The translations under genes and the position numbers were made by a program. From Candidatus Dadabacteria bacterium (lineage in GTDB: Bacteria; Desulfobacterota_D; UBA1144; Nemesobacterales; CSP1-2): DNA of 64,000 bases. The stretch covers positions 640,001-704,000 of the forward strand of contig CAWDVW010000005.1 of assembly GCA_963805855.1 (NCBI GenBank), in the 5' to 3' direction. The first letter of the stretch is position 1, and the number at the start of each line of letters is the position of its first letter. The notes under the pieces were generated by a model, which worked only from the letters and a program-made list of their open reading frames with translations, was not told where the DNA came from and made no database searches. Positions 1 through 64,000 of the stretch are shown in pieces.

Positions 1-1
1 G

Positions 2-3000
2 AGGGCAAATCAATTGGCCCATCATCTGATTGGATTGGGGGTAGATCAAGAAAGCATTGTTGGTCTTTGCCTGGAGCGCTCAGTGGAGATGATAGTTGGG
101 CTTCTTGGGATACTCAAGGCAGGTGGTGCTTACCTGCCCCTTGATCCCTCGTATCCCAAGGAGCGATTGGCATTCATGCTTAGGGATGCAAATGTTTCTG
201 TCCTTATTACACAGAGGGGATTCGAAGCGAGGCTGCCTGAGAATGGAGCGAAGGTAGTGTTGATCGACACCCAGTGGAATGAGATTTCAAAGGAGAGCAA
301 AAGAAACCCAAGGCATGCGGTATCACCGGACAACCTTGCCTATATTATCTACACCTCTGGCTCTACAGGGGTACCCAAGGGTGTAGCTGTCCAGCACCGC
401 TCCGTTGTCAATCATAATTTGGATGTTTCGAGAAGGTATGGCCTTAGGGAAGATGATCGGGTGCTCCAATTCTACTCCATAAGCTTTGACGGTGCAGTTG
501 AGGAGATATTCCCGACGTTAATATCGGGTGCTACATTAGTGCTCAGGGGTGAAGACATACTGGCTCCCGGCAGTGAATTGTTAGGGTTTATTGACAGCAA
601 TGAGATAAGCGTTGTCAACCTACCCACCGCATACTGGCACGAGTGGGTAAAAGAACTGCCAAGCACGAATGGGAGGTTTCCAAATTCTCTTCGATTGGTG
701 ATAGTGGGAGGAGACAAGGTTTCACCCGACAGATATAAGACCTGGGGCGAGGTGGTGGATGGTAGGGTGCGATTGATAGACACATACGGTCCAACAGAGA
801 CAACAGTGATTTCAACAATGGCTGAGGTTAACGGAGCATCAAGGCTCTCTATTGGACGGCCTATAGCAAACACAAAGACCTACATACTCGATAAACGAAT
901 GCATCCGGTCCCTATCGGAGTGGCAGGGGAACTTCACATTGGAGGATTAGGAGTTGCACGTGGGTATCTTAACCGACCTGATCTGACAGCGGAAAGATTT
1001 TTACCAAACCCCTTCGGTGATGATCCTGGGGAGAGGCTTTATAGAACAGGCGACCTTGCACGGTACCTGGAAGATGGAAATATCGAGTTTCTGGGCAGGA
1101 TAGACCATCAGGTTAAGATAAGGGGATTCAGGGTTGAGCTTGGCGAGATAGAATCAATGATATTGGAACACCCTGGTGTGGAGGATACTGTGGTCGTCGC
1201 TAGGGAAGACGATCTAGGAGATCCTTCGAATTCGGCCGCACAGGATAAGCGCCTGGTCGCTTACCTGGTTCCTAAGCAAGATCAACCAGGCGCCGATGAA
1301 GTGATAGAAAAAGCGGAATTGGCTACAAAGCAGGTTTTTGAGTGGCAGGCGGTATTTAACGAGTTGTACCGAGAGATCGATCAAACTCAGAAAAGCGGTT
1401 TCTATATTAAGGGTTGGGAGAGTTCCTACACAGGTTTACCTATCTCCGATGATGAGGTTAAAGACTGGATGGATCAAACAGTAGAGAGAATCCTAGCGTT
1501 AAAACCTTCTCGAGTGCTGGAGATAGGATGCGGTGGTAGTGGGTTAATGCTTTTAAGATTAGCTCCGGAGTGCATTGAGTATTGCGCTACAGACGTTTCG
1601 GAAAATGCAATTCGTGTTATCAAGGAGCAATTGTCAGCAATGAATCTGAGCCTTCCACAGTTGAGCTTCGTTCAGAGGGCAGCAGATAGGTTTGAGGGCG
1701 TGACTTCAAACTCTTTCACCGCTGTGTTAGTCGTGTCAGTCATACAGTATTTCCCCAGTATAGAATATTTATACAAAGTTTTGGAACACGCTGTAAGCGC
1801 CGTCGAACCAGGTGGCTTTATCTTTGTGGGCGATGTGCGAAACTACAGGTTGCTCAGAGCCTTCCATACATCAGTTCAATTGTACAAGGCAAAGTCATCT
1901 CTTCCCGCGCAGCAACTCAGACAGGAAGTAGAGAAAGAAATTGCATTCGAGAAACAATTGACTGTAGATCCCGCCTTTTTCAAGACATTGAAGAATCATC
2001 TGCCGAAGATTGGTCATGTAGAGATACTGTTAGAGAGAGGACGTCACCACAATGAGCTTACGAAGTTTCGTTATGACGTAATGATCCATGTTGGACCACA
2101 CGTGAGAAAAAGCGCTCCCGCTAAATTGCTTAAATGGAGGGAAAACAATCTAACAATCGAATCTGTAAAGAAGGTACTGGAAGATTCTGAGTCGGAAGAC
2201 ATAGTTATTACTGAAGTGCCTAACGCACGCGTCTTGCATGACATAAACGCTTGTGAATTACTGAGGGATCCTGATGGACCACAGACAGCGGAATCCATCA
2301 GAGAAAAGCTCGGGGCAGTGGAAGAAAAGGGTGTGGATCCGGAAGACTTCTGGTCCTTAAGTAACGGGGTATCACATGTCATAGATGTCTATACTGCGAC
2401 CGCAGGTGACAATAGCTGCTACGACGTAGTATTAAGGAAAAATAGAAAAGACATATCAGAACGACGAATGGTTGAAATTCCCCTACTTGAAGAAGAAGGA
2501 ATCAATCTTAGAAAATCAAATGAATATGCCAATAATCCATTGGCGAGCGCATTCAGTTTTAATCTTCTCCAAGACCTTAGATACTTTCTAGAACAGAAGC
2601 TTCCGGAATATTCCGTTCCTTCATCATTTGTAACATTAGATAAAATACCCCTGACGCCGAGCGCTAAGGTAGATAGAATGGCGCTACCCCGGCCTTACGG
2701 AACCAGACCGGATTTGGTGGGTTCTTATGTCGCACCGCGCACTTCCGTAGAAGAAAAACTGGCAGACATATGGTCTCAGGTGCTTGGTGTTGAGAAGGTA
2801 GGGATTTACGACAACTTCTTTGAATTGGGGGGAGAATCTATAATTGCCATACAGATCATTTCCAAAGCCAATCAAGGTGGGCTAAATTTAACCGTAAGAC
2901 ACATCTTTCAACATCAGACGATAGCCGAACTCGCTGCTGTTGCAGGCAACTTCTCTATTATAGAAGCAGATCAGGGGCCAATAAAAGGCCCGGTACCACT

Positions 3001-4399
3001 AACGCCAATTCAGCAATCGTTTTTTGAACAGAATCCTCCTGATCCTCACCACTTTAATCAGTCGGTTTTTCTTGAGATACGAGAAGAGCTAGACCCAGTG
3101 TTACTGGAGAAGGCGATAAACTATCTTGTGGTACATCATGATGCTCTTCGTATGCGTTTTATGAAAGGTGATCCGGGGTGGCATCAGGAGAACATGGATA
3201 GCGAAGATTCTGCGTTCTTTTCAATTATCGACCTATCTGACGTTTCTGAGGCGGGACTGACGCCCGCTATTGAAGCGACTGCGTCAGAGCTTCAGAGTGG
3301 CCTTAACATATCCAAAGGACCCGTGCTGAAGGTTGCCTTATTCAATCTTGGCCTTGGCAAGCCCGCCCGTTTGCTGATTATCATTCATCACCTAGTAGTA
3401 GATGGAGTCTCGTGGCGAATCCTGCTGGAAGACTTACTTATGGCCTACACGCAGTTGAGCCGAGGTAAAGAAATAACACTTCCACCAAAGACAACCTCGT
3501 TTAAGCGTTGGGCAGAAAGACTAAAGGATTTTGCCGAGTCTGAACCTGTTATGGACGAACTGAACTTTTGGACATCGCCGTCAGGGAGCGAGGTCAACAG
3601 ATTACCTATCGATCGTCCCGGCGGAACTAATACGATTATCTCCTCACAAAGCGTTTCAGCATTTCTCGATGCGGAGGAGACACAAAAGCTATTGAAGGAA
3701 GTTCCCCAGGCTTACAACACACATATCAATGACTTACTACTCACTGCCCTGGTACAGGCTCTATCACCGTGGACAGGCAAAAACTCCTTACTGATTGACC
3801 TTGAGGGTCACGGTAGGGAGGAGTTATTTGATGACGTCGACATATCACGAACGGTTGGCTGGTTTACGACAATATTTCCCTTGTTGTTAAGTTTGGAAGA
3901 CTCAAATGACCTAAGCGATATCATAAAGTCTGTAAAAGAGCAGGTTAGAAGAATTCCCAATCATGGGATTGGATATGGTTTGCTTAGACATATGAGAGGA
4001 GACATTGAAGTCACTGACAAACTGAGGGATTTGCCCCAGGCAGAGATTTGTTTTAACTACCTAGGGCAGTTCGATCAATTATTGCCAGGGTCTGCTCCGT
4101 TTGGTCGGGCCAGGGAATCGAGTGGACCAAATGCAAGTCTTGTTGGAAATAGGAAATATATTCTCGAGATCAATTGCGGAGTATTGGAAGGAAAACTCCA
4201 CATGGTATTGACCTATAGTGAGAACCTTCATCGACGAGCTACGATTGAAGAACTGGCTGAAAGGTACATGGAATTACTTCGTCAACTTCTAGAATACTGT
4301 CTATCCGATTACGTCGGAGGCTATACGCCCTCAGACTTCCCCGGAGTCGACTTGAATCAAGAAGAGCTTGATAAGATCATTACAGAAATCGGTGAGTGA
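2..4399 (+). CDS. NRPS, 5'-truncated: A domain with embedded N-methyltransferase, T domain, epimerase, COM donor
   Basis: Frame is open from base 2 (RANQLAHHL). A motifs [36 protein letters not shown] insert VLEIGCGGSG...SVIQYFPS...IFVGDVRN. T motif FFELGGESI. E motif HHLVVDGVSWRILLEDL...EGHGRE. Ends YTPSDFP. Confidence 0.96.
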   Translation, partial: RANQLAHHLIGLGVDQESIVGLCLERSVEMIVGLLGILKAGGAYLPLDPSYPKERLAFMLRDANVSVLITQRGFEARLPENGAKVVLIDTQWNEISKESKRNPRHAVSPDNLAYIIYTSGSTGVPKGVAVQHRSVVNHNLDVSRRYGLREDDRVLQFYSISFDGAVEEIFPTLISGATLVLRGEDILAPGSELLGFIDSNEISVVNLPTAYWHEWVKELPSTNGRFPNSLRLVIVGGDKVSPDRYKTWGEVVDGRVRLIDTYGPTETTVISTMAEVNGASRLSIGRPIANTKTYILDKRMHPVPIGVAGELHIGGLGVARGYLNRPDLTAERFLPNPFGDDPGERLYRTGDLARYLEDGNIEFLGRIDHQVKIRGFRVELGEIESMILEHPGVEDTVVVAREDDLGDPSNSAAQDKRLVAYLVPKQDQPGADEVIEKAELATKQVFEWQAVFNELYREIDQTQKSGFYIKGWESSYTGLPISDDEVKDWMDQTVERILALKPSRVLEIGCGGSGLMLLRLAPECIEYCATDVSENAIRVIKEQLSAMNLSLPQLSFVQRAADRFEGVTSNSFTAVLVVSVIQYFPSIEYLYKVLEHAVSAVEPGGFIFVGDVRNYRLLRAFHTSVQLYKAKSSLPAQQLRQEVEKEIAFEKQLTVDPAFFKTLKNHLPKIGHVEILLERGRHHNELTKFRYDVMIHVGPHVRKSAPAKLLKWRENNLTIESVKKVLEDSESEDIVITEVPNARVLHDINACELLRDPDGPQTAESIREKLGAVEEKGVDPEDFWSLSNGVSHVIDVYTATAGDNSCYDVVLRKNRKDISERRMVEIPLLEEEGINLRKSNEYANNPLASAFSFNLLQDLRYFLEQKLPEYSVPSSFVTLDKIPLTPSAKVDRMALPRPYGTRPDLVGSYVAPRTSVEEKLADIWSQVLGVEKVGIYDNFFELGGESIIAIQIISKANQGGLNLTVRHIFQHQTIAELAAVAGNFSIIEADQGPIKGPVPLTPIQQSFFEQNPPDPHHFNQSVFLEIREELDPVLLEKAINYLVVHHDALRMRFMKGDPGWHQENMDSEDSAFFSIIDLSDVSEAGLTPAIEATASELQSGLNISKGPVLKVALFNLGLGKPARLLIIIHHLVVDGVSWRILLEDLLMAYTQLSRGKEITLPPKTTSFKRWAERLKDFAESEPVMDELNFWTSPSGSEVNRLPIDRPGGTNTIISSQSVSAFLDAEETQKLLKEVPQAYNTHINDLLLTALVQALSPWTGKNSLLIDLEGHGREELFDDVDISRTVGWFTTIFPLLLSLEDSNDLSDIIKSVKEQVRRIPNHGIGYGLLRHMRGDIEVTDKLRDLPQAEICFNYLGQFDQLLPGSAPFGRARESSGPNASLVGNRKYILEINCGVLEGKLHMVLTYSENLHRRATIEELAERYMELLRQLLEYCLSDYVGGYTPSDFPGVDLNQEELDKIITEIGE
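1220..1243 (+). repeat. Degenerate in-frame 24-nt insertion (DPSNSAAQ) in A domain
   Basis: gatccttcgaattcggccgcacag, at the same loop position as the copies at 10348, 13546 and 19993. Confidence 0.6.
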
Positions 4400-7300
4400 T
4401 AATTGTGAAAAGGGATGATAGAAAAGATATCGAAGATATATATCATCTCTCTCCCATGCAGGAGGGAATGCTGTACCACTCCCTCTACGCTTCAGAATCC
4501 GATGTCTATTTCAACCAGCTCACCTGCACTCTCCAGGGAAAACTTAATATTTCGGCCTTCAAAAAGGCATGGCAAAACATCGTTGATAGGCATTCGATCC
4601 TGCGCACCCTGTTCATTTGGAAGGGTCTGGATAAGCCTCTTCAGGTGGTACGGCGTAATGTAAAGCTGCCCTTTGAGCTGAAAGACTGGCGCAGTCTTTC
4701 ACCATCAGATCAGCTACTGAGTTTCGAGACCCTTCTCGATGAAGATCGGCGCCGCGGCTTTGACCTTTCGAAAGCTCCACTCATGCGGATGACCCTGATA
4801 AATATTGGTGAGAATAACTATAAACTTGTTTATAGCAGTCACCACCTGTTACTTGATGGTTGGTCACTTCCTTTGATCTTGAAAGAGGTTTTTATATTCT
4901 ATGAAGCATTTTGCCAAAATCAGGAAGTACAGATGGAAAGGCCTCGCCCCTATCGTGATTATATAACCTGGCTTAAGAAACAGGATTTATCAAAGGCAGA
5001 AGTGTTCTGGCGGAAGACCCTAAAAGGCTTCACCGCACCTACGCCTCTAAATTTGAAGAGTTCAACAGATAATGGGCCAGAAGATCGGGAAGAAGCCTAC
5101 GGTGAACAGCACATGCAGTTGCCGACTGCCATTGCAAAATCGTTGCAGTCCTTAGGACGACAGCACGAACTGACGCTAAATACGCTTGTACAAGGGGCTT
5201 GGGCTATACTTCTCAGGCAGTATAGTGACGGCGAAGATGTTGTTTTTGGGTCGACCGTATCCGGTCGGCCACCTTCACTCAGAGGGGTGGAGTCGATGGT
5301 AGGTTTATTTATTAACACCCTACCCTTACGAGTCCGAGTATCTCCCGATCATTACGTGATACCCTGGTTGAAGAATTTACAGGCGAAGCAGGTTGTGACT
5401 CGCGAATACGAGTACAGTCCACTGGTGCAGATCCATGGGTGGAGTGACGTACCTAGGGGTTTACCGCTTTTTGAAAGCATCCTGGTATTCGAGAATTATC
5501 CTGTCGACCGCACTGTTCAGCACGGGTTGAATAATCTTGAGGTTCTGGACATCCGATCCTACGAACGCACCAATTACCCAATAACGATTGGGGTATCAGC
5601 GGGAGAAAACTTTTCATTACAGATAGGTTACGACCGAAGCCGAGTTGGCGACAATAGCATAAGTCGGATGCTCGGGCACTTCCGGACCCTGTTAGAAGGA
5701 ATGGCTTTGAAGCCTAACCGGAGAATCTCAGAACTTCCAATCTTAACAAACGAAGAACGCCGACAGATTCTTGTTGAGTGGAATGACACGCAAAGGAAGC
5801 ATCCCACCAACAGGTCCATTCAGGAGATATTTGAAAACCAAGTAAATAAGACGCCAGACTCGGTTGCATTAGCATTTCGGGAGAAGCAACTTTCATATAA
5901 AGAACTAAATCAAAGGGCAAACCAGTTAGCGCATTACCTTACAGATCATGGAGTAGGACCCGAATCCCGGGTGGGCATATGTTTGGAAAGATCAACAGAT
6001 ATGATAGCTGGAATGCTGGGGATACTTAAGGCCGGAGGGGCCTATGTACCTCTTGACCCAACCTATCCCAAAGAGCGTTTAGATTTCATGGTTCAGGACT
6101 CGAGTCCAAAAGTAGTCTTGACTCAAGAGAGATTTTTAAAACTACTATCGGATCGTGCTGCTCACATAGTTTGTATTGACACCCAACGGGATGAGATCGA
6201 TAGGAAGAGCAAAAGAAACCCGAAGCAAACGATATCACCGGATAACCTTGCTTATGTTATTTATACCTCTGGATCTACTGGAAAACCTAAAGGAGTGCTT
6301 ATATCTCACGGGGCAATACTAGGTCACTGTGATACAGTAAAGAGGTATTATGATTTAGAGTCTAATGACAGGATACTTCAATTTGCCTCATTCAATTTTG
6401 ATGCATCACTAGAGCAAATCTTTCCTACCCTGATTGTCGGCGCTAGATTGGTACTCCGCGGCGACGAATTATGGATACCATCCGAGTTCCTTAGGAAGAT
6501 GGAACAATTTGGTCTCACCGTTATAAACCTGCCATCAGCCTACTGGCAACAATTGGTGCGAGAATGGGCTGGTTCACCTGCACTTAAGACCAATATCCGC
6601 CCTAAACTGTTCGTTGTCGGAGGAGATGTGATGGACCCGGAGAGTCTTAGACTCTGGCATCAAACACCCTTCAGTTCTGTGAGGCTGCTCAATGCTTATG
6701 GTCCAACCGAGGCGACCATTACAGCCACCACCTACGAAATACCAATAAACTTCGATGAGAAATCTTCCGCAGCCAGAATTCCTATTGGAAGGCCACTCTA
6801 CAATAGAAACATATTCATATTGGACAAGAGTCGCAATCCTGTACCCGTAGAGGTAAACGGCGAACTCCATCTAGGGGGAGAGGCTCTAGGAAGGGGTTAC
6901 CTCAACCAACCTGAGCTTACCGCCGAAAGGTTCATACCGAACCCATTTAGTGAAGAACCAGGAGAGAGGCTTTACAAGACAGGTGACCTTGCCCGATACC
7001 TGCCAGACGGGAACATAGAATTTCTGGGAAGAGTAGACAATCAGGTAAAGATACGTGGATTCAGGATAGAAACCGGGGAAATAGAAACAACACTGAGGGA
7101 ACATCCTTATGTAAACGACGCAGTTGTTGCAGCAAGGGAGGATGGGAGTGGAGAGAAGGAGCTCATCGGATATCTGGTGGCTCACGGAGAACAGGAATCG
7201 ATTGTAAGTGAACTGCGGGGGTTTTTAAACGAAAAGCTGCCTGGGCACATGGTGCCATCATACCTTGTAACACTGGATGAATTACCACTAACTCCCAGTG

Positions 7301-10300
7301 GAAAGATTGATAGAAAGGCACTGCCTGAGCCTGATAAAACAAGGCCAGAACTGGGTAGAGAATTTGTAGCACCCCGAACCCCTACAGAGGAGATACTGGC
7401 AGACATATGGGCCCAGGTGTTAGGCATAGAGAAAGTAGGAGTATACGACAACTTCTTTGAACTGGGAGGACACTCACTGCTTGCCACACAGGTGGTGTCC
7501 CGCACAAGAGATGCCTTTAAGGTAGAGCTGCCACTCAGAAACCTTATAGAAGAACCCACTGTTTCTCGGCTGGCAGAGACAATAGACGAGGCGGGAAAAA
7601 GGGGTGAGGGGCTGAAGGCACTTCCAATCATACCCATACCAAGGGATGGAGAACTTCCCGTATCCTTTGCCCAGGAGAGGCTATGGTTCCTCGATCAGTT
7701 TGAGCCAGGCAGCAGTGCTTACAACATGCCTGGGGCAGTGAGGGTAAGGGGCAGACTAGATGTGGAGCTACTGGAGCGCTCGATAAACGAGATAATAAGG
7801 CGTCATGGGTCACTCAGAACTACATTTAAATCAGTGGATGGAAAACCCAAACAGGTAATAGCAAGTGAGTTGAGTTTTGCACTACCAGTGGTAGACCTCA
7901 GAGAATTGCCAGAGGAGAAAAGGGAGTCTCGGGCTAGGACTTTAGCGATAGAAGAGGCAAAGACCCCATTTGACCTTGAGAGTGGTCCTCTACTCAGGGC
8001 TACCGTGCTAAGGCTTGGGGAGGAAGACCATGTCGGTCTATTCACGATGCACCACATCATATCAGATGGCTGGTCTATGGGAATACTCATCAGAGAGGTT
8101 GCGGCAATATATGATGCATATTCCAATGGAAAACCCTCACCCCTGCCAGAACTCCCGATACAGTATGCAGACTTTTCACAGTGGCAGAGACAGTGGCTAC
8201 AGGGTGAAGTGCTTGAGTCACAGCTACAGTACTGGAAACAGAAGCTTGATGGCCTGCCACCGGTTCTTGAGTTACCAACCGATAGGCCGAGGCCAGCTGT
8301 ACAGACATACAATGGGGCACATGAATCATTTGAGCTTTCCTCCGTGTTATCAGAAGCCCTTGGTGAGCTGAGTAGACGGGAAGGAGCTACACTGTTCATG
8401 ACGCTGCTTGGTGCCTTTCAGACACTGCTCTACAGGTATACAGGGCAGGAGGATATAGCAGTAGGTACGCCAATTGCAAACAGGAACCGGTCGGAGATCG
8501 AAGGGCTTATAGGTTTCTTTGTCAACACACTTGTGCTGCGTACTGATTTTTCAGGAAATCCGAGCTTCTTAGAACTATTGAGGAGAGTAAAAGAAACCTC
8601 TCTCGAAGCATACGCATATCAGGACCTACCTTTTGAGAGACTGGTGGAGGAGCTTAATCCCGAGAGGGACATGAGTCACTCGCCACTATTTCAGGTGATG
8701 TTTGTACTGCAGAATGTGCCTACCCAGGCCTTAGAGATAGAAGGCTTGACCTTGAGCCCACTGGAACCGGATAGCAGCAGGGCACTGTTTGACCTGACAT
8801 TAACGGTCAGTGATACAGATCAAGGACTAATGGGATCAATTGAATACAATACTGATCTCTTTGACGATACTACCATAACACTAATGATCGAGCATTTCCG
8901 AATTCTAGTGGAAAACATAGTAAAAAGCCCAGACCAGAGAATAACAGACCTGCCAATATTAACCGAGAAGGAAAGACATAAACTCCTTGTAGAATGGAAT
9001 GACACAAAGAGTGAATATCCCACAGATAAGTGTGTTCATCAATTATTTGAAGATCAGGTCAAGAAGACTCCTGATGCCACTGCAGTGGTCTTTGAAGATC
9101 AGAAACTTAGTTATAAGGAGCTAAACGAAAGAGCCAACCAATTAGGGCACTACCTTAGAGATCATGGGGTAGAACCTGAGTGCCGTGTGTGTGTATGTTT
9201 GGAAAGATCAATTGAGATGATAGTTGGGCTCCTGGGAATACTTAAAGCCGGAGGGGTTTATGTACCTGTTGATCCTTCTTATCCTAAACAACGGCTGGAA
9301 TTCATGCTGGAGGATTCAAAGGTAAAGGCAATCCTAACTCAAGAAAGTTTAGTAGAGATGCTTCCGACTAATGGTGCACAGGTAGTCTGCATTGACACAC
9401 AATGGGAAGGTATCGCTAAGAATACTAAGAAAAACCCAGTAAGTGGGATCACACCCAGCAACCTTGCCTATGTTATATACACCTCCGGCTCAACAGGGCT
9501 ACCCAAGGGCGTCGCAGTCCAGCACCGCTCGGTTGTCAATCATAATTTAGATGTTTCCAAAAGGTATGACCTTAAACAAGATGACCGAGTCCTGCAGTTT
9601 TACTCCATAAGTTTTGACGGCGCCGTTGAGGAGATATTTCCAACATTATTATCAGGGGCTACATTGGCCCTGAGGGGTGAAGAGATTCTTGCCCCGGGGA
9701 CTGAATTCTTAGACTTTGTTGCCAGTAACAAGATAAACGTTGTTAACCTACCCACTGCATACTGGCATGAGTGGGTAAAGGAACTGCCTAGCACAAATGG
9801 CAGGTTTCCGGACTCCCTCCGACTGGTGGTAGTGGGAGGAGACCGGGTCTCGCCAGACAGATATGAGACATGGAGTGAGGTAGTAGATGGTAGAGTGCGC
9901 TGGATTGACACATATGGTCCAACAGAGACAACTGTGATATCGACAATGGCTGAACCTGATGGGATATCAAGGCTCTCCATTGGACAACCTATCGCGAACA
10001 CAACGACTTACATCCTTGATAAACACATGTATCCTGCCCCTCCAGGAGTCCCGGGAGAATTACACATCGGAGGTTTGGGCTTGGCCAGAGGCTATATGAA
10101 CCTTCCAGAGCTCACAGCGGAGAAATTCATACCCAATCCCTTCAGCGACGATTCTGGGGAGAGGCTTTACAAAACAGGTGATCTTGCCCGCTATCTACCA
10201 GATGGGAACATAGAATTTCTAGGCAGGATAGACCATCAAGTTAAGATTCGCGGATTCAGGATAGAAACCGGGGAAGTTGAATCAGTACTGAGAGAACATC

Positions 10301-13300
10301 CATATGTAAAAGATGCAGTCGTTGTAGCAAGGGGGGATGGGAGTGGAGATCCTTCGACTTCGCTCAGGACAGACAAGCACCTGGTGGCATACGTGGTAAC
10401 AGCAGGGGAAAATCAAACCACTGATAGTGAGCTAAGAAACTACTTAAAGCAAAAGCTACCCGAGTACATGGTGCCATCATCATTTGTAACACTGGATGAA
10501 TTACCACTCACTCCAAGTGGAAAGGTAGATAGAAAGGCACTGCCTGAGCCTGATAAAACAAGGCCAGAACTGGGTAGAGAATTTGTAGCACCGCGAACTC
10601 CCACAGAGGAGATACTCTCAGACATATGGGCCCAGGTGTTAGGCATAGAGAAAGTAGGAGTATACGACAACTTCTTTGAACTGGGAGGACACTCACTGCT
10701 TGCCACACAGGTGGTGTCCCGCACAAGAGATGCCTTTAAGGTAGAGCTGCCACTCAGAAACCTTATAGAAGAACCCACTGTTTCTCGGCTGGCAGAGACA
10801 ATAGACGAGGCGGGAAAAAGGGGTGAGGGGCTGAAGGCACTTCCAATCATACCCATACCAAGGGATGGAGAACTTCCCGTATCCTTTGCCCAGGAGAGGC
10901 TATGGTTCCTCGATCAGTTTGAGCCAGGCAGCAGTGCTTACAACATGCCTGGGGCAGTGAGGGTAAGGGGCAGACTAGATGTGGAGCTACTGGAGCGCTC
11001 GATAAACGAGATAATAAGGCGTCATGGGTCACTCAGAACTACATTTAAATCAGTGGATGGAAAACCCAAACAGGTAATAGCAAGTGAGTTGAGTTTTGCA
11101 CTACCAGTGGTAGACCTCAGAGAATTGCCAGAGGAGAAAAGGGAGTCTCGGGCTAGGACTTTAGCGATAGAAGAGGCAAAGACCCCATTTGACCTTGAGA
11201 GTGGTCCTCTACTCAGGGCTACCGTGCTAAGGCTTGGGGAGGAAGACCATGTCGGTCTATTCACGATGCACCACATCATATCAGATGGCTGGTCTATGGG
11301 AATACTCATCAGAGAGGTTGCGGCAATATATGATGCATATTCCAATGGAAAACCCTCACCCCTGCCAGAACTCCCGATACAGTATGCAGACTTTTCACAG
11401 TGGCAGAGACAGTGGCTACAGGGTGAAGTGCTTGAGTCACAGCTACAGTACTGGAAACAGAAGCTTGATGGCCTGCCACCGGTTCTTGAGTTACCAACCG
11501 ATAGGCCGAGGCCAGCTGTACAGACATACAATGGGGCACATGAATCATTTGAGCTTTCCTCCGTGTTATCAGAAGCCCTTGGTGAGCTGAGTAGACGGGA
11601 AGGAGCTACACTGTTCATGACGCTGCTTGGTGCCTTTCAGACACTGCTCTACAGGTATACAGGGCAGGAGGATATAGCAGTAGGTACGCCAATTGCAAAC
11701 AGGAACCGGTCGGAGATCGAAGGGCTTATAGGTTTCTTTGTCAACACACTTGTGCTGCGTACTGATTTTTCAGGAAATCCGAGCTTCTTAGAACTATTGA
11801 GGAGAGTAAAAGAAACCTCTCTCGAAGCATACGCATATCAGGACCTACCTTTTGAGAGACTGGTGGAGGAGCTTAATCCCGAGAGGGACATGAGTCACTC
11901 GCCACTATTTCAGGTGATGTTTGTACTGCAGAATGTGCCTACCCAGGCCTTAGAGATAGAAGGCTTGACCTTGAGCCCACTGGAACCGGATAGCAGCAGG
12001 GCACTGTTTGACCTGACATTAACGGTCAGTGATACAGATCAAGGACTAATGGGATCAATTGAATACAATACTGATCTCTTTGACGATACTACCATAACAC
12101 TAATGATCGAGCATTTCCGAATTCTAGTGGAAAACATAGTAAAAAGCCCAGACCAGAGAATAACAGACCTGCCAATATTAACCGAGAAGGAAAGACATAA
12201 ACTCCTTGTAGAATGGAATGACACAAAGAGTGAATATCCCACAGATAAGTGTGTTCATCAATTATTTGAAGATCAGGTCAAGAAGACTCCTGATGCCACT
12301 GCAGTGGTCTTTGAAGATCAGAAACTTAGTTATAAGGAGCTAAACGAAAGAGCCAACCAATTAGGGCACTACCTTAGAGATCATGGGGTAGAACCTGAGT
12401 GCCGTGTGTGTGTATGTTTGGAAAGATCAATTGAGATGATAGTTGGGCTCCTGGGAATACTTAAAGCCGGAGGGGTTTATGTACCTGTTGATCCTTCTTA
12501 TCCTAAACAACGGCTGGAATTCATGCTGGAGGATTCAAAGGTAAAGGCAATCCTAACTCAAGAAAGTTTAGTAGAGATGCTTCCGACTAATGGTGCACAG
12601 GTAGTCTGCATTGACACACAATGGGAAGGTATCGCTAAGAATACTAAGAAAAACCCAGTAAGTGGGATCACACCCAGCAACCTTGCCTATGTTATATACA
12701 CCTCCGGCTCCACTGGGAAACCAAAGGGGGTACCTATAATCCATAGTTCTTTAGTGAATTTCCTTTGTTCCATGGGTGAGCAACCAGGCCTGACAAGCAA
12801 AGACCTTATGCTCGCAATTACTACTTTGTCCTTCGATATTGCAGCGCTGGAGATTTTTCTTCCTATCATTAAAGGTGCCTGCGTTGAACTGGTAACCCGC
12901 GAGGTCGCATCCTATGGTACTCAGTTGCTAAAAAAGATTACGGATTCCGGCGCAACGGTAATTCAAGCCACCCCAGCTACATGGCGAATGCTTTTAGAAG
13001 TGGGTTGGAGTAATAAGGATAGACCAAAAATACTCTGCGGGGGTGAAGCCCTTTCGAGTGATTTAGCAGATGAATTAGTAAAAAGATCAGATTCACTTTG
13101 GAATGTCTATGGTCCTACGGAAACTACAATTTGGTCTACTATTCACCGAGTCAGTAAAAGAAGTGCTTTCGTTTCAATCGGACGACCAATTGGAAATACT
13201 CAAATATATATCTTGGACAAGCACCTAACCCCTGTGCCCATAGGAGTACCTGGGGAGCTACATATAGGTGGTGCGGGTCTAGCAAGAGGATATTTAAACA

Positions 13301-16300
13301 GCCCGGAACTGACGGTGGAGAAGTTCATACCAAATCCCTTCAGCGATACACCCGGGGAGAGGCTTTACAAAACAGGTGATCTTGCCCGCTATCTACCAGA
13401 TGGGAACATAGAGTTTCTGGGGAGGATAGACAATCAGGTAAAGATACGTGGTTTCAGGATAGAAACAGGGGAAATAGAATCTATACTTAGAGAACACCCC
13501 GCTGTAAGAGATGCGGTCGTTGTAGCAAGGGGGGATGGGAGTGGAGATCCTTCGACTTCGCTCAGGACAGACAAGCAGCTCATCGCGTATCTGATTTATC
13601 AAGGGGGGCAGGAAGTAATTGTAAGTGAGGTGAGGGGGTTTTTAAGGGAAAAGCTACCTGAGTACATGGTGCCATCATCATTTGTAACACTGGATGAATT
13701 ACCACTCACTCCAAGTGGAAAGGTAGATAGAAAGGCACTGCCTGAGCCTGATAAAACAAGGCCAGAACTGGGTAGAGAATTTGTAGCACCGCGAACTCCC
13801 ACAGAGGAGATACTCTCAGACATATGGGCCCAGGTGTTAGGCATAGAGAAAGTAGGAGTATATGACAACTTCTTTGAACTGGGAGGACACTCACTGCTTG
13901 CCACACAGGTGGTGTCCCGCACAAGAGATGCCTTTAAGGTAGAGCTGCCACTCAGAAACCTTATAGAGAAACCCACTGTTGCTCGACTAGCAGAGATAAT
14001 AGATGAGGAGAAGAAAAAAGGTGAGGAACTAGAAGGTCCACCTATTAAACCAATACCAAGGGATATCGAACTTCCCGTATCCTTTGCCCAGGAGAGGCTA
14101 TGGTTCCTCGATCAGTTTGATCCAGGCAGCAGTGCCTACAACATGCCTGTAGCAGTGAGAGTAAGGGGCAGACTAGATGTGGAGTTACTGGAGCGCTCGA
14201 TAAACGAGATAATAAGGCGTCATGGGTCACTCAGGACTACATTTAAATCAGTGGATGGAAAACCAGTACAGGTAATAGCTCCAGAGTTGAGTTTTACACT
14301 ACCAGTGATAGACCTCAGTGAATTGCCAGAGGAGCAAAGGGAGTCTCGGGCAAGGACTTTAGCGATAGAAGAGTTTACTAAACCATTTGACCTTGCCAAA
14401 GGTGCACTCATAAGAGCTAAGGTTCTGCATATGGGGGAAGATGAGCATGTGGTTTTATTTACGATGCACCACATCATATCAGATGGCTGGTCTATGGGCA
14501 TACTCATCACAGAGGTTGCGGCAATATATGATGCATACTCCCGTGGGGAACCCTCACCCCTGCCGGAACTACCGATACAATATGGAGACTTTTCACAGTG
14601 GCAGAGACAGTGGCTACAGGGTGAGGTGCTTGAGTCACAGCTAGGGTACTGGAAACAGAAGCTTGATGGCCTACCACCGGTTCTTGAGTTACCAACCGAT
14701 AGACCGAGACCAGCTATACAGACATACAATGGGGCACATGAATCATTTGAGCTTTCCTCCGTGTTATCAGAAGCCCTAGCTGAGCTGAGTAGAAGGGAAG
14801 GAGCTACACTGTTCATGACGCTGCTTGCTGCCTTTCAGACACTGCTCTATAGGTATACAGGGCAGGAGGATATAGCAGTAGGTACGCCAATAGCAAACAG
14901 GAACCGGTCGGAGATCGAAGGGCTTATAGGTTTCTTTGTCAACACACTTGTGCTGCGTACTGACTTTTCAGGAAATCCGAGCTTCTTAGAACTATTGAGG
15001 AGAGTAAAAGAAACCTCTCTCGAAGCATACGCACATCAGGACCTACCCTTTGAAAAGCTGGTAGAACACTTAAGGCCGGAGCGTGACCTGAGTAGAACAC
15101 CGTTATTTCAGGTGTTTTTCAATATGCTAAATGTCAAACTTGAGCAACAAAACGTAAAAGGGCTCGCCATCGAGGATTTCCCATTATCAGATATGGAATC
15201 AAAATTTGATTTAACCCTCTATGCCGATGAAGGACAAGGGAGAATCAGCTTTTTGTTTGCCTACAATAGGGACCTTTTTAACCGAGATAGGATCCATTGT
15301 TTAACACAACAATTTCTCCATCTTCTCAATCAAATCGCCAAAGAGCCAGACAAAAAGCTTTCTACCTATTCCCTTGTAGCCCCAGAGCATAGGGACATAA
15401 TTCCAGATCCCTCCATCATCATAACTGAGCCTGATCTTGAACCAGTTACTTCTACGTTTTTAAGAATAGCCGAAACGCTTCCAAATCATATAGCAGTTTC
15501 TCAGGGAAACCGAAACTGGACATACGCGAAACTTGCATGGAGTTCTTCTATTATTGCGAGAACCCTTCGATCAAGGGAATTCCAGAAAGGCGATGTAGTT
15601 GCCATACATGGAGAGAAATCCATTGGTTTAATTGCAAGTGTGATAGGGGTACTTTTAAATGGCTGTGTAATCCTTACTCTGGATCGACAACTACCTGACG
15701 ATAGAAAACAATTGATGCTCAGGGAGGCAGGTGTGAAAGGTCTGGTATTAGTCGGTAGTAACGACTATGAACATAGATGGTCCGATAAGCAAGTAGGGAT
15801 AAAGGTCATAAGAGTCGACAGTTGGGATGGTCTGCCATGTGATTTTGATAGCAGTTCGCTCTGCGAGCGTGTTCAATTGCCGTTGATCAAGTCAAGTGAT
15901 CGCGCCTATATTTTCTTTACCTCAGGAAGCACAGGTTTACCTAAAGGCATATTGGGTTGGCATAAGGGCTTAAGCCATTTCATTAACTGGCAACATAACG
16001 CATTCAATATTAATAGCCAAGATAGAGTTTCTCAACTTATAAGTTTATCCTTCGATGCTGTGCTAAGAGATATTTTCTTGCCTTTGACAAGCGGCGCAAC
16101 TCTTTGCTTGCCAGAAGAAAGTGACGATATAGCAGCGAATGACGTGTTAAATTGGTTGGATGTGCAAAAGGTAACGGTACTGCATACCGTACCTAGTATA
16201 ACGCAATTCTGGCTGACAAATCGCGCTAGTGAAAGATCATTAAGATATCTCCGATATGTGTTCTTTGCGGGCGAACCTCTCACAGATAGTCTGGTTAATG

Positions 16301-19300
16301 ATTGGAAAAATTCATTACACTATGATGGGAAAATCGTGAATCTTTATGGTCCCACTGAGACGACGCTAGTAAAGAGCTACTATGAAGTTCCACAAGAGGT
16401 TTCACCTGGAATACAACCAATAGGCAAAGCGATGCCCCAGACACAGGTTCTTATTCTAAATACTGACTATGAGCTATGCGGCATCGGTGAGCCTGGAGAG
16501 ATTGTAATTCGTACGCCTTTCCGCACCCTTGGATATATCAATTCACCTGACGAGCAGCTGAAGCGCTTTAGAAACAACCCTTTCAGCAAAGATGAGAATG
16601 ATGTTGTCTACTTAACAGGTGATCTCGGCCGTTATAGGCCAGATGGCTCTCTCGATATTCTTGGCCGCGTCGATGATCAGCTAAAGATCAGAGGGGTTCG
16701 AGTAGAACCTTCAGAGGTGACGGCGACACTCTCACAGCATCCTGATGTACAGGCATGCTTTGTTACTGAATGGAAAAATGAGAATGGAGAAAGGGCGCTA
16801 GTCGCTTATGTTGTAACCTCTGATAAACAGGATCTTAGGATAGACAATATAAGAAAGTTCCTAATCAATAGACTGCCATTGGCATTTGTCCCTTCGGTTT
16901 TTGTAACAATTGATCAACTTCCGTTGACCGCCAATGGTAAAGTAGACCGTCAAGCGTTACCATCTCCCCTTGTCTCAAAGATAGAGATAAAAAGTGATTT
17001 CGTATCTCCTCGCAACACTACTGAGAAAATTCTAGTTGATATATGGATTCAAGTGCTAGGTCATAACAAAGTGGGAATTCATGACAACTTTTTTGATCTT
17101 GGCGGACACTCCCTTCTGGCTACGCAAATTATATCTCGCGTCCGTGAGGCCTTCAATGTGGAGCTACCCCTGCGCGGTCTTATCGAAGAGCCAACAATAT
17201 CTAATATGGCAAAGGCGATCGAAGAAGCCAAAAATGTTGAAAGTGAGACTCAGGCACCTCCAATTAAGCCGATTCGACGAGAGATCGAACTTCCCGTATC
17301 CTTTGCCCAGGAGAGGCTATGGTTCCTCGATCAGTTTGATCCAGGCAGCAGTGCCTACAACATGCCTGTAGCAGTGAGAGTAAGGGGTAGACTAGATTTG
17401 AAGGTACTGGAGCGCTCGATAAACGAGATAATAAGGCGTCAGGGGTCACTGAGAACTACATTTAAATCAGTGGATGGAAAACCCAAACAGGTAATAGCAA
17501 GTGAGTTGAGTTTTGCACTACCAGTGATAGACCTCAGAGAATTGCCAGAGGAGAAAAGGGAGTCTCGGGCTAGGACTTTAGCGATAGAAGAGGCAAAGAC
17601 CCCATTTGACCTTGAGAGTGGTCCTCTACTCAGGGCTACCGTGCTAAGGCTTGGGGAGGAAGACCATGTCGGTCTATTCACGATGCACCACATCATATCA
17701 GATGGCTGGTCTATGGGAATACTCATCAGAGAGGTTGCGGCAATATATGATGCATACTCCCGTGGGGAACCCTCACCCCTGCCGGAACTACCGATACAAT
17801 ATGGAGACTTTTCACAGTGGCAGAGACAGTGGCTACAGGGTGAGGTGCTTGAGTCACAGCTAGGGTACTGGAAACAGAAGCTTGATGGCCTACCACCGGT
17901 TCTTGAGTTACCAACCGATAGACCGAGACCAGCTATACAGACATACAATGGGGCACATGAATCATTTGAGCTTTCCTCCGTGTTATCAGAAGCCCTAGCT
18001 GAGCTGAGTAGAAGGGAAGGAGCTACACTGTTCATGACGCTGCTTGCTGCCTTTCAGACACTGCTCTATAGGTATACAGGGCAGGAGGATATAGCAGTAG
18101 GTACGCCAATAGCAAACAGGAACCGGTCGGAGATCGAAGGGCTTATAGGTTTCTTTGTCAACACACTTGTGCTGCGTACTGACTTTTCAGGAAATCCGAG
18201 CTTCTTAGAACTATTGAGGAGAGTAAAAGAAACCTCTCTCGAAGCATACGCACATCAGGACCTACCCTTTGAGAGACTGGTGGAGGAACTTAATCCCGAG
18301 AGAAACATGAGTCACTCACCACTTTTTCAGGTGATGTTTGCACTGCAGAACACACCGATGCAATCCGTAGACCTGGGAGACCTGGTGATTAGTCCGGTGG
18401 ATATGGAGAGAGAAACCGCGAAGTTTGATCTTACAATGTTCATGGTGGAAACGGACGGGAGACTAATGGGGTCAATCGAATACAACACCAACCTCTTTAA
18501 CGATACCACCATAACTCGAATGATAGAGCATTTCCGAACTCTGGTGGAAAACATAGTGAAAAGTCCAGACCACAGAATAACAGAGCTGCCCATATTAAAC
18601 GAGAAGGAAAGACATCAACTCCTTGTGGAATGGAATGACACTAAGAGGGAATACCCCAGAGAAAGGTGTGTACATGAACTATTTGAGGAACAGGTGGAAA
18701 AGACTCCGAACAATATCGCGCTTGTGTTCGAAGATCAAAAACTTACTTACAAAGAATTAAACGAGAGATCCAATCAGTTGGCTTATTATCTGATTGAACT
18801 TGGAGTTGGACGGGAAACACTGGTTGGAATATGCATGGAGAGATCATTGGAGATGATCATAGGTCTATTGGGAATACTCAAGGCCGGCGGGGGCTATGTG
18901 CCGCTTGACCCCTCATATCCCAAGAAGCGGCTAGAGTTCATGATAAAGGATTCACAAATAGATATGCTTCTTACTCAGACAAGCTTGGTCGAAACGGTAC
19001 AAGGGGATGAATTGACAATGACTTGCCTTGACGAGCAGTGGAATGATATCGCCACGAGGAGTAAGAGAAACCCCTCAAGCCGTGTATCCACAGATAACCT
19101 TGCCTATGTCATTTATACCTCAGGCTCCACAGGCAATCCTAAGGGTGTGGGAATCGCACATAGCGCCCTCCATAACCTTCTTTTATGGCAACTCTCAAAT
19201 CTCTCGTCATCCCTCAATGCCAAAACGCTTCAATTTTCTCCTGTAAGCTTCGACGTCTCCTTTCAGGAGATATTATCAACCTTGCTCGGTGGAGGGTCGT

Positions 19301-22300
19301 TGTTCCCAATCTCGGAAAATACTCGAATCGACGCCTCAGAGTTATTTAATTTCATAATCGAGCGAGGGATTGAGAGAATTTTTCTCCCCGTTATAGCCTT
19401 GCGACAACTCTCCGAGGTCGCCGATGGAAAGATTTCAAATACCTCACTACTTAGAGAAGTGATCACCGCTGGCGAGCAATTGAACATTACCCCACCCATT
19501 GAAAGGATGTTTAGTCAACTAAAGGATTGCATTCTTGTCAACCAATACGGACCTACAGAGAGTCATGTAGTCACTGCGTTCAGGCTCAAAGAAAAACCAA
19601 CTAGTTTGAATCCCCTTCCCCCCATTGGGCGGCCAATTTCAAATACTCGGATTTATATAATGGACAAGTACCTAAACCCTGTCCCCATTGGAGTAGCTGG
19701 GGAACTTCACGTTGGAGGACTAGGACTTTCACGTGGATATCTTAATAGACCTGCGCTTACCGCCGAGAAGTTTATACCAGATCCATTTAGTGAAGAGCCA
19801 GGACAGAGACTTTACAAGACAGGCGACCTTGCCCGATACCTGCCAGACGGGAACATAGAATTTCTAGGAAGAATAGACAATCAGGTAAAGATAAGGGGAT
19901 TCAGGGTAGAAATGGGGGAAATTGAATCAGTATTAAGGGAACATCCATATGTAAATGATGCAGTAGTTGTGGCAAGGGGGGATGGGAGTGGAGATCCTTC
20001 GACTTCGCTCAGGACAGGCAAGCAGCTCATCGCATATCTAGTGGCTCAGGGGGAGAAGGAGTTAATTGTAAGCGAACTGAGGGGATTTTTAAAGGAAAAG
20101 CTACCAGAGTACATGGTACCATCATACTTTGTAACACTGGATGAGCTGCCACTAACACCCAGTGGCAAGGTAGATAGAAGGGCACTGCCTGAGCCGGATA
20201 AGACGAGACCTGAGCTTGGAAGAGAGTTTGTAGCACCCCGAACTCCTACAGAGCAGATACTTGCAGACATATGGTCTCAGGTGCTAGGTATAGAGAAAGT
20301 AGGAGTATACGACAACTTCTTTGAACTGGGAGGGCACTCACTGCTTGCCACACAGGTAGTCTCCCGCACAAGAGATGCGTTTAAGGTAGAGCTACCACTT
20401 AGAAACCTCATAGAAGAACCCACCGTTGCTCGACTAGCAGAGACAATAGACGAGGCGGGAAAAAGGGGTGAGGGGCTGAAGGCACTTCCAATCATACCCA
20501 TACCAAGGGATATCGAACTTCCCGTATCCTTTGCCCAGGAGAGGCTATGGTTCCTCGATCAGTTTGATCCAGGCAGCAGTGCCTACAACATGCCTGTAGC
20601 AGTGAGAGTAAGGGGCAGACTAGATTTGAAGGTACTGGAGCGCTCGATAAACGAGATAATAAGGCGTCATGGGTCACTCAGAACTAGATTTAAATCAGTG
20701 GATGGGAAACCAACTCAGGTAATAGCGTCTGAGATAATATTTACTCTACCTGTTTTGGATCTCAGAGATTTGCCAGAAGACAAAAGAGAGTCCCGGGCTA
20801 GGAGATTAGCGATAGAAGAGGCCCAGAAGCCTTTTGAGCTTGAGAGTGGTCCTCTACTGAGGGCTACTGTGCTAAGGCTCGGGGAGCAAGACCATGTCGG
20901 TCTCTTTACGATGCACCACATAATATCAGACGGCTGGTCTATGGGAATACTCATCAGAGAGGTTGCTGCGATATATGATGCATATTCCCGTGGGAAACCC
21001 TCACCCCTGCCAGAACTACCAATACAATACGGAGACTTTGCACAGTGGCAGAGAAAGTGGCTACAGGGTGAAGTGCTTGAGTCACAACTAGAGTACTGGA
21101 AACAGAAGCTTGATGGTCTGCCACCGGTTCTTGAGTTGCCAACCGATAGACCGAGGCCAGCTGTACAGACATACAATGGAGCACATGAATCATTTGAGCT
21201 TTCCTCCGTGTTATCAGAAGCCCTAGCTGAGCTGAGTAGAAGGGAAGGAGCCACGCTGTTCATGACGCTGCTGGCTGCTTTTCAGACACTGCTCTACAGG
21301 TATACAGGGCAGGAGGATATAGCAGTAGGTACCCCTATTGCCAACCGGAATAGGTCAGAGATAGAGGGGCTTATAGGTTTCTTTGTCAACACACTGGTGC
21401 TGCGAACTGACTTTTCAGGAAATCCAGGCTTCTTAGAACTATTGAGGAGAGTAAAAGAGACCTCACTCGAAGCATACGCACATCAGGACCTGCCGTTTGA
21501 GAGACTGGTGGAGGAGCTTAATCCCGAGAGAAACATGAGTCACTCACCCCTTTTTCAGGTGATGTTTGTACTGCAGAACACACCGATGCAATCTGTAGAC
21601 CTGGGAAACCTGGTGATTAGTCCGGTGGATATGGAGAGAGAAACGGCGAAGTTTGATCTTACAATGTTCATGGTGGAGACGGACAGAGGACTAACGGGAT
21701 CGATTGAATATAACACCAATCTCTTTAACGATACCACCATAACTCGAATGATAGAGCATTTCCGAATTCTGGTGGAAAACATAGTAAAAAGTCCGGACCA
21801 CAGAATAACAGAGCTGCCAATATTAACCGAGAAGGAAAGACATCAACTCCTTGTGGAATGGAATGACACTAAGAGGGAATATCCCAGGGATAAGTGCGTA
21901 CATGAGCTATTTGAGGAACAGGTGGAAAAGAATCCGGACAATATCGCAGTGGTATTTGAAGATGAAAGATTAACCTATAGAGAGTTGAACGAGAGAGCCA
22001 ATCAGTTGGCTCATTATCTGCTTGAACTTGGAGTAGGCCCTGAAGTATTGGTGGGGATATGCATGGAGAGATCATTAGAGATGATCATAGGCCTATTGGG
22101 AATACTAAAGGCCGGCGGGGCTTACTTACCCCTTGATCCAGACTATCCGAACGTAAGACTAGAATTCATGATGCGAGATGCAATAGTTAACGTACTCATC
22201 ACACAAAAAAGTTTGTTGGAGAAGTTAAGAAACAGCTTATCCAAAAAAGTTTGCATCGACGCAGATTGGGAGGAGATAGATAAGAAAACTCAGAAAAACC

Positions 22301-25300
22301 CCGAAGTCCAGGTATCCCGAGATAACCTTGCCTATGTCATTTATACCTCAGGCTCCACAGGCAATCCCAAGGGTGTTCAAATCCATCATAGATCACTGAC
22401 AAATTTCCTAATTTCATCTTGCAACCAGTTGAGATTAACATCGGGTGAAATAATACCTGCAATTAATACCTATTCATTTGATATCTCTATTCTAGAAATT
22501 TTTGTACCACTTGTTACCGGCGCCAGAGTAGGTTTGATTAGTCACGAAATTGCAACCGACGGATCACAATTGTCAAAAAAGATTAATCAATTAAGCGCAA
22601 CGATGATTCACGCTACACCTGCAACCTGGAAACTGCTTTTTGCAGCAGACTGGAAGAGTCCAAAAACATTCAAATTACTATCTGGTGGTGAGGAATTAAT
22701 TAGAGATTTGGCGAATCAACTGATTGAGAGGTCGAATTCGCTATGGAACGTGTACGGGCCCACTGAGGCTACTGTCTATTCTACATTTTACCAAGTTGCT
22801 AACCAAAACGGTTCTGTACCGATAGGCCGACCGATTGCCAACACCAAAATCTTTATTCTGGACAAGAGCTATAATCCAGTTTCTATAGGTACAGCGGGAG
22901 AGCTTCATATCGGAGGAGACGGACTGTCTCGTGGCTATCTGAACCGACCCGATCTGACAGCCGAGAAGTTTATACCGAACCCATTTAGTGAAGAGCCCGG
23001 CGAGAGGCTTTACAAGACAGGAGACCTTGCGCGGTACCTGCCAGACAGCAACATAGAATTTCTGGGAAGAATAGACAATCAGGTAAAGATAAGGGGATTC
23101 AGGATAGAAACAGGGGAAATAGAATCAATACTAAGAAAACATCCATACGTAAATGATGCAGTTGTTGTAGCAAGAGAGGACGCACCTGCCGAAAAACGCC
23201 TTGTCGCATATTTATTGGTGGATAGCGAGCATAAGCCTGTTATAGAAGAACTAAGGGCTTTTTTAATGGAAAAGCTTCCTGAGTATATGGTGCCATCATC
23301 CTTTGTAACACTTGATGAATTACCACTAACCCCAAGTGGAAAGGTGGATAGAAAGGCACTGCCTGAACCGGATAAGAAACGACCGGAAATCTTACAAGAA
23401 AAATACGTGGCACCGAGAAATCCAATAGAACAGGAATTTACAGATATTTGGAGTGAAGTCCTTGGAGTTGACCAGGTTGGAATTTATGACAATTTCTTTG
23501 ATTTGGGAGGTAATTCCCTCCAGGCAACCAGACTGATATACAAAATATCTTCAGACCTGCAATACGAAGTTTCGGTTAAAACACTATTCTTAAATCCTAC
23601 AATCTCTGACCTTGTAAATGCTATTGCGAAACCTTCAGCTGAAGTCGAAGATAAAAGACCCTCAGTTTCGAACGAAACCACTAGCAAAGAACTTGTAAAC
23701 AAAGATCAAGCAAGCCGTTCTAGATTGAATGATTATATAGAAATTGAACGACGTCCACTACTGGACCTTATTAAAGATGGGGAAATTAAGCAACTAGATG
23801 CAGCAGCTATCGGTTACTTATCAAGCTCAATACTGGATCACCCAAGTATTGACAGGAAAATGGTGGACGATTTTTTTAACAATAAACCGATAATATCGAA
23901 TATTATGGATTTAGATCTAGGTCGTATTGCAATAATATTAATACCATTTTTCGAATCAGAGCTATATGCCGATCAGGATTCCTTAGTTGACATGATAATA
24001 GACTCGCTCGAATTAGCGGGCTTAACGGGGGCGAAAACCGTTTCTCTAACGGGTCTCATACCCTCTGCCACTGGTTACGGCCGTGCTATCTACGATGCAG
24101 TCGATGGTCGCACTGATTTACCTCAGATCACAACAGGACATGCAACGACCACATCTTCAGTTGTACTTCAAATAACCAGAGCACTTAGGGAAAGTGGGCG
24201 GGAGCTGAGCAATGAAAAGGTAGGTTTTTTAGGTCTGGGATCGATAGGAATGGCAACCCTTAGTTTGATGCTGAAAAGCCTCCCTCATCCATCGGAAATT
24301 ACTTTGTGTGATCTATACAGCAAGCATGATACCTTAGAGAAGCTAAAAAACAGTATTATTAGAGAATTTGGATACTGTGGGAGTATACAAATAGTAGGTT
24401 CCGGTGTTAGGGTCCCATCAGAATTTTATGAAAATTCTCTAATCATCGGAGCTACAAACGTACCAGAAGTCATTGATATTAAACTTGCAAAGCCCGGTAC
24501 GATAATTGTCGACGATTCAGCACCGCACTGCTTTTCCGTAGAGGACGCCATTCGCAGATTTGAAAAGCACGTTGATATAATTTTCACAGAGGGTGGCGTT
24601 CTACAATCACCCAAGCCGGTTTGCCATTTACGGTATCTCCCAGAGATCGCAGAAAGACTTATTGAGAAAGGCCAATTAGAAGCATTCGCAGAACAAGACT
24701 CATCGCAAATAACCGGCTGCGTGTTATCCGGCCTACTCTCATCTCGTTTCGACAATCTAAAACCTACATTGGGTTTAGTTGAAGCTGCAACTTCCTGCAA
24801 ACATTATGAAATTCTTAAAGATTTAGGGTTCGATGCGGCGGAACTACATTGTGGGAATTATGTCCTTGAAAAAGAAGCAGTTAAGGCATTCAGGCAAAAC
24901 TTTAGTATACAGAATACTAAAATCAAAAAGGATATAAGGATAGGTATAGAAAAATCTCCACTTGTGACCATCCAACCACTAGGTTCGAAGCCCCCCTTCT
25001 ATTGTGTTCATGCCATTGGTGGGAGCGTTTTCTCATATTATGACTTGTCAAAATTTCTCGGCAAAGATCAACCCTTTTACGGGCTAGAATCGGTGGGTAT
25101 GGAAGGTGAAGAGCCTCCTCTCTCGAACATCGAAAGAATGGCCGCACTGTATATTCAAGCTATTCAATCGGTTCAGTCGGTTGGTCCTTATAGCATAGGA
25201 GGATGGTCTATGGGAGGATTAATTGCTTATGAAATGGCTCAGCAATTGTTAGCTCAAAAGGACACAGTGTCACAATTAATTCTGTTTGACTCTCACTCTC

Positions 25301-25929
25301 TCAGAAGAAACAGAAAGGCAACAAAAAGATATTCGAACAGACTTCTACGAAATTTTTTAGAAAAGCTTTGCTATTACTTTAAAAACCCGAACACTTCATT
25401 AGATCACGTCATAGACGATTTACCTGACGAGGGTTGGTCAGAGGAAATTATATACGAAAATGAATTAAGTAAGGGTAATCGCGTAATCCGTCCCTATAGA
25501 GAATTAGCCAAGATTCTCGGTATCAATTCCAGTGAGCTTAACTTATTATTGAATCATATTTTAGAAGGCGATTCAGGTAAACCCTTAATCCGGATCTGGA
25601 ACAATCTTGAACCTGAAAATGAAACAAACAGAATGATTGAACTCCGGCATGCTATCCGAAGGTTGGACATATATCTTAATAACTACAGGGCAATGCACAA
25701 ATATAAGCCTAAACCTTATCCAGGGCAATTAACCCTCATTCGTGCTAAGGGTCACTTTAGCATTTTCGAAATAGATAAGTCCTTGGGGTGGGGAACCTTA
25801 GCCAAAGGCGGCGTTGAAGTTCACATTGTTCCCGGGGATCATTATACTATATTTAAAAGGCCGAACGTCAATCTCTTGGCTGAAAAACTAAATGCATGCC
25901 TTAACGATGCAAATGGCACCGGAATTTAA
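4396..25929 (+). CDS. NRPS, 6 modules: C(DCL)-A-T, five C(LCL)-A-T, then an NAD(P)-binding acyl-ACP-reductase-like domain and TE
   Basis: [14 protein letters not shown] in the first C domain, five HHIISDGWS, six A3 motifs (Y/F)TSGSTG, five GGHSL plus one GGNSL, Rossmann GLGSIG, TE GWSMG...GDH. Start overlaps the upstream NRPS stop. Confidence 0.97.
7400..9491 (+). repeat. ~2.1-kb direct repeat copy 1 (T-C-A N-terminal part)
   Basis: Appears identical to 10619-12710 (offset 3219). Alternative-frame ORFs 7628-7813, 7803-8399, 8015-8371 and 8820-9023 translate identically to their counterparts. Identity stops inside YTSGSTG. Confidence 0.93.
10348..10371 (+). repeat. In-frame 24-nt repeat insertion (DPSTSLRT), module 2 A domain
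   Basis: gatccttcgacttcgctcaggaca. Absent at the homologous site of module 1 (7141: gatgggagtggagagaag). Confidence 0.85.
10619..12710 (+). repeat. ~2.1-kb direct repeat copy 2
   Basis: Matches 7400-9491. Confidence 0.93.
13546..13569 (+). repeat. In-frame 24-nt repeat insertion (DPSTSLRT), module 3 A domain
   Basis: Identical to 10348-10371. Confidence 0.85.
19993..20016 (+). repeat. In-frame 24-nt repeat insertion (DPSTSLRT), module 5 A domain
   Basis: Identical to 10348-10371, followed by ggc. Confidence 0.85.
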
Positions 25930-25961
25930 TCCAAACTAAATTGAATTCTTTGGAGGAAACG

Positions 25962-26225
25962 ATGAGCATAGATGAAGATGAAGACAAGACAATCTATAAG
26001 GTCGTAGTTAACCACGAAGAACAGTATTCCATATGGCCTACTGACAAAGATAATCCTCTTGGTTGGAATGATGTTGGAAAAGAAGGACCAAAATCAGAGT
26101 GTTTAGCTTACATCAAGGAAGTATGGACTGATATGAGACCTTTAAGTCTTAGGAAAAAGATGGAACAGATGGAAAAGGAGAAAAAAGTAAAATCAAAAAA
26201 GAAAAAAGCTGCAAAGAAAAAGTAA
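25962..26225 (+). CDS. mbtH: MbtH-like protein with Lys-rich C-terminal tail
   Basis: [12 protein letters not shown]...PLGW...[23 protein letters not shown] precedes the ATG at 25962. Confidence 0.96.
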
Positions 26226-26355
26226 CTGAATTATTTCTAAAGACGTAATCCATTGTTTGCACCCTGAATTATAAGATTTCCAAACAACATTTAATGTATA
26301 ATAATGTTTAATTTGGTATTCCACTATTCGTTTTTGACCGCTTGAGGAGAAACAA

Positions 26356-27939
26356 ATGAAGCGAATATTTGTCAAGTTCATACCGTTAATTCTTATCGCA
26401 TTCTTAAATTTAGGAGGCTGCGACAACGGAGGTCAAACTACTGCCCTCTGGATCGTCGCCGGACAAAATTTAAATAACACACGTCATCAATCAAAGGAAA
26501 CGATAATAGGTCCTTCAAATGTAGTGAATCTATCAATCAAATGGATTTTCACAACGGGAGGAGACGTTTCTGCCACTCCTGCTGTAGATGAGAATGCAGT
26601 CTACGCGCCAGATTGGGGCGGGAACCTTTTCAAAATAGATAGAAAAAGCGGTGCGGAAATATGGTCGCGCCGTATATCTGATTATACGGGAATACCGAAT
26701 GACCTATCTCGTACGACACCAGCAGTTTATGGCACCAAGCTCATATTGGGAAATCAGGGCGGCGGCGCACATGTGATAGCCGTCAACAAGGATACTGGGG
26801 ATCTTATTTGGATTACAAAAGTTGATGACCACGAGGCTTCTATAATCACTCAATCGGCGGTTGTACATGATGACCGCGTCTATGTGGGCATCTCTTCATT
26901 TGAGTTTGTTACGGCTATCGATCCGGAATATCCATGCTGCACATTTCGTGGAAGTGTTCTAGCCTTAGATTCAAATAACGGAGAGATCCTATGGAAGACT
27001 TACATGACACCATCGACTGATAAATTCCCCGGCTATAGCGGAGTTGGCGTTTGGGGCAGCACATTAGTCGTGGACTCGAAACGCAACCTTCTTTACGTTC
27101 CGACTGGTAACAACTACACAGTCCCGGAGGAAGTGCTCGAATGCGTTGAAGAAGCAAATAATCAAGGCATCGATCCAAGACTATGCAATGATCCCAGTAA
27201 CCTTTTTGATGCTGTAGTAGCCCTTGACCTAGATAGTGGAGAGATAGTATGGGGCCAGCCGATGATTCCATTCGACGCCTGGAACTTTTCATGCCTAATA
27301 GGGGGTATAAACTGCCAATCGTCAGCGGGAGTTGATTACGACTTTGGGCAAGGCCCCATTTTGTTCTCAATTAAAGGTGCTGACGGATTATTTATCGATC
27401 TGTTGGGGGCTGGTCAGAAAAGCGGTCAGTATTGGGCACTTAATCCTGATAACGGGGAAGTTATGTGGGTGACTCAGGTCGGGCCCGGTGGTATTACCGG
27501 GGGCCACCAGTGGGGTTCCGCTACAGATGGTGAACGTATCTATACGGCAATATCAAACTCAGGACGAGTAGAATGGGAACTAATGGAGAACGGACAGGGA
27601 ACCGGTGAGTTCACTCGAGGAGGGTTTTGGAGCGCACTCGATCCCACTACAGGAAAGATTCTTTGGCAGACGCCTGACCCAAACGCTGCCCTTGACCAGG
27701 GTGCGGTAACTATCGCTAATGGGGTAGTTTTTGCAGGTTCCCTCGCCCCTGATCCCGATGATAGTACTTTCTTCGCTTTGGACGCCGCATCAGGTGATAT
27801 CCTTTGGGAGTTTCCAAGCGGCGCATCTGTAAACTCTGGAGCTGCCGTAGTTGATGGCACAGTTTATTGGGGCTCCGGCTATTCACGCCTGAACTATGCA
27901 ACTGGTAACAACGAAGTGTACGCGTTTGAGATAAGATAA
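26356..27939 (+). CDS. PQQ-binding beta-propeller lipoprotein (polyvinyl-alcohol dehydrogenase-like)
   Basis: Lipobox-like LNLGGC, repeated ALD..TG...W PQQ-repeat motifs, vicinal CC in CCTFRGSV, GVWGS, DYDFGQGP, GQKSG. Confidence 0.8.
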   Translation: MKRIFVKFIPLILIAFLNLGGCDNGGQTTALWIVAGQNLNNTRHQSKETIIGPSNVVNLSIKWIFTTGGDVSATPAVDENAVYAPDWGGNLFKIDRKSGAEIWSRRISDYTGIPNDLSRTTPAVYGTKLILGNQGGGAHVIAVNKDTGDLIWITKVDDHEASIITQSAVVHDDRVYVGISSFEFVTAIDPEYPCCTFRGSVLALDSNNGEILWKTYMTPSTDKFPGYSGVGVWGSTLVVDSKRNLLYVPTGNNYTVPEEVLECVEEANNQGIDPRLCNDPSNLFDAVVALDLDSGEIVWGQPMIPFDAWNFSCLIGGINCQSSAGVDYDFGQGPILFSIKGADGLFIDLLGAGQKSGQYWALNPDNGEVMWVTQVGPGGITGGHQWGSATDGERIYTAISNSGRVEWELMENGQGTGEFTRGGFWSALDPTTGKILWQTPDPNAALDQGAVTIANGVVFAGSLAPDPDDSTFFALDAASGDILWEFPSGASVNSGAAVVDGTVYWGSGYSRLNYATGNNEVYAFEIR

Positions 27940-28111
27940 TACGCCATTATGGTAAATTCAGTTAATTCTTGCTCGCATCGGTTCTTGATTTCTATTTACC
28001 CAGTCATAAGAGATGAATTAAAAACGCAATTATCTAGTATTCCACGCTATACCTTCAGATCCAAATATAATGTAGATTAATTCCAAAAGTTCTAATCTAG
28101 TCACCCATTCG

Positions 28112-28861
28112 ATGCAAAATTCAGAACAAAAATGGCGTAACCCGCCGAGCAAATTAAATTTAGGACGCCATGAAATCCATGTCTGGCGTGCTGACTTAAA
28201 TGTTACCAAGCAACTATTAAAGAAACTTAAAGACACCTTACAAAAGGTAGAAACGGATAGGGCCAATCGCTTTCATTTTGAAAAGGACCGACACCATTTC
28301 ATTGCTGCCAGAGGTGCTCTTAGAGTGATCCTCGGAAATTATCTTAATATACAGCCACGCAATCTGAACTTCACTTACAATACACATGGAAAACCAAGAA
28401 TTGCCAATGAACTGGATCAAAATCATGTCAACTTCAATTTATCCCATTCGCATGGGATTGCACTATACGCCGTAACCTTGGGTAGGGAGGTAGGAATTGA
28501 TATTGAAAGGGTCAGGACAAATTTGTCTTTCGAGAAGATCGCAAAGCGATTCTTCTCACCCTTGGAGTTCCAGACGCTCATGGCATTGCCTCTCTCAGAG
28601 CGTGTAGCAGGCTTTTTTAATTGTTGGACTCGTAAGGAGGCCTATATAAAGGCTATCGGAGAAGGTCTTTCCATCCCCCTAGATCAGTTTGATGTGACAC
28701 TGAATCCAAACGATGAAGCTAAAATTATTAGTACTAAAGGAGACTCGATTTTGGCAGCCCGCTGGTCATTGTATGCTTTGATACCAGCGCCCGGATATGT
28801 CGGAGCTTTAGCCGTGGAGGGAAAACACCTCACGATCAAATATTGGATGTGGACAGGTTAA
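28112..28861 (+). CDS. sfp: Sfp-type 4'-phosphopantetheinyl transferase
   Basis: GKP, FNLSHS, VGIDIE, FFNCWTRKEAYIKAIGEGL. Confidence 0.95.
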   Translation: MQNSEQKWRNPPSKLNLGRHEIHVWRADLNVTKQLLKKLKDTLQKVETDRANRFHFEKDRHHFIAARGALRVILGNYLNIQPRNLNFTYNTHGKPRIANELDQNHVNFNLSHSHGIALYAVTLGREVGIDIERVRTNLSFEKIAKRFFSPLEFQTLMALPLSERVAGFFNCWTRKEAYIKAIGEGLSIPLDQFDVTLNPNDEAKIISTKGDSILAARWSLYALIPAPGYVGALAVEGKHLTIKYWMWTG

Positions 28862-28904
28862 GTGGTTCTATTTAGGGTGTTAGCGCAAATGTAAGAAACG
28901 AACG

Positions 28905-29252
28905 AGTAAGCGGGACAGGAATGTTCCGCCTACCCTTGGATTAAAATTAAGGATAGCCGGGGTTTTCCAACCCTGCATGGACAAAACATAGGGCAAGGAA
29001 ACGTTCCAAGAATATAGCGGAAGGCTTCGGCCTACCATCTCAGAAATTAACTCTGATGGGAACATAAAGGTTTCCGCTACGTTTAGTCACGGATATCACC
29101 GAGGTCTGAAGATCATCACTACTAAAAGAATATTCCTTTTTAATGTAGTGGAGGACTTTAGTCCTCCATAAACTCGATGAGACGAAAATTATCTGTCATC
29201 CCCGAGGACTCCCCGCCATGGACATGCGGGGGCGGGCTTAATCGGGGATCCA
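28905..29252. repeat. Mosaic of REP-like palindromes between convergent genes
   Basis: Hairpin units at about 28910-28934, 28952-28978, 29014-29080, 29145-29169 and 29194-29252, with homologous units at 30624, 33970-34297 and 48346. Confidence 0.85.
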
Positions 29253-29258
29253 CATGCT

Positions 29259-30485
29259 CTAGGAATGTATATTTGCTCTAATCTCTAAAATCTTATCGAG
29301 AACCCTGCTCGCCAAGTCGGATTTACTCATTAGGGGAAGTTCCTCCACCTCTCCCGAGCCGTCCACCAAATACGCTGCATTTGTATCCTGTCCGAACCCC
29401 GAACCCACCTTAGAAATATCATTCGCTACTATCAAATCGGCGTTTTTCATCCGTAACTTAGCTCTCGAATTCTCTATTATATTCTCACACTCAGCGGCGA
29501 ACCCAACTATCGTCTTTCCGTCTTTCCTCTTTCCGATTTCCAAAAGGATATCCTTAGTAGGTTTAAGCGTGAGTGAAAGATCCTTTTTACTTTTCTTGAT
29601 TTTTCCCTTAATAACATTCGACGGAGTGAAGTCACCAACAGCAGCGGCTTTAATTATTATTTCAGCCCACTCAAGGTGATCCATAACCTTTTGGTACATG
29701 TCGCTCGCGCTTGCGGCATTGACAATATTCACGCCCGTTGGTGGAGCAACATCGGTTTTACCCGATATCAAAAGCACATCAGCTCCTCTCAGCCAAGCTT
29801 CTTTAGCAAGCGCATACCCCATCTTTCCAGTGGACGGATTCGAAATGAATCTAACTGAATCGATGTACTCTCTTGTAGCTCCCGCCGTAACCATCACTCT
29901 CTTACCCATAAAGTCTTTACGAGAAAATACCCTCTCTATTTCCTGCATTATCACGCCTATCTCGGGATACCTACCTTTTCCTTCCCAACCGCATGCGAGC
30001 TCTCCCTCATCCGGATCCACAATAACAAACCCCCTCCTGCTTAAGCCTTCGATGTTTTCCTGAACGGCGGAATTGTTGTACATGTTTACATTCATAACGG
30101 GACAGACAATTACAGGAGACCTTGTAGCCAGGATCACGGCATTGAGAAGATTGTCTGCAATTCCGGATGTTGCCTTTCCAATAAAGGTAGCGGTGGCAGG
30201 AGCTACGATTATCAGGTCCGCATTATCGGCAAGAGCTATATGCCCAATCTCCGATTCCCACTCCGCATCGTAGATTTCGGTAGCCACCCTGTTTAAAGAA
30301 AGGGCCTGAAATGTCATTGGCGTTACGAATTCAGCGGCATTTTTAGTCATAATTACGCGTACCGTCGCATCCTCTTTGACCAATCTCCTGACTAGCTCAC
30401 ATGATTTATAAGCGGCAATTCCACCCGTAACCCCAAGTACTATGTTCTTCCCAGAGATTCTAGACATTTTAACCCTCTTGCTCAT
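29259..30485 (-). CDS. coaBC: Bifunctional phosphopantothenoylcysteine decarboxylase/synthetase
   Basis: LGVTGGIAAYK, HIALAD, LACGWEGKGR, VTAGATREYID.VRFISNPSTGKMG, VGFAAE. Confidence 0.97.
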   Translation of the reverse strand: MSKRVKMSRISGKNIVLGVTGGIAAYKSCELVRRLVKEDATVRVIMTKNAAEFVTPMTFQALSLNRVATEIYDAEWESEIGHIALADNADLIIVAPATATFIGKATSGIADNLLNAVILATRSPVIVCPVMNVNMYNNSAVQENIEGLSRRGFVIVDPDEGELACGWEGKGRYPEIGVIMQEIERVFSRKDFMGKRVMVTAGATREYIDSVRFISNPSTGKMGYALAKEAWLRGADVLLISGKTDVAPPTGVNIVNAASASDMYQKVMDHLEWAEIIIKAAAVGDFTPSNVIKGKIKKSKKDLSLTLKPTKDILLEIGKRKDGKTIVGFAAECENIIENSRAKLRMKNADLIVANDISKVGSGFGQDTNAAYLVDGSGEVEELPLMSKSDLASRVLDKILEIRANIHS

Positions 30486-30623
30486 TTTTTGTACCGGAGA
30501 GACCCCCAGGTCTCCATAGTACGGTCTTCCTATTTAGTATAGAGGAGTAGACGAAATGAGGCAAACCATAATTTCAATTGCTTATCTTCATTCTGAATTT
30601 TTCAGTTAGAAATATGATCTACG

Positions 30624-30650
30624 ATGCAGGGTTGGAAAACCCCGCCTATC
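30624..30650. repeat. Single REP-like palindrome
   Basis: atgcagggttggaaaaccccgcctatc, nearly identical to 34213-34239 and to the reverse complement of 28952-28978. Confidence 0.85.
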
Positions 30651-30688
30651 AGAAAACCCCGTCTAAGATTAGAAAAAATTCAGACGAT

Positions 30689-32401
30689 TCAGAAACCCTG
30701 ATCAGTCACAGCTCCCTCGGATGCGGAATTCACGAGCTTCGCATACTTCGCTAGTACACCCCTAGTTACCTTAGGTTTTGGTTTTTTCCAAACTGCCAAT
30801 CTTTTTTTGATCTCGCTCTCCGGTAACTTGAGATTGATCTCCCTTTTACGGGCATCTATGGTTATCGTATCGCCATTTTTCACAATCGCGATGACTCCCC
30901 CATCATATGCCTCCGGAGTAATATGACCCACTACAAAACCATGGGTGCCACCAGAAAACCTCCCATCCGTTATGAGTGCCACATCGGTACCCAATCCCTT
31001 ACCCATAACTGCTGAAGTCGGGGCCAACATTTCTCTCATCCCGGGACCCCCTTTGGGTCCCTCAAAACGGATAACGATCACATGTCCTTTCTTTACCTTT
31101 CCGGAAAGTATAGCCCTGAGACATCCCTCTTCCGAGTCGAACACAATCGCCTTTCCCGTGAACGAGTGACCTTCCTTTCCAGTAATCTTTGCGACACCCC
31201 CTTCCGGCGCCAGATTCCCCCTGAGAATTACAATGTGGCTATCCTCCTTAATGGGATTTTCGAAGGAATGTACTACCTCTTGTCCTTTCGGATAGGCGGG
31301 CACAGATCGCAGGTTTTCTCGAACGCTCAGCCCCGTTACGGTCATGCAATCACCATTTAGTAGACCTCTATCAAGAAGCATCTTCATTAAAGGTCTCAGG
31401 CCGCCTATCTTACAGAAATCTGCCATCATGAATCTTCCGCTAGGTTTAAGGTCGGCAAGAACCGGAACCTTTTTGCCTATTCTATTGAAGTCATCGATTG
31501 TGAGCTTGACACCCATCGCATTGGCCATTGCTAAAATATGTAAAACAGCGTTTGTGGATCCACCCAATGCAACCACGACCGTTATTGCATTCTCAAAAGC
31601 CTTCTTCGTCATGATATCGCTTGGACGAATCCCTCTTTTCAGTAAATTGACGACCGCCTGGCCGGCATCAAAGCAGTCCCTGTTCTTTTCAGGAGATATT
31701 GCAAGCTGCGCGGAACTGTTGGGAAGACTCATGCCAAGGGCCTCTATAGCTGAAGCCATTGTGTTTGCTGTATACATCCCGCCACAAGAACCTGGTCCGG
31801 GTATGGCCGAAGACTCAACCGCTTTTAATTCTTTATCAGAAATCTTTTTATCAGCATGTGCGCCAACAGCCTCAAAAACAGATACAATATCAACTGGTTT
31901 CCCACAATACAGACCGGGCATTATTGTGCCACCGTAAACGAACACTGCCGGTCGATTAAGACGCGACATCGCTATCAGACAGCCCGGCATATTTTTGTCG
32001 CAACCCCCAATTGCGACAATTCCGTCAAAGCCCTCAGCTCCGGCTACAGTCTCAATTGAGTCGGCAATAACCTCTCTCGAAACGAGTGAGTAGCGCATGC
32101 CGGGTGTCCCCATAGATATACCATCGGAAACGGTTATGGTATTGAATATTATCGATTTCCCACCTGAACTATCCACACCCCTCGCAGCCTCCAGCGCCAG
32201 CTTATCTATATGCATGTTACATGGTGTGACCATGCTCCAAGTGGAAGCGACCCCGATAATCGGCTTCTTAAAATCAACGTCCTTAAATCCAACTGCCCTA
32301 AGCATCGATCTGTTCGGGGAGCGATCATCCCCCTCAACTATTATTGACGAGTATTTTCTTATACCATGTGGCTTCTTTTGACCCTTTTTTATCCTTGACA
32401 A
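30689..32401 (-). CDS. ilvD: Dihydroxy-acid dehydratase
   Basis: [55 protein letters not shown]. Confidence 0.97.
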
Positions 32402-32623
32402 TTTATTTCCTCCAATCTAAATCACATAAAGGTGACTATTATCTATTGAATATATGTTGATGTCAATTGCACCAACTCTCAGAATGAATCCACTCTGAAA
32501 TTCGATCATCTGAAATCATAAGACCAAAAACCATGAATCGTATTTAGCAATTAGGAAAAGTTGAAAATACCTATTGCTATTATGACCAGAATCTAATATA
32601 AGCAGTAAGGCAAGGAGGAATAC

Positions 32624-33076
32624 ATGGCAAACGTAATTCTAACAATAATTGCCGGCCTGATAGGAACCGGCGGGATGACTCTCGTGATGTGGTTAATACA
32701 GAAATCCGGGATGGCTAACGCAGATATGGTCAGGGCAATCGGAAGCATATTCTCACGTAACCTGGATGAATCTTTAGCCCCGGGACTAATCATTCACTTT
32801 ATTGCTGGGTCACTTATCGCATTTATCTATGTGATATTAATAAGTCTGTTCCATCCTACCTCGGTAGCCGCCACAATTGGAACAGGCGCCATGATTGGCC
32901 TATTCCACGGGGTAGCTTTCAGCTTCCTGCTTGTCGTTACAGTAGCTGAGCACCACCCCCTGGAGGATTTCCGCGACGCGGGACTTGAAGTCGCTTTAGC
33001 CCACCTGGTGGGACACATTATTTACGGATTATTAGTTGGTACGGTTATAGGCATTGCAGGTGTCAGATTCTTCTAA
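32624..33076 (+). CDS. Hypothetical membrane protein (about 4 TM helices)
   Basis: 150-aa hydrophobic ORF, AGGAGG RBS, intramembrane His residues. Confidence 0.75.
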   Translation: MANVILTIIAGLIGTGGMTLVMWLIQKSGMANADMVRAIGSIFSRNLDESLAPGLIIHFIAGSLIAFIYVILISLFHPTSVAATIGTGAMIGLFHGVAFSFLLVVTVAEHHPLEDFRDAGLEVALAHLVGHIIYGLLVGTVIGIAGVRFF

Positions 33077-33260
33077 GTCTCCGGATTTATGGAAAACGAT
33101 ACCGAACCTCGTCTTTTAATCTTTTCAATCAGTTACTTCATTCCACCAATCCGTAATCGAAGCAGTGTGGCTTCCACGTTACTTTAATTTAGGCTATAAA
33201 TTATGATAAGAAGAAAGAGGGATGGGATTTACCAACCTTCCCTACCCCGAAACCCACTTT

Positions 33261-33815
33261 TTATGGCTCTCGGATTGGTTTGCAGGCGGTGCCGTCCCAG
33301 TTACCGACGATTACCCGTATCCTTCCGAATGGAGTTACAACGATCCTCCCGCATCTCGTTATCTTGCTGCCATCTGATGGTCTGATAGAAATTGATCCAC
33401 TGGAACCGCCGAGCGTACCATTAGGGTTAAAATTTATGATCTTATTGGAAGGAGTGATGCTTATTCCATTTGATACATTTAATGTTTGAGACGTTTCGGT
33501 TGTATACCTTTCTGACCCCCTGTTGCTGTCTCCGATCTGCATTGCAATGGTGAGACTCTTATTTGAGTTATCGTAACTAACAACCGCTTGATACTCTACA
33601 CCGTGCCTGGCTGATTTTAGTTTTGCGATTTGCAGCGTTGAAGAAATAGTCCTTGTTATATTATCAACTTTCCGGTTAACGAAAAACCTGGTGCCCATCG
33701 AACCTGCTATCACAATAAGCATCGATATCATCCCGGCCACGATAAGTACCTCGAGGATGTTCAAACCATTTTCTTTAACAAATTGACCCATTTTAGGTTC
33801 CCCTTCCTTGATCAT
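33261..33815 (-). CDS. FimU/FimT-like minor pilin (copy 2)
   Basis: Prepilin-like site G|LNILE followed by a hydrophobic helix, FNPNG motif, C-terminal Cys pair. Confidence 0.85.
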   Translation of the reverse strand: MIKEGEPKMGQFVKENGLNILEVLIVAGMISMLIVIAGSMGTRFFVNRKVDNITRTISSTLQIAKLKSARHGVEYQAVVSYDNSNKSLTIAMQIGDSNRGSERYTTETSQTLNVSNGISITPSNKIINFNPNGTLGGSSGSISIRPSDGSKITRCGRIVVTPFGRIRVIVGNWDGTACKPIREP

Positions 33816-33969
33816 TTTTAAATATGCGTTTCATCCCGGTAACGCACGGATGGTGCTCCATTACATGGAAAACTTTTATTTCCTGATCTGCGGAAGGGGG
33901 GACTGGGCGAAGCAAAAGCTATAAGCTTTAGTAAAGTATAAACCCATTTTCAAATATCTGGTGAAAAAA

Positions 33970-34297
33970 TGGGGTGGTTGGAAAAACCTCGTCTATCGTG
34001 TGTTGGCTTGATCTATGTGCGGGGTTGAAAAACCCAGGCTATCGATTTATATCTAGATTTTAACCCCTTCCGGGAGGATAGGCAGGACCTTCCAGTCCCG
34101 ATGGTTTTCATCCAATTAGTTTTATGGAGGACTAAAGTCCTCCGCTACATTAGAAAGGGTTATAACCAATTGTAGCGGAAACCTTTAGGTTTCCATTCCT
34201 TATGTTTTATCAATGCGGGGTTGGAAAACCCCGCCTATCCATTCAAATACAAATTTTAACCCCACCACAGGATAGGCCGGACATTCGTGTCCCGCAT
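33970..34297. repeat. Mosaic of REP-like palindromes
   Basis: Units at about 33970, 34017, 34077, 34124, 34172, 34213 and 34271. 34119-34297 is an inverted homologue of about 28905-29173. Confidence 0.85.
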
Positions 34298-34367
34298 AGA
34301 TTAATGTTGATTAGCTGGAAAGCCTCTTAAATCAGGAGAAGGGAAAAGATCATGGTGTTGGGGTCGC

Positions 34368-35036
34368 TTACGGCTCCCTTATCGGATTGCAATCGGTGCC
34401 ATCCCAGTTACCCCTAACTACATCTACCCTCCCAAGCGATGGTGATAGCTCAACAATCCCGCATGTGTTAACCCTGGACGTGACGGTTGGCGTTACTAAC
34501 ATTGAGACCGTCTCCAGATCGGTATCAGGCTCCGGATCAGTCGTTACCGGCTCGCCATTTTGATCTACCATAAATCCCTTTGGACCGAATCCACATCGAA
34601 GAGGGTCGGTTTCCCCCATGTCAGCCATATTTAAGTTAAAGTTCTTGTTAATTTTCTTTGTCTGACTGGATACGATACACCATTTATCAGACCCTCTGTT
34701 GCTATTACCCCTTTCGAGCGTAATCGTCAGCGTGTCATCCCCCAGGGCAAAGTCGTTATAATTATTACAAAATTTGCAATTTGGGTCAGTGTCATCAATA
34801 TCATCACACTGCGAGAAGACAGCCCTGTATTCCACACCGTCCCTCGCCGATTTCATCTTTGCCATCTGAAGTGTAGAAGATATGTTCCTCGTGATATCGT
34901 TAATTGAACGGCTAACAGTAAACCGGCTAACCATAAGCCCTGCGATACCGGCAAGTAAAGATATAACACTGGCTACAATAAGGGCCTCTATAATTGTCAT
35001 GCCTCTTTGCCTTTCTTTACTATGCATGTTAGTCAT
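34368..35036 (-). CDS. FimU/FimT-like minor pilin (copy 1)
   Basis: G|MTIIE cleavage motif, SSTLQMAKMKSARDGVEY, C-terminus GNWDGTDCNPIREP. Confidence 0.87.
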   Translation of the reverse strand: MTNMHSKERQRGMTIIEALIVASVISLLAGIAGLMVSRFTVSRSINDITRNISSTLQMAKMKSARDGVEYRAVFSQCDDIDDTDPNCKFCNNYNDFALGDDTLTITLERGNSNRGSDKWCIVSSQTKKINKNFNLNMADMGETDPLRCGFGPKGFMVDQNGEPVTTDPEPDTDLETVSMLVTPTVTSRVNTCGIVELSPSLGRVDVVRGNWDGTDCNPIREP

Positions 35037-35042
35037 TATAGC

Positions 35043-38000
35043 CTATAATAGCTCTTCCCAAAAATGTGTCTGCGTTCTCGTAGCGAGCTGGGGAAGCTCC
35101 AAGACGAGGAAATTCGCTCCGCCTGCTGCCGCACTACCCGAAAAGGCAACAGTCATGATCACAGAACCACGCGCTCCGAAGGTAAGCTGTGCCGGCGTCG
35201 GCATACCAAACGCAACTGTTTTTCCCACAGTAGCCGCCTGCTGGTCGGCATCTCCACCAAGAAGACTCGCCGCTCCCGGCACCCTTGCCAGAGCGGGCTC
35301 TCCTGAAAGATAATCGAGAGCAAAGAGTCTGCCCTCACCGGCGCCCGCCGCGCAAACATTCTCAGTCTCAGGATCCGGCGCGAATGTCGTAAAGAGTAAT
35401 ACTCTTTCTATGACAACAGGCGTGCCAAACCCCTTTTCTCCCATCGGACTTTCAACACTGGGATCAACCGACGTGTCAATGTTATCGGGGAATCTCACAA
35501 TAAACTCACCCTGGTTGTTTACTGTACTGCCGCCTTCCGTTGTAAATTGATCGGTAACCCCACCAAGGGGCACAATATCAATTATCTGCCCTGCGTTGAA
35601 ATCCGCCTCGGTTTTAGTAGCGGCAGGCACTGCGGAGCCCCCGGCGAGAAAAGCCGGGATAAAGGTATCTATGAAGTTATAGAGCTTTCCAAATTGGAGC
35701 GTACTGGTCGGGTTTCTTCTATTCCCAGTTAAGAATATAATATGGACCTGGCCAAGATCATCAAACACAGCCGTAGGCGCAAAGAATATGGGCGTCCTCG
35801 GACTTATAAAGGTTATAGGATCAGGTATTAGGGTCGAAGGATCCAAGCACTGAGTAATGTCCGCGGTGGCACAGAATGCTATATCACCCGTCCAATCAGG
35901 CGCGGATATATCAGCATCGCCTCTGAGACCGGTCTGAGACAAATCATCGGCGACGATCGGGAGGGAGATATCGAATCTCCAAAGCCTGCCGCAGGTATCG
36001 CCCGCGTAGGCTACATCCATATACCCATCGGCATTCAGATCAAAGACCCCCACTCTTGCTGACATATCGCATTCCATCTCAGCTAAATCTGGATCAGCGA
36101 GAGTCGAAGGTATTGGATCATCAGGGTTGAATTTAAAGACTATCTTCCCTGTGGGTATATCTATAGCATAAAATGCATCACCGAAATTAACCCCATCAGT
36201 CGGATCGGTGTCAAGGGGATCCATCCCCCCGCCCACAAACATCAACCACCTATCAACTATTACGTTGCTTCCCTGTTCCTTCATCCTCACCCTTCCAACG
36301 GTCGGTTCAGACCATGTGTTTCCAAAATCATGGTCGAACAGCGTCCAGAGGTGGGTGGGATAGTCCGGACCGTTTGTCAGATGCTTACCGATATTGCTGC
36401 AATCGGTATTCACGCCCCCGGCACATTCGACATTTGTCACATCGAGGGCAGTATAGGCTCCACCCCCGTTTCTATACCCGGATATATACAATGTGTGCCA
36501 TTCGCTTCCGCAACTATCAATCACGCCATCCAGAGCGCTGCTAGCTCCGGTACAGATTGGATCATCTATCCCATTCGAATAACCATCGACAAATATATCC
36601 GCAACCAGAGCCGACCCGTCCATGAAAGATCTCTGCTCCTTCTTCTCCGCTACAAAAGTCTTGAAGTCTCCAAACCTGTAATCCGGAGGAGTTATATCAG
36701 AAGGTGATTCAGGACCATTATCTGAAATAGAGTCCGGAAGAAAGGAAGGCGGTGCAATCCCGAATAGCTCAACGCCGGTGCCCGGATTAAAGAATGGGAT
36801 CGACTCCTCCTCAAGATTAAAGGGATTCGTTACCGTTCCCCCTAGAGGGATAGTTACTAGCTCCCCACCGTGAAATGCATGCATAAATCCGTCATTCGCA
36901 CCCACATACACCGCTGCAGACCTATCCCTGAACTGAGATGCGAAGGCCTGAAAACCAATATCAAAGAAAAGAGGCGACGGCGTACCCACCAGCACGGGCG
37001 CAGAGTGGAATATATCGCCGAGTTTCACCTGGCAGTGGCTATAGTCATCATTAGCCGTATTTCCATCGGCAAGATCAGGACAACTATACCCCATGGTATC
37101 AGCCGCAAACCCTCCCGTAGTTGGAGAACCAAGCGGGTCGCCCAGTGGGAAGATTTTCGTGTTACCGGTCATGAAATCGATTGTTTTGTCTCTTATACAG
37201 TTTTCAACGCAGTCTAAACAAGGTTGTAGTACTGGCTGCTGAAGATTTCCAGTTATAAGATCCACCGGACAATCGCCAGAACAATCCGTATAGCCGTCCG
37301 GAGGGTCTGCCGCGCAAAAGGTCGGTATCGGATCGGTTACATCAGCGTCACTTATCCCAAATTGAGCCAGATCCAGATCGGTGTTGAGTAGATTGAAATC
37401 AGCCTTATCCCCCTCATATCTGAGTCTTAAGACCTCTGAAGTGGCCAGGTCTATCTCCTCATCGATAGTAGTCGGGTCTGTTCTTATAACCGTATACAGG
37501 TGTCTCGGGTCAGACGATATGTCCCTCTCTGTAAGCAGCTTACCCGAGTCCCAGAAAAACTGCCTCGCATTTGCGTTCAGGATTCCCCTGTTGCTGAAGA
37601 TCCTGTGGGCATCAACGACCGCAGCATCAGTGAGGTCGGCACCCGGGTCTGGTTTTCTTATAACAACCTTTGAACCCGGATTCCCCGGTTCATCCACAAA
37701 ACCAAAGAGGGCAAGCCTCCCCTGCCAAAGTCTCGCCGGAGGATTAGGCGTCAGGTTTGCCAGCAGTATCCTGTCGCTTACCGCGACGCTTGCCGAGGAG
37801 GTAGGCGCTGTGGGTGCCACACCGGACGTGGGGAAATTTCCGATAAACTCGAAAATCGCATCAAGGGCCTCTATCAGCTCGGATGGATCGTCAACGAAAA
37901 AGGCAAAACTTTCGCCTAACACGGTAGAGTCGAGGGGTCCCGCGGTCTGGAAAAAGGTATTGTTAAAAATAGGGTTGGTCTGAAAAGTACATTCGCCCGT

Positions 38001-39929
38001 CAATTCATTGGGCGTTAGGCAATTCTTAAGTTGCGCACCCGAAGGGTTGGTATTGATGCCGAGAACCGTGCCAAAATCCCTGAATACCTGATCGCCTGCG
38101 CCCGGCAAAACGGTCAGCGGTTCTACCTCTCCGACCAGAACACCCTCGGGGTTGACATGCTTAATTATTCCGGTCGTATGCGTGCCCCCAGCAAGGGCCA
38201 TTGCATTCAATGTCCTCGCTGCCGAAAGACCCTTGACTCCCAGTCCGATCACAAATGTAAGCACCTCCTTCTTTATAGGACCATCGCAATTATCGTTATT
38301 TGTCACGGGATGCCTGGCGTAATACGTCCTGAGGTTGCTCGTAGCCTGTATAGAGCTCCTCATGTTCGAAAATCCGGTCACGAGAAGTGGAACACCTGCA
38401 TTAGTGGAGCATGTTTCTGAGGTACCTTGCAGTGCACAATCCCCTGAGCAGTTGTCGAGACCGCCGGTGACCACGATCAGAAACTCAGCCCGGCACTGGC
38501 AGGCGGGATCGGTTTTAAGCTCAACCCTGAATGAGTCAAGAACATCCTGGCCTATTGTGCTGTTCGCGCTGTTGTCATCGTCAAAGCCTATCGCATTTGC
38601 AAGTGGCGAACGCCCTCCCGCATGCCTGTCGCGGAAGAACTTCCATATATTAGAAAAGCTCTGTATGCTTCCACCCGCAAAACCCCCCTGTGGCTGGTCG
38701 ATAACATTATCGGTACAACTACCACTTCCGGATAGTGCCCCCGGAGGGGAGGCGTTTTTTCGTAAACCGGCAAATGTCATAGGGCGGATCCTGACGTTGA
38801 ATTCACTCGCGTCCAATGCGGTCAGCTCATTGATAAGCGGAGTGTCCGCACCATTCGTTATTGGAAGTACGGTCGTTCCAAGCTTATTAAAATCGGTCAC
38901 TATACCACTCACATCCCTGAAGGGTGTGTTCATAAACTGATCGCAACAAACCACTCCGGGTGTTGGACTAGCAGGATCGATCCCACAACTGTTATCGTCA
39001 AATGATCCAGTGAAGAGCCCCTGCGGGTCATCACACATCCGGCTTGCCAGTGAATCATCTGCGTCCAGGATATGAAAGAATGTGTTTACAACGGCGTCCC
39101 AGCGGGTGGTGCCATATTTGGGTTTTGTACAATTGGGACCACTCGTACATGAATTGGATGACTTAAGAGTAGTATTCATACAGGACTTGAAATTACCGAA
39201 TGCAGTCGCGTCATTGCACGATTTATTGGCAACGCCAGCACAATTTACGGCGCCACATGTTAGAGGCTTTGTGGGATCACCCAGATTCGCCTGATTAACC
39301 GTAATATTTTCTATTGCGGACGCAGCCTCGGCACGCTTTGGATCGTTATTGCATGCCACACGAAGGTCGGTCAAAGGAGGAAAACCCGTGCATATATTAT
39401 TCAACACATGGGTATACGCGGGGTTAACAATTGTGGCCGGATCGTATGCGTAGGTACTCTCAATACAGATTAAGAACCGATCAAAGTTCTCAGGCGTCTG
39501 GCACGTGCCCGTCTGAGATGCCGAGCAGGCAAAACTGCCGCAGGGATTTATTCCCGATGCGTTGCCGGCGCAATGCGCCAAAGCGTAGTTGGCGTTTGCC
39601 CCCGTAGCGTCCTTTAAGCTCTGAAACGAATCACAAGTGCCTAGAATACTGGTTTGAGCATTATTGGTAAAAATCACAGCGTCAGCATCCCAGTTGCCAA
39701 CCTGAGAGCCCCCGAAATTATCACCCATCGAAAGTGAACCATCGAAGAGCAGGAGAACATTCGGCTGACCACCTATGATCTGTGAGATAAGGATGTTAAG
39801 GTCCTCGACCTGGTTCTCAATAATGTCATCGCCCCTGGCGCCGGTTACAAAAACCAGAAGGGAAAACACCAGCAAGATCTTAATCTTATAAATTTTTCTC
39901 TTAAGATTGCGAAAAGTATTAAGCGTCAA
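35043..39929 (-). CDS. pilY1: PilY1/PilC-type pilus tip adhesin
   Basis: Signal peptide, vWA-like DGSLS, LGDIFHSAP, VYVGANDGFMHAF, GNTWSEP, Ca-binding DLNADGYMD...YAGD..GRLWRFD. Confidence 0.9.
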   Translation of the reverse strand: MTLNTFRNLKRKIYKIKILLVFSLLVFVTGARGDDIIENQVEDLNILISQIIGGQPNVLLLFDGSLSMGDNFGGSQVGNWDADAVIFTNNAQTSILGTCDSFQSLKDATGANANYALAHCAGNASGINPCGSFACSASQTGTCQTPENFDRFLICIESTYAYDPATIVNPAYTHVLNNICTGFPPLTDLRVACNNDPKRAEAASAIENITVNQANLGDPTKPLTCGAVNCAGVANKSCNDATAFGNFKSCMNTTLKSSNSCTSGPNCTKPKYGTTRWDAVVNTFFHILDADDSLASRMCDDPQGLFTGSFDDNSCGIDPASPTPGVVCCDQFMNTPFRDVSGIVTDFNKLGTTVLPITNGADTPLINELTALDASEFNVRIRPMTFAGLRKNASPPGALSGSGSCTDNVIDQPQGGFAGGSIQSFSNIWKFFRDRHAGGRSPLANAIGFDDDNSANSTIGQDVLDSFRVELKTDPACQCRAEFLIVVTGGLDNCSGDCALQGTSETCSTNAGVPLLVTGFSNMRSSIQATSNLRTYYARHPVTNNDNCDGPIKKEVLTFVIGLGVKGLSAARTLNAMALAGGTHTTGIIKHVNPEGVLVGEVEPLTVLPGAGDQVFRDFGTVLGINTNPSGAQLKNCLTPNELTGECTFQTNPIFNNTFFQTAGPLDSTVLGESFAFFVDDPSELIEALDAIFEFIGNFPTSGVAPTAPTSSASVAVSDRILLANLTPNPPARLWQGRLALFGFVDEPGNPGSKVVIRKPDPGADLTDAAVVDAHRIFSNRGILNANARQFFWDSGKLLTERDISSDPRHLYTVIRTDPTTIDEEIDLATSEVLRLRYEGDKADFNLLNTDLDLAQFGISDADVTDPIPTFCAADPPDGYTDCSGDCPVDLITGNLQQPVLQPCLDCVENCIRDKTIDFMTGNTKIFPLGDPLGSPTTGGFAADTMGYSCPDLADGNTANDDYSHCQVKLGDIFHSAPVLVGTPSPLFFDIGFQAFASQFRDRSAAVYVGANDGFMHAFHGGELVTIPLGGTVTNPFNLEEESIPFFNPGTGVELFGIAPPSFLPDSISDNGPESPSDITPPDYRFGDFKTFVAEKKEQRSFMDGSALVADIFVDGYSNGIDDPICTGASSALDGVIDSCGSEWHTLYISGYRNGGGAYTALDVTNVECAGGVNTDCSNIGKHLTNGPDYPTHLWTLFDHDFGNTWSEPTVGRVRMKEQGSNVIVDRWLMFVGGGMDPLDTDPTDGVNFGDAFYAIDIPTGKIVFKFNPDDPIPSTLADPDLAEMECDMSARVGVFDLNADGYMDVAYAGDTCGRLWRFDISLPIVADDLSQTGLRGDADISAPDWTGDIAFCATADITQCLDPSTLIPDPITFISPRTPIFFAPTAVFDDLGQVHIIFLTGNRRNPTSTLQFGKLYNFIDTFIPAFLAGGSAVPAATKTEADFNAGQIIDIVPLGGVTDQFTTEGGSTVNNQGEFIVRFPDNIDTSVDPSVESPMGEKGFGTPVVIERVLLFTTFAPDPETENVCAAGAGEGRLFALDYLSGEPALARVPGAASLLGGDADQQAATVGKTVAFGMPTPAQLTFGARGSVIMTVAFSGSAAAGGANFLVLELPQLATRTQTHFWEELL

Positions 39930-39969
39930 TCAATCCTCCTTTAGAGAAGCCTTCCTTAAACATATCGTT

Positions 39970-40596
39970 CTACTGCCCCGAATATACATTAGTGGCGCCT
40001 CCCGGAACAAAGGTTTCAAACCCCACCGCTATCTCAACACCCGTATTTATATCCGGATTGGTATCCTTCTTATCCCTGTCCATTGCGTCCTTCCCGGTCA
40101 CCAGAAAACTCGCCGGCACTGCGGATGCCCCTCCCACGCCTCCCGAAGGGAGGCTCACGTGTTTTAACGGCCTCCCCATCTGTTTTGTAGGCTCCGGCAA
40201 TTCTACAATCGGACCCGGGGGATCGGTGGGATCAGTACGTTCAAAGTTCCGAGAACCCGTCCTGCAGTATGCTTCTCCATTGGTCGGTGTTTGAGGCATT
40301 TCCAGCCCATTTTGCGGAGCACCTATTAGAATCTGATAGAACAATACCTCTATTCCCGTGGTTTCGAATACCTTTCTTGCTTCCTGCACGCACTGTTCAG
40401 CAGCAAGGAAAGCCTCCTGACCCTGCTTGTAATTTGACATTGTCTGAAAATCAATGTTCGACATGAATGAAATTGTTATTGCGAGGGTGGACATGATTAG
40501 GATCATTATCAAGGCTATTACAACCGCTATCCCGCTCTCACTCTTTTTATGATCTATGGTGATTTTACAACTGCTCATTTCTTGCCCAGATGCCAT
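39970..40596 (-). CDS. pilX: PilX-like minor pilin
   Basis: G|IAVVIAL lacking Glu5, AFLAAE motif, located next to pilY1. Confidence 0.85.
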   Translation of the reverse strand: MASGQEMSSCKITIDHKKSESGIAVVIALIMILIMSTLAITISFMSNIDFQTMSNYKQGQEAFLAAEQCVQEARKVFETTGIEVLFYQILIGAPQNGLEMPQTPTNGEAYCRTGSRNFERTDPTDPPGPIVELPEPTKQMGRPLKHVSLPSGGVGGASAVPASFLVTGKDAMDRDKKDTNPDINTGVEIAVGFETFVPGGATNVYSGQ

Positions 40597-40614
40597 ACTT
40601 ATACCTCCTCTAAT

Positions 40615-41937
40615 TTATCCAAATTCCTCCCTCGCCAGATTTCTGACATAGACTGTGGTCGAAAATACCCTGTATATAAAACCCTCCACAGGATCCGCTA
40701 AGTTATCTGACAACTCCTTCTGAAAAACATCGCCTATCGCAGGGATGTTTTGTCCGAAAAAACCACCGGAGATCTTACGGGGCCTCGTTTGTGAACGGAC
40801 AACCAGATAGACCTCCACAGATCTTATATCGTTCACACCGCCGTATCTACCGTTATTCACAGGATCTGCGGCAATTGCAGCCTCGAGCTCATCAAAGTTT
40901 GCAAACTTCCTGTTGGCAATAGCAGAGGGGACTCCCACCTTTGTTATAACCCCGTCTGTTCCCTGAATATTAAAAATGAATTGCAGGTCAACAATGCCGG
41001 GGGCATCCGGCCCTCCTACTATAGGCTGAAATTGATCTGGGTCGCCCATATCATCAAGCGTCTGAGACATCTCCAGCTCCCTGTCGGTTAGGTCGACCCT
41101 GAAGGACTTTACATCCGCTATTGTTATCTCCGATGCCTGAAGGGCGAGCTTGGGCTTGAAAAAGTTTGTAACAAAGCTAGAGACATCGGTGAAATCGTCT
41201 TCCTGGAAGTTTTGCTCTACAATATCCGAAACGTCATCAATCTCGGCCTGATTCTGGTCGTTAATATCCACCCTTAGAATAACAGAGCACTCTGTACATT
41301 TCTCGGGTTCTGAATTGCAATCCACAATCGGGGCCAGGGGGGGATTGGGATTGGGATAGCAGAGATTGAACCTCGAGCGGGCACCAATTAGGCCCCCGTC
41401 CTGTATGAGCGGCGGATTCCTGTTATTTCCCGACGCATCTTTGAACCATTCCGTGGGCAGGTTTAAGACCAATGGAGGCCCATCGCTGGCTATGCTTACA
41501 ACTCCTGCTACCGACGGCAGAAGGGTACAGGAGGAACCATTTCTAGTTCCTCCGTCGCATATTCTATTTTCACAGTGCCCACCTGGGCAATCATCGTTTC
41601 TCCCCTCGGTTATATCCCATGTGTATACGGTCAAACAGTCAGGAGGTGAATTCTTACCTGTATCAGTTGTATTATCATCGCACTGCGGAGTCACACCGCT
41701 CCCACCATTTTCGAAATCGATTGAGAATGTTTTCCCCTGTCTCGAGCCGGCATTTCTGACTTCTGATGCGATGAAATCAAGGGCTGCCCTGGCGGTGTGA
41801 TCGACATCGACTATATCCTGCGTGAGATTATACTGCCTTTGTTGTTGAACAAGGGCAAGCGTCATGCCCGTTATGATAAGGGAAAAGATTGCAGCAGAAA
41901 CCAGCAGTTCAATGATTGTAAAGCCCTTTGAGTTCAT
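40615..41937 (-). CDS. pilW: PilW-like minor pilin
   Basis: G|FTIIELL, EVRNAG, IVDLQF, IRSVEVYLVVRS, TTVYVRN. Confidence 0.88.
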   Translation of the reverse strand: MNSKGFTIIELLVSAAIFSLIITGMTLALVQQQRQYNLTQDIVDVDHTARAALDFIASEVRNAGSRQGKTFSIDFENGGSGVTPQCDDNTTDTGKNSPPDCLTVYTWDITEGRNDDCPGGHCENRICDGGTRNGSSCTLLPSVAGVVSIASDGPPLVLNLPTEWFKDASGNNRNPPLIQDGGLIGARSRFNLCYPNPNPPLAPIVDCNSEPEKCTECSVILRVDINDQNQAEIDDVSDIVEQNFQEDDFTDVSSFVTNFFKPKLALQASEITIADVKSFRVDLTDRELEMSQTLDDMGDPDQFQPIVGGPDAPGIVDLQFIFNIQGTDGVITKVGVPSAIANRKFANFDELEAAIAADPVNNGRYGGVNDIRSVEVYLVVRSQTRPRKISGGFFGQNIPAIGDVFQKELSDNLADPVEGFIYRVFSTTVYVRNLAREEFG

Positions 41938-41958
41938 TAACGCCTCCGTATTTTTTAG

Positions 41959-42732
41959 TTAAGGAATATGAGGAACACGTACCTGAGTCCATCCCGGGAT
42001 TATTTGCGACCAGTCGTCAATATGGGCACTCATTATATGCGTTTGTGTAGCAACGGAGTTTCTTAGAATAGGCAGGTTGTTATTTGTTGGGTCTATTATA
42101 GTTAAACCCGTTTCGGCAAATTGCCCCGGAGTCTTTACGGCGTATGTAAGCGTTACCGTGATAATCTGAACAAGGGTTGCAGGGTCTTGTTGCTGCGAAG
42201 CCATCACATTCTTGACTATATACATATCAGCATTCGGATCAGTGCAGTTGTTCACATCGGTGTCAAAAACAAGCTTTTCCGGGTCGAAATCGTGCGTCTG
42301 AATCGGAGCGCAGGAGGTCTCGTTAAAGGGGTTAGCGGGGGCAGGGGCGGGATTAGGAATCTGAGCTACAGACAAAACTCTCAGGGTATCACATTGCTGC
42401 CCGGGGCACCCGGTGCAAGGGTCTGCGCACGGTGGATTTGTACAGTCGGAAGGCGGCGTGCCGTCACAATAAGAAAAGTCGGGAACCCTTCCAGCAACGG
42501 TGGATGAATGTGCAATCGTATTGAGCAGATGCAATCTCCTTACTTCTTCCATATCCTTATCGGCTGCAAACTGAATCATATTTGTCGCGATGCTGCCAAA
42601 CTCTGACTTTTGTTTCTGCCTTAACGATAGATACTGCATCTCCGCTACCGCTAAGAAGCCTAAAGCCATTATCGCGACCGCGATCAGTATCTCGGCAAGC
42701 GTAAACCCCTCTTGATTTCTAGTTATTTTCAT
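41959..42732 (-). CDS. pilV: PilV-like minor pilin, Cys-rich
   Basis: MKITRNQEG|FTLAEILIA..I.ALGFL. GGAG RBS supports the ATG at 42732 rather than the TTG at 42759. Confidence 0.85.
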   Translation of the reverse strand: MKITRNQEGFTLAEILIAVAIMALGFLAVAEMQYLSLRQKQKSEFGSIATNMIQFAADKDMEEVRRLHLLNTIAHSSTVAGRVPDFSYCDGTPPSDCTNPPCADPCTGCPGQQCDTLRVLSVAQIPNPAPAPANPFNETSCAPIQTHDFDPEKLVFDTDVNNCTDPNADMYIVKNVMASQQQDPATLVQIITVTLTYAVKTPGQFAETGLTIIDPTNNNLPILRNSVATQTHIMSAHIDDWSQIIPGWTQVRVPHIP

Positions 42733-42764
42733 ATACTCCACCCCGGCGAGTCTATACAAAACAT

Positions 42765-42780
42765 TGCAATATTCATACCA
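42765..42780 (-). promoter_or_regulatory. Sigma-54 (-24/-12) promoter of the minor-pilin operon
   Basis: Minus strand TGGTATGAATATTGCA (GG-N10-GC), 32 nt upstream of the pilV ATG. Confidence 0.7.
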
Positions 42781-42897
42781 CCTAAGATAAAATAGTAACC
42801 TCCTGTAAATTAATAATATTTTACTTCATTCTCATAAGAGAACGGGAAAACATATGCAAAATATTGCACAGACAGTGAAGTTATTTGCGCAACCAAA

Positions 42898-44436
42898 CTA
42901 TTTAGAATCATATCGTGGGAATATGCTCCTGACATCGCCCACGCTGGTCCCCGGGTTGCTTCTACCCCACTCTTTCGCATCCGAAATACGAACCGATTCA
43001 AGTCGCTCCGTATAACCTAATAACCTCCAAATCTCCGTGGCTGAACTGGGCATAAAGGGATACACCAAAATTGCCACTATCCTGATTGACTCAACCAACA
43101 TCCAGAGTATCGTATCCAGCCTTTCCTTTTCGCCGGCCTTTGCAAGTGACCACGGAGAAGATTCGTCAATATATTTATTTACCACTCCAATATAATCCCA
43201 TACTGCCGATAGTGATTTACTGAACGCGATCTCACCCATGCAGTCTTCAACCTCTTTAATGGTCCTCAGTGCATTCTCTCTTATGTTTACATCGGCTTCG
43301 AGGAGTGGGCCCGGGACCGGTATCAAACCGCCGCTGTACTTCTTAATCATTCCGATGGTCCTGCTTACGAGGTTTCCAAGCCCGTTTGCCAGTTCGCCGT
43401 TTATCCGCCCTATGATTGCACTCCTTGAGAAATCCCCATCCTGACCGAATGGAATCTCTCTCAAAAGAAAATACCTGAAAACATCTTGACCGAATTCGTC
43501 AACGATCTTATATGGATCAATAACGTTACCCAGAGACTTTGACATCTTCTCTCCCTCAACTGTCCACCAGCCGTGCGCAAAGACCTGATTGGGAAGCGGA
43601 AGCCCCGCAGACATCAGGAATGCGGGCCAGTACACCCCATGGAAACGAAGAATATCCTTACCCACCAGATGAATATCGGCTGGCCATATCTCCTTCAAAT
43701 CCTCCGGTTTATCAGGAAATCCGGCTGCCGTGAGATAGTTGGTCAATGCATCGAACCACACATAGATTATATGTTTTGAATCTCCGGGCACTGGAATTCC
43801 CCACGAAAAGGTCGTGCGACTCACGCTCAGGTCCTTAAGACCACCTTCCACGAACCGAACGACCTCGTTCCGCCTGTTTTTTGGTTTTATAAATTCAGGG
43901 TGCTTCCTGTAATGCTCAAGGAGTTTCTCTTGATATTTCGATAGACGGAAAAAGTAGCTTTCTTCTTTTATCCTCTCCAAAGGCGGCCGAGTGCTCTCAG
44001 GGAGATTCATATATTCGTCGAGCTGGGTTTCAGTCACAAACGCCTCGTTTCTCACATCATACCAGCCTTCGTATTCACCAAGATATATATCGCCTTTGCC
44101 CTCGATCATGCGAAAAATCTCCTGGACAGCCCTTTTATGCCTATCTTCGGTTGTCCTTATGAAGTCATCATTAGTTATATTGAGCCTTTTCCAGAGATTC
44201 TTGAAACGTAAAACAACCCTGTCGGCGAGCTCAATTGGCTTTATACCGGACGCCTGGGCCGCCCTCTCTATCTTCTGCCCGTGCTCATCGGTACCTGTTA
44301 GGAAAAAAACATCATCACCCCTGAGCCTTCGGAATCTGGCAATTGCATCCGCCGCTATTGTGGTATAAGCATGGCCGATATGTGGAACATCATTCACATA
44401 GTATATCGGGGTTGTGACATAAAAACGCTTTCCCAT
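42898..44436 (-). CDS. metG: Methionyl-tRNA synthetase (short form)
   Basis: YVTTPIYYVN, HIGH, GTDEHG, YVWFDAL, GKDILRFH, KMSKS. Confidence 0.98.
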   Translation of the reverse strand: MGKRFYVTTPIYYVNDVPHIGHAYTTIAADAIARFRRLRGDDVFFLTGTDEHGQKIERAAQASGIKPIELADRVVLRFKNLWKRLNITNDDFIRTTEDRHKRAVQEIFRMIEGKGDIYLGEYEGWYDVRNEAFVTETQLDEYMNLPESTRPPLERIKEESYFFRLSKYQEKLLEHYRKHPEFIKPKNRRNEVVRFVEGGLKDLSVSRTTFSWGIPVPGDSKHIIYVWFDALTNYLTAAGFPDKPEDLKEIWPADIHLVGKDILRFHGVYWPAFLMSAGLPLPNQVFAHGWWTVEGEKMSKSLGNVIDPYKIVDEFGQDVFRYFLLREIPFGQDGDFSRSAIIGRINGELANGLGNLVSRTIGMIKKYSGGLIPVPGPLLEADVNIRENALRTIKEVEDCMGEIAFSKSLSAVWDYIGVVNKYIDESSPWSLAKAGEKERLDTILWMLVESIRIVAILVYPFMPSSATEIWRLLGYTERLESVRISDAKEWGRSNPGTSVGDVRSIFPRYDSK

Positions 44437-44559
44437 TACGAAGAGATCCTTAAATTTTGCTTTTTCGTGATAAGCGATATGAAAATTCCGGGGTCATTTT
44501 TGCACGAGTTAGATAATTAGTAGACAGAATCTTTAATCGTGCTTTTTTCATATAGCCTA

Positions 44560-44752
44560 CTCTTCTTTCTGACTTCTTTGTCTTGATACAAAGAAGCAAA
44601 AATCAAGGCTGTCCAAAAATTTGCTAAAAATCATAAACTCCGACTAAAAAATTTAATTCGACCACAACCCGCAAATTTTTCTATACGTCTTCGTTTCTGA
44701 TTTTCTTAACGCAATTTTTGGAAGGCCGTTCAAATCCTTTTCACCCAAAAAA
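44560..44752. repeat. Structured intergenic element (pseudoknot-capable hairpin plus long hairpin)
   Basis: Stem 44573-44581/44588-44596. Loop cttgat is complementary to atcaag at 44602-44607. Long imperfect hairpin 44607-44727. Inverted second copy at about 48231-48570. Confidence 0.75.
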
Positions 44753-44883
44753 GTAGCGTCATAAATAATTCTACTCATCAAATAGTAAGATTTTTGCCCT
44801 CGGAATGTTTGACTCCTACCTTAACGACGAATTTTTTCAACGTTAAACACCACCTAGACTCACTAACAATCCTAGATTTAATT

Positions 44884-45900
44884 TCATTCGCCTACCTTTA
44901 GGACCAAACTTTCAAGGGCTATCTGTTTATTGGCGTTTAAACGAAGAATCGAATTGGACACCTCTTTGACGAAATTCAGCTTTTCCAATATCTTCTCCAA
45001 ACTGTGCCTGCTTGCATACTCTCGCGATACCGCGATTAGATCCTTATTGATAAGCAAATCCTCATCCAGACCGATCTTCACATTTATCAGATCACGAAGC
45101 CATAGCAAAATAAATTCTAGATATATCTTGAGTTGCTCATTGTCGTCATTGGACGAACCCTTAAGAATAGACTCAACAACGCCAAGCACCGAGGAAGCAA
45201 AATCAGTTTCAACCTGTGATAATCTCTGAATCAGCTCGTTCCTATCTGAAAGAATCTTATCATCTAAAGTCAATGCCCTGCCTAAACTCCCTTCGGAAAG
45301 AAAAGCAATCAAGCCTGATTCTTCACCCGAAAGACCCCTCCTGGTCTTAAGCTCTTCCACGATAAACTCAATTGGGATAGGCTCAAATCGTAATGACTGG
45401 CACCTCGAACGGATTGTCGGAAGTAAAGACTGAGGACTTGACGTAAGAAGAATTATGATTGATTCATTCGGCGGTTCTTCGAGTGTCTTCAGGAAAGCGT
45501 TCTGTGCACTGTGGCTCATCCGGTCCGCCTCATCGACGATTGCAACCTTATACCTTCCTTCAAAAGGTTTAAAATAAAGCCTCGCTTCTACATCTTCGCG
45601 TATTTGATCAACTTTAATATCCCTCAAGCCTTTGTACTCGATCACAAAAACATCTGGATGGATCCCTTTATCGATCTTCCTGCAAGAGTTACAATTGCAG
45701 CCTCCCTGGTTTGAATTCACATCTCTAGGAGACACAGGTTTCAAGCAATTCAAAATCTTTGCAAACCCGAGGGCTACGAGCCTTTTTCCCACTCCGTCCA
45801 GACCAAAGAAAAGATATGAATGTGAAACCCTTCCTTCCGCAACGGCGCGCCGTAACAGATTCTTTTGTAAGTCGTGGCCAATTATGTTATTAAAGTGCAT
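44884..45900 (-). CDS. holB: DNA polymerase III delta' subunit
   Basis: HSYLF.G..GVGK, CNCNSC, HPD, AQNAFLKTLEEPP, LLPTIRSRC. Follows tmk. Confidence 0.95.
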   Translation of the reverse strand: MHFNNIIGHDLQKNLLRRAVAEGRVSHSYLFFGLDGVGKRLVALGFAKILNCLKPVSPRDVNSNQGGCNCNSCRKIDKGIHPDVFVIEYKGLRDIKVDQIREDVEARLYFKPFEGRYKVAIVDEADRMSHSAQNAFLKTLEEPPNESIIILLTSSPQSLLPTIRSRCQSLRFEPIPIEFIVEELKTRRGLSGEESGLIAFLSEGSLGRALTLDDKILSDRNELIQRLSQVETDFASSVLGVVESILKGSSNDDNEQLKIYLEFILLWLRDLINVKIGLDEDLLINKDLIAVSREYASRHSLEKILEKLNFVKEVSNSILRLNANKQIALESLVLKVGE

Positions 45901-46059
45901 TTCAATCAATGTTGATCGTGCATAATCTAGCTTACTTATTATGAATCGCGACATTCATTCTAAGATTCTCTCTATGTCGTGGAAGAAAACACCAACTCCT
46001 CAAAATCCTCTCGCTAATGCCAATTGAACAACCATTGCCCCGGCCATCGAACCTTACAT

Positions 46060-46677
46060 TTATTTTGAATTTAAATGTGAAAGAACCAGGCTGCGTATCT
46101 CGTCCTGCAAAACACTCAGATCCTTCGCGGCATTTAATATTCTTATCCTGGCCGGTTCGTCTTTTGCTATAAGCATGTAGCCCTGTCTTACACGCTCATG
46201 AAAATCAAGGGGCTCATCATCCATTTTAGTTCTGTCGTCCCTCTGGTCTAACCTGGACAACCCTTTCTTAACAGGGATATTTAGGAGTAATGTAAGTTTG
46301 GGGTGTACTTCCAGTGCGGATGCCTTTGCGAGCCTCTTTACGAGCGTGAGGTCAAGCCGGCGCGCGTATCCCTGATAGACAATAGTAGAATCATAGAACC
46401 GATCACAAATTACTATTTCACCGTCCTTGAGTTTGGGAAGAATAAAGTCTTTAACATGCTGGGCCCTGTCCGCACAAAAAAGACATAGTTCTGCGATTGG
46501 TTCTAATTCCAGCTCTCTCTCTTCCAATATCATCCTTCTGATTAGTTTTCCCAAAGCACCCCATCCCGGCTCTCTGGTCAGTGTTACCGTATATCCCTTA
46601 AGCTCAAGAAATTCCTTTAGAAGCTTAGCCTGTGTACTCTTTCCACTACCCTCGATACCCTCAAATGTTATAAACAT
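46060..46677 (-). CDS. tmk: Thymidylate kinase
   Basis: MFITFEGIEGSGKSTQ, TREPG, DRAQH, CDRFYDST..YQG. Confidence 0.97.
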   Translation of the reverse strand: MFITFEGIEGSGKSTQAKLLKEFLELKGYTVTLTREPGWGALGKLIRRMILEERELELEPIAELCLFCADRAQHVKDFILPKLKDGEIVICDRFYDSTIVYQGYARRLDLTLVKRLAKASALEVHPKLTLLLNIPVKKGLSRLDQRDDRTKMDDEPLDFHERVRQGYMLIAKDEPARIRILNAAKDLSVLQDEIRSLVLSHLNSK

Positions 46678-47041
46678 ATTGGGCCCCTCAAAACGATTAT
46701 AGTTAAGTTCCAAATTCTTTGGCTTTCGCAAAAGAGTTAATTAAGAGTATTTATAACTTATTAACAAGATTCAGGAATCCTACCATAAGATTGGGAAAGT
46801 TGTAAAATCTGTTTAACAGATCAATGCATAACCCGAAAAATACCCCCCAGGGTCATGACCCTTTCTCGTTAACATATAACTAGAAACTTACAGGCGCGCT
46901 CTGAATTATTTCAAAGATGCTGCTGTCCTATTACCGATATTCACTGAAACTTTAACGGTATAAACCTAAATGTCCGAGTACAGTTATTTTCACAAGTCCT
47001 AAACGCACTGTTATAGCTGAAAAATTTATCTGGCAAAAAAA

Positions 47042-47728
47042 CTATCTTCTGCACTGTTCTACGAAGGCCCTGAAAATTCTTTTCGAAATTTCACTTGATT
47101 CTAACTCGGGGTGCCACTGGATTCCCACTACAAATGATTCGACGGATTCCACGCCCTCAATAACGTCATCTGGAGATTTGGCACAGACCCTTAGTCCACT
47201 TCCCAACACCTTTACGGACTGATGATGATAACTCCTGGTAGTGAAGGATTCATTACTCGTCATTGCCCTAAGTCGCGTGCCTTCGAGCAGATGTATCTCA
47301 TGTTCCGACCCGTCTTCGTGACAGATTGCGCTGGCTAATTGCGAACCTATGTCCTGATATAGCGATCCTCCAAAGAAAACATTTATGAGCTGCATCCCCC
47401 CGCAAATGCCCAAAACCGGAAGCTCATTTTTTATGGCGTTTTTCAGCGCTGTAATTTCCGATTCGGTTCTCTCAAGACTCATCGGCCTCAGTTTGGGATG
47501 CGGCTCCTCATTGTAAAACTTGGGATCCATATCCCTTGAACCAGGGAGTAAGAGACCATCAATCTCTAAGAGCACCTCTTCAAATAAACCCATTTTTTCA
47601 GGGATAGAAGGAAGAAGAACAGGAAGTCCTCCAGCATCCGCTACAGCGAAAGCATACTTGCTCTCTATTTGGAAATTCCCATCTTTTATATCTGTGGTTA
47701 TGCCTATAAGCGGTTTGGATTTATTCAT
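47042..47728 (-). CDS. Class I glutamine amidotransferase, peptidase C26 (PuuD-like)
   Basis: PLIGIT, DGLLLPG, LGICGGMQ, SYHHQ, GIQWHPE. Confidence 0.9.
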   Translation of the reverse strand: MNKSKPLIGITTDIKDGNFQIESKYAFAVADAGGLPVLLPSIPEKMGLFEEVLLEIDGLLLPGSRDMDPKFYNEEPHPKLRPMSLERTESEITALKNAIKNELPVLGICGGMQLINVFFGGSLYQDIGSQLASAICHEDGSEHEIHLLEGTRLRAMTSNESFTTRSYHHQSVKVLGSGLRVCAKSPDDVIEGVESVESFVVGIQWHPELESSEISKRIFRAFVEQCRR

Positions 47729-47856
47729 TAGACTAAATTTAACAAAAATCCCAGCTTTAAGCTAACTTCACCATGATCACATGCCACTCGATTCTTTTGG
47801 AAATGTTACAGAATCGCTCAAAACAATATTTATGGTAGTATTTTCCTGGATTAAAA

Positions 47857-48207
47857 ATGAGAATAATTAAATCTTTGCTTTTTGCCGTATTTCTTATCCA
47901 ATTTTCAATCGTTTTGCTGCCCGGTTGCGAGCGATTATTTAATCCTTTTACAGGCGAGTGGAAGGCGGGTATCCTCACACTCGAATTTAAAGGCGATAAA
48001 GAATTCAAGCTTATCATAGGTGATACAATTTCAATTAACTTAAAGGGAAATTACAGCTATAATAACGATAAACTACTTCTAAATATCGACGGTGGCAGCG
48101 CTGTAAGTTTTTCCTATGAATTTAACAAAGAAAAGGACGAACTCTTATTGACTCCGGAAGCAGAATTCGAATATATTAGAACTGCTGTAAGGCTTCACAG
48201 GGAATGA
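47857..48207 (+). CDS. Hypothetical lipoprotein
   Basis: Signal peptide with LLPGC lipobox and a beta-rich mature region. Confidence 0.7.
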   Translation: MRIIKSLLFAVFLIQFSIVLLPGCERLFNPFTGEWKAGILTLEFKGDKEFKLIIGDTISINLKGNYSYNNDKLLLNIDGGSAVSFSYEFNKEKDELLLTPEAEFEYIRTAVRLHRE

Positions 48208-48230
48208 TTTTACAGGCGGGTAGCCTAATC

Positions 48231-48570
48231 CTTTTCAGAATGAAAAAAAACTTCAAAGACATTCCAAAAATTGCGTTAAGATAATCGGAAAGGAAGGCGT
48301 TAAGAAAATTTGCAGGTCGTGGTTGGATAAATTTTTTAGTGGTTATGTCATCCCCGAGGACTTTTGTCGGGGATCCATCCCCGCCAAAAACATGCGGGGA
48401 CATAGGCTGGATTCCTGCTTACAATCCGCGGGAATGACAACAAGGCGCCGGGCCTGTCCTGAATCCTGAGCCTGGAGCTTAGTCGAAAGGTCGGACTATC
48501 GAATGGCCTTTCCTGAACTCAGCCGAAGGGTTGCTCACTTGTATCAAGATAGAGAAGTGAGAAAGAAAAA
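48231..48570. repeat. Nested repeat cluster (four families)
   Basis: Outer parts match the 44560-44752 element in reverse. The interior has a TGTCATCCCC...GGGAATGACA doublet (48346-48439), a small hairpin (48378-48400) and CCTGA..CGAAGG units (48452-48530). Confidence 0.8.
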
Positions 48571-48590
48571 ACATTATAAGGAGGAGCGAG

Positions 48591-49031
48591 ATGGCAAGAA
48601 CCAAATCAAATCCAGTTAATCAAACCAGACAGAGGCCATTTATAACGGAGAAGGCTGTCATTTTGAAGCTACCCATTATCTTCAGCCTTATATTTTACAT
48701 CGGGTGTGCCACACTGTCTAGCAATGCAGTCGGGCCGCCTCCGGATCCTGTGAGTGTTAAGGAAATTGTAGAGATGACCGAAGCGGGATTACCTTCAGAG
48801 ATAATTATCAACAAAATCCAACAGTCTCAAACTGTTTACAGACTTCAGGCCAGCCAATTGGTACAGCTCAAGGAGATGGGTGTATCGAATGAAGTAATAA
48901 ATTACATGCAACAGACATATATTGACGCTGTTCGTCAAAATCAGGCTTACGATGATTGGTCAAATTTTACCCTTGCCGATGACGGTTTCTGGTATGGCGG
49001 GCCATTCTATGGCGGACCATTCTGGTATTAA
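48591..49031 (+). CDS. Hypothetical probable lipoprotein
   Basis: AGGAGG RBS, hydrophobic stretch ending YIGC, helical EIVEM..AG...IINKI...L..LKEMGVS..VI.YM motif, aromatic tail. Confidence 0.7.
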   Translation: MARTKSNPVNQTRQRPFITEKAVILKLPIIFSLIFYIGCATLSSNAVGPPPDPVSVKEIVEMTEAGLPSEIIINKIQQSQTVYRLQASQLVQLKEMGVSNEVINYMQQTYIDAVRQNQAYDDWSNFTLADDGFWYGGPFYGGPFWY

Positions 49032-49099
49032 GACCCTAGCGAAAGGATTCTTGCTCATTACAAAGTTCTAACTGTGATCGAAACATCTAACGTTTTTGA

Positions 49100-49372
49100 A
49101 TGATTAGTAGCCTCCTCGGAGCTTTCATCAATGTCACAATACTCACGCGTGGGGCACATTGGCTATTAAAGAAAAGGGTTTCAGATGACCACAAGAGATC
49201 AATTATAGTATTCGGTTCCGTGACCCTTCTTGACTTTGTCATATGGACGATAAACAAGGATTTATTATCGGCGCTCCACATAATGCTCTTCTATTATGTT
49301 CCATTCCTGATTTTATGGCTTGTAACCGATATATTAAGAGCGAGAAAGAAAAGAAATGCCATTCGAAACTGA
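49100..49372 (+). CDS. Hypothetical small membrane protein
   Basis: 90-aa ORF with three hydrophobic segments, overlapping the next gene's start. Confidence 0.55.
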   Translation: MISSLLGAFINVTILTRGAHWLLKKRVSDDHKRSIIVFGSVTLLDFVIWTINKDLLSALHIMLFYYVPFLILWLVTDILRARKKRNAIRN

Positions 49373-50345
49373 ACGGACTGTAGCAACACAGGCAGTGGTT
49401 AAGGCGTGCAGGCTCTGTGAGACGGTTCGGTCGTCTCTATCATCCGGGGGGTCAATCCTGAAAAAGGATAGGACGCCTGTCACGGTTGCAGACTTTGGTT
49501 CGCAGGCATTGATCAACCTGGAGCTGATGAGTTCATTTAATTATCCAGTCATGGCTGAAGAGGAGGGCTCCGCTCTCCAGTCACCGGATTATAATCATAT
49601 TAAATCAAAGGTCTTAGAATACGTCAACGGGATATACCCCGGTTTGTCGGAGGAAAAAATAATTGCTGCCATTAATAACAGCGACTATAAAGGTGGGCAC
49701 CCCGGTAGATTTTGGACTCTTGATCCTATTGACGGCACGAAGGGTTTTCTCCGTAACGAGCAGTATGCAATTGCCCTAGCCCTGATTGAAAATGGTAAAG
49801 TTGTTCTTGGCATTTTAGGCTGCCCTAATCTACCTCGAAATCTAGAGAATCCAGATGCTCAGAAGGGATGCCTATTCATAGCGGTAAGGGGCAGTGGCAC
49901 AGTAACGAGACAATTAGACGATCCCGAAGAACGACCGGTTGTAGTAGCCGACATAGACGATCCAAGCCGAGCAATCGTGTGTGAGTCGGTCGAGCCCTCG
50001 CACTCCTCGCAGACCGATTCGGATAAGTTCCGAGGAATTCTCAAAATCCAATCCCCTCCGATCCGTATGGACAGCCAGTGCAAGTATGGCCTAGTCGCAC
50101 GGGGTGATTCATCGATCTACCTAAGAATCCCGACATCATCTGATTATACAGAGAAGGTATGGGATCATGCAGCAGGTTTGATAATAGTGGAAGAAGCCGG
50201 TGGTAGGGTTACAGACGTGTTTGGCAATCCAGTCGACTTCTCGGTCGGACGAGGCTTAGAGCGCAACAAAGGAATAGTCGCTACAAATGGAAGGCTCCAC
50301 AGTAGGATTATTAGCGCTCTAAAGGATGGGGTCAGGCATGAATAA
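49356..50345 (+). CDS. 3'(2'),5'-bisphosphate nucleotidase, HAL2/SAL1-like
   Basis: KKDRTPVTVADFGSQA, AEE, WTLDPIDGTKGFLR..QYA, DSQCKY, EKVWDHAAG. Confidence 0.93.
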   Translation: MPFETERTVATQAVVKACRLCETVRSSLSSGGSILKKDRTPVTVADFGSQALINLELMSSFNYPVMAEEEGSALQSPDYNHIKSKVLEYVNGIYPGLSEEKIIAAINNSDYKGGHPGRFWTLDPIDGTKGFLRNEQYAIALALIENGKVVLGILGCPNLPRNLENPDAQKGCLFIAVRGSGTVTRQLDDPEERPVVVADIDDPSRAIVCESVEPSHSSQTDSDKFRGILKIQSPPIRMDSQCKYGLVARGDSSIYLRIPTSSDYTEKVWDHAAGLIIVEEAGGRVTDVFGNPVDFSVGRGLERNKGIVATNGRLHSRIISALKDGVRHE

Positions 50346-50374
50346 ATGAATTATTCACCAGATGAACCTATACT
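50346..50374 (+). promoter_or_regulatory. Putative sigma-70 promoter for a leaderless transposase mRNA
   Basis: ATGAAT-N17-TATACT, then 7 nt to the ATG at 50382, with no Shine-Dalgarno. Spacing is conserved in the 57421 copy. Confidence 0.5.
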
Positions 50375-50381
50375 TTCCCGT

Positions 50382-51323
50382 ATGGCAAGGAAGCCAAGAA
50401 TCCACATTCCAGGTGGTCTTTACCATGTGATTCTCAGAGGAAACGCTGGTAACGCAATTTTTAAAGAAGACCAAGACTACAACCACCTATGCCTTCTGAT
50501 TCAAATAGGGGTAGAAAGATACTCACACAGAATCCATGCGTTTTGCTTTATGACTAACCATATTCACCTTGCTATACAGGTTGCTCAAATTCCACTTTCT
50601 AAAATCATGCATAACCTAGCGTTTCGCTATACTCAATGGGTAAATAAACGAAATAATAGCACTGGGCACATATTTCAAGGAAGGTACAAAGCAATTTTGG
50701 TAGATGCAGAAAATTACTTACTGGAGCTTGTCAGATATATTCACCTAAACCCAGTGAGAGCAAAGCTAGTTACCTTTCCTCACGAATATAACTGGAGCAG
50801 TCATAATGTTTATCTTGGCAGGGAGAAATTAACATGGCTTAGTACAAATTGGGTATTAAGCCACTTTGGTGATGATTATAGTGTGGCCAAAGACCGATAT
50901 GAAGAATTCGTGAATGATGGGATTGTGCAAGAATATAGCAATCAGTTTTACTTAGGAAGGACTGATTCACGAGTGTTAGGAGATGATGATTTTTTTGAGA
51001 ACGCCGAGGAACAAGATAGAAGAACAGACAATAAAAAGAAACCTCTATTAAGCGAAATAGTAAGTCGGGTGTGTTTAGAATACAAGATAAGAGAAGGCGA
51101 CCTAAAGGGAACAAGTAGGAATCGAGAACTAGCTTATGCAAGAGGTTTAATTGGTTATATAGCAAGTGAGTTAGGGACTTCGAGTCTTAAGGAGGTCGCT
51201 GAGCTCCTTAACAGAGATCCGTCAGCTTTAAGCAAGCTAGTGGTCAGAATAAACAAAAGGTTCAAAGAATCTGAAGAGCATGAAAATAGGAAAAATAAAA
51301 TCATAAGTTATCTAACAGCATAG
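50382..51323 (+). CDS. RAYT-like HUH (Y1) transposase with C-terminal HTH
   Basis: MARKPR...YHVILRGN, CFMTNHIHL, GHIFQGRY, YIHLNPVRA, YNWSS. C-terminal SLKEVAELLNRDPSAL helix-turn-helix. Confidence 0.93.
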   Translation: MARKPRIHIPGGLYHVILRGNAGNAIFKEDQDYNHLCLLIQIGVERYSHRIHAFCFMTNHIHLAIQVAQIPLSKIMHNLAFRYTQWVNKRNNSTGHIFQGRYKAILVDAENYLLELVRYIHLNPVRAKLVTFPHEYNWSSHNVYLGREKLTWLSTNWVLSHFGDDYSVAKDRYEEFVNDGIVQEYSNQFYLGRTDSRVLGDDDFFENAEEQDRRTDNKKKPLLSEIVSRVCLEYKIREGDLKGTSRNRELAYARGLIGYIASELGTSSLKEVAELLNRDPSALSKLVVRINKRFKESEEHENRKNKIISYLTA

Positions 51324-51355
51324 AAAATAATTCATTTATTCATGCCTGACCCCGT

Positions 51356-51910
51356 TTATTTGAGAAGCTTTGAAATCGTCTTAAATTCTTCGGTGCCAGC
51401 GCGCTCCAAAAGCTGAAATACGAATGCCTCCGTCGTTCCAACAACTGCTCCGGCCTTTTCTATGAGGCATATCCCCTTCTCCCAGTCAAGGTCTTTTCTG
51501 GATGCGACCGCATCAGCAGGGACATATAACACATAACCACCATTAATCATATCTATTACAGTCTGTAGCACGCATACGTGAGTCTCTATTCCACAAATAA
51601 GCGCCTCGCGTTTATGTGTTTTCTCTATGGCCGATTTAAATTCAGGAGATCTTGCACAACTAAACACGACCTTCTCAATCGGTTTGAATCCGTCTCCAAC
51701 GCAATCCTTAATTTCAGGGATTGTTGGACCTAATCCCCTTGGATACTGTTCGGTCACGGTTATCGGGATCTCAAAAGTTTTAGCCGCTTCAATCAAGACA
51801 GCTGCGCTCTTTATGATTGATTCACGTTTTCGTTCAGGAATTGCGTTCATCAGCCTTTCCTGCATGTCAATTACAACGAGTGACAAATTTTCCCTTCGAA
51901 CAAAATCCAT
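51356..51910 (-). CDS. Isochorismatase-family hydrolase
   Basis: VVIDMQERL, TEQYPRGLGPT, K..FSC, GIETHVCVLQT. Confidence 0.93.
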   Translation of the reverse strand: MDFVRRENLSLVVIDMQERLMNAIPERKRESIIKSAAVLIEAAKTFEIPITVTEQYPRGLGPTIPEIKDCVGDGFKPIEKVVFSCARSPEFKSAIEKTHKREALICGIETHVCVLQTVIDMINGGYVLYVPADAVASRKDLDWEKGICLIEKAGAVVGTTEAFVFQLLERAGTEEFKTISKLLK

Positions 51911-51957
51911 GCCGATTCCCTCGACTTCAATTAGTTATCTGCTTGATTGCTTCAACC

Positions 51958-53277
51958 CTATTCGTTGGAATTTTCAGCTATTGATTTCACAAACTCCTTG
52001 GTCAGCCATCTTTTTATCCGTTCCTGCGAACCCTTCCCTATTATATTTCTTATTTTTCGCAGTGATATGACCGCCTTAGCCGCAGACCTATGCCCTCCAG
52101 CGCTCCCAATTTCTCCGAACAAATCCCTAACAATACGACCAGCGCTTTTCTTAAAACCAATATTTCTTACCGAGATGACAAGATAAGAGTTACTTATTAT
52201 TCCAAATGCGATAGACCACCCAACGCCCTTTACCTGAATGCCAAAATCAGCCATCTTAGGGATTAAATATTCCCTTTTTACCCTGCCGAGATTGACAAAG
52301 AAAATGCCATCGGATATCCAGTGATCCGCCAGTGCTTTCCCGAAACACTTAAGATCGGATGGCGGAATCTCCGCCCTTTCGATTCTCCTTAATAATCCAA
52401 GGTTTGCATGAGGATAAAGAAAGGTAAACGCATCTATATCATCCGGATTCGCGTCGCGGCTTAATGAAACGGTATCGGTCTTAATCCCATAAAGAAGGCA
52501 TGTGGCAAGTCTTTCTGATATCTCAACCTGAGCCGCGCGGAGGAAGCTCGTCAAAATCGTAGATGTTGCCCCTTCTTCAGACCTGATCTCAGAAAACTTG
52601 GATCTATAAGAGCCAACCTGGGGATGATGGTCAATAACACTATCAACATCGGGGAGAATATTGCCAAAGTAAGGTGGTTGGACATCAACAAGTGCTATCG
52701 AATCAAAATCTTTAATATCTTTATTATCGAGTTCCTCCAGGTCGATATCGAGCTGCTCTATCATCGCCACGTTTTCAGGGCGCGACACCTTCTCTCCAAG
52801 ATGGCCTATTATAGCTGTCTGACGATTCCTCTTTAGTAATGTTCTAAGTGCGAGAGCACTGGCAATTCCATCAGGGTCGGGATTGTAATGAAGCAATATC
52901 AACATTTTCTTCGCTCCATCATGTGCCCTTCTCAATTCTTCTACCCTAATCTCCGTTTTTGCGAATTTTTCCTCTCTGGCAATTTGACTGGAAAGTATCT
53001 CATTAAATGCAACGAATCTGACCCAAGGCGGAGGCTCTGACGGCTTGTCGATATCACTCACGATCATCGGGGTGTTTGGGTAATGTGCATGGATCTCCTT
53101 AGAAACATCTTTGGAAAAACAATTTTTTTCAATCATGATCATAGTAAAATTCCCAGTTTGATTTAAAGCCTCTTCGATAGAGCTCACCCAGATTACTTCG
53201 CCTCTCTTCGAGAAGAGACCATGAAGCAATGAATCAAAATCACCGATAAACAAATATCTCCTAAGTTCGTCCTGCAT
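51958..53277 (-). CDS. DHH/DHHA1 phosphoesterase (NrnA-like) with N-terminal extension
   Basis: HYNPDPDGIASA, LVD, IDHH, GIKTDT, AGGH. Confidence 0.88.
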   Translation of the reverse strand: MQDELRRYLFIGDFDSLLHGLFSKRGEVIWVSSIEEALNQTGNFTMIMIEKNCFSKDVSKEIHAHYPNTPMIVSDIDKPSEPPPWVRFVAFNEILSSQIAREEKFAKTEIRVEELRRAHDGAKKMLILLHYNPDPDGIASALALRTLLKRNRQTAIIGHLGEKVSRPENVAMIEQLDIDLEELDNKDIKDFDSIALVDVQPPYFGNILPDVDSVIDHHPQVGSYRSKFSEIRSEEGATSTILTSFLRAAQVEISERLATCLLYGIKTDTVSLSRDANPDDIDAFTFLYPHANLGLLRRIERAEIPPSDLKCFGKALADHWISDGIFFVNLGRVKREYLIPKMADFGIQVKGVGWSIAFGIISNSYLVISVRNIGFKKSAGRIVRDLFGEIGSAGGHRSAAKAVISLRKIRNIIGKGSQERIKRWLTKEFVKSIAENSNE

Positions 53278-53292
53278 AAAATGATCACACGA

Positions 53293-54123
53293 TTAAATTA
53301 CTTTTCGATTTCGATTAATAACTCCTTTCTTATCACATGCTTTGCTCAAACCACTGACAAATTCTCCGGCTCTACTGAGCAGCGACACTCTATCTTTACC
53401 ATCTTTTTCAATTATTCTTACGAGCGCACTCCCAACAATAACAGCATCCGCCAACCTAGCTATTTTACTCACCTGCGAAGGAGTTGATACACCAAACCCG
53501 ACTCCAACCGGAAGTCTGATATGTTTTCTAATCTCACCAATAACAGGTTCGAGCGAATAATCCAAATTGGGTCTCTCTCCCGTTACGCCCGTAACAGACA
53601 CCAGATATACAAATCCGCTTGCATGCTCGGCGACCAGATTAATCCTCTCAGCCGTACTGTTGGGAGCCAATAAGAAGACCAGATTAAGTCCCTTATTATC
53701 CGTATGAATTTTAAATTCCTCCGCTTCTTCTGGAGGCAGATCAACACTCAGTATTCCATCCACTCCTGCCTCACTGGCATCAGCTGCCAGCTTTTCCAGC
53801 CCGTAAGCAAAAAATGGATTGTAGTAACCAAATAATAAAAGTGGTATCTCAGAATGCTTTCTAATTTTTCTAACCGCATCAAGAACCCCGTGGAGGGTTG
53901 TTCCGCTGTTTAGCGCCCTCTCAGAAGCAAGCTGGATTGTGGGGCCATCGGCCATTGGATCAGAAAAGGGTACGCCCAGTTCTACTATATCAGCACCGCT
54001 TTTTTCCAGCTGAAATACAATATCCGGTGTTAGTTCAAGTGTTGGATCGCCAGCTGTAATATATGTTACCAATGCCGCTCTCTCTTTTTCCCTCAGCTCC
54101 TGAAATTTTCGCTCAATTCTCAT
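53293..54123 (-). CDS. trpA: Tryptophan synthase alpha
   Basis: YITAGDP, ELGVPFSDPMADGPTIQ, VDLPPEE, VSVTGVTG, GFGV. Confidence 0.97.
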   Translation of the reverse strand: MRIERKFQELREKERAALVTYITAGDPTLELTPDIVFQLEKSGADIVELGVPFSDPMADGPTIQLASERALNSGTTLHGVLDAVRKIRKHSEIPLLLFGYYNPFFAYGLEKLAADASEAGVDGILSVDLPPEEAEEFKIHTDNKGLNLVFLLAPNSTAERINLVAEHASGFVYLVSVTGVTGERPNLDYSLEPVIGEIRKHIRLPVGVGFGVSTPSQVSKIARLADAVIVGSALVRIIEKDGKDRVSLLSRAGEFVSGLSKACDKKGVINRNRKVI

Positions 54124-54439
54124 CGCTGTCACCCGAAAACCCCACATAATAGCAATTTCATGCTCATCTAATCTGTGACTGGGAATTCTGTGGGATTATT
54201 TTAATTAAAGGAGATGGTATATCTAAATATGAAATTCCAAACCTGCAACTTGGGAAAAAAACACATAACGAATTTAACTGTTTCTTCCTAAAAGTCAACG
54301 AAATATCCTTAAGGTATATTGTAAAAGAGATCCCCATCTCGTACACGATTTTATACCATAGTCGTAGAAGCATCAAGTACCTGTTGTTTGTTGAGAACGG
54401 GAAGGAAGTTTTTCTGATTAAGTATTACTGGTAAATGAG

Positions 54440-55633
54440 TTAACCTACAATGCCGGAAACAGTATGGATATCCTTATCACCTCGTCCCGAAAGGCAGATG
54501 ATTATTATCGAATCCTTCGGCATAGTCGGTGCAACTTTTATCGCATGAGCCAGTGCATGAGCTGTTTCAAGGGCAGGAATTATACCCTCGGTTTGTGAGA
54601 GGAATCTAAATGCATCTAAGGCCTGGTCATCAGTCACTGCGGTGTAAGAAACTCTTTTTATATCACTTAGCATGGAATGTTCGGGCCCAACCCCAGGATA
54701 ATCAAGACCAGCCGCTATCGAATGTGTTCCCGTTATCTGCCCGTTACCGTCCTGCAGGATATATGTTTTACTGCCATGTAGAACGCCTAATTTGCCGGCG
54801 GCTATGCTAGCCGCATGTTTTCCAGTCTCGAGTCCATATCCTGCAGCTTCGACCCCGGTCATTTTCACCTCTTCGTCATCTAGAAACGGATAAAAAAGCC
54901 CCATTGCATTAGATCCCCCGCCTACGCATGCGACAAGAAGGTCGGGCAACCGAGATTCCTTGTCTAATATCTGGTTCCTGGCCTCATGTCCAATAATAGA
55001 TTGAAAGTCTCGCACCATCATGGGATAGGGATGAGGACCGGCAACGCTTCCAATTATATAGAATGTGTTCCTCACATTCGTTATCCAATCCCTCATGGCC
55101 TCATTCATCGCATCCTTCAGTGTCTGGGTTCCTGACTTGACCTCATTAACCTTGGCTCCCAGTAGCTTCATCCGGAACACATTAATAGCCTGCCTTTTTG
55201 TGTCTTCGAGACCCATAAATATTTCACATTCCACATTTAGCAAAGCCGCGACTGTAGCAGTCGCGACCCCGTGTTGTCCGGCTCCGGTTTCAGCTATTAC
55301 CCTCTTTTTCCCCATACGCGACGCAAGCAAGGCCTGACCTATCGTATTATTGATCTTATGTGCCCCAGTATGAGCTAGGTCTTCACGTTTAAGATAAATC
55401 CTCGCTCCTCCCAGTTTCTTCGTCATTCTGCCTGCAAAATAAAGGGGTGTTGGTCGACCGGCATATTCGGTTAGATAATAATTTAGCTCCTCCTTAAATT
55501 TGAGATCATCCTTTATTTCAAGATAAGCCCTCTCAAGCTCCAGTAGAGCAGGCATAAGTGTTTCAGATACGTATCTTCCCCCAAATTTTCCGAAATGACC
55601 CATTTCATCGGGTACTCTTAACTTAGTTTCCAT
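54440..55633 (-). CDS. trpB: Tryptophan synthase beta
   Basis: [44 protein letters not shown]. Confidence 0.98.
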
Positions 55634-56237
55634 TTCTTACCGCCTTTATGAATGCTTTTAACTTAACCGGGTTTTTCTTGCCTGGATAGTCTTCCACACC
55701 CGAGCTGACATCAACCGCATAGGGATTGACAATATCGATAGCTTCGGCGACATTCTCAGGGGTAAGTCCACCTGATAGAATAACACTCTTTGACACGGCT
55801 ATACGCTTGAGCAATTCCCAATTGAAACTTCTTCCCGTTCCTCCAAAATCCTCTGTTGAGTATGCATCAAACAATAAGGCCTGTACGGGAAAAGAGTCGA
55901 TATCGTCCTGATTTATGCGATCCTTTACTCTCATCGCCTTTATAACTGAATTGCCCAGCTCTCTGCAATAATCTGGTTCTTCGTCTCCATGAAGCTGAAA
56001 AAGATCAAACCCAATTTCTCTTTTCATAGATTTAAGCTCCTCCACACTTTGGTTGACAAACACCCCAACTGTCTTCACAAATGGAGGGAGCTTCGAGATA
56101 ATCCCCAACGCGTCTTCTGAGCTTATGTATCTCTTGCTATATCTGTAGAAAATAAACCCAAGGGCGTCCGCTCCTAAATCTAACGCTAAAAAAGCGTCAT
56201 TTAAATTGGTAATCCCGCAGATTTTGATTTTAGTCAT
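55623..56237 (-). CDS. trpF: Phosphoribosylanthranilate isomerase
   Basis: [35 protein letters not shown]. Confidence 0.97.
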
Positions 56238-56395
56238 TAAATTTCACAAAATTGTATAGCTTAGATCCCTAAATGTAAAATGGAAAATTATCTCTACAAG
56301 TTAGAATAATTATCTTTTTCTGATGATAATATATTATAATATTTCACCATTTCCGAAACTTACATTAGATTGTTTTACACTTTACATCTCGGTGG

Positions 56396-57442
56396 GTGAA
56401 ACTAGTGATTAAGAACGGGGCATTGATAAAGATTTCAATATTCATATTGTCTTCAATTCTATCATTCGTACTGCTTGAGATCTCCTATCGCTATATTATC
56501 TTCGGCAGTGATAGCCTGAATTATGAAAAAATGAATAGTGTCACACCACTGGGTTTATCTGGACTGATAGAACCTTCTCGCGATCGAGAAATCGTTTATC
56601 AACTTAAACCGAACCTCAATACGTACTTTAAGATGGCCAGATTTAAAACAAACTCCAAAGGACTTCGGGATAAAGAATATTCGATGGCTAAGCCAAAAAA
56701 CACCATAAGAGTGGCTGTTGTGGGCGATTCCTTAACTATGCCAGCGGGTGTGAATATCGAAGACGCTTATCACTCGATACTTGAAGAAGAATTCAATACA
56801 AGCTGTCCTAGAAAGAGTTATGAATTCATAAACTTCGCAGTAGGAGGATATTATTTAAGCCAATATTGGGCTGTCATAAGAAAGAAGGTAATGGATTGGG
56901 ATCCCGACATGATATTAATTGGTTTTTGCGAATATAACGACTTTGAAATCCCGCCAGATAAACTGCTTGAAGGCACATATAAGGTCAAAGAAAAAGGGAA
57001 TCCATTCTTCTTTCAATCGTTCGCGATACGAAGCCTTAAACAATTTTTTAAGAACCTTGGGAAAAAAGATATAGATAAAAACCAGGGAATTGACGGTAAC
57101 TCCGCCTTTACAGAGCAGCAAGTTGATTACATGCGTAGAGTTTTCTCTATGATCGGTGCACTCAGCATGGAAAAAAAGATTCCAATAGTCGTTGCAAACC
57201 TGGGAATAACACCAAGCGAACAACATGAATTGGAAGCTATCGTAACAAATAGTGGGCTCTATTATGTTGATCCCACTCATTCATTCGACGGAGCAGGAAT
57301 TTCGGAACATAGTATCTTTCCAACAGACAACCATCCAAATACCAAAGCTAATCTAGTTATTGCGAATGTAATTAGGGAATATCTGGACAAAAATAAATTA
57401 CTGGAATGCAGCAGTCCGATGGGGTCAGGCATGAATAATTGA
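56396..57442 (+). CDS. Membrane-anchored SGNH/GDSL hydrolase-like protein
   Basis: N-terminal TM, TNSKGLRD, VVGDS, INFAVGG, YND, DNHPN. The last codons and stop lie in the MITE left TIR. Confidence 0.85.
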   Translation: MKLVIKNGALIKISIFILSSILSFVLLEISYRYIIFGSDSLNYEKMNSVTPLGLSGLIEPSRDREIVYQLKPNLNTYFKMARFKTNSKGLRDKEYSMAKPKNTIRVAVVGDSLTMPAGVNIEDAYHSILEEEFNTSCPRKSYEFINFAVGGYYLSQYWAVIRKKVMDWDPDMILIGFCEYNDFEIPPDKLLEGTYKVKEKGNPFFFQSFAIRSLKQFFKNLGKKDIDKNQGIDGNSAFTEQQVDYMRRVFSMIGALSMEKKIPIVVANLGITPSEQHELEAIVTNSGLYYVDPTHSFDGAGISEHSIFPTDNHPNTKANLVIANVIREYLDKNKLLECSSPMGSGMNN

Positions 57443-57684
57443 ATTATTCGCCAGATGACTTTATAGTTTTCAGTATGGCGAGGAAGTCAGGAACCGATAT
57501 TCCAGCTGCTCTTTGCGAAGTGATTCTAAAGTAAGTTGGGTACTTCGAGTCTTGAGGAGATAGCTGAAAGCTTTAACAGAGATCCGTCAGCTTTAAGCAA
57601 GCTAGTGGTCAGAATAAACAAAAGGTTCAAAGAATCTGAAGAGCATGAAAATAGAAAATAATTCATTTATTCATGCCTGACCCC
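57421..57684 (+). mobile_element. 264-bp non-autonomous derivative (MITE) of the 50328-51353 element
   Basis: Left TIR 27/28 identical, right TIR (57657-57684) identical. Retains the 5' ~110 nt and the 3' end of the parent. Confidence 0.92.
57439..57467 (+). promoter_or_regulatory. Putative sigma-70 promoter inside the MITE
   Basis: TTGAAT-N17-TATAGT. Confidence 0.5.
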
Positions 57685-57701
57685 AGTGACCGGTGACAAA
57701 A

Positions 57702-58916
57702 ATGAATCTTCTATTGGCATTAAAAGTTTCGTACGATGCAGTCACGTCAAACAAATTACGCTCGGTACTCACGACACTTGGTATCATAATCGGCGTTGCT
57801 GCGGTGATAACACTCGTGGCACTAACCCAGGGGGCTAAGACAATAATAGAGGAGCAATTAACCAACCTTGGAGGGAATTCTTTAATAGTCAATTATGGTA
57901 AGAGAGCTGGAACTGGTATCGTAACAAGATCAAATATCAAAAGTCCCCTGACCGCGGCAGATGCAGATGCCATACGCGATCTGAGTATAGTGAGGTTTGC
58001 TTCTCCCATCATAGATACGGCAGCAACAGTAGTATCAGGTAACCGTAACTGGTTCACAACACTCGTAGGTGTATCGACAGACTTCATAAATATTAACGAT
58101 TGGTTTCCAGACCAGGGAAACTTTTTCAATAATGGAGATGTCCTAAGTGATGCAAGAGTTTGCGTTGTTGGGAAGACCGTAGCGAATAAACTTTTCGGAT
58201 ATCAGAATCCTACTGGTAAGTCCGTCAGAATTGGCAATTACTCATTTAAGATTATTGGGGTGATGAGTCCCATTGGACAGACCCCCAGTGGCAAAGACCA
58301 AGACGATGTGATATTAATGCCATATACCACACTTCAGAAAAGGATCACGGGTATTTCCCATGTAGAAAATATCTCTGTTTCAGTTAAAAATTCAGGTGAC
58401 GTGCCACTAGCGCAAACAAAAATAACCCAGCTATTAAGAGAGAGACACAAAATAGGACCTGACATGGTAGACGATTTCTATGTTAAAACACAGCTCTCGA
58501 TTATAGAGCGGATTTTCACAATCTCGAAGATCATGACCATACTCCTGGGAAGTATTGCCTCAATATCACTCATTGTCGGAGGCATCGGAATAATGAACAT
58601 TATGCTTGTTTCCGTTCGAGAGAGGACTCGAGAAATTGGCATTAGGATGGCCGTTGGTGCTAAAGAAGGTGATATACTAATACAGTTTCTGGTGGAAGCT
58701 GTATTAATCTCAATAGCGGGTGGAATAATTGGAATCATCATGGGAATAGCGGGTTCTAAGATTTCTTCCGCCTTCACAGGATGGCCTGGGGTGATTTCAT
58801 TCGGCTCAATTCTGATCGCGTTTGGATTCGCAGCGATAGTCGGGATTTTCTCAGGAATTTACCCAGCCAGGAAAGCTTCTAAATTGGACCCCATAGAAGC
58901 CCTTAGGTATGAGTAA
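57702..58916 (+). CDS. MacB/FtsX-family ABC transporter permease
   Basis: NKLRSVLTTLGIIIGVAAV, VGGIGIMNIMLVSVRERTREIGIRMAVGA, YPARKASKLDPIEALRYE. Confidence 0.93.
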   Translation: MNLLLALKVSYDAVTSNKLRSVLTTLGIIIGVAAVITLVALTQGAKTIIEEQLTNLGGNSLIVNYGKRAGTGIVTRSNIKSPLTAADADAIRDLSIVRFASPIIDTAATVVSGNRNWFTTLVGVSTDFININDWFPDQGNFFNNGDVLSDARVCVVGKTVANKLFGYQNPTGKSVRIGNYSFKIIGVMSPIGQTPSGKDQDDVILMPYTTLQKRITGISHVENISVSVKNSGDVPLAQTKITQLLRERHKIGPDMVDDFYVKTQLSIIERIFTISKIMTILLGSIASISLIVGGIGIMNIMLVSVRERTREIGIRMAVGAKEGDILIQFLVEAVLISIAGGIIGIIMGIAGSKISSAFTGWPGVISFGSILIAFGFAAIVGIFSGIYPARKASKLDPIEALRYE

Positions 58917-59011
58917 CACAGTCTTCTAACTGTAGGCTTATTTAAATCAATCAACGATTACGAAGCAGGAGAGAAAATATGTAGATCGACATTATTACCT
59001 GTATTAGAGAT

Positions 59012-59815
59012 CTAATTATGGTTCAAAAATGGGCATCCTAACTTTCGTATCAATTCGTCGATATATTCCAGGTCAGCCTTGGAAAGGTATGACTTAAAAC
59101 CCCCTATAATACCTTTACGAACCTTATAACTTTCATTGTCTCGCGTATCCGCTGGCCTAATTTTATCTGATTGGAAATAGTCTTCCCTTTCCAAATGTTT
59201 TAAATTACTAAAACTGGCGAACTCTACTGCTGTTCTTATAATATCTTCCTCAATGTAATCAAGCCCGAGAAAACTCAATACCGACGCTGTAATCTTTTCT
59301 GGACTCTTCTGCATATCTTCATATCGTACCAACAAGAAACCTTTCGGTTTAGACATGTTGTCATACCAAATATTGTAAAATGTTATAACTTTCATTGCAC
59401 CGTATTTATCGTGACGAATAAAGTCAGATATGCTCCCATTGAAAGATCCCACCCTCTTAGTGGCTTGAAAATAATGGGATACTAAAACGTCTCTGATATC
59501 GCGAACAAGAAAGATAACGTCTTTCCCGGCATATTCTGATTTATCAGCTGGTAACTCATAGTAGTTGTAACCCTCAATTATGGCGGAATAATCATGAATA
59601 AATTGGGTGCGGAGTATTCCGGCCTTGGATGTGATTTTGTAGGTATCAATAATTATCTCATCTGAAAATCCAAACTTTTCACAGAGTGCTTTGCCAATTA
59701 ATATCCTTAGCCATGTTCTTCCGGAATTAGGAAAGGATATAATATATGCATCGGTATTATGATTCCTATACTCTTCCTTTAGTCTAACTACGAAATTCTT
59801 AAAAACCTTTATCAT
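59012..59815 (-). CDS. PAPS-dependent sulfotransferase
   Basis: SFPNSGRTWL (5'-PSB), RDIRDVLVS.Y (3'-PB), RYEDM, KVRKG..G. Confidence 0.88.
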   Translation of the reverse strand: MIKVFKNFVVRLKEEYRNHNTDAYIISFPNSGRTWLRILIGKALCEKFGFSDEIIIDTYKITSKAGILRTQFIHDYSAIIEGYNYYELPADKSEYAGKDVIFLVRDIRDVLVSHYFQATKRVGSFNGSISDFIRHDKYGAMKVITFYNIWYDNMSKPKGFLLVRYEDMQKSPEKITASVLSFLGLDYIEEDIIRTAVEFASFSNLKHLEREDYFQSDKIRPADTRDNESYKVRKGIIGGFKSYLSKADLEYIDELIRKLGCPFLNHN

Positions 59816-60016
59816 ATAAACTTTTGAGTCTACTTTAAAAATAAAATCGATCTACAAGAACTTTTCGATCTCAACGCTCCCAAGTTACTCCATGTTTCCA
59901 TCGCTCTTTAACCCATTTACAATTATGACATTCTAACTGTAATAAAGATATTTACAGTCAATGTTGCTTGAAATAATAAAACCCAATAGAATTAAATACC
60001 TCTTTAGAAGGTAAAT

Positions 60017-60886
60017 ATGAGCACACGTCCTCCTATTATAATAACCGGAATGAGCCGCTCAGGTACCGGGGTACTGACAAAAATGCTCGAACGACTGGGT
60101 CTTTTTGTAGGACTAAGAAAAGAAAGAAACCATGAGGCATTGTTTTTTGAAAAACTGAACCGATGGCTTTTGTATCAGTGCAGTGGGGGGTTGGAGAACC
60201 CAAAGACAATTAAATACCTTCTTGAAGATAAAGAATCCCGAAGGCTATTTGCGAACTTCTTACGCTTCATAATGAAAACACCGCTAGCAATTTCATTTCT
60301 TGGATTGAGTAAATATTTACGCTATCATACACCTGCGAATCTCGATATTCCATGGGGATGGAAAGACCCTCGTAACACCTATACTTTGCCCATCTGGCTA
60401 GATATATTTCCCGATGCAAAAGTAATTCATATATACAGACATGGTGTTGACGTAGTAGAGAGCCTGCGGGTAAGAAGAGAAAAGGGGCTTTCAAGATTAA
60501 AAGACCGGCACCCTAGATTCAAGACTATTTATTGGTTCTACCTGACGCTAAAATTCGTAGAGGCACAGAGAACTTTTGTCGACCTGAGGTGTTCCTCGAT
60601 GGAAGAGGCATTAAATATGTGGGAAGAGTATCTTCAGGAGGCTCGATCCAATGTATGTAGACTTAAAGAAGGTGCTATGGAGATCAAATACGAGGATCTG
60701 CTTACAGAACCTGTCAGTATATTGAGGGAGCTTGCAAACTTTTGTGAATTAGACACCTCAGCCAGAGAAATTGAATTAGTAACACAGGAATTAAAAAGAA
60801 ATCGCGCTTATGCATACCTTGATGACCCAAAGTTAAAGGCATTTGCAGCCAGTGTAGCCGATAGGTTAAAAATTTACGGTTATTAG
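60017..60886 (+). CDS. Sulfotransferase family protein
   Basis: ITGMSRSGT, WGWKDPR, HIYRHG.DV..SL, IKYEDL. Confidence 0.85.
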   Translation: MSTRPPIIITGMSRSGTGVLTKMLERLGLFVGLRKERNHEALFFEKLNRWLLYQCSGGLENPKTIKYLLEDKESRRLFANFLRFIMKTPLAISFLGLSKYLRYHTPANLDIPWGWKDPRNTYTLPIWLDIFPDAKVIHIYRHGVDVVESLRVRREKGLSRLKDRHPRFKTIYWFYLTLKFVEAQRTFVDLRCSSMEEALNMWEEYLQEARSNVCRLKEGAMEIKYEDLLTEPVSILRELANFCELDTSAREIELVTQELKRNRAYAYLDDPKLKAFAASVADRLKIYGY

Positions 60887-60925
60887 CCAGCAACTTTTTA
60901 GAAAGCCACGATTCAGCTCCCGATA

Positions 60926-62275
60926 CTATGGCACGGGCAGCTCATTTTTCGAAATCCTCTTTTCTTCGCTTTTAATTAAGTCTCTTAGAAATATAAACGC
61001 CACAGAAGACTTAATAATTGCGTAACCCAAGAATGCGAAACCTGCTCCGAGGTAAGAAAACCTCGGTACAAGTACTATCAACAAACCAACATAAGTTGTT
61101 GTAGTTATTATGTCTAATACAGTTCTAAGGCCCGGTTTCCCGATCGCCAGCAAAGCGGCATTAATCCAGAAGGTTAGTTGTGATATTAAAATGGCAACGG
61201 TAACAACCCTGAGTGTATTTGTTGCTGCGACGTAATCTCTACCATAGAAAATACTGATTAGCTGTTCAGCTAAAAGAAGTATGATGATAGTTAATGGAAT
61301 TGTAAACTTAAGTAGGGTCTTTAATGAGTATTTAATTATATTTATAAAATCGGTTAATCCCTCTGATTTGGAGATGCTAACGAGTTCAGGGTAGATAGCC
61401 TGATGCAGAGGCCCTGAAAACCTTGTCATCAACTTTATAGCGGATCTGGCGATCTTGTAGTATGCGGCGGCGTCTTTACCGGAAAAATAACCAAGAGCCA
61501 AAATTCCCAGGAGATTTTCATTCCCCATCTTAAGAGTCCCGGTAAAGCTAGTATTACCCAAAAACCATGCTATTTCCTTCCATTGACTCCTGATTAACCC
61601 CAGTTTTGCCCTCCACCACCCACTGAGTTTAAACTCATTTAATGTTTGCGAAACAGCCCAAAATCTGATTGCAAAACCAAAAAAGCTGGCTGCCACATAT
61701 ATAAACAAAACACCCTTAATTCCCAGACCAATGAAAAGAACCAAACACACAAGGGCAACTCTGAAGAAAGTCTGGACAGAGGATATAAACGCTATTTTCT
61801 TAAATTTATTAAATACCCTGAGTATAGAATCAGAAGTCGAATTCGCCGTATCTATAAGCAGACTGATTGAATAAATTATAATAAGTGTGTAGGCCTGAGG
61901 AGAGTGTATAAAATATTTGTTAGCAAGATTTGCTGTAAGAACCGCAATTGCAAATGCCAGTATTCCAGTAGATATATCCACCATATAGGAAAGCTTGACC
62001 ATCGAACGAGTTCTCTCATAATCCCTTTTTCCCCAAAATGTCCCGATGTATTTTGTAGCAGTTTCCCAGACCCTAACATCAAAAAATCTGTTTAGAAATT
62101 CCACGTATGCAACTATTAGCGCCAGCAGTCCAAAATCGCTGACGCCTAGAATTCTTGCTAAGACAATCGGTTCTATAGCAGCAAAGACTGCGGATACAGT
62201 ATTGCCACCAAACAGCCAGGATGCGTTCAGAAATAAATTCTGTTTTATATTTTTCTTATCGCTCATGTTTCCCAA
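60926..62275 (-). CDS. Wzx-like oligosaccharide flippase
   Basis: Multi-TM protein, ARILG..DFG, Y..A, YP motifs typical of polysaccharide exporters. Confidence 0.85.
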   Translation of the reverse strand: MGNMSDKKNIKQNLFLNASWLFGGNTVSAVFAAIEPIVLARILGVSDFGLLALIVAYVEFLNRFFDVRVWETATKYIGTFWGKRDYERTRSMVKLSYMVDISTGILAFAIAVLTANLANKYFIHSPQAYTLIIIYSISLLIDTANSTSDSILRVFNKFKKIAFISSVQTFFRVALVCLVLFIGLGIKGVLFIYVAASFFGFAIRFWAVSQTLNEFKLSGWWRAKLGLIRSQWKEIAWFLGNTSFTGTLKMGNENLLGILALGYFSGKDAAAYYKIARSAIKLMTRFSGPLHQAIYPELVSISKSEGLTDFINIIKYSLKTLLKFTIPLTIIILLLAEQLISIFYGRDYVAATNTLRVVTVAILISQLTFWINAALLAIGKPGLRTVLDIITTTTYVGLLIVLVPRFSYLGAGFAFLGYAIIKSSVAFIFLRDLIKSEEKRISKNELPVP

Positions 62276-62483
62276 GAAACAGACAAATCAGCCCGATAAA
62301 TATCCAACTTAATACGAATCGGAGCCTGATTATGTCTTTAACTCTTCAAGATCAATAATCTTATCCTTTTAAGCCATGAAACTTGACATTTCACAGTAAC
62401 TACCTTTAATTTAAGTATATTCTATAATACACGATATATTCTTTGCTCGAAGTGGCACATAGAGTTGAAGATATTCTGAAGAA

Positions 62484-62729
62484 TTGATGTCTGACTTAGC
62501 ATCACGGCTACTAAAAACACTCTGCACAGGTTTAGGGGAAGGCAATACGAATACGGATAAGCTCACAAATTCGATATTAGAATCAAATCCTCAAAGGGAC
62601 TACAATAGTACAAAAATTGAAATTGTACAATGCCTTAAGGAGCTAAAAGAAAGCGGTCAGATACAGATCGTAACCACCGGCTGGGAACTTGGGCAAGAGT
62701 TCTTCTATATTTGCGCAAAAAGACTGTAG
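62484..62729 (+). CDS. Small hypothetical protein (possibly winged-helix)
   Basis: 81-aa ORF with an I..CL.ELKESG.I pattern and TTGACA upstream at 62383. Confidence 0.55.
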   Translation: MMSDLASRLLKTLCTGLGEGNTNTDKLTNSILESNPQRDYNSTKIEIVQCLKELKESGQIQIVTTGWELGQEFFYICAKRL

Positions 62730-62865
62730 AAGTAGAGGTTTTGTCCTTATCACTCTTAGTTCCAGAAAAGTCGCAAGATTCGAATTTAGGCACCCCTCTA
62801 GTTTCCTTTCGCAAATTTATTGCACACCTCTTTCGTCTATATTTTAGTTTCCCCTAAAAACCCTC

Positions 62866-62894
62866 TTGAAATACATACACATAATTTATACAAT
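62866..62894 (+). promoter_or_regulatory. Putative sigma-70 promoter
   Basis: TTGAAA-N17-TACAAT, followed by GGAGG and the ATG at 62921. Confidence 0.55.
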
Positions 62895-62920
62895 TATAAG
62901 CTCACGGAGGCGCCCAATCG

Positions 62921-64000
62921 ATGAGAAGAGGAGAAAAAGTTTTCTATGTGAAAGACTTCATTCAAACAGTTCCTCTCCACTCCCCCAAAAAGATATTTGA
63001 AGAACTGGAAAACCTGGGATACCGGGGACAAGACAGGGCAAGAAAAGCGGTTTCTCTTGCGGCATACCGTCATGTGAAAAGGCTCAAGCTACTCCACAAT
63101 AAACGCATACCAAGATCAGAAATACCTCCACGACCAAACACGATTCTCATGGGTCCGACCGGATGTGGGAAAACCTACTTAATTGAATTGCTCTTTGGAG
63201 AAATATTTAAGCTCCCGTTTGTAATCATAGATATGACAAAGTTTACTGAATCTGGCTATGTCGGAGATGATGTCGTAAACATACTCGTTCAGCTCGTCTA
63301 CGCTGCTAATGAAAGCATTGATATAGGAGAGTGCGGAATTGTAGTACTGGATGAGTTTGATAAGATCGCCGGGGCATATAGCAGCGCCAGATTCGCTGGC
63401 CAGGGAACGACAAAAGATGTTTCCGGCTACGGAGTTCAGAGAGAGCTTCTTAAAATCTTGGAGGGTACAGATATTCAGATTCCCCTCGATTTCGGATTCT
63501 CAAGCAGGGGTCCAAGGGCTCTTATTTCAACGAGGGACATCTCATTTTTTGCCGTAGGCGCTTTCTCCGGAATAAGAAGTCTATTTGAAAAAGGCGGGCT
63601 CGGATTCCTGCAGAAGGTTGAGGAAAACTTTGAAGGGGAGGAGACAATCGCATATAAGCTCAGTGAAGAGGAAGCAGATGACGTTTCGAGATTTCATCTA
63701 TTTGGATTCCTTCCCGAGCTAATCGCGAGGTTTAACAGGATCGTACCCTTTTCTCCGCTGGATAATGAGACACTAAGAGAGATCCTCTTTCTAAGGGTTC
63801 AAAAATATATAAGAGAATTCGAAGAGGAGGGATTTAAGTTGCATGTGGAACCAGTGGTCGCTGAGTTTATCATAAGGGAGGCCAGGAAAAGACAGACAGG
63901 GGCGAGGGGGCTCGATGTTCTAATCTCCAAGTACTTAGAAGAGGTTGCCTTCGAGATATTTGGCAAGGGGGATGAAGGTGAGGTTATACTCAGGGTTTTA
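62921..64000 (+). CDS. ClpX-like AAA+ ATPase lacking the N-terminal zinc domain (3'-truncated, absent from the ORF track)
   Basis: Manual translation: MRRGEK...GQDRARKAVS...MGPTGCGKT...TESGYVGDDV...VLDEFDKIA...KDVSGYGVQRELLKILEG...LGF...PELIARF...TGARGL. No stop before the window end. Confidence 0.9.
   Translation, partial: MRRGEKVFYVKDFIQTVPLHSPKKIFEELENLGYRGQDRARKAVSLAAYRHVKRLKLLHNKRIPRSEIPPRPNTILMGPTGCGKTYLIELLFGEIFKLPFVIIDMTKFTESGYVGDDVVNILVQLVYAANESIDIGECGIVVLDEFDKIAGAYSSARFAGQGTTKDVSGYGVQRELLKILEGTDIQIPLDFGFSSRGPRALISTRDISFFAVGAFSGIRSLFEKGGLGFLQKVEENFEGEETIAYKLSEEEADDVSRFHLFGFLPELIARFNRIVPFSPLDNETLREILFLRVQKYIREFEEEGFKLHVEPVVAEFIIREARKRQTGARGLDVLISKYLEEVAFEIFGKGDEGEVILRVL

Follow-up and report, generated by a model that had tools for sequence, protein, structure and literature searches.

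The NRPS encoded in the window, by which we mean the whole 64,000-nucleotide stretch of DNA analysed here, has a separate domain, about 400 aa long, that lies between its last T domain and an intact thioesterase (TE). This domain is a genuine TAD and founds no new family. TAD stands for "putative terminal amidation domain", and the family has been crystallised and was published in 2024-25 (bioRxiv 10.1101/2024.10.28.620694). TADs are described there as NAD(H)-binding domains of about 400 aa with a fold like that of acyl-ACP reductase (AAR), which normally follow the last carrier domain of NRPS and PKS lines. The unusual feature here is the TE that still follows the TAD, not the TAD itself. On balance, we consider it probable that the TAD is an amidating off-loading domain fed by the T domain, with the TE as a second, older outlet. 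An earlier note on this DNA had proposed the domain as the best candidate for undescribed chemistry in the window; because it belongs to a published family with crystal structures, that chemistry, still putative for the family as a whole, is largely already in print.

Table 1. Window coordinates of the NRPS gene, its terminal domains, the TAD active-site elements and the neighbouring PPTase gene
Feature	Position	Strand	Remarks
Whole NRPS gene	4396..25929	+	Single ORF, 7177 aa; 7 C-type domains with 6 A and 6 T, ending in TAD-TE
Final T (PCP) domain	23434..23625	+	Pfam PP-binding E 2.2e-13 (P0001 212-275); FFDLGGNSL motif; phosphopantetheine Ser6374 at nt 23515-23517
TAD-family domain, aa 6442-6840	23719..24915	+	N-terminal lobe and NAD-type Rossmann lobe; AAR-like fold; phmmer, AlphaFold model, Foldseek, VIA
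Thr-Thr-Gly, T6579-T6580-G6581	24130..24138	+	CarI 2042-2044; at lobe junction; positions catalytic Cys
GxGxxG dinucleotide-binding loop (GLGSIG, G6613-G6618)	24232..24249	+	CarI 2076-2081
Asp6639	24310..24312	+	CarI Asp2102; Asp in 251/253 TADs
Asp-Asp-Ser-Ala-Pro loop	24511..24525	+	CarI DDSG-cisPro 2169-2173; Gly2172 replaced by Ala
Invariant Cys6775	24718..24720	+	Aligns with CarI Cys2238; 253/253 TADs
Type-I thioesterase domain	24994..25926	+	Pfam PF00975 E 1.9e-30; triad intact
Sfp-type phosphopantetheinyl transferase	28112..28861	+	Pfam ACPS E 8e-20; conserved beside the NRPS in sister genome

Family, fold and active site of the domain

The domain is covered by no model of Pfam or NCBIfam; in the interval between the PP-binding and Thioesterase matches, Pfam gives nothing but a 2-Hacid_dh_C match below threshold, located at the Rossmann motif (E 0.025-0.081). 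In phmmer searches the stretch matches the TAD of CarI, from the carmabin pathway, at E 5.7e-121 (PDB 9e4s; also 9e4x), and homologues comprise 910 cluster representatives at E ≤ 1e-3 (clusters of 50% identity), 481 of them at E ≤ 1e-30, so that the likeness is far beyond chance. VatR is among these matches, being 48% identical (P0252), and the nearest named relative is a Thermodesulfobacteriota MAG. The AlphaFold model of the domain (pLDDT 93.4) superposes on the CarI TAD; its roughly 400 aa form two lobes, an N-lobe and a Rossmann C-lobe with crossover segment; Foldseek gives E 1.7e-56 and TM 0.96, and VIA gives Z 58 with an rmsd of 1.3-2.1 over 383-393 aa. This structural alignment covers model residues 3-399, approximately 23725-24915 of the window, and the bounds of 23730-24905 put forward in the earlier note were right to about 10 nt.

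The five motifs named in the TAD paper all map to CarI numbering with a single constant offset of +1904. All six motifs that had been quoted from the letters are in frame: a 10-aa motif (aa 6548, nt 24037), ITTGHATT (6578, 24127), a second 10-aa motif (6609, 24220), IVDDSAP (6704, 24505), EGGVL (6732, 24589) and a 10-aa motif bearing the cysteine (6772, 24709). Two of the positions originally given, 24130 and 24232, mark the TTG and the first Gly of GxGxxG respectively, and neither is the start of the string quoted with it; the cysteine at 24718 was placed exactly. In an alignment of 253 TADs, G140 and H141 are present in all 253 and T139 in 251.

The GxGxxG loop is accompanied by Asp6639, whose CarI counterpart selects NAD(H) and excludes NADP(H) and CoA (bioRxiv 10.1101/2024.10.28.620694). 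NAD(H) specificity is hence predicted from the sequence for the present domain, which does not support the NADPH part of the NAD(P)H use suggested at first. In the loop around the nicotinamide, where CarI makes backbone contacts at Gly2172 (bioRxiv 10.1101/2024.10.28.620694), 128 of the 253 TADs have Ala at the fourth position and 97 have Gly, and the Ala found here is therefore a common family variant. CarI Cys2238 has been equated with AAR Cys294 (bioRxiv 10.1101/2024.10.28.620694), and by analogy Cys6775 is presumed to be the acyl-accepting nucleophile beside nicotinamide C4.

Outside its own family the closest fold is that of AAR, as had been supposed. The cyanobacterial structures compared (PDB 6jzq, 6jzu, 6jzy, 6jzz) give Foldseek E 4e-16 with TM 0.63/0.72, and VIA Z 29.2-29.7 with an rmsd of 3.2-3.5 over 313 aa; the next folds, generic dehydrogenases, reach at most 14.5. 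Both proteins are two-lobed, with a Rossmann C-lobe and an equivalent catalytic Cys where the cofactor tunnel ends (an equivalence that runs through the CarI alignment and the TAD paper), and AAR likewise acts on a carrier-protein thioester. The differences are considerable: identity is only 17-18%, the cofactor site is NAD-type here and NADPH-type in AAR, and the domain is embedded in an NRPS, whereas AAR is free-standing and makes fatty aldehydes from fatty acyl-ACP. The TAD, moreover, begins with a strand and a helix that have no counterpart in AAR, and AAR does not share its dimer interface (bioRxiv 10.1101/2024.10.28.620694). By sequence, a profile of 27 TADs finds the AAR chains at a non-significant E of 0.94-0.98, and no AAR model of NCBIfam matched at E ≤ 10, a level at which HMMER filters may hide very weak matches. 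The earlier note had named an unrelated fold and a non-conserved Cys as outcomes that would speak against it; both were looked at and neither was found.

The only non-TAD relative detected by sequence is PigE's N-terminal domain (prodigiosin MAP pathway), with a profile E of 5.6e-8 to PDB 4ppm and an NCBIfam PigE (NF053554) E of 6e-8, in an alignment over the TTG-like motif and the Rossmann lobe. This PigE domain is an AAR-like thioester reductase with a conserved Cys (PMC8341465). The match scores 31.5 bits against a family cut-off of 850, and PigE is fused to a PLP aminotransferase rather than to an NRPS; it makes an amine via an aldehyde, and is coupled to nitrogen chemistry through the fused transaminase. 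SDR-type R domains (Pfam NAD_binding_4) are also nicotinamide-dependent domains placed after the last T domain, but they are of another fold class and use Tyr/Lys-based chemistry, where the domain here is Cys-based. No match to NAD_binding_4 or Epimerase, the models associated with the TGxxGxxG and YxxxK signatures, was obtained in Pfam even at E ≤ 10, in agreement with the original view that this is not an R domain of that type.

A thioesterase behind the TAD

Terminal position is the rule in the family. The TAD ends the protein, within 30 aa, in 142 of the 150 best family representatives; a TE follows it in only two of these 150 and an SDR-type reductase in one (P0091, Pfam R domain E 5.5e-67). 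In the NRPS described here the TAD is not terminal, being followed by a 337-aa stretch of linker plus TE. The order TAD-TE occurs in at least three separately supported TAD lineages and TAD-R in one, in a FastTree phylogeny whose support values are SH-like only. Close TAD sisters, for example P0154 and P0035, differ only in the presence or absence of the TE.

The TE is of the ordinary, releasing NRPS type. Alignment to the TEs of PDB 4zxh and 7crn assigns a complete triad, as the earlier note had expected: Ser6938 (nt 25207) in GGWSMGG, Asp6965 (nt 25288) at +27 and His7149 (nt 25840) in PGDH. The triad motifs are present in all three genomes of the genus. The idea that this TE is a TAD-specialised subtype was rejected, as the orthologue apart, its 119 best homologues all lack a TAD, in a search limited to proteins of 591-2000 aa. 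Among the six T-domain GGxS motifs of the NRPS the final one lies at aa 6371, and this one T domain serves both TAD and TE, across linkers of about 26-30 aa. The protein thus does have two candidate off-loading domains, which is the unusual part.

Orthologous TAD-TE proteins are found in three of three genomes of the genus. Across the genus, the TAD has a dN/dS of 0.17-0.18 and the TE one of 0.24-0.25, and the catalytic motifs of both domains are preserved in the two sister genomes; TAD and TE are both under purifying selection. Immediately after the TAD-TE gene, the sister genome G002 has a PPTase gene 73% identical to that of the window. A PQQ beta-propeller gene (26356-27939) lying in between was considered as a partner of the TAD or a nitrogen source and was ruled out, since in G002 the PPTase follows the NRPS directly and no such gene separates them. 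A Pfam scan of window ORFs of at least 150 aa and of ORFs of at least 200 aa in the 20 kb upstream showed no glutaminase, amidotransferase or NAD synthetase. The cluster comprises two ABC transporter genes, three NRPS genes and the PPTase gene. A search for related loci with a single protein returned one locus.

The 9-mer code of the last A domain, DILHLGVVY, is close to that of module 3, DILQLGVIW, which we take to be a Gly-type code; the last A domain hence looks Gly-like. Read by such codes, four of the five TAD-TE proteins with a readable code are Orn-type at the last residue, compared with 7 of 169 terminal TADs; the comparison leaves out 78 of the 252 TAD-bearing proteins, which are fragments or have no A5 motif and thus gave no code. 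This contrast makes no firm link between the last residue and the presence of a TE: three of the four Orn-type TAD-TE proteins share a single clade, in which the sisters that lack a TE are Orn-type as well, and the lineage of the window is Gly-like.

Possible roles of the TAD and the TE

The characterised TADs are those of CarI (carmabin), VatR (vatiamide) and HcaD (hectoramide), with structures in PDB 9e4s, 9e4u, 9e4x, 9e50 and 9e56 (bioRxiv 10.1101/2024.10.28.620694). The domain described here resembles the CarI TAD in fold, in 49-50% of its residues, in its position after a T domain and a linker of about 30 aa, and in its TTG, GxGxxG, NAD-selecting Asp, DDSxP loop and invariant Cys. Unlike all three, it shares its polypeptide with a TE, its host is not a cyanobacterium, and the last A domain looks Gly-like by its code and not Tyr/Val-type. 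Carmabin, vatiamide and hectoramide end in amides, and the last residue is retained in the products of CarI, VatR and HcaD. In CarI, the C4 of NAD(H) lies 4 Å from the Cys, the PCP-Ppant arm can be crosslinked to that Cys, and dephospho-CoA forms a disulfide with it; the Kd of the CarI TAD is 3.5 µM for NADH versus 11.6 µM for NAD+ (bioRxiv 10.1101/2024.10.28.620694).

By extension from the CarI work, the phosphopantetheine arm of the T domain would enter the NAD tunnel, and the finished (lipo)peptide would be passed to Cys6775 as a thioester beside the nicotinamide. The thioester might then be resolved to a C-terminal primary amide, a weaker step that draws on the products of the three characterised pathways. 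The TE would have been retained as the older outlet when a TAD was inserted into a T-TE terminus, and may now release a co-product by hydrolysis or cyclisation, or else free T domains that are stalled or wrongly loaded.

Several observations weigh against amidation. No TAD activity has ever been seen, and the link to amides comes from three closely related Moorena pathways; supplying NAD(H), metals, ammonia or any one of the 20 amino acids brought about no release by CarI or VatR in vitro (bioRxiv 10.1101/2024.10.28.620694). Among the relatives whose chemistry is known, the closest are thioester reductases (AAR by fold, the N-terminal PigE domain by sequence). Nor did the scanned cluster ORFs show a gene for a glutaminase or an NAD synthetase. 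The model also leaves unexplained a TE placed right after the presumed release domain.

The closeness of AAR in fold and of PigE in sequence, the latter as the only sequence-detectable relative with known chemistry, could instead point to AAR-type reductive release, in which NADH would reduce the peptide on Cys6775 to an aldehyde, either as final product or as a bound intermediate that is then aminated and re-oxidised. The TAD paper itself lists a redox-neutral reduce-aminate-oxidise route, and the slightly better binding of NADH than of NAD+ by CarI fits such a step (bioRxiv 10.1101/2024.10.28.620694). TAD activity has never been reconstituted, which leaves room for reductive chemistry. We nevertheless regard this reading as unlikely. 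The three TAD pathways of known product end in amides, not aldehydes or alcohols, and so do not support the peptide-aldehyde release of the earlier note; no release was reported with NADH in vitro, and a conserved Asp stacked on the nicotinamide has been argued to favour NAD+ (bioRxiv 10.1101/2024.10.28.620694). A free aldehyde would, moreover, leave idle a TE that is under purifying selection.

The occasional TE or SDR-type reductase after a TAD is a further hint against the amidation reading, as release may not be the task of the TAD. In T-TAD-TE lines it might cooperate with the TE, by an on-line NAD-dependent step or by delivery of ammonia to the acyl-TE. The on-line variant would be oxidative cleavage of a sacrificial C-terminal Gly-like residue, which would yield a peptide amide and a stub for the TE to remove, in the manner of MtaG. 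The sharing of a single T domain, the short linkers and the recurrence of the TE in at least three supported lineages, with an R domain once, are consistent with cooperation, as is the apparently Gly-like code of the last A domain. There is a precedent in MtaG of myxothiazol, which combines Gly, an oxidising domain and a TE (cited in bioRxiv 10.1101/2024.10.28.620694). Lines of the MtaG type (A-MOx-T-TE) perform glycine-dependent amidative release, keep the TE and give a terminal amide; the flavin monooxygenase domain of MtaG is absent here, and the resemblance is one of logic only. Against cooperation, CarI, VatR and HcaD keep the last residue in their products, a TE is missing after 8-10 terminal TADs whose last A domain is Gly-type, the sisters P0154 and P0035 differ by the TE alone, the TE is no TAD-specific subtype, and the conserved Cys, like the AAR fold, speaks for transfer of the acyl chain to the TAD. 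Cooperation in T-TAD-TE lines appears improbable. Somewhat more doubtful still is the general proposal that the TAD is not in itself a release domain, but an NAD-dependent TE partner that yields an amide from a sacrificial Gly-like residue or supplies ammonia to the acyl-TE.

That the TAD is a decaying or purely structural insert, with release by the TE alone, is very improbable: a complete TE of ordinary, releasing type would fit this view, but every TAD motif is intact here and in both sister genomes, and the TAD is more constrained than the TE.

Significance for the TAD family

The domain itself is an ordinary new TAD member; what gives the locus its value is the architecture, in which a TAD and a normal TE draw on one carrier and selection maintains the two. 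This makes the locus a natural experiment on what a TAD does to a thioester. The TE is a built-in read-out, which was missing from the CarI and VatR constructs that proved inactive. With this locus, TADs are also seen in a lineage that has small genomes and is not cyanobacterial. Were the TAD indeed a partner of the TE, it would represent a new, flavin-independent route to peptide amides, and the role of terminal TADs would have to be re-read.

Placement and identity of the domain

The domain under study (P0002) lies in a 7177-aa NRPS with six carrier-domain (T) GGxS motifs, the last at aa 6371. Its sole Pfam match, 2-Hacid_dh_C on the Rossmann motif, is sub-threshold (E 0.025; 14.4 bits, where the cut-off is 25.1), and it has no NCBIfam model, the only matches there being SbnB (E 0.0027) and PigE (E 6e-8), the latter with 31.5 bits where the family requires 850. 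The earlier note had described a reductase-like domain that is no standard SDR-type R domain, in agreement with the lack of any SDR-type reductase match in Pfam at E<=10. Its boundaries were correct to ~10 nt, its six motifs were all recovered, in frame and in the order given, by searching the 3′ part of the translated ORF, and its Cys lies at nt 24718-24720 (C6775).

Positions of the features discussed, with the CarI equivalents of the domain motifs
Feature	Position	Strand	Remarks
NRPS ORF, 7177 aa	window 4396..25929	+	single very long ORF
Last PP-binding domain	window 23434-23625	+	Pfam
P0002, ~400 residues between last PP-binding domain and thioesterase	window 23719-24915	+	no Pfam family
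T138-T139-G140 of P0002	CarI 2042-2044		alignment, +1904 offset
G172xG174xxG177 of P0002	CarI 2076-2081		alignment, +1904 offset
D198 of P0002	CarI Asp2102		alignment, +1904 offset
D265-D266-S267-A268-P269 of P0002	CarI 2169-2173		alignment, +1904 offset
C334 of P0002 (NRPS residue C6775)	CarI Cys2238		alignment, +1904 offset
Thioesterase	from window 24994	+	Pfam
PQQ-type beta-propeller gene, between NRPS and PPTase	window 26356-27939	+	PQQ_2 E 1e-29; weak beta-alanine-activating-enzyme propeller match
Places of module duplication	window 4396-25929; upstream locus L003 9182-18394; L003 18391 into window 4399		
Type IV pilus minor-pilin/PilY1 block	window 34368-42759	-	

The domain is securely a member of the putative terminal amidation domain (TAD) family. 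Over its whole length it matches PDB sequences by phmmer at E 5.7e-121 and 9.9e-121; these are two constructs of one protein (9e4s/9e4u and 9e4x/9e50/9e56), named in the sequence records only as "amino acid adenylation domain protein". A structure predicted from an alignment of 27 sequences (mean pLDDT 93.4, pTM 0.93) retrieved the "TAD from Carmabin Biosynthetic Pathway" in a Foldseek search of the PDB (E 1.7e-56, TM 0.96, 49-50% identity), and VIA-align superposed the two over 383-393 residues (Z 57.5-58.8, rmsd 1.3-2.1 Å). The phmmer alignment relates the domain to CarI by one constant offset, +1904, so that all five features named for CarI (bioRxiv 10.1101/2024.10.28.620694) fall on matching motifs. 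The TAD regions of P0002 and of the 252 of 256 matches that contain the core were aligned. Cys334 is present in 253/253, as is each of Gly140, His141, Arg280 and Asp286 (P0002 numbering), and Asp198 in 251/253. The sole change from CarI among the five motifs, Gly2172 to Ala, is a normal variant, since this position is Ala in 128 and Gly in 97 of the 253; in CarI its contacts are made by the backbone (bioRxiv 10.1101/2024.10.28.620694).

The earlier note had expected undescribed chemistry; the domain itself, however, has already been described, and named, as the TAD (bioRxiv 10.1101/2024.10.28.620694). According to that study, it forms the C-terminal ~400 aa of CarI, VatR and HcaD, whose products (carmabins, vatiamides E-F and hectoramide B) all carry terminal primary amides. 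Its binding of NAD(H), and not of NADP(H), is ascribed to Asp2102, and the nicotinamide C4 lies 4 Å from the invariant Cys2238, which was crosslinked by PCP phosphopantetheine and formed a disulfide with dephospho-CoA. Activity was not reconstituted: neither NAD(H), metals or ammonia nor any of the 20 amino acids led to substrate release. Among the papers searched, the term was found in this study alone, and the pathway names led otherwise only to hectoramide papers and reviews. The main text of the TAD study does not contain "TAD-TE", and where it speaks of thioesterases, four times in all, it never means one placed behind a TAD; its supplementary genome-neighbourhood figures may hold such cases. 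An order T-TAD-TE may therefore not have been described before.

Occurrence of the family and fusion to a thioesterase

Of 1.84 billion cluster representatives searched exhaustively with HMMER, 910 matched the TAD at E<=1e-3, and 481 reached E<=1e-30. Among the best 150 representatives, an unbiased list, the TAD ends within 30 residues of the protein end in 142; four have tails of 32-52 aa and four of >100 aa. By Pfam, a TE follows in two of the 150 (P0049 and P0084), an SDR-type thioester reductase directly follows in P0091 (778 aa; NAD_binding_4, E 5.5e-67), and nothing recognisable was found in the >100-aa tail of P0138. P0004 (1969 aa) is a PKS module ended by a TAD (KS-AT-KR-ACP-TAD). With TAD plus TE as the query of a second search, a choice that favours the fusion, PF00975 is contained in five of the 120 proteins listed (P0153, P0049, P0154, P0155 and P0156; query coverage 71-99%), whereas the other 115 match the TAD only (51-55%). 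The matches listed include VatR (P0252, 48%) as well as Moorena, Microcoleus, Laspinema, Nostoc, Gemmatimonadota and Binatia proteins. P0153 (75% over 99%) is the closest of those listed; the MAG it comes from is labelled Thermodesulfobacteriota, and its contig is that of locus L001. In cyanobacteria (Microcoleus, Laspinema, Nostoc, Dolichospermum), many NRPSs of ~1645 aa that end in a TAD have PilZ (PF07238) and TubC_N (PF18563) as precomputed domains, P0167, P0175, P0184, P0188 and P0190 among others; PilZ, a c-di-GMP-type receptor domain, is odd within an NRPS.

T, TAD and TE form one unbroken ORF in the window genome and in both other genomes of the genus, each of which matches the TAD-TE query at 74% identity over query residues 2-734/736. 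The TAD part was absent from the other 38 relatives searched, in three of which the TE part alone was matched. The TE is an ordinary one: in the PDB it is closest to NRPS, PKS and FAS thioesterases, and no TAD was found at phmmer E<=1e-3 in 119 TE homologues (the best 120 of 591-2000 aa, minus the orthologue P0153). In FastTree trees of TAD regions, with SH-like support only, TE-bearing rows are dispersed. Four labelled rows require three changes in the 143-row tree, at least two of them forced by well-supported branches, and seven require six in the 248-row tree, at least three so forced; in the latter, close sisters such as P0154 and P0035 differ only in TE presence. The simplest history is repeated TAD insertion into, or TE loss from, ordinary T-TE termini.

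Gene cluster and last residue

Upstream, two ABC-transporter genes are followed by a 3070-aa NRPS, which starts with a C domain and has an A domain with embedded methyltransferase, and by a 2002-aa NRPS (C-A(MT)-T-C) running into the window. Downstream of the 7177-aa NRPS lie the beta-propeller gene and an Sfp-type PPTase. In the sister genome G002 the PPTase directly follows the NRPS; the propeller gene is not conserved at that position and was left out of the NRPS system. The cluster ORFs scanned included no glutaminase, amidotransferase or NAD synthetase. Modules are duplicated within the cluster. A 119-aa specificity segment is identical between the first A domain of the 3070-aa NRPS and the 2002-aa NRPS, and nearly so in module 2 of the 7177-aa NRPS; antisense 198-aa ORFs recur through the latter gene at 3198-3219 bp spacing. 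The pilus block (N_methyl pilins, PilX_N, PilW and a 1628-aa PilY1-like protein) is ordinary and unrelated to the NRPS.

Nine specificity-pocket positions of the last A domain, anchored on the FD, GGE and NxYGPTE motifs, were readable in 174 TAD proteins, the other 78 of 252 having no such segment. The strings resemble what we take to be standard Asp, Orn, Leu, Ser, Thr, Phe, Tyr and Gln codes, which suggests that the method works. The 7177-aa NRPS and P0153 share DILHLGVVY, resembling DILQLGVIW of the third module of the former, presumably a Gly-type code; putative Gly-type codes also occur with terminal TADs without TE. The four other coded TAD-TE proteins share DVGE[IV]GSID, which we assume to be Orn-type, against 7/169 terminal TADs; three of them fall in one clade, where TE-less sisters are also Orn-type. 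No rule linking TE presence to the last-residue code emerges from the 174 proteins. Before terminal TADs the second commonest pocket is DVEAIGN[VI]G (12/169) and the commonest DLTK[IV]GHVG (20/169), presumably an Asp code. The latter is in keeping with the resemblance, noted in the TAD study, of many TAD clusters to beta-hydroxy-Asp siderophore lines (bioRxiv 10.1101/2024.10.28.620694).

Proposed release mechanism and its alternatives

By analogy with the CarI crosslinking and disulfide structures, the chain would pass from phosphopantetheine to Cys6775 beside NAD(H); more tentatively, the three related pathways suggest that the amide may form at the TAD. Counting the secure family membership within it, we consider moderately probable a reading in which the TAD amidates and the TE is retained as a second outlet or editing function.

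Ranked second, and improbable in our estimate, is reduction of the AAR (acyl-ACP reductase) or PigE type, either terminal, akin to the aldehyde release proposed in the earlier note, or serving as the first half of an amidation that is redox-neutral overall.

The resemblance to AAR drawn in the earlier note holds for fold and active site, because AARs are the next-best structures: four entries rank next after the TAD entries (Foldseek E 4e-16 to 4e-15, TM 0.61-0.64/0.70-0.73, 16-17% identity; VIA Z 29.2-29.7, rmsd 3.2-3.5, 313-314 aa), and below them VIA returns only generic two-domain dehydrogenases (Z <=14.5). The published TAD fold was likewise compared to AAR, with Cys2238 spatially equivalent to AAR Cys294 (bioRxiv 10.1101/2024.10.28.620694). 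The likeness is invisible by sequence, a profile of 27 TADs giving only E 0.94 for AAR, and P0002 falls outside that family by sequence, cofactor type and context. The same profile matched the chain of PDB 4ppm (E 5.6e-8), a relative that is PigE according to NCBIfam; in PMC8341465 the N-terminal region of PigE is described as a thioester reductase that resembles AAR, has a conserved Cys and is joined to a transaminase.

Obligatory cooperation between TAD and TE, the former being a tailoring or ammonia-delivering domain, ranks third and is also unlikely. Last, an inert TAD is very improbable, the conservation data being contrary to it: in pairwise comparison with the two sister genomes, the TAD has a dN/dS of 0.17-0.18 and the linker plus TE one of 0.24-0.25, and the three genomes of the genus all retain every TAD motif and the Ser, Asp(+27) and His motifs of the TE. 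The TE is the element that amidation by the TAD does not explain, and the T-TAD-TE locus is of use chiefly as a natural setting in which to probe the TAD reaction.
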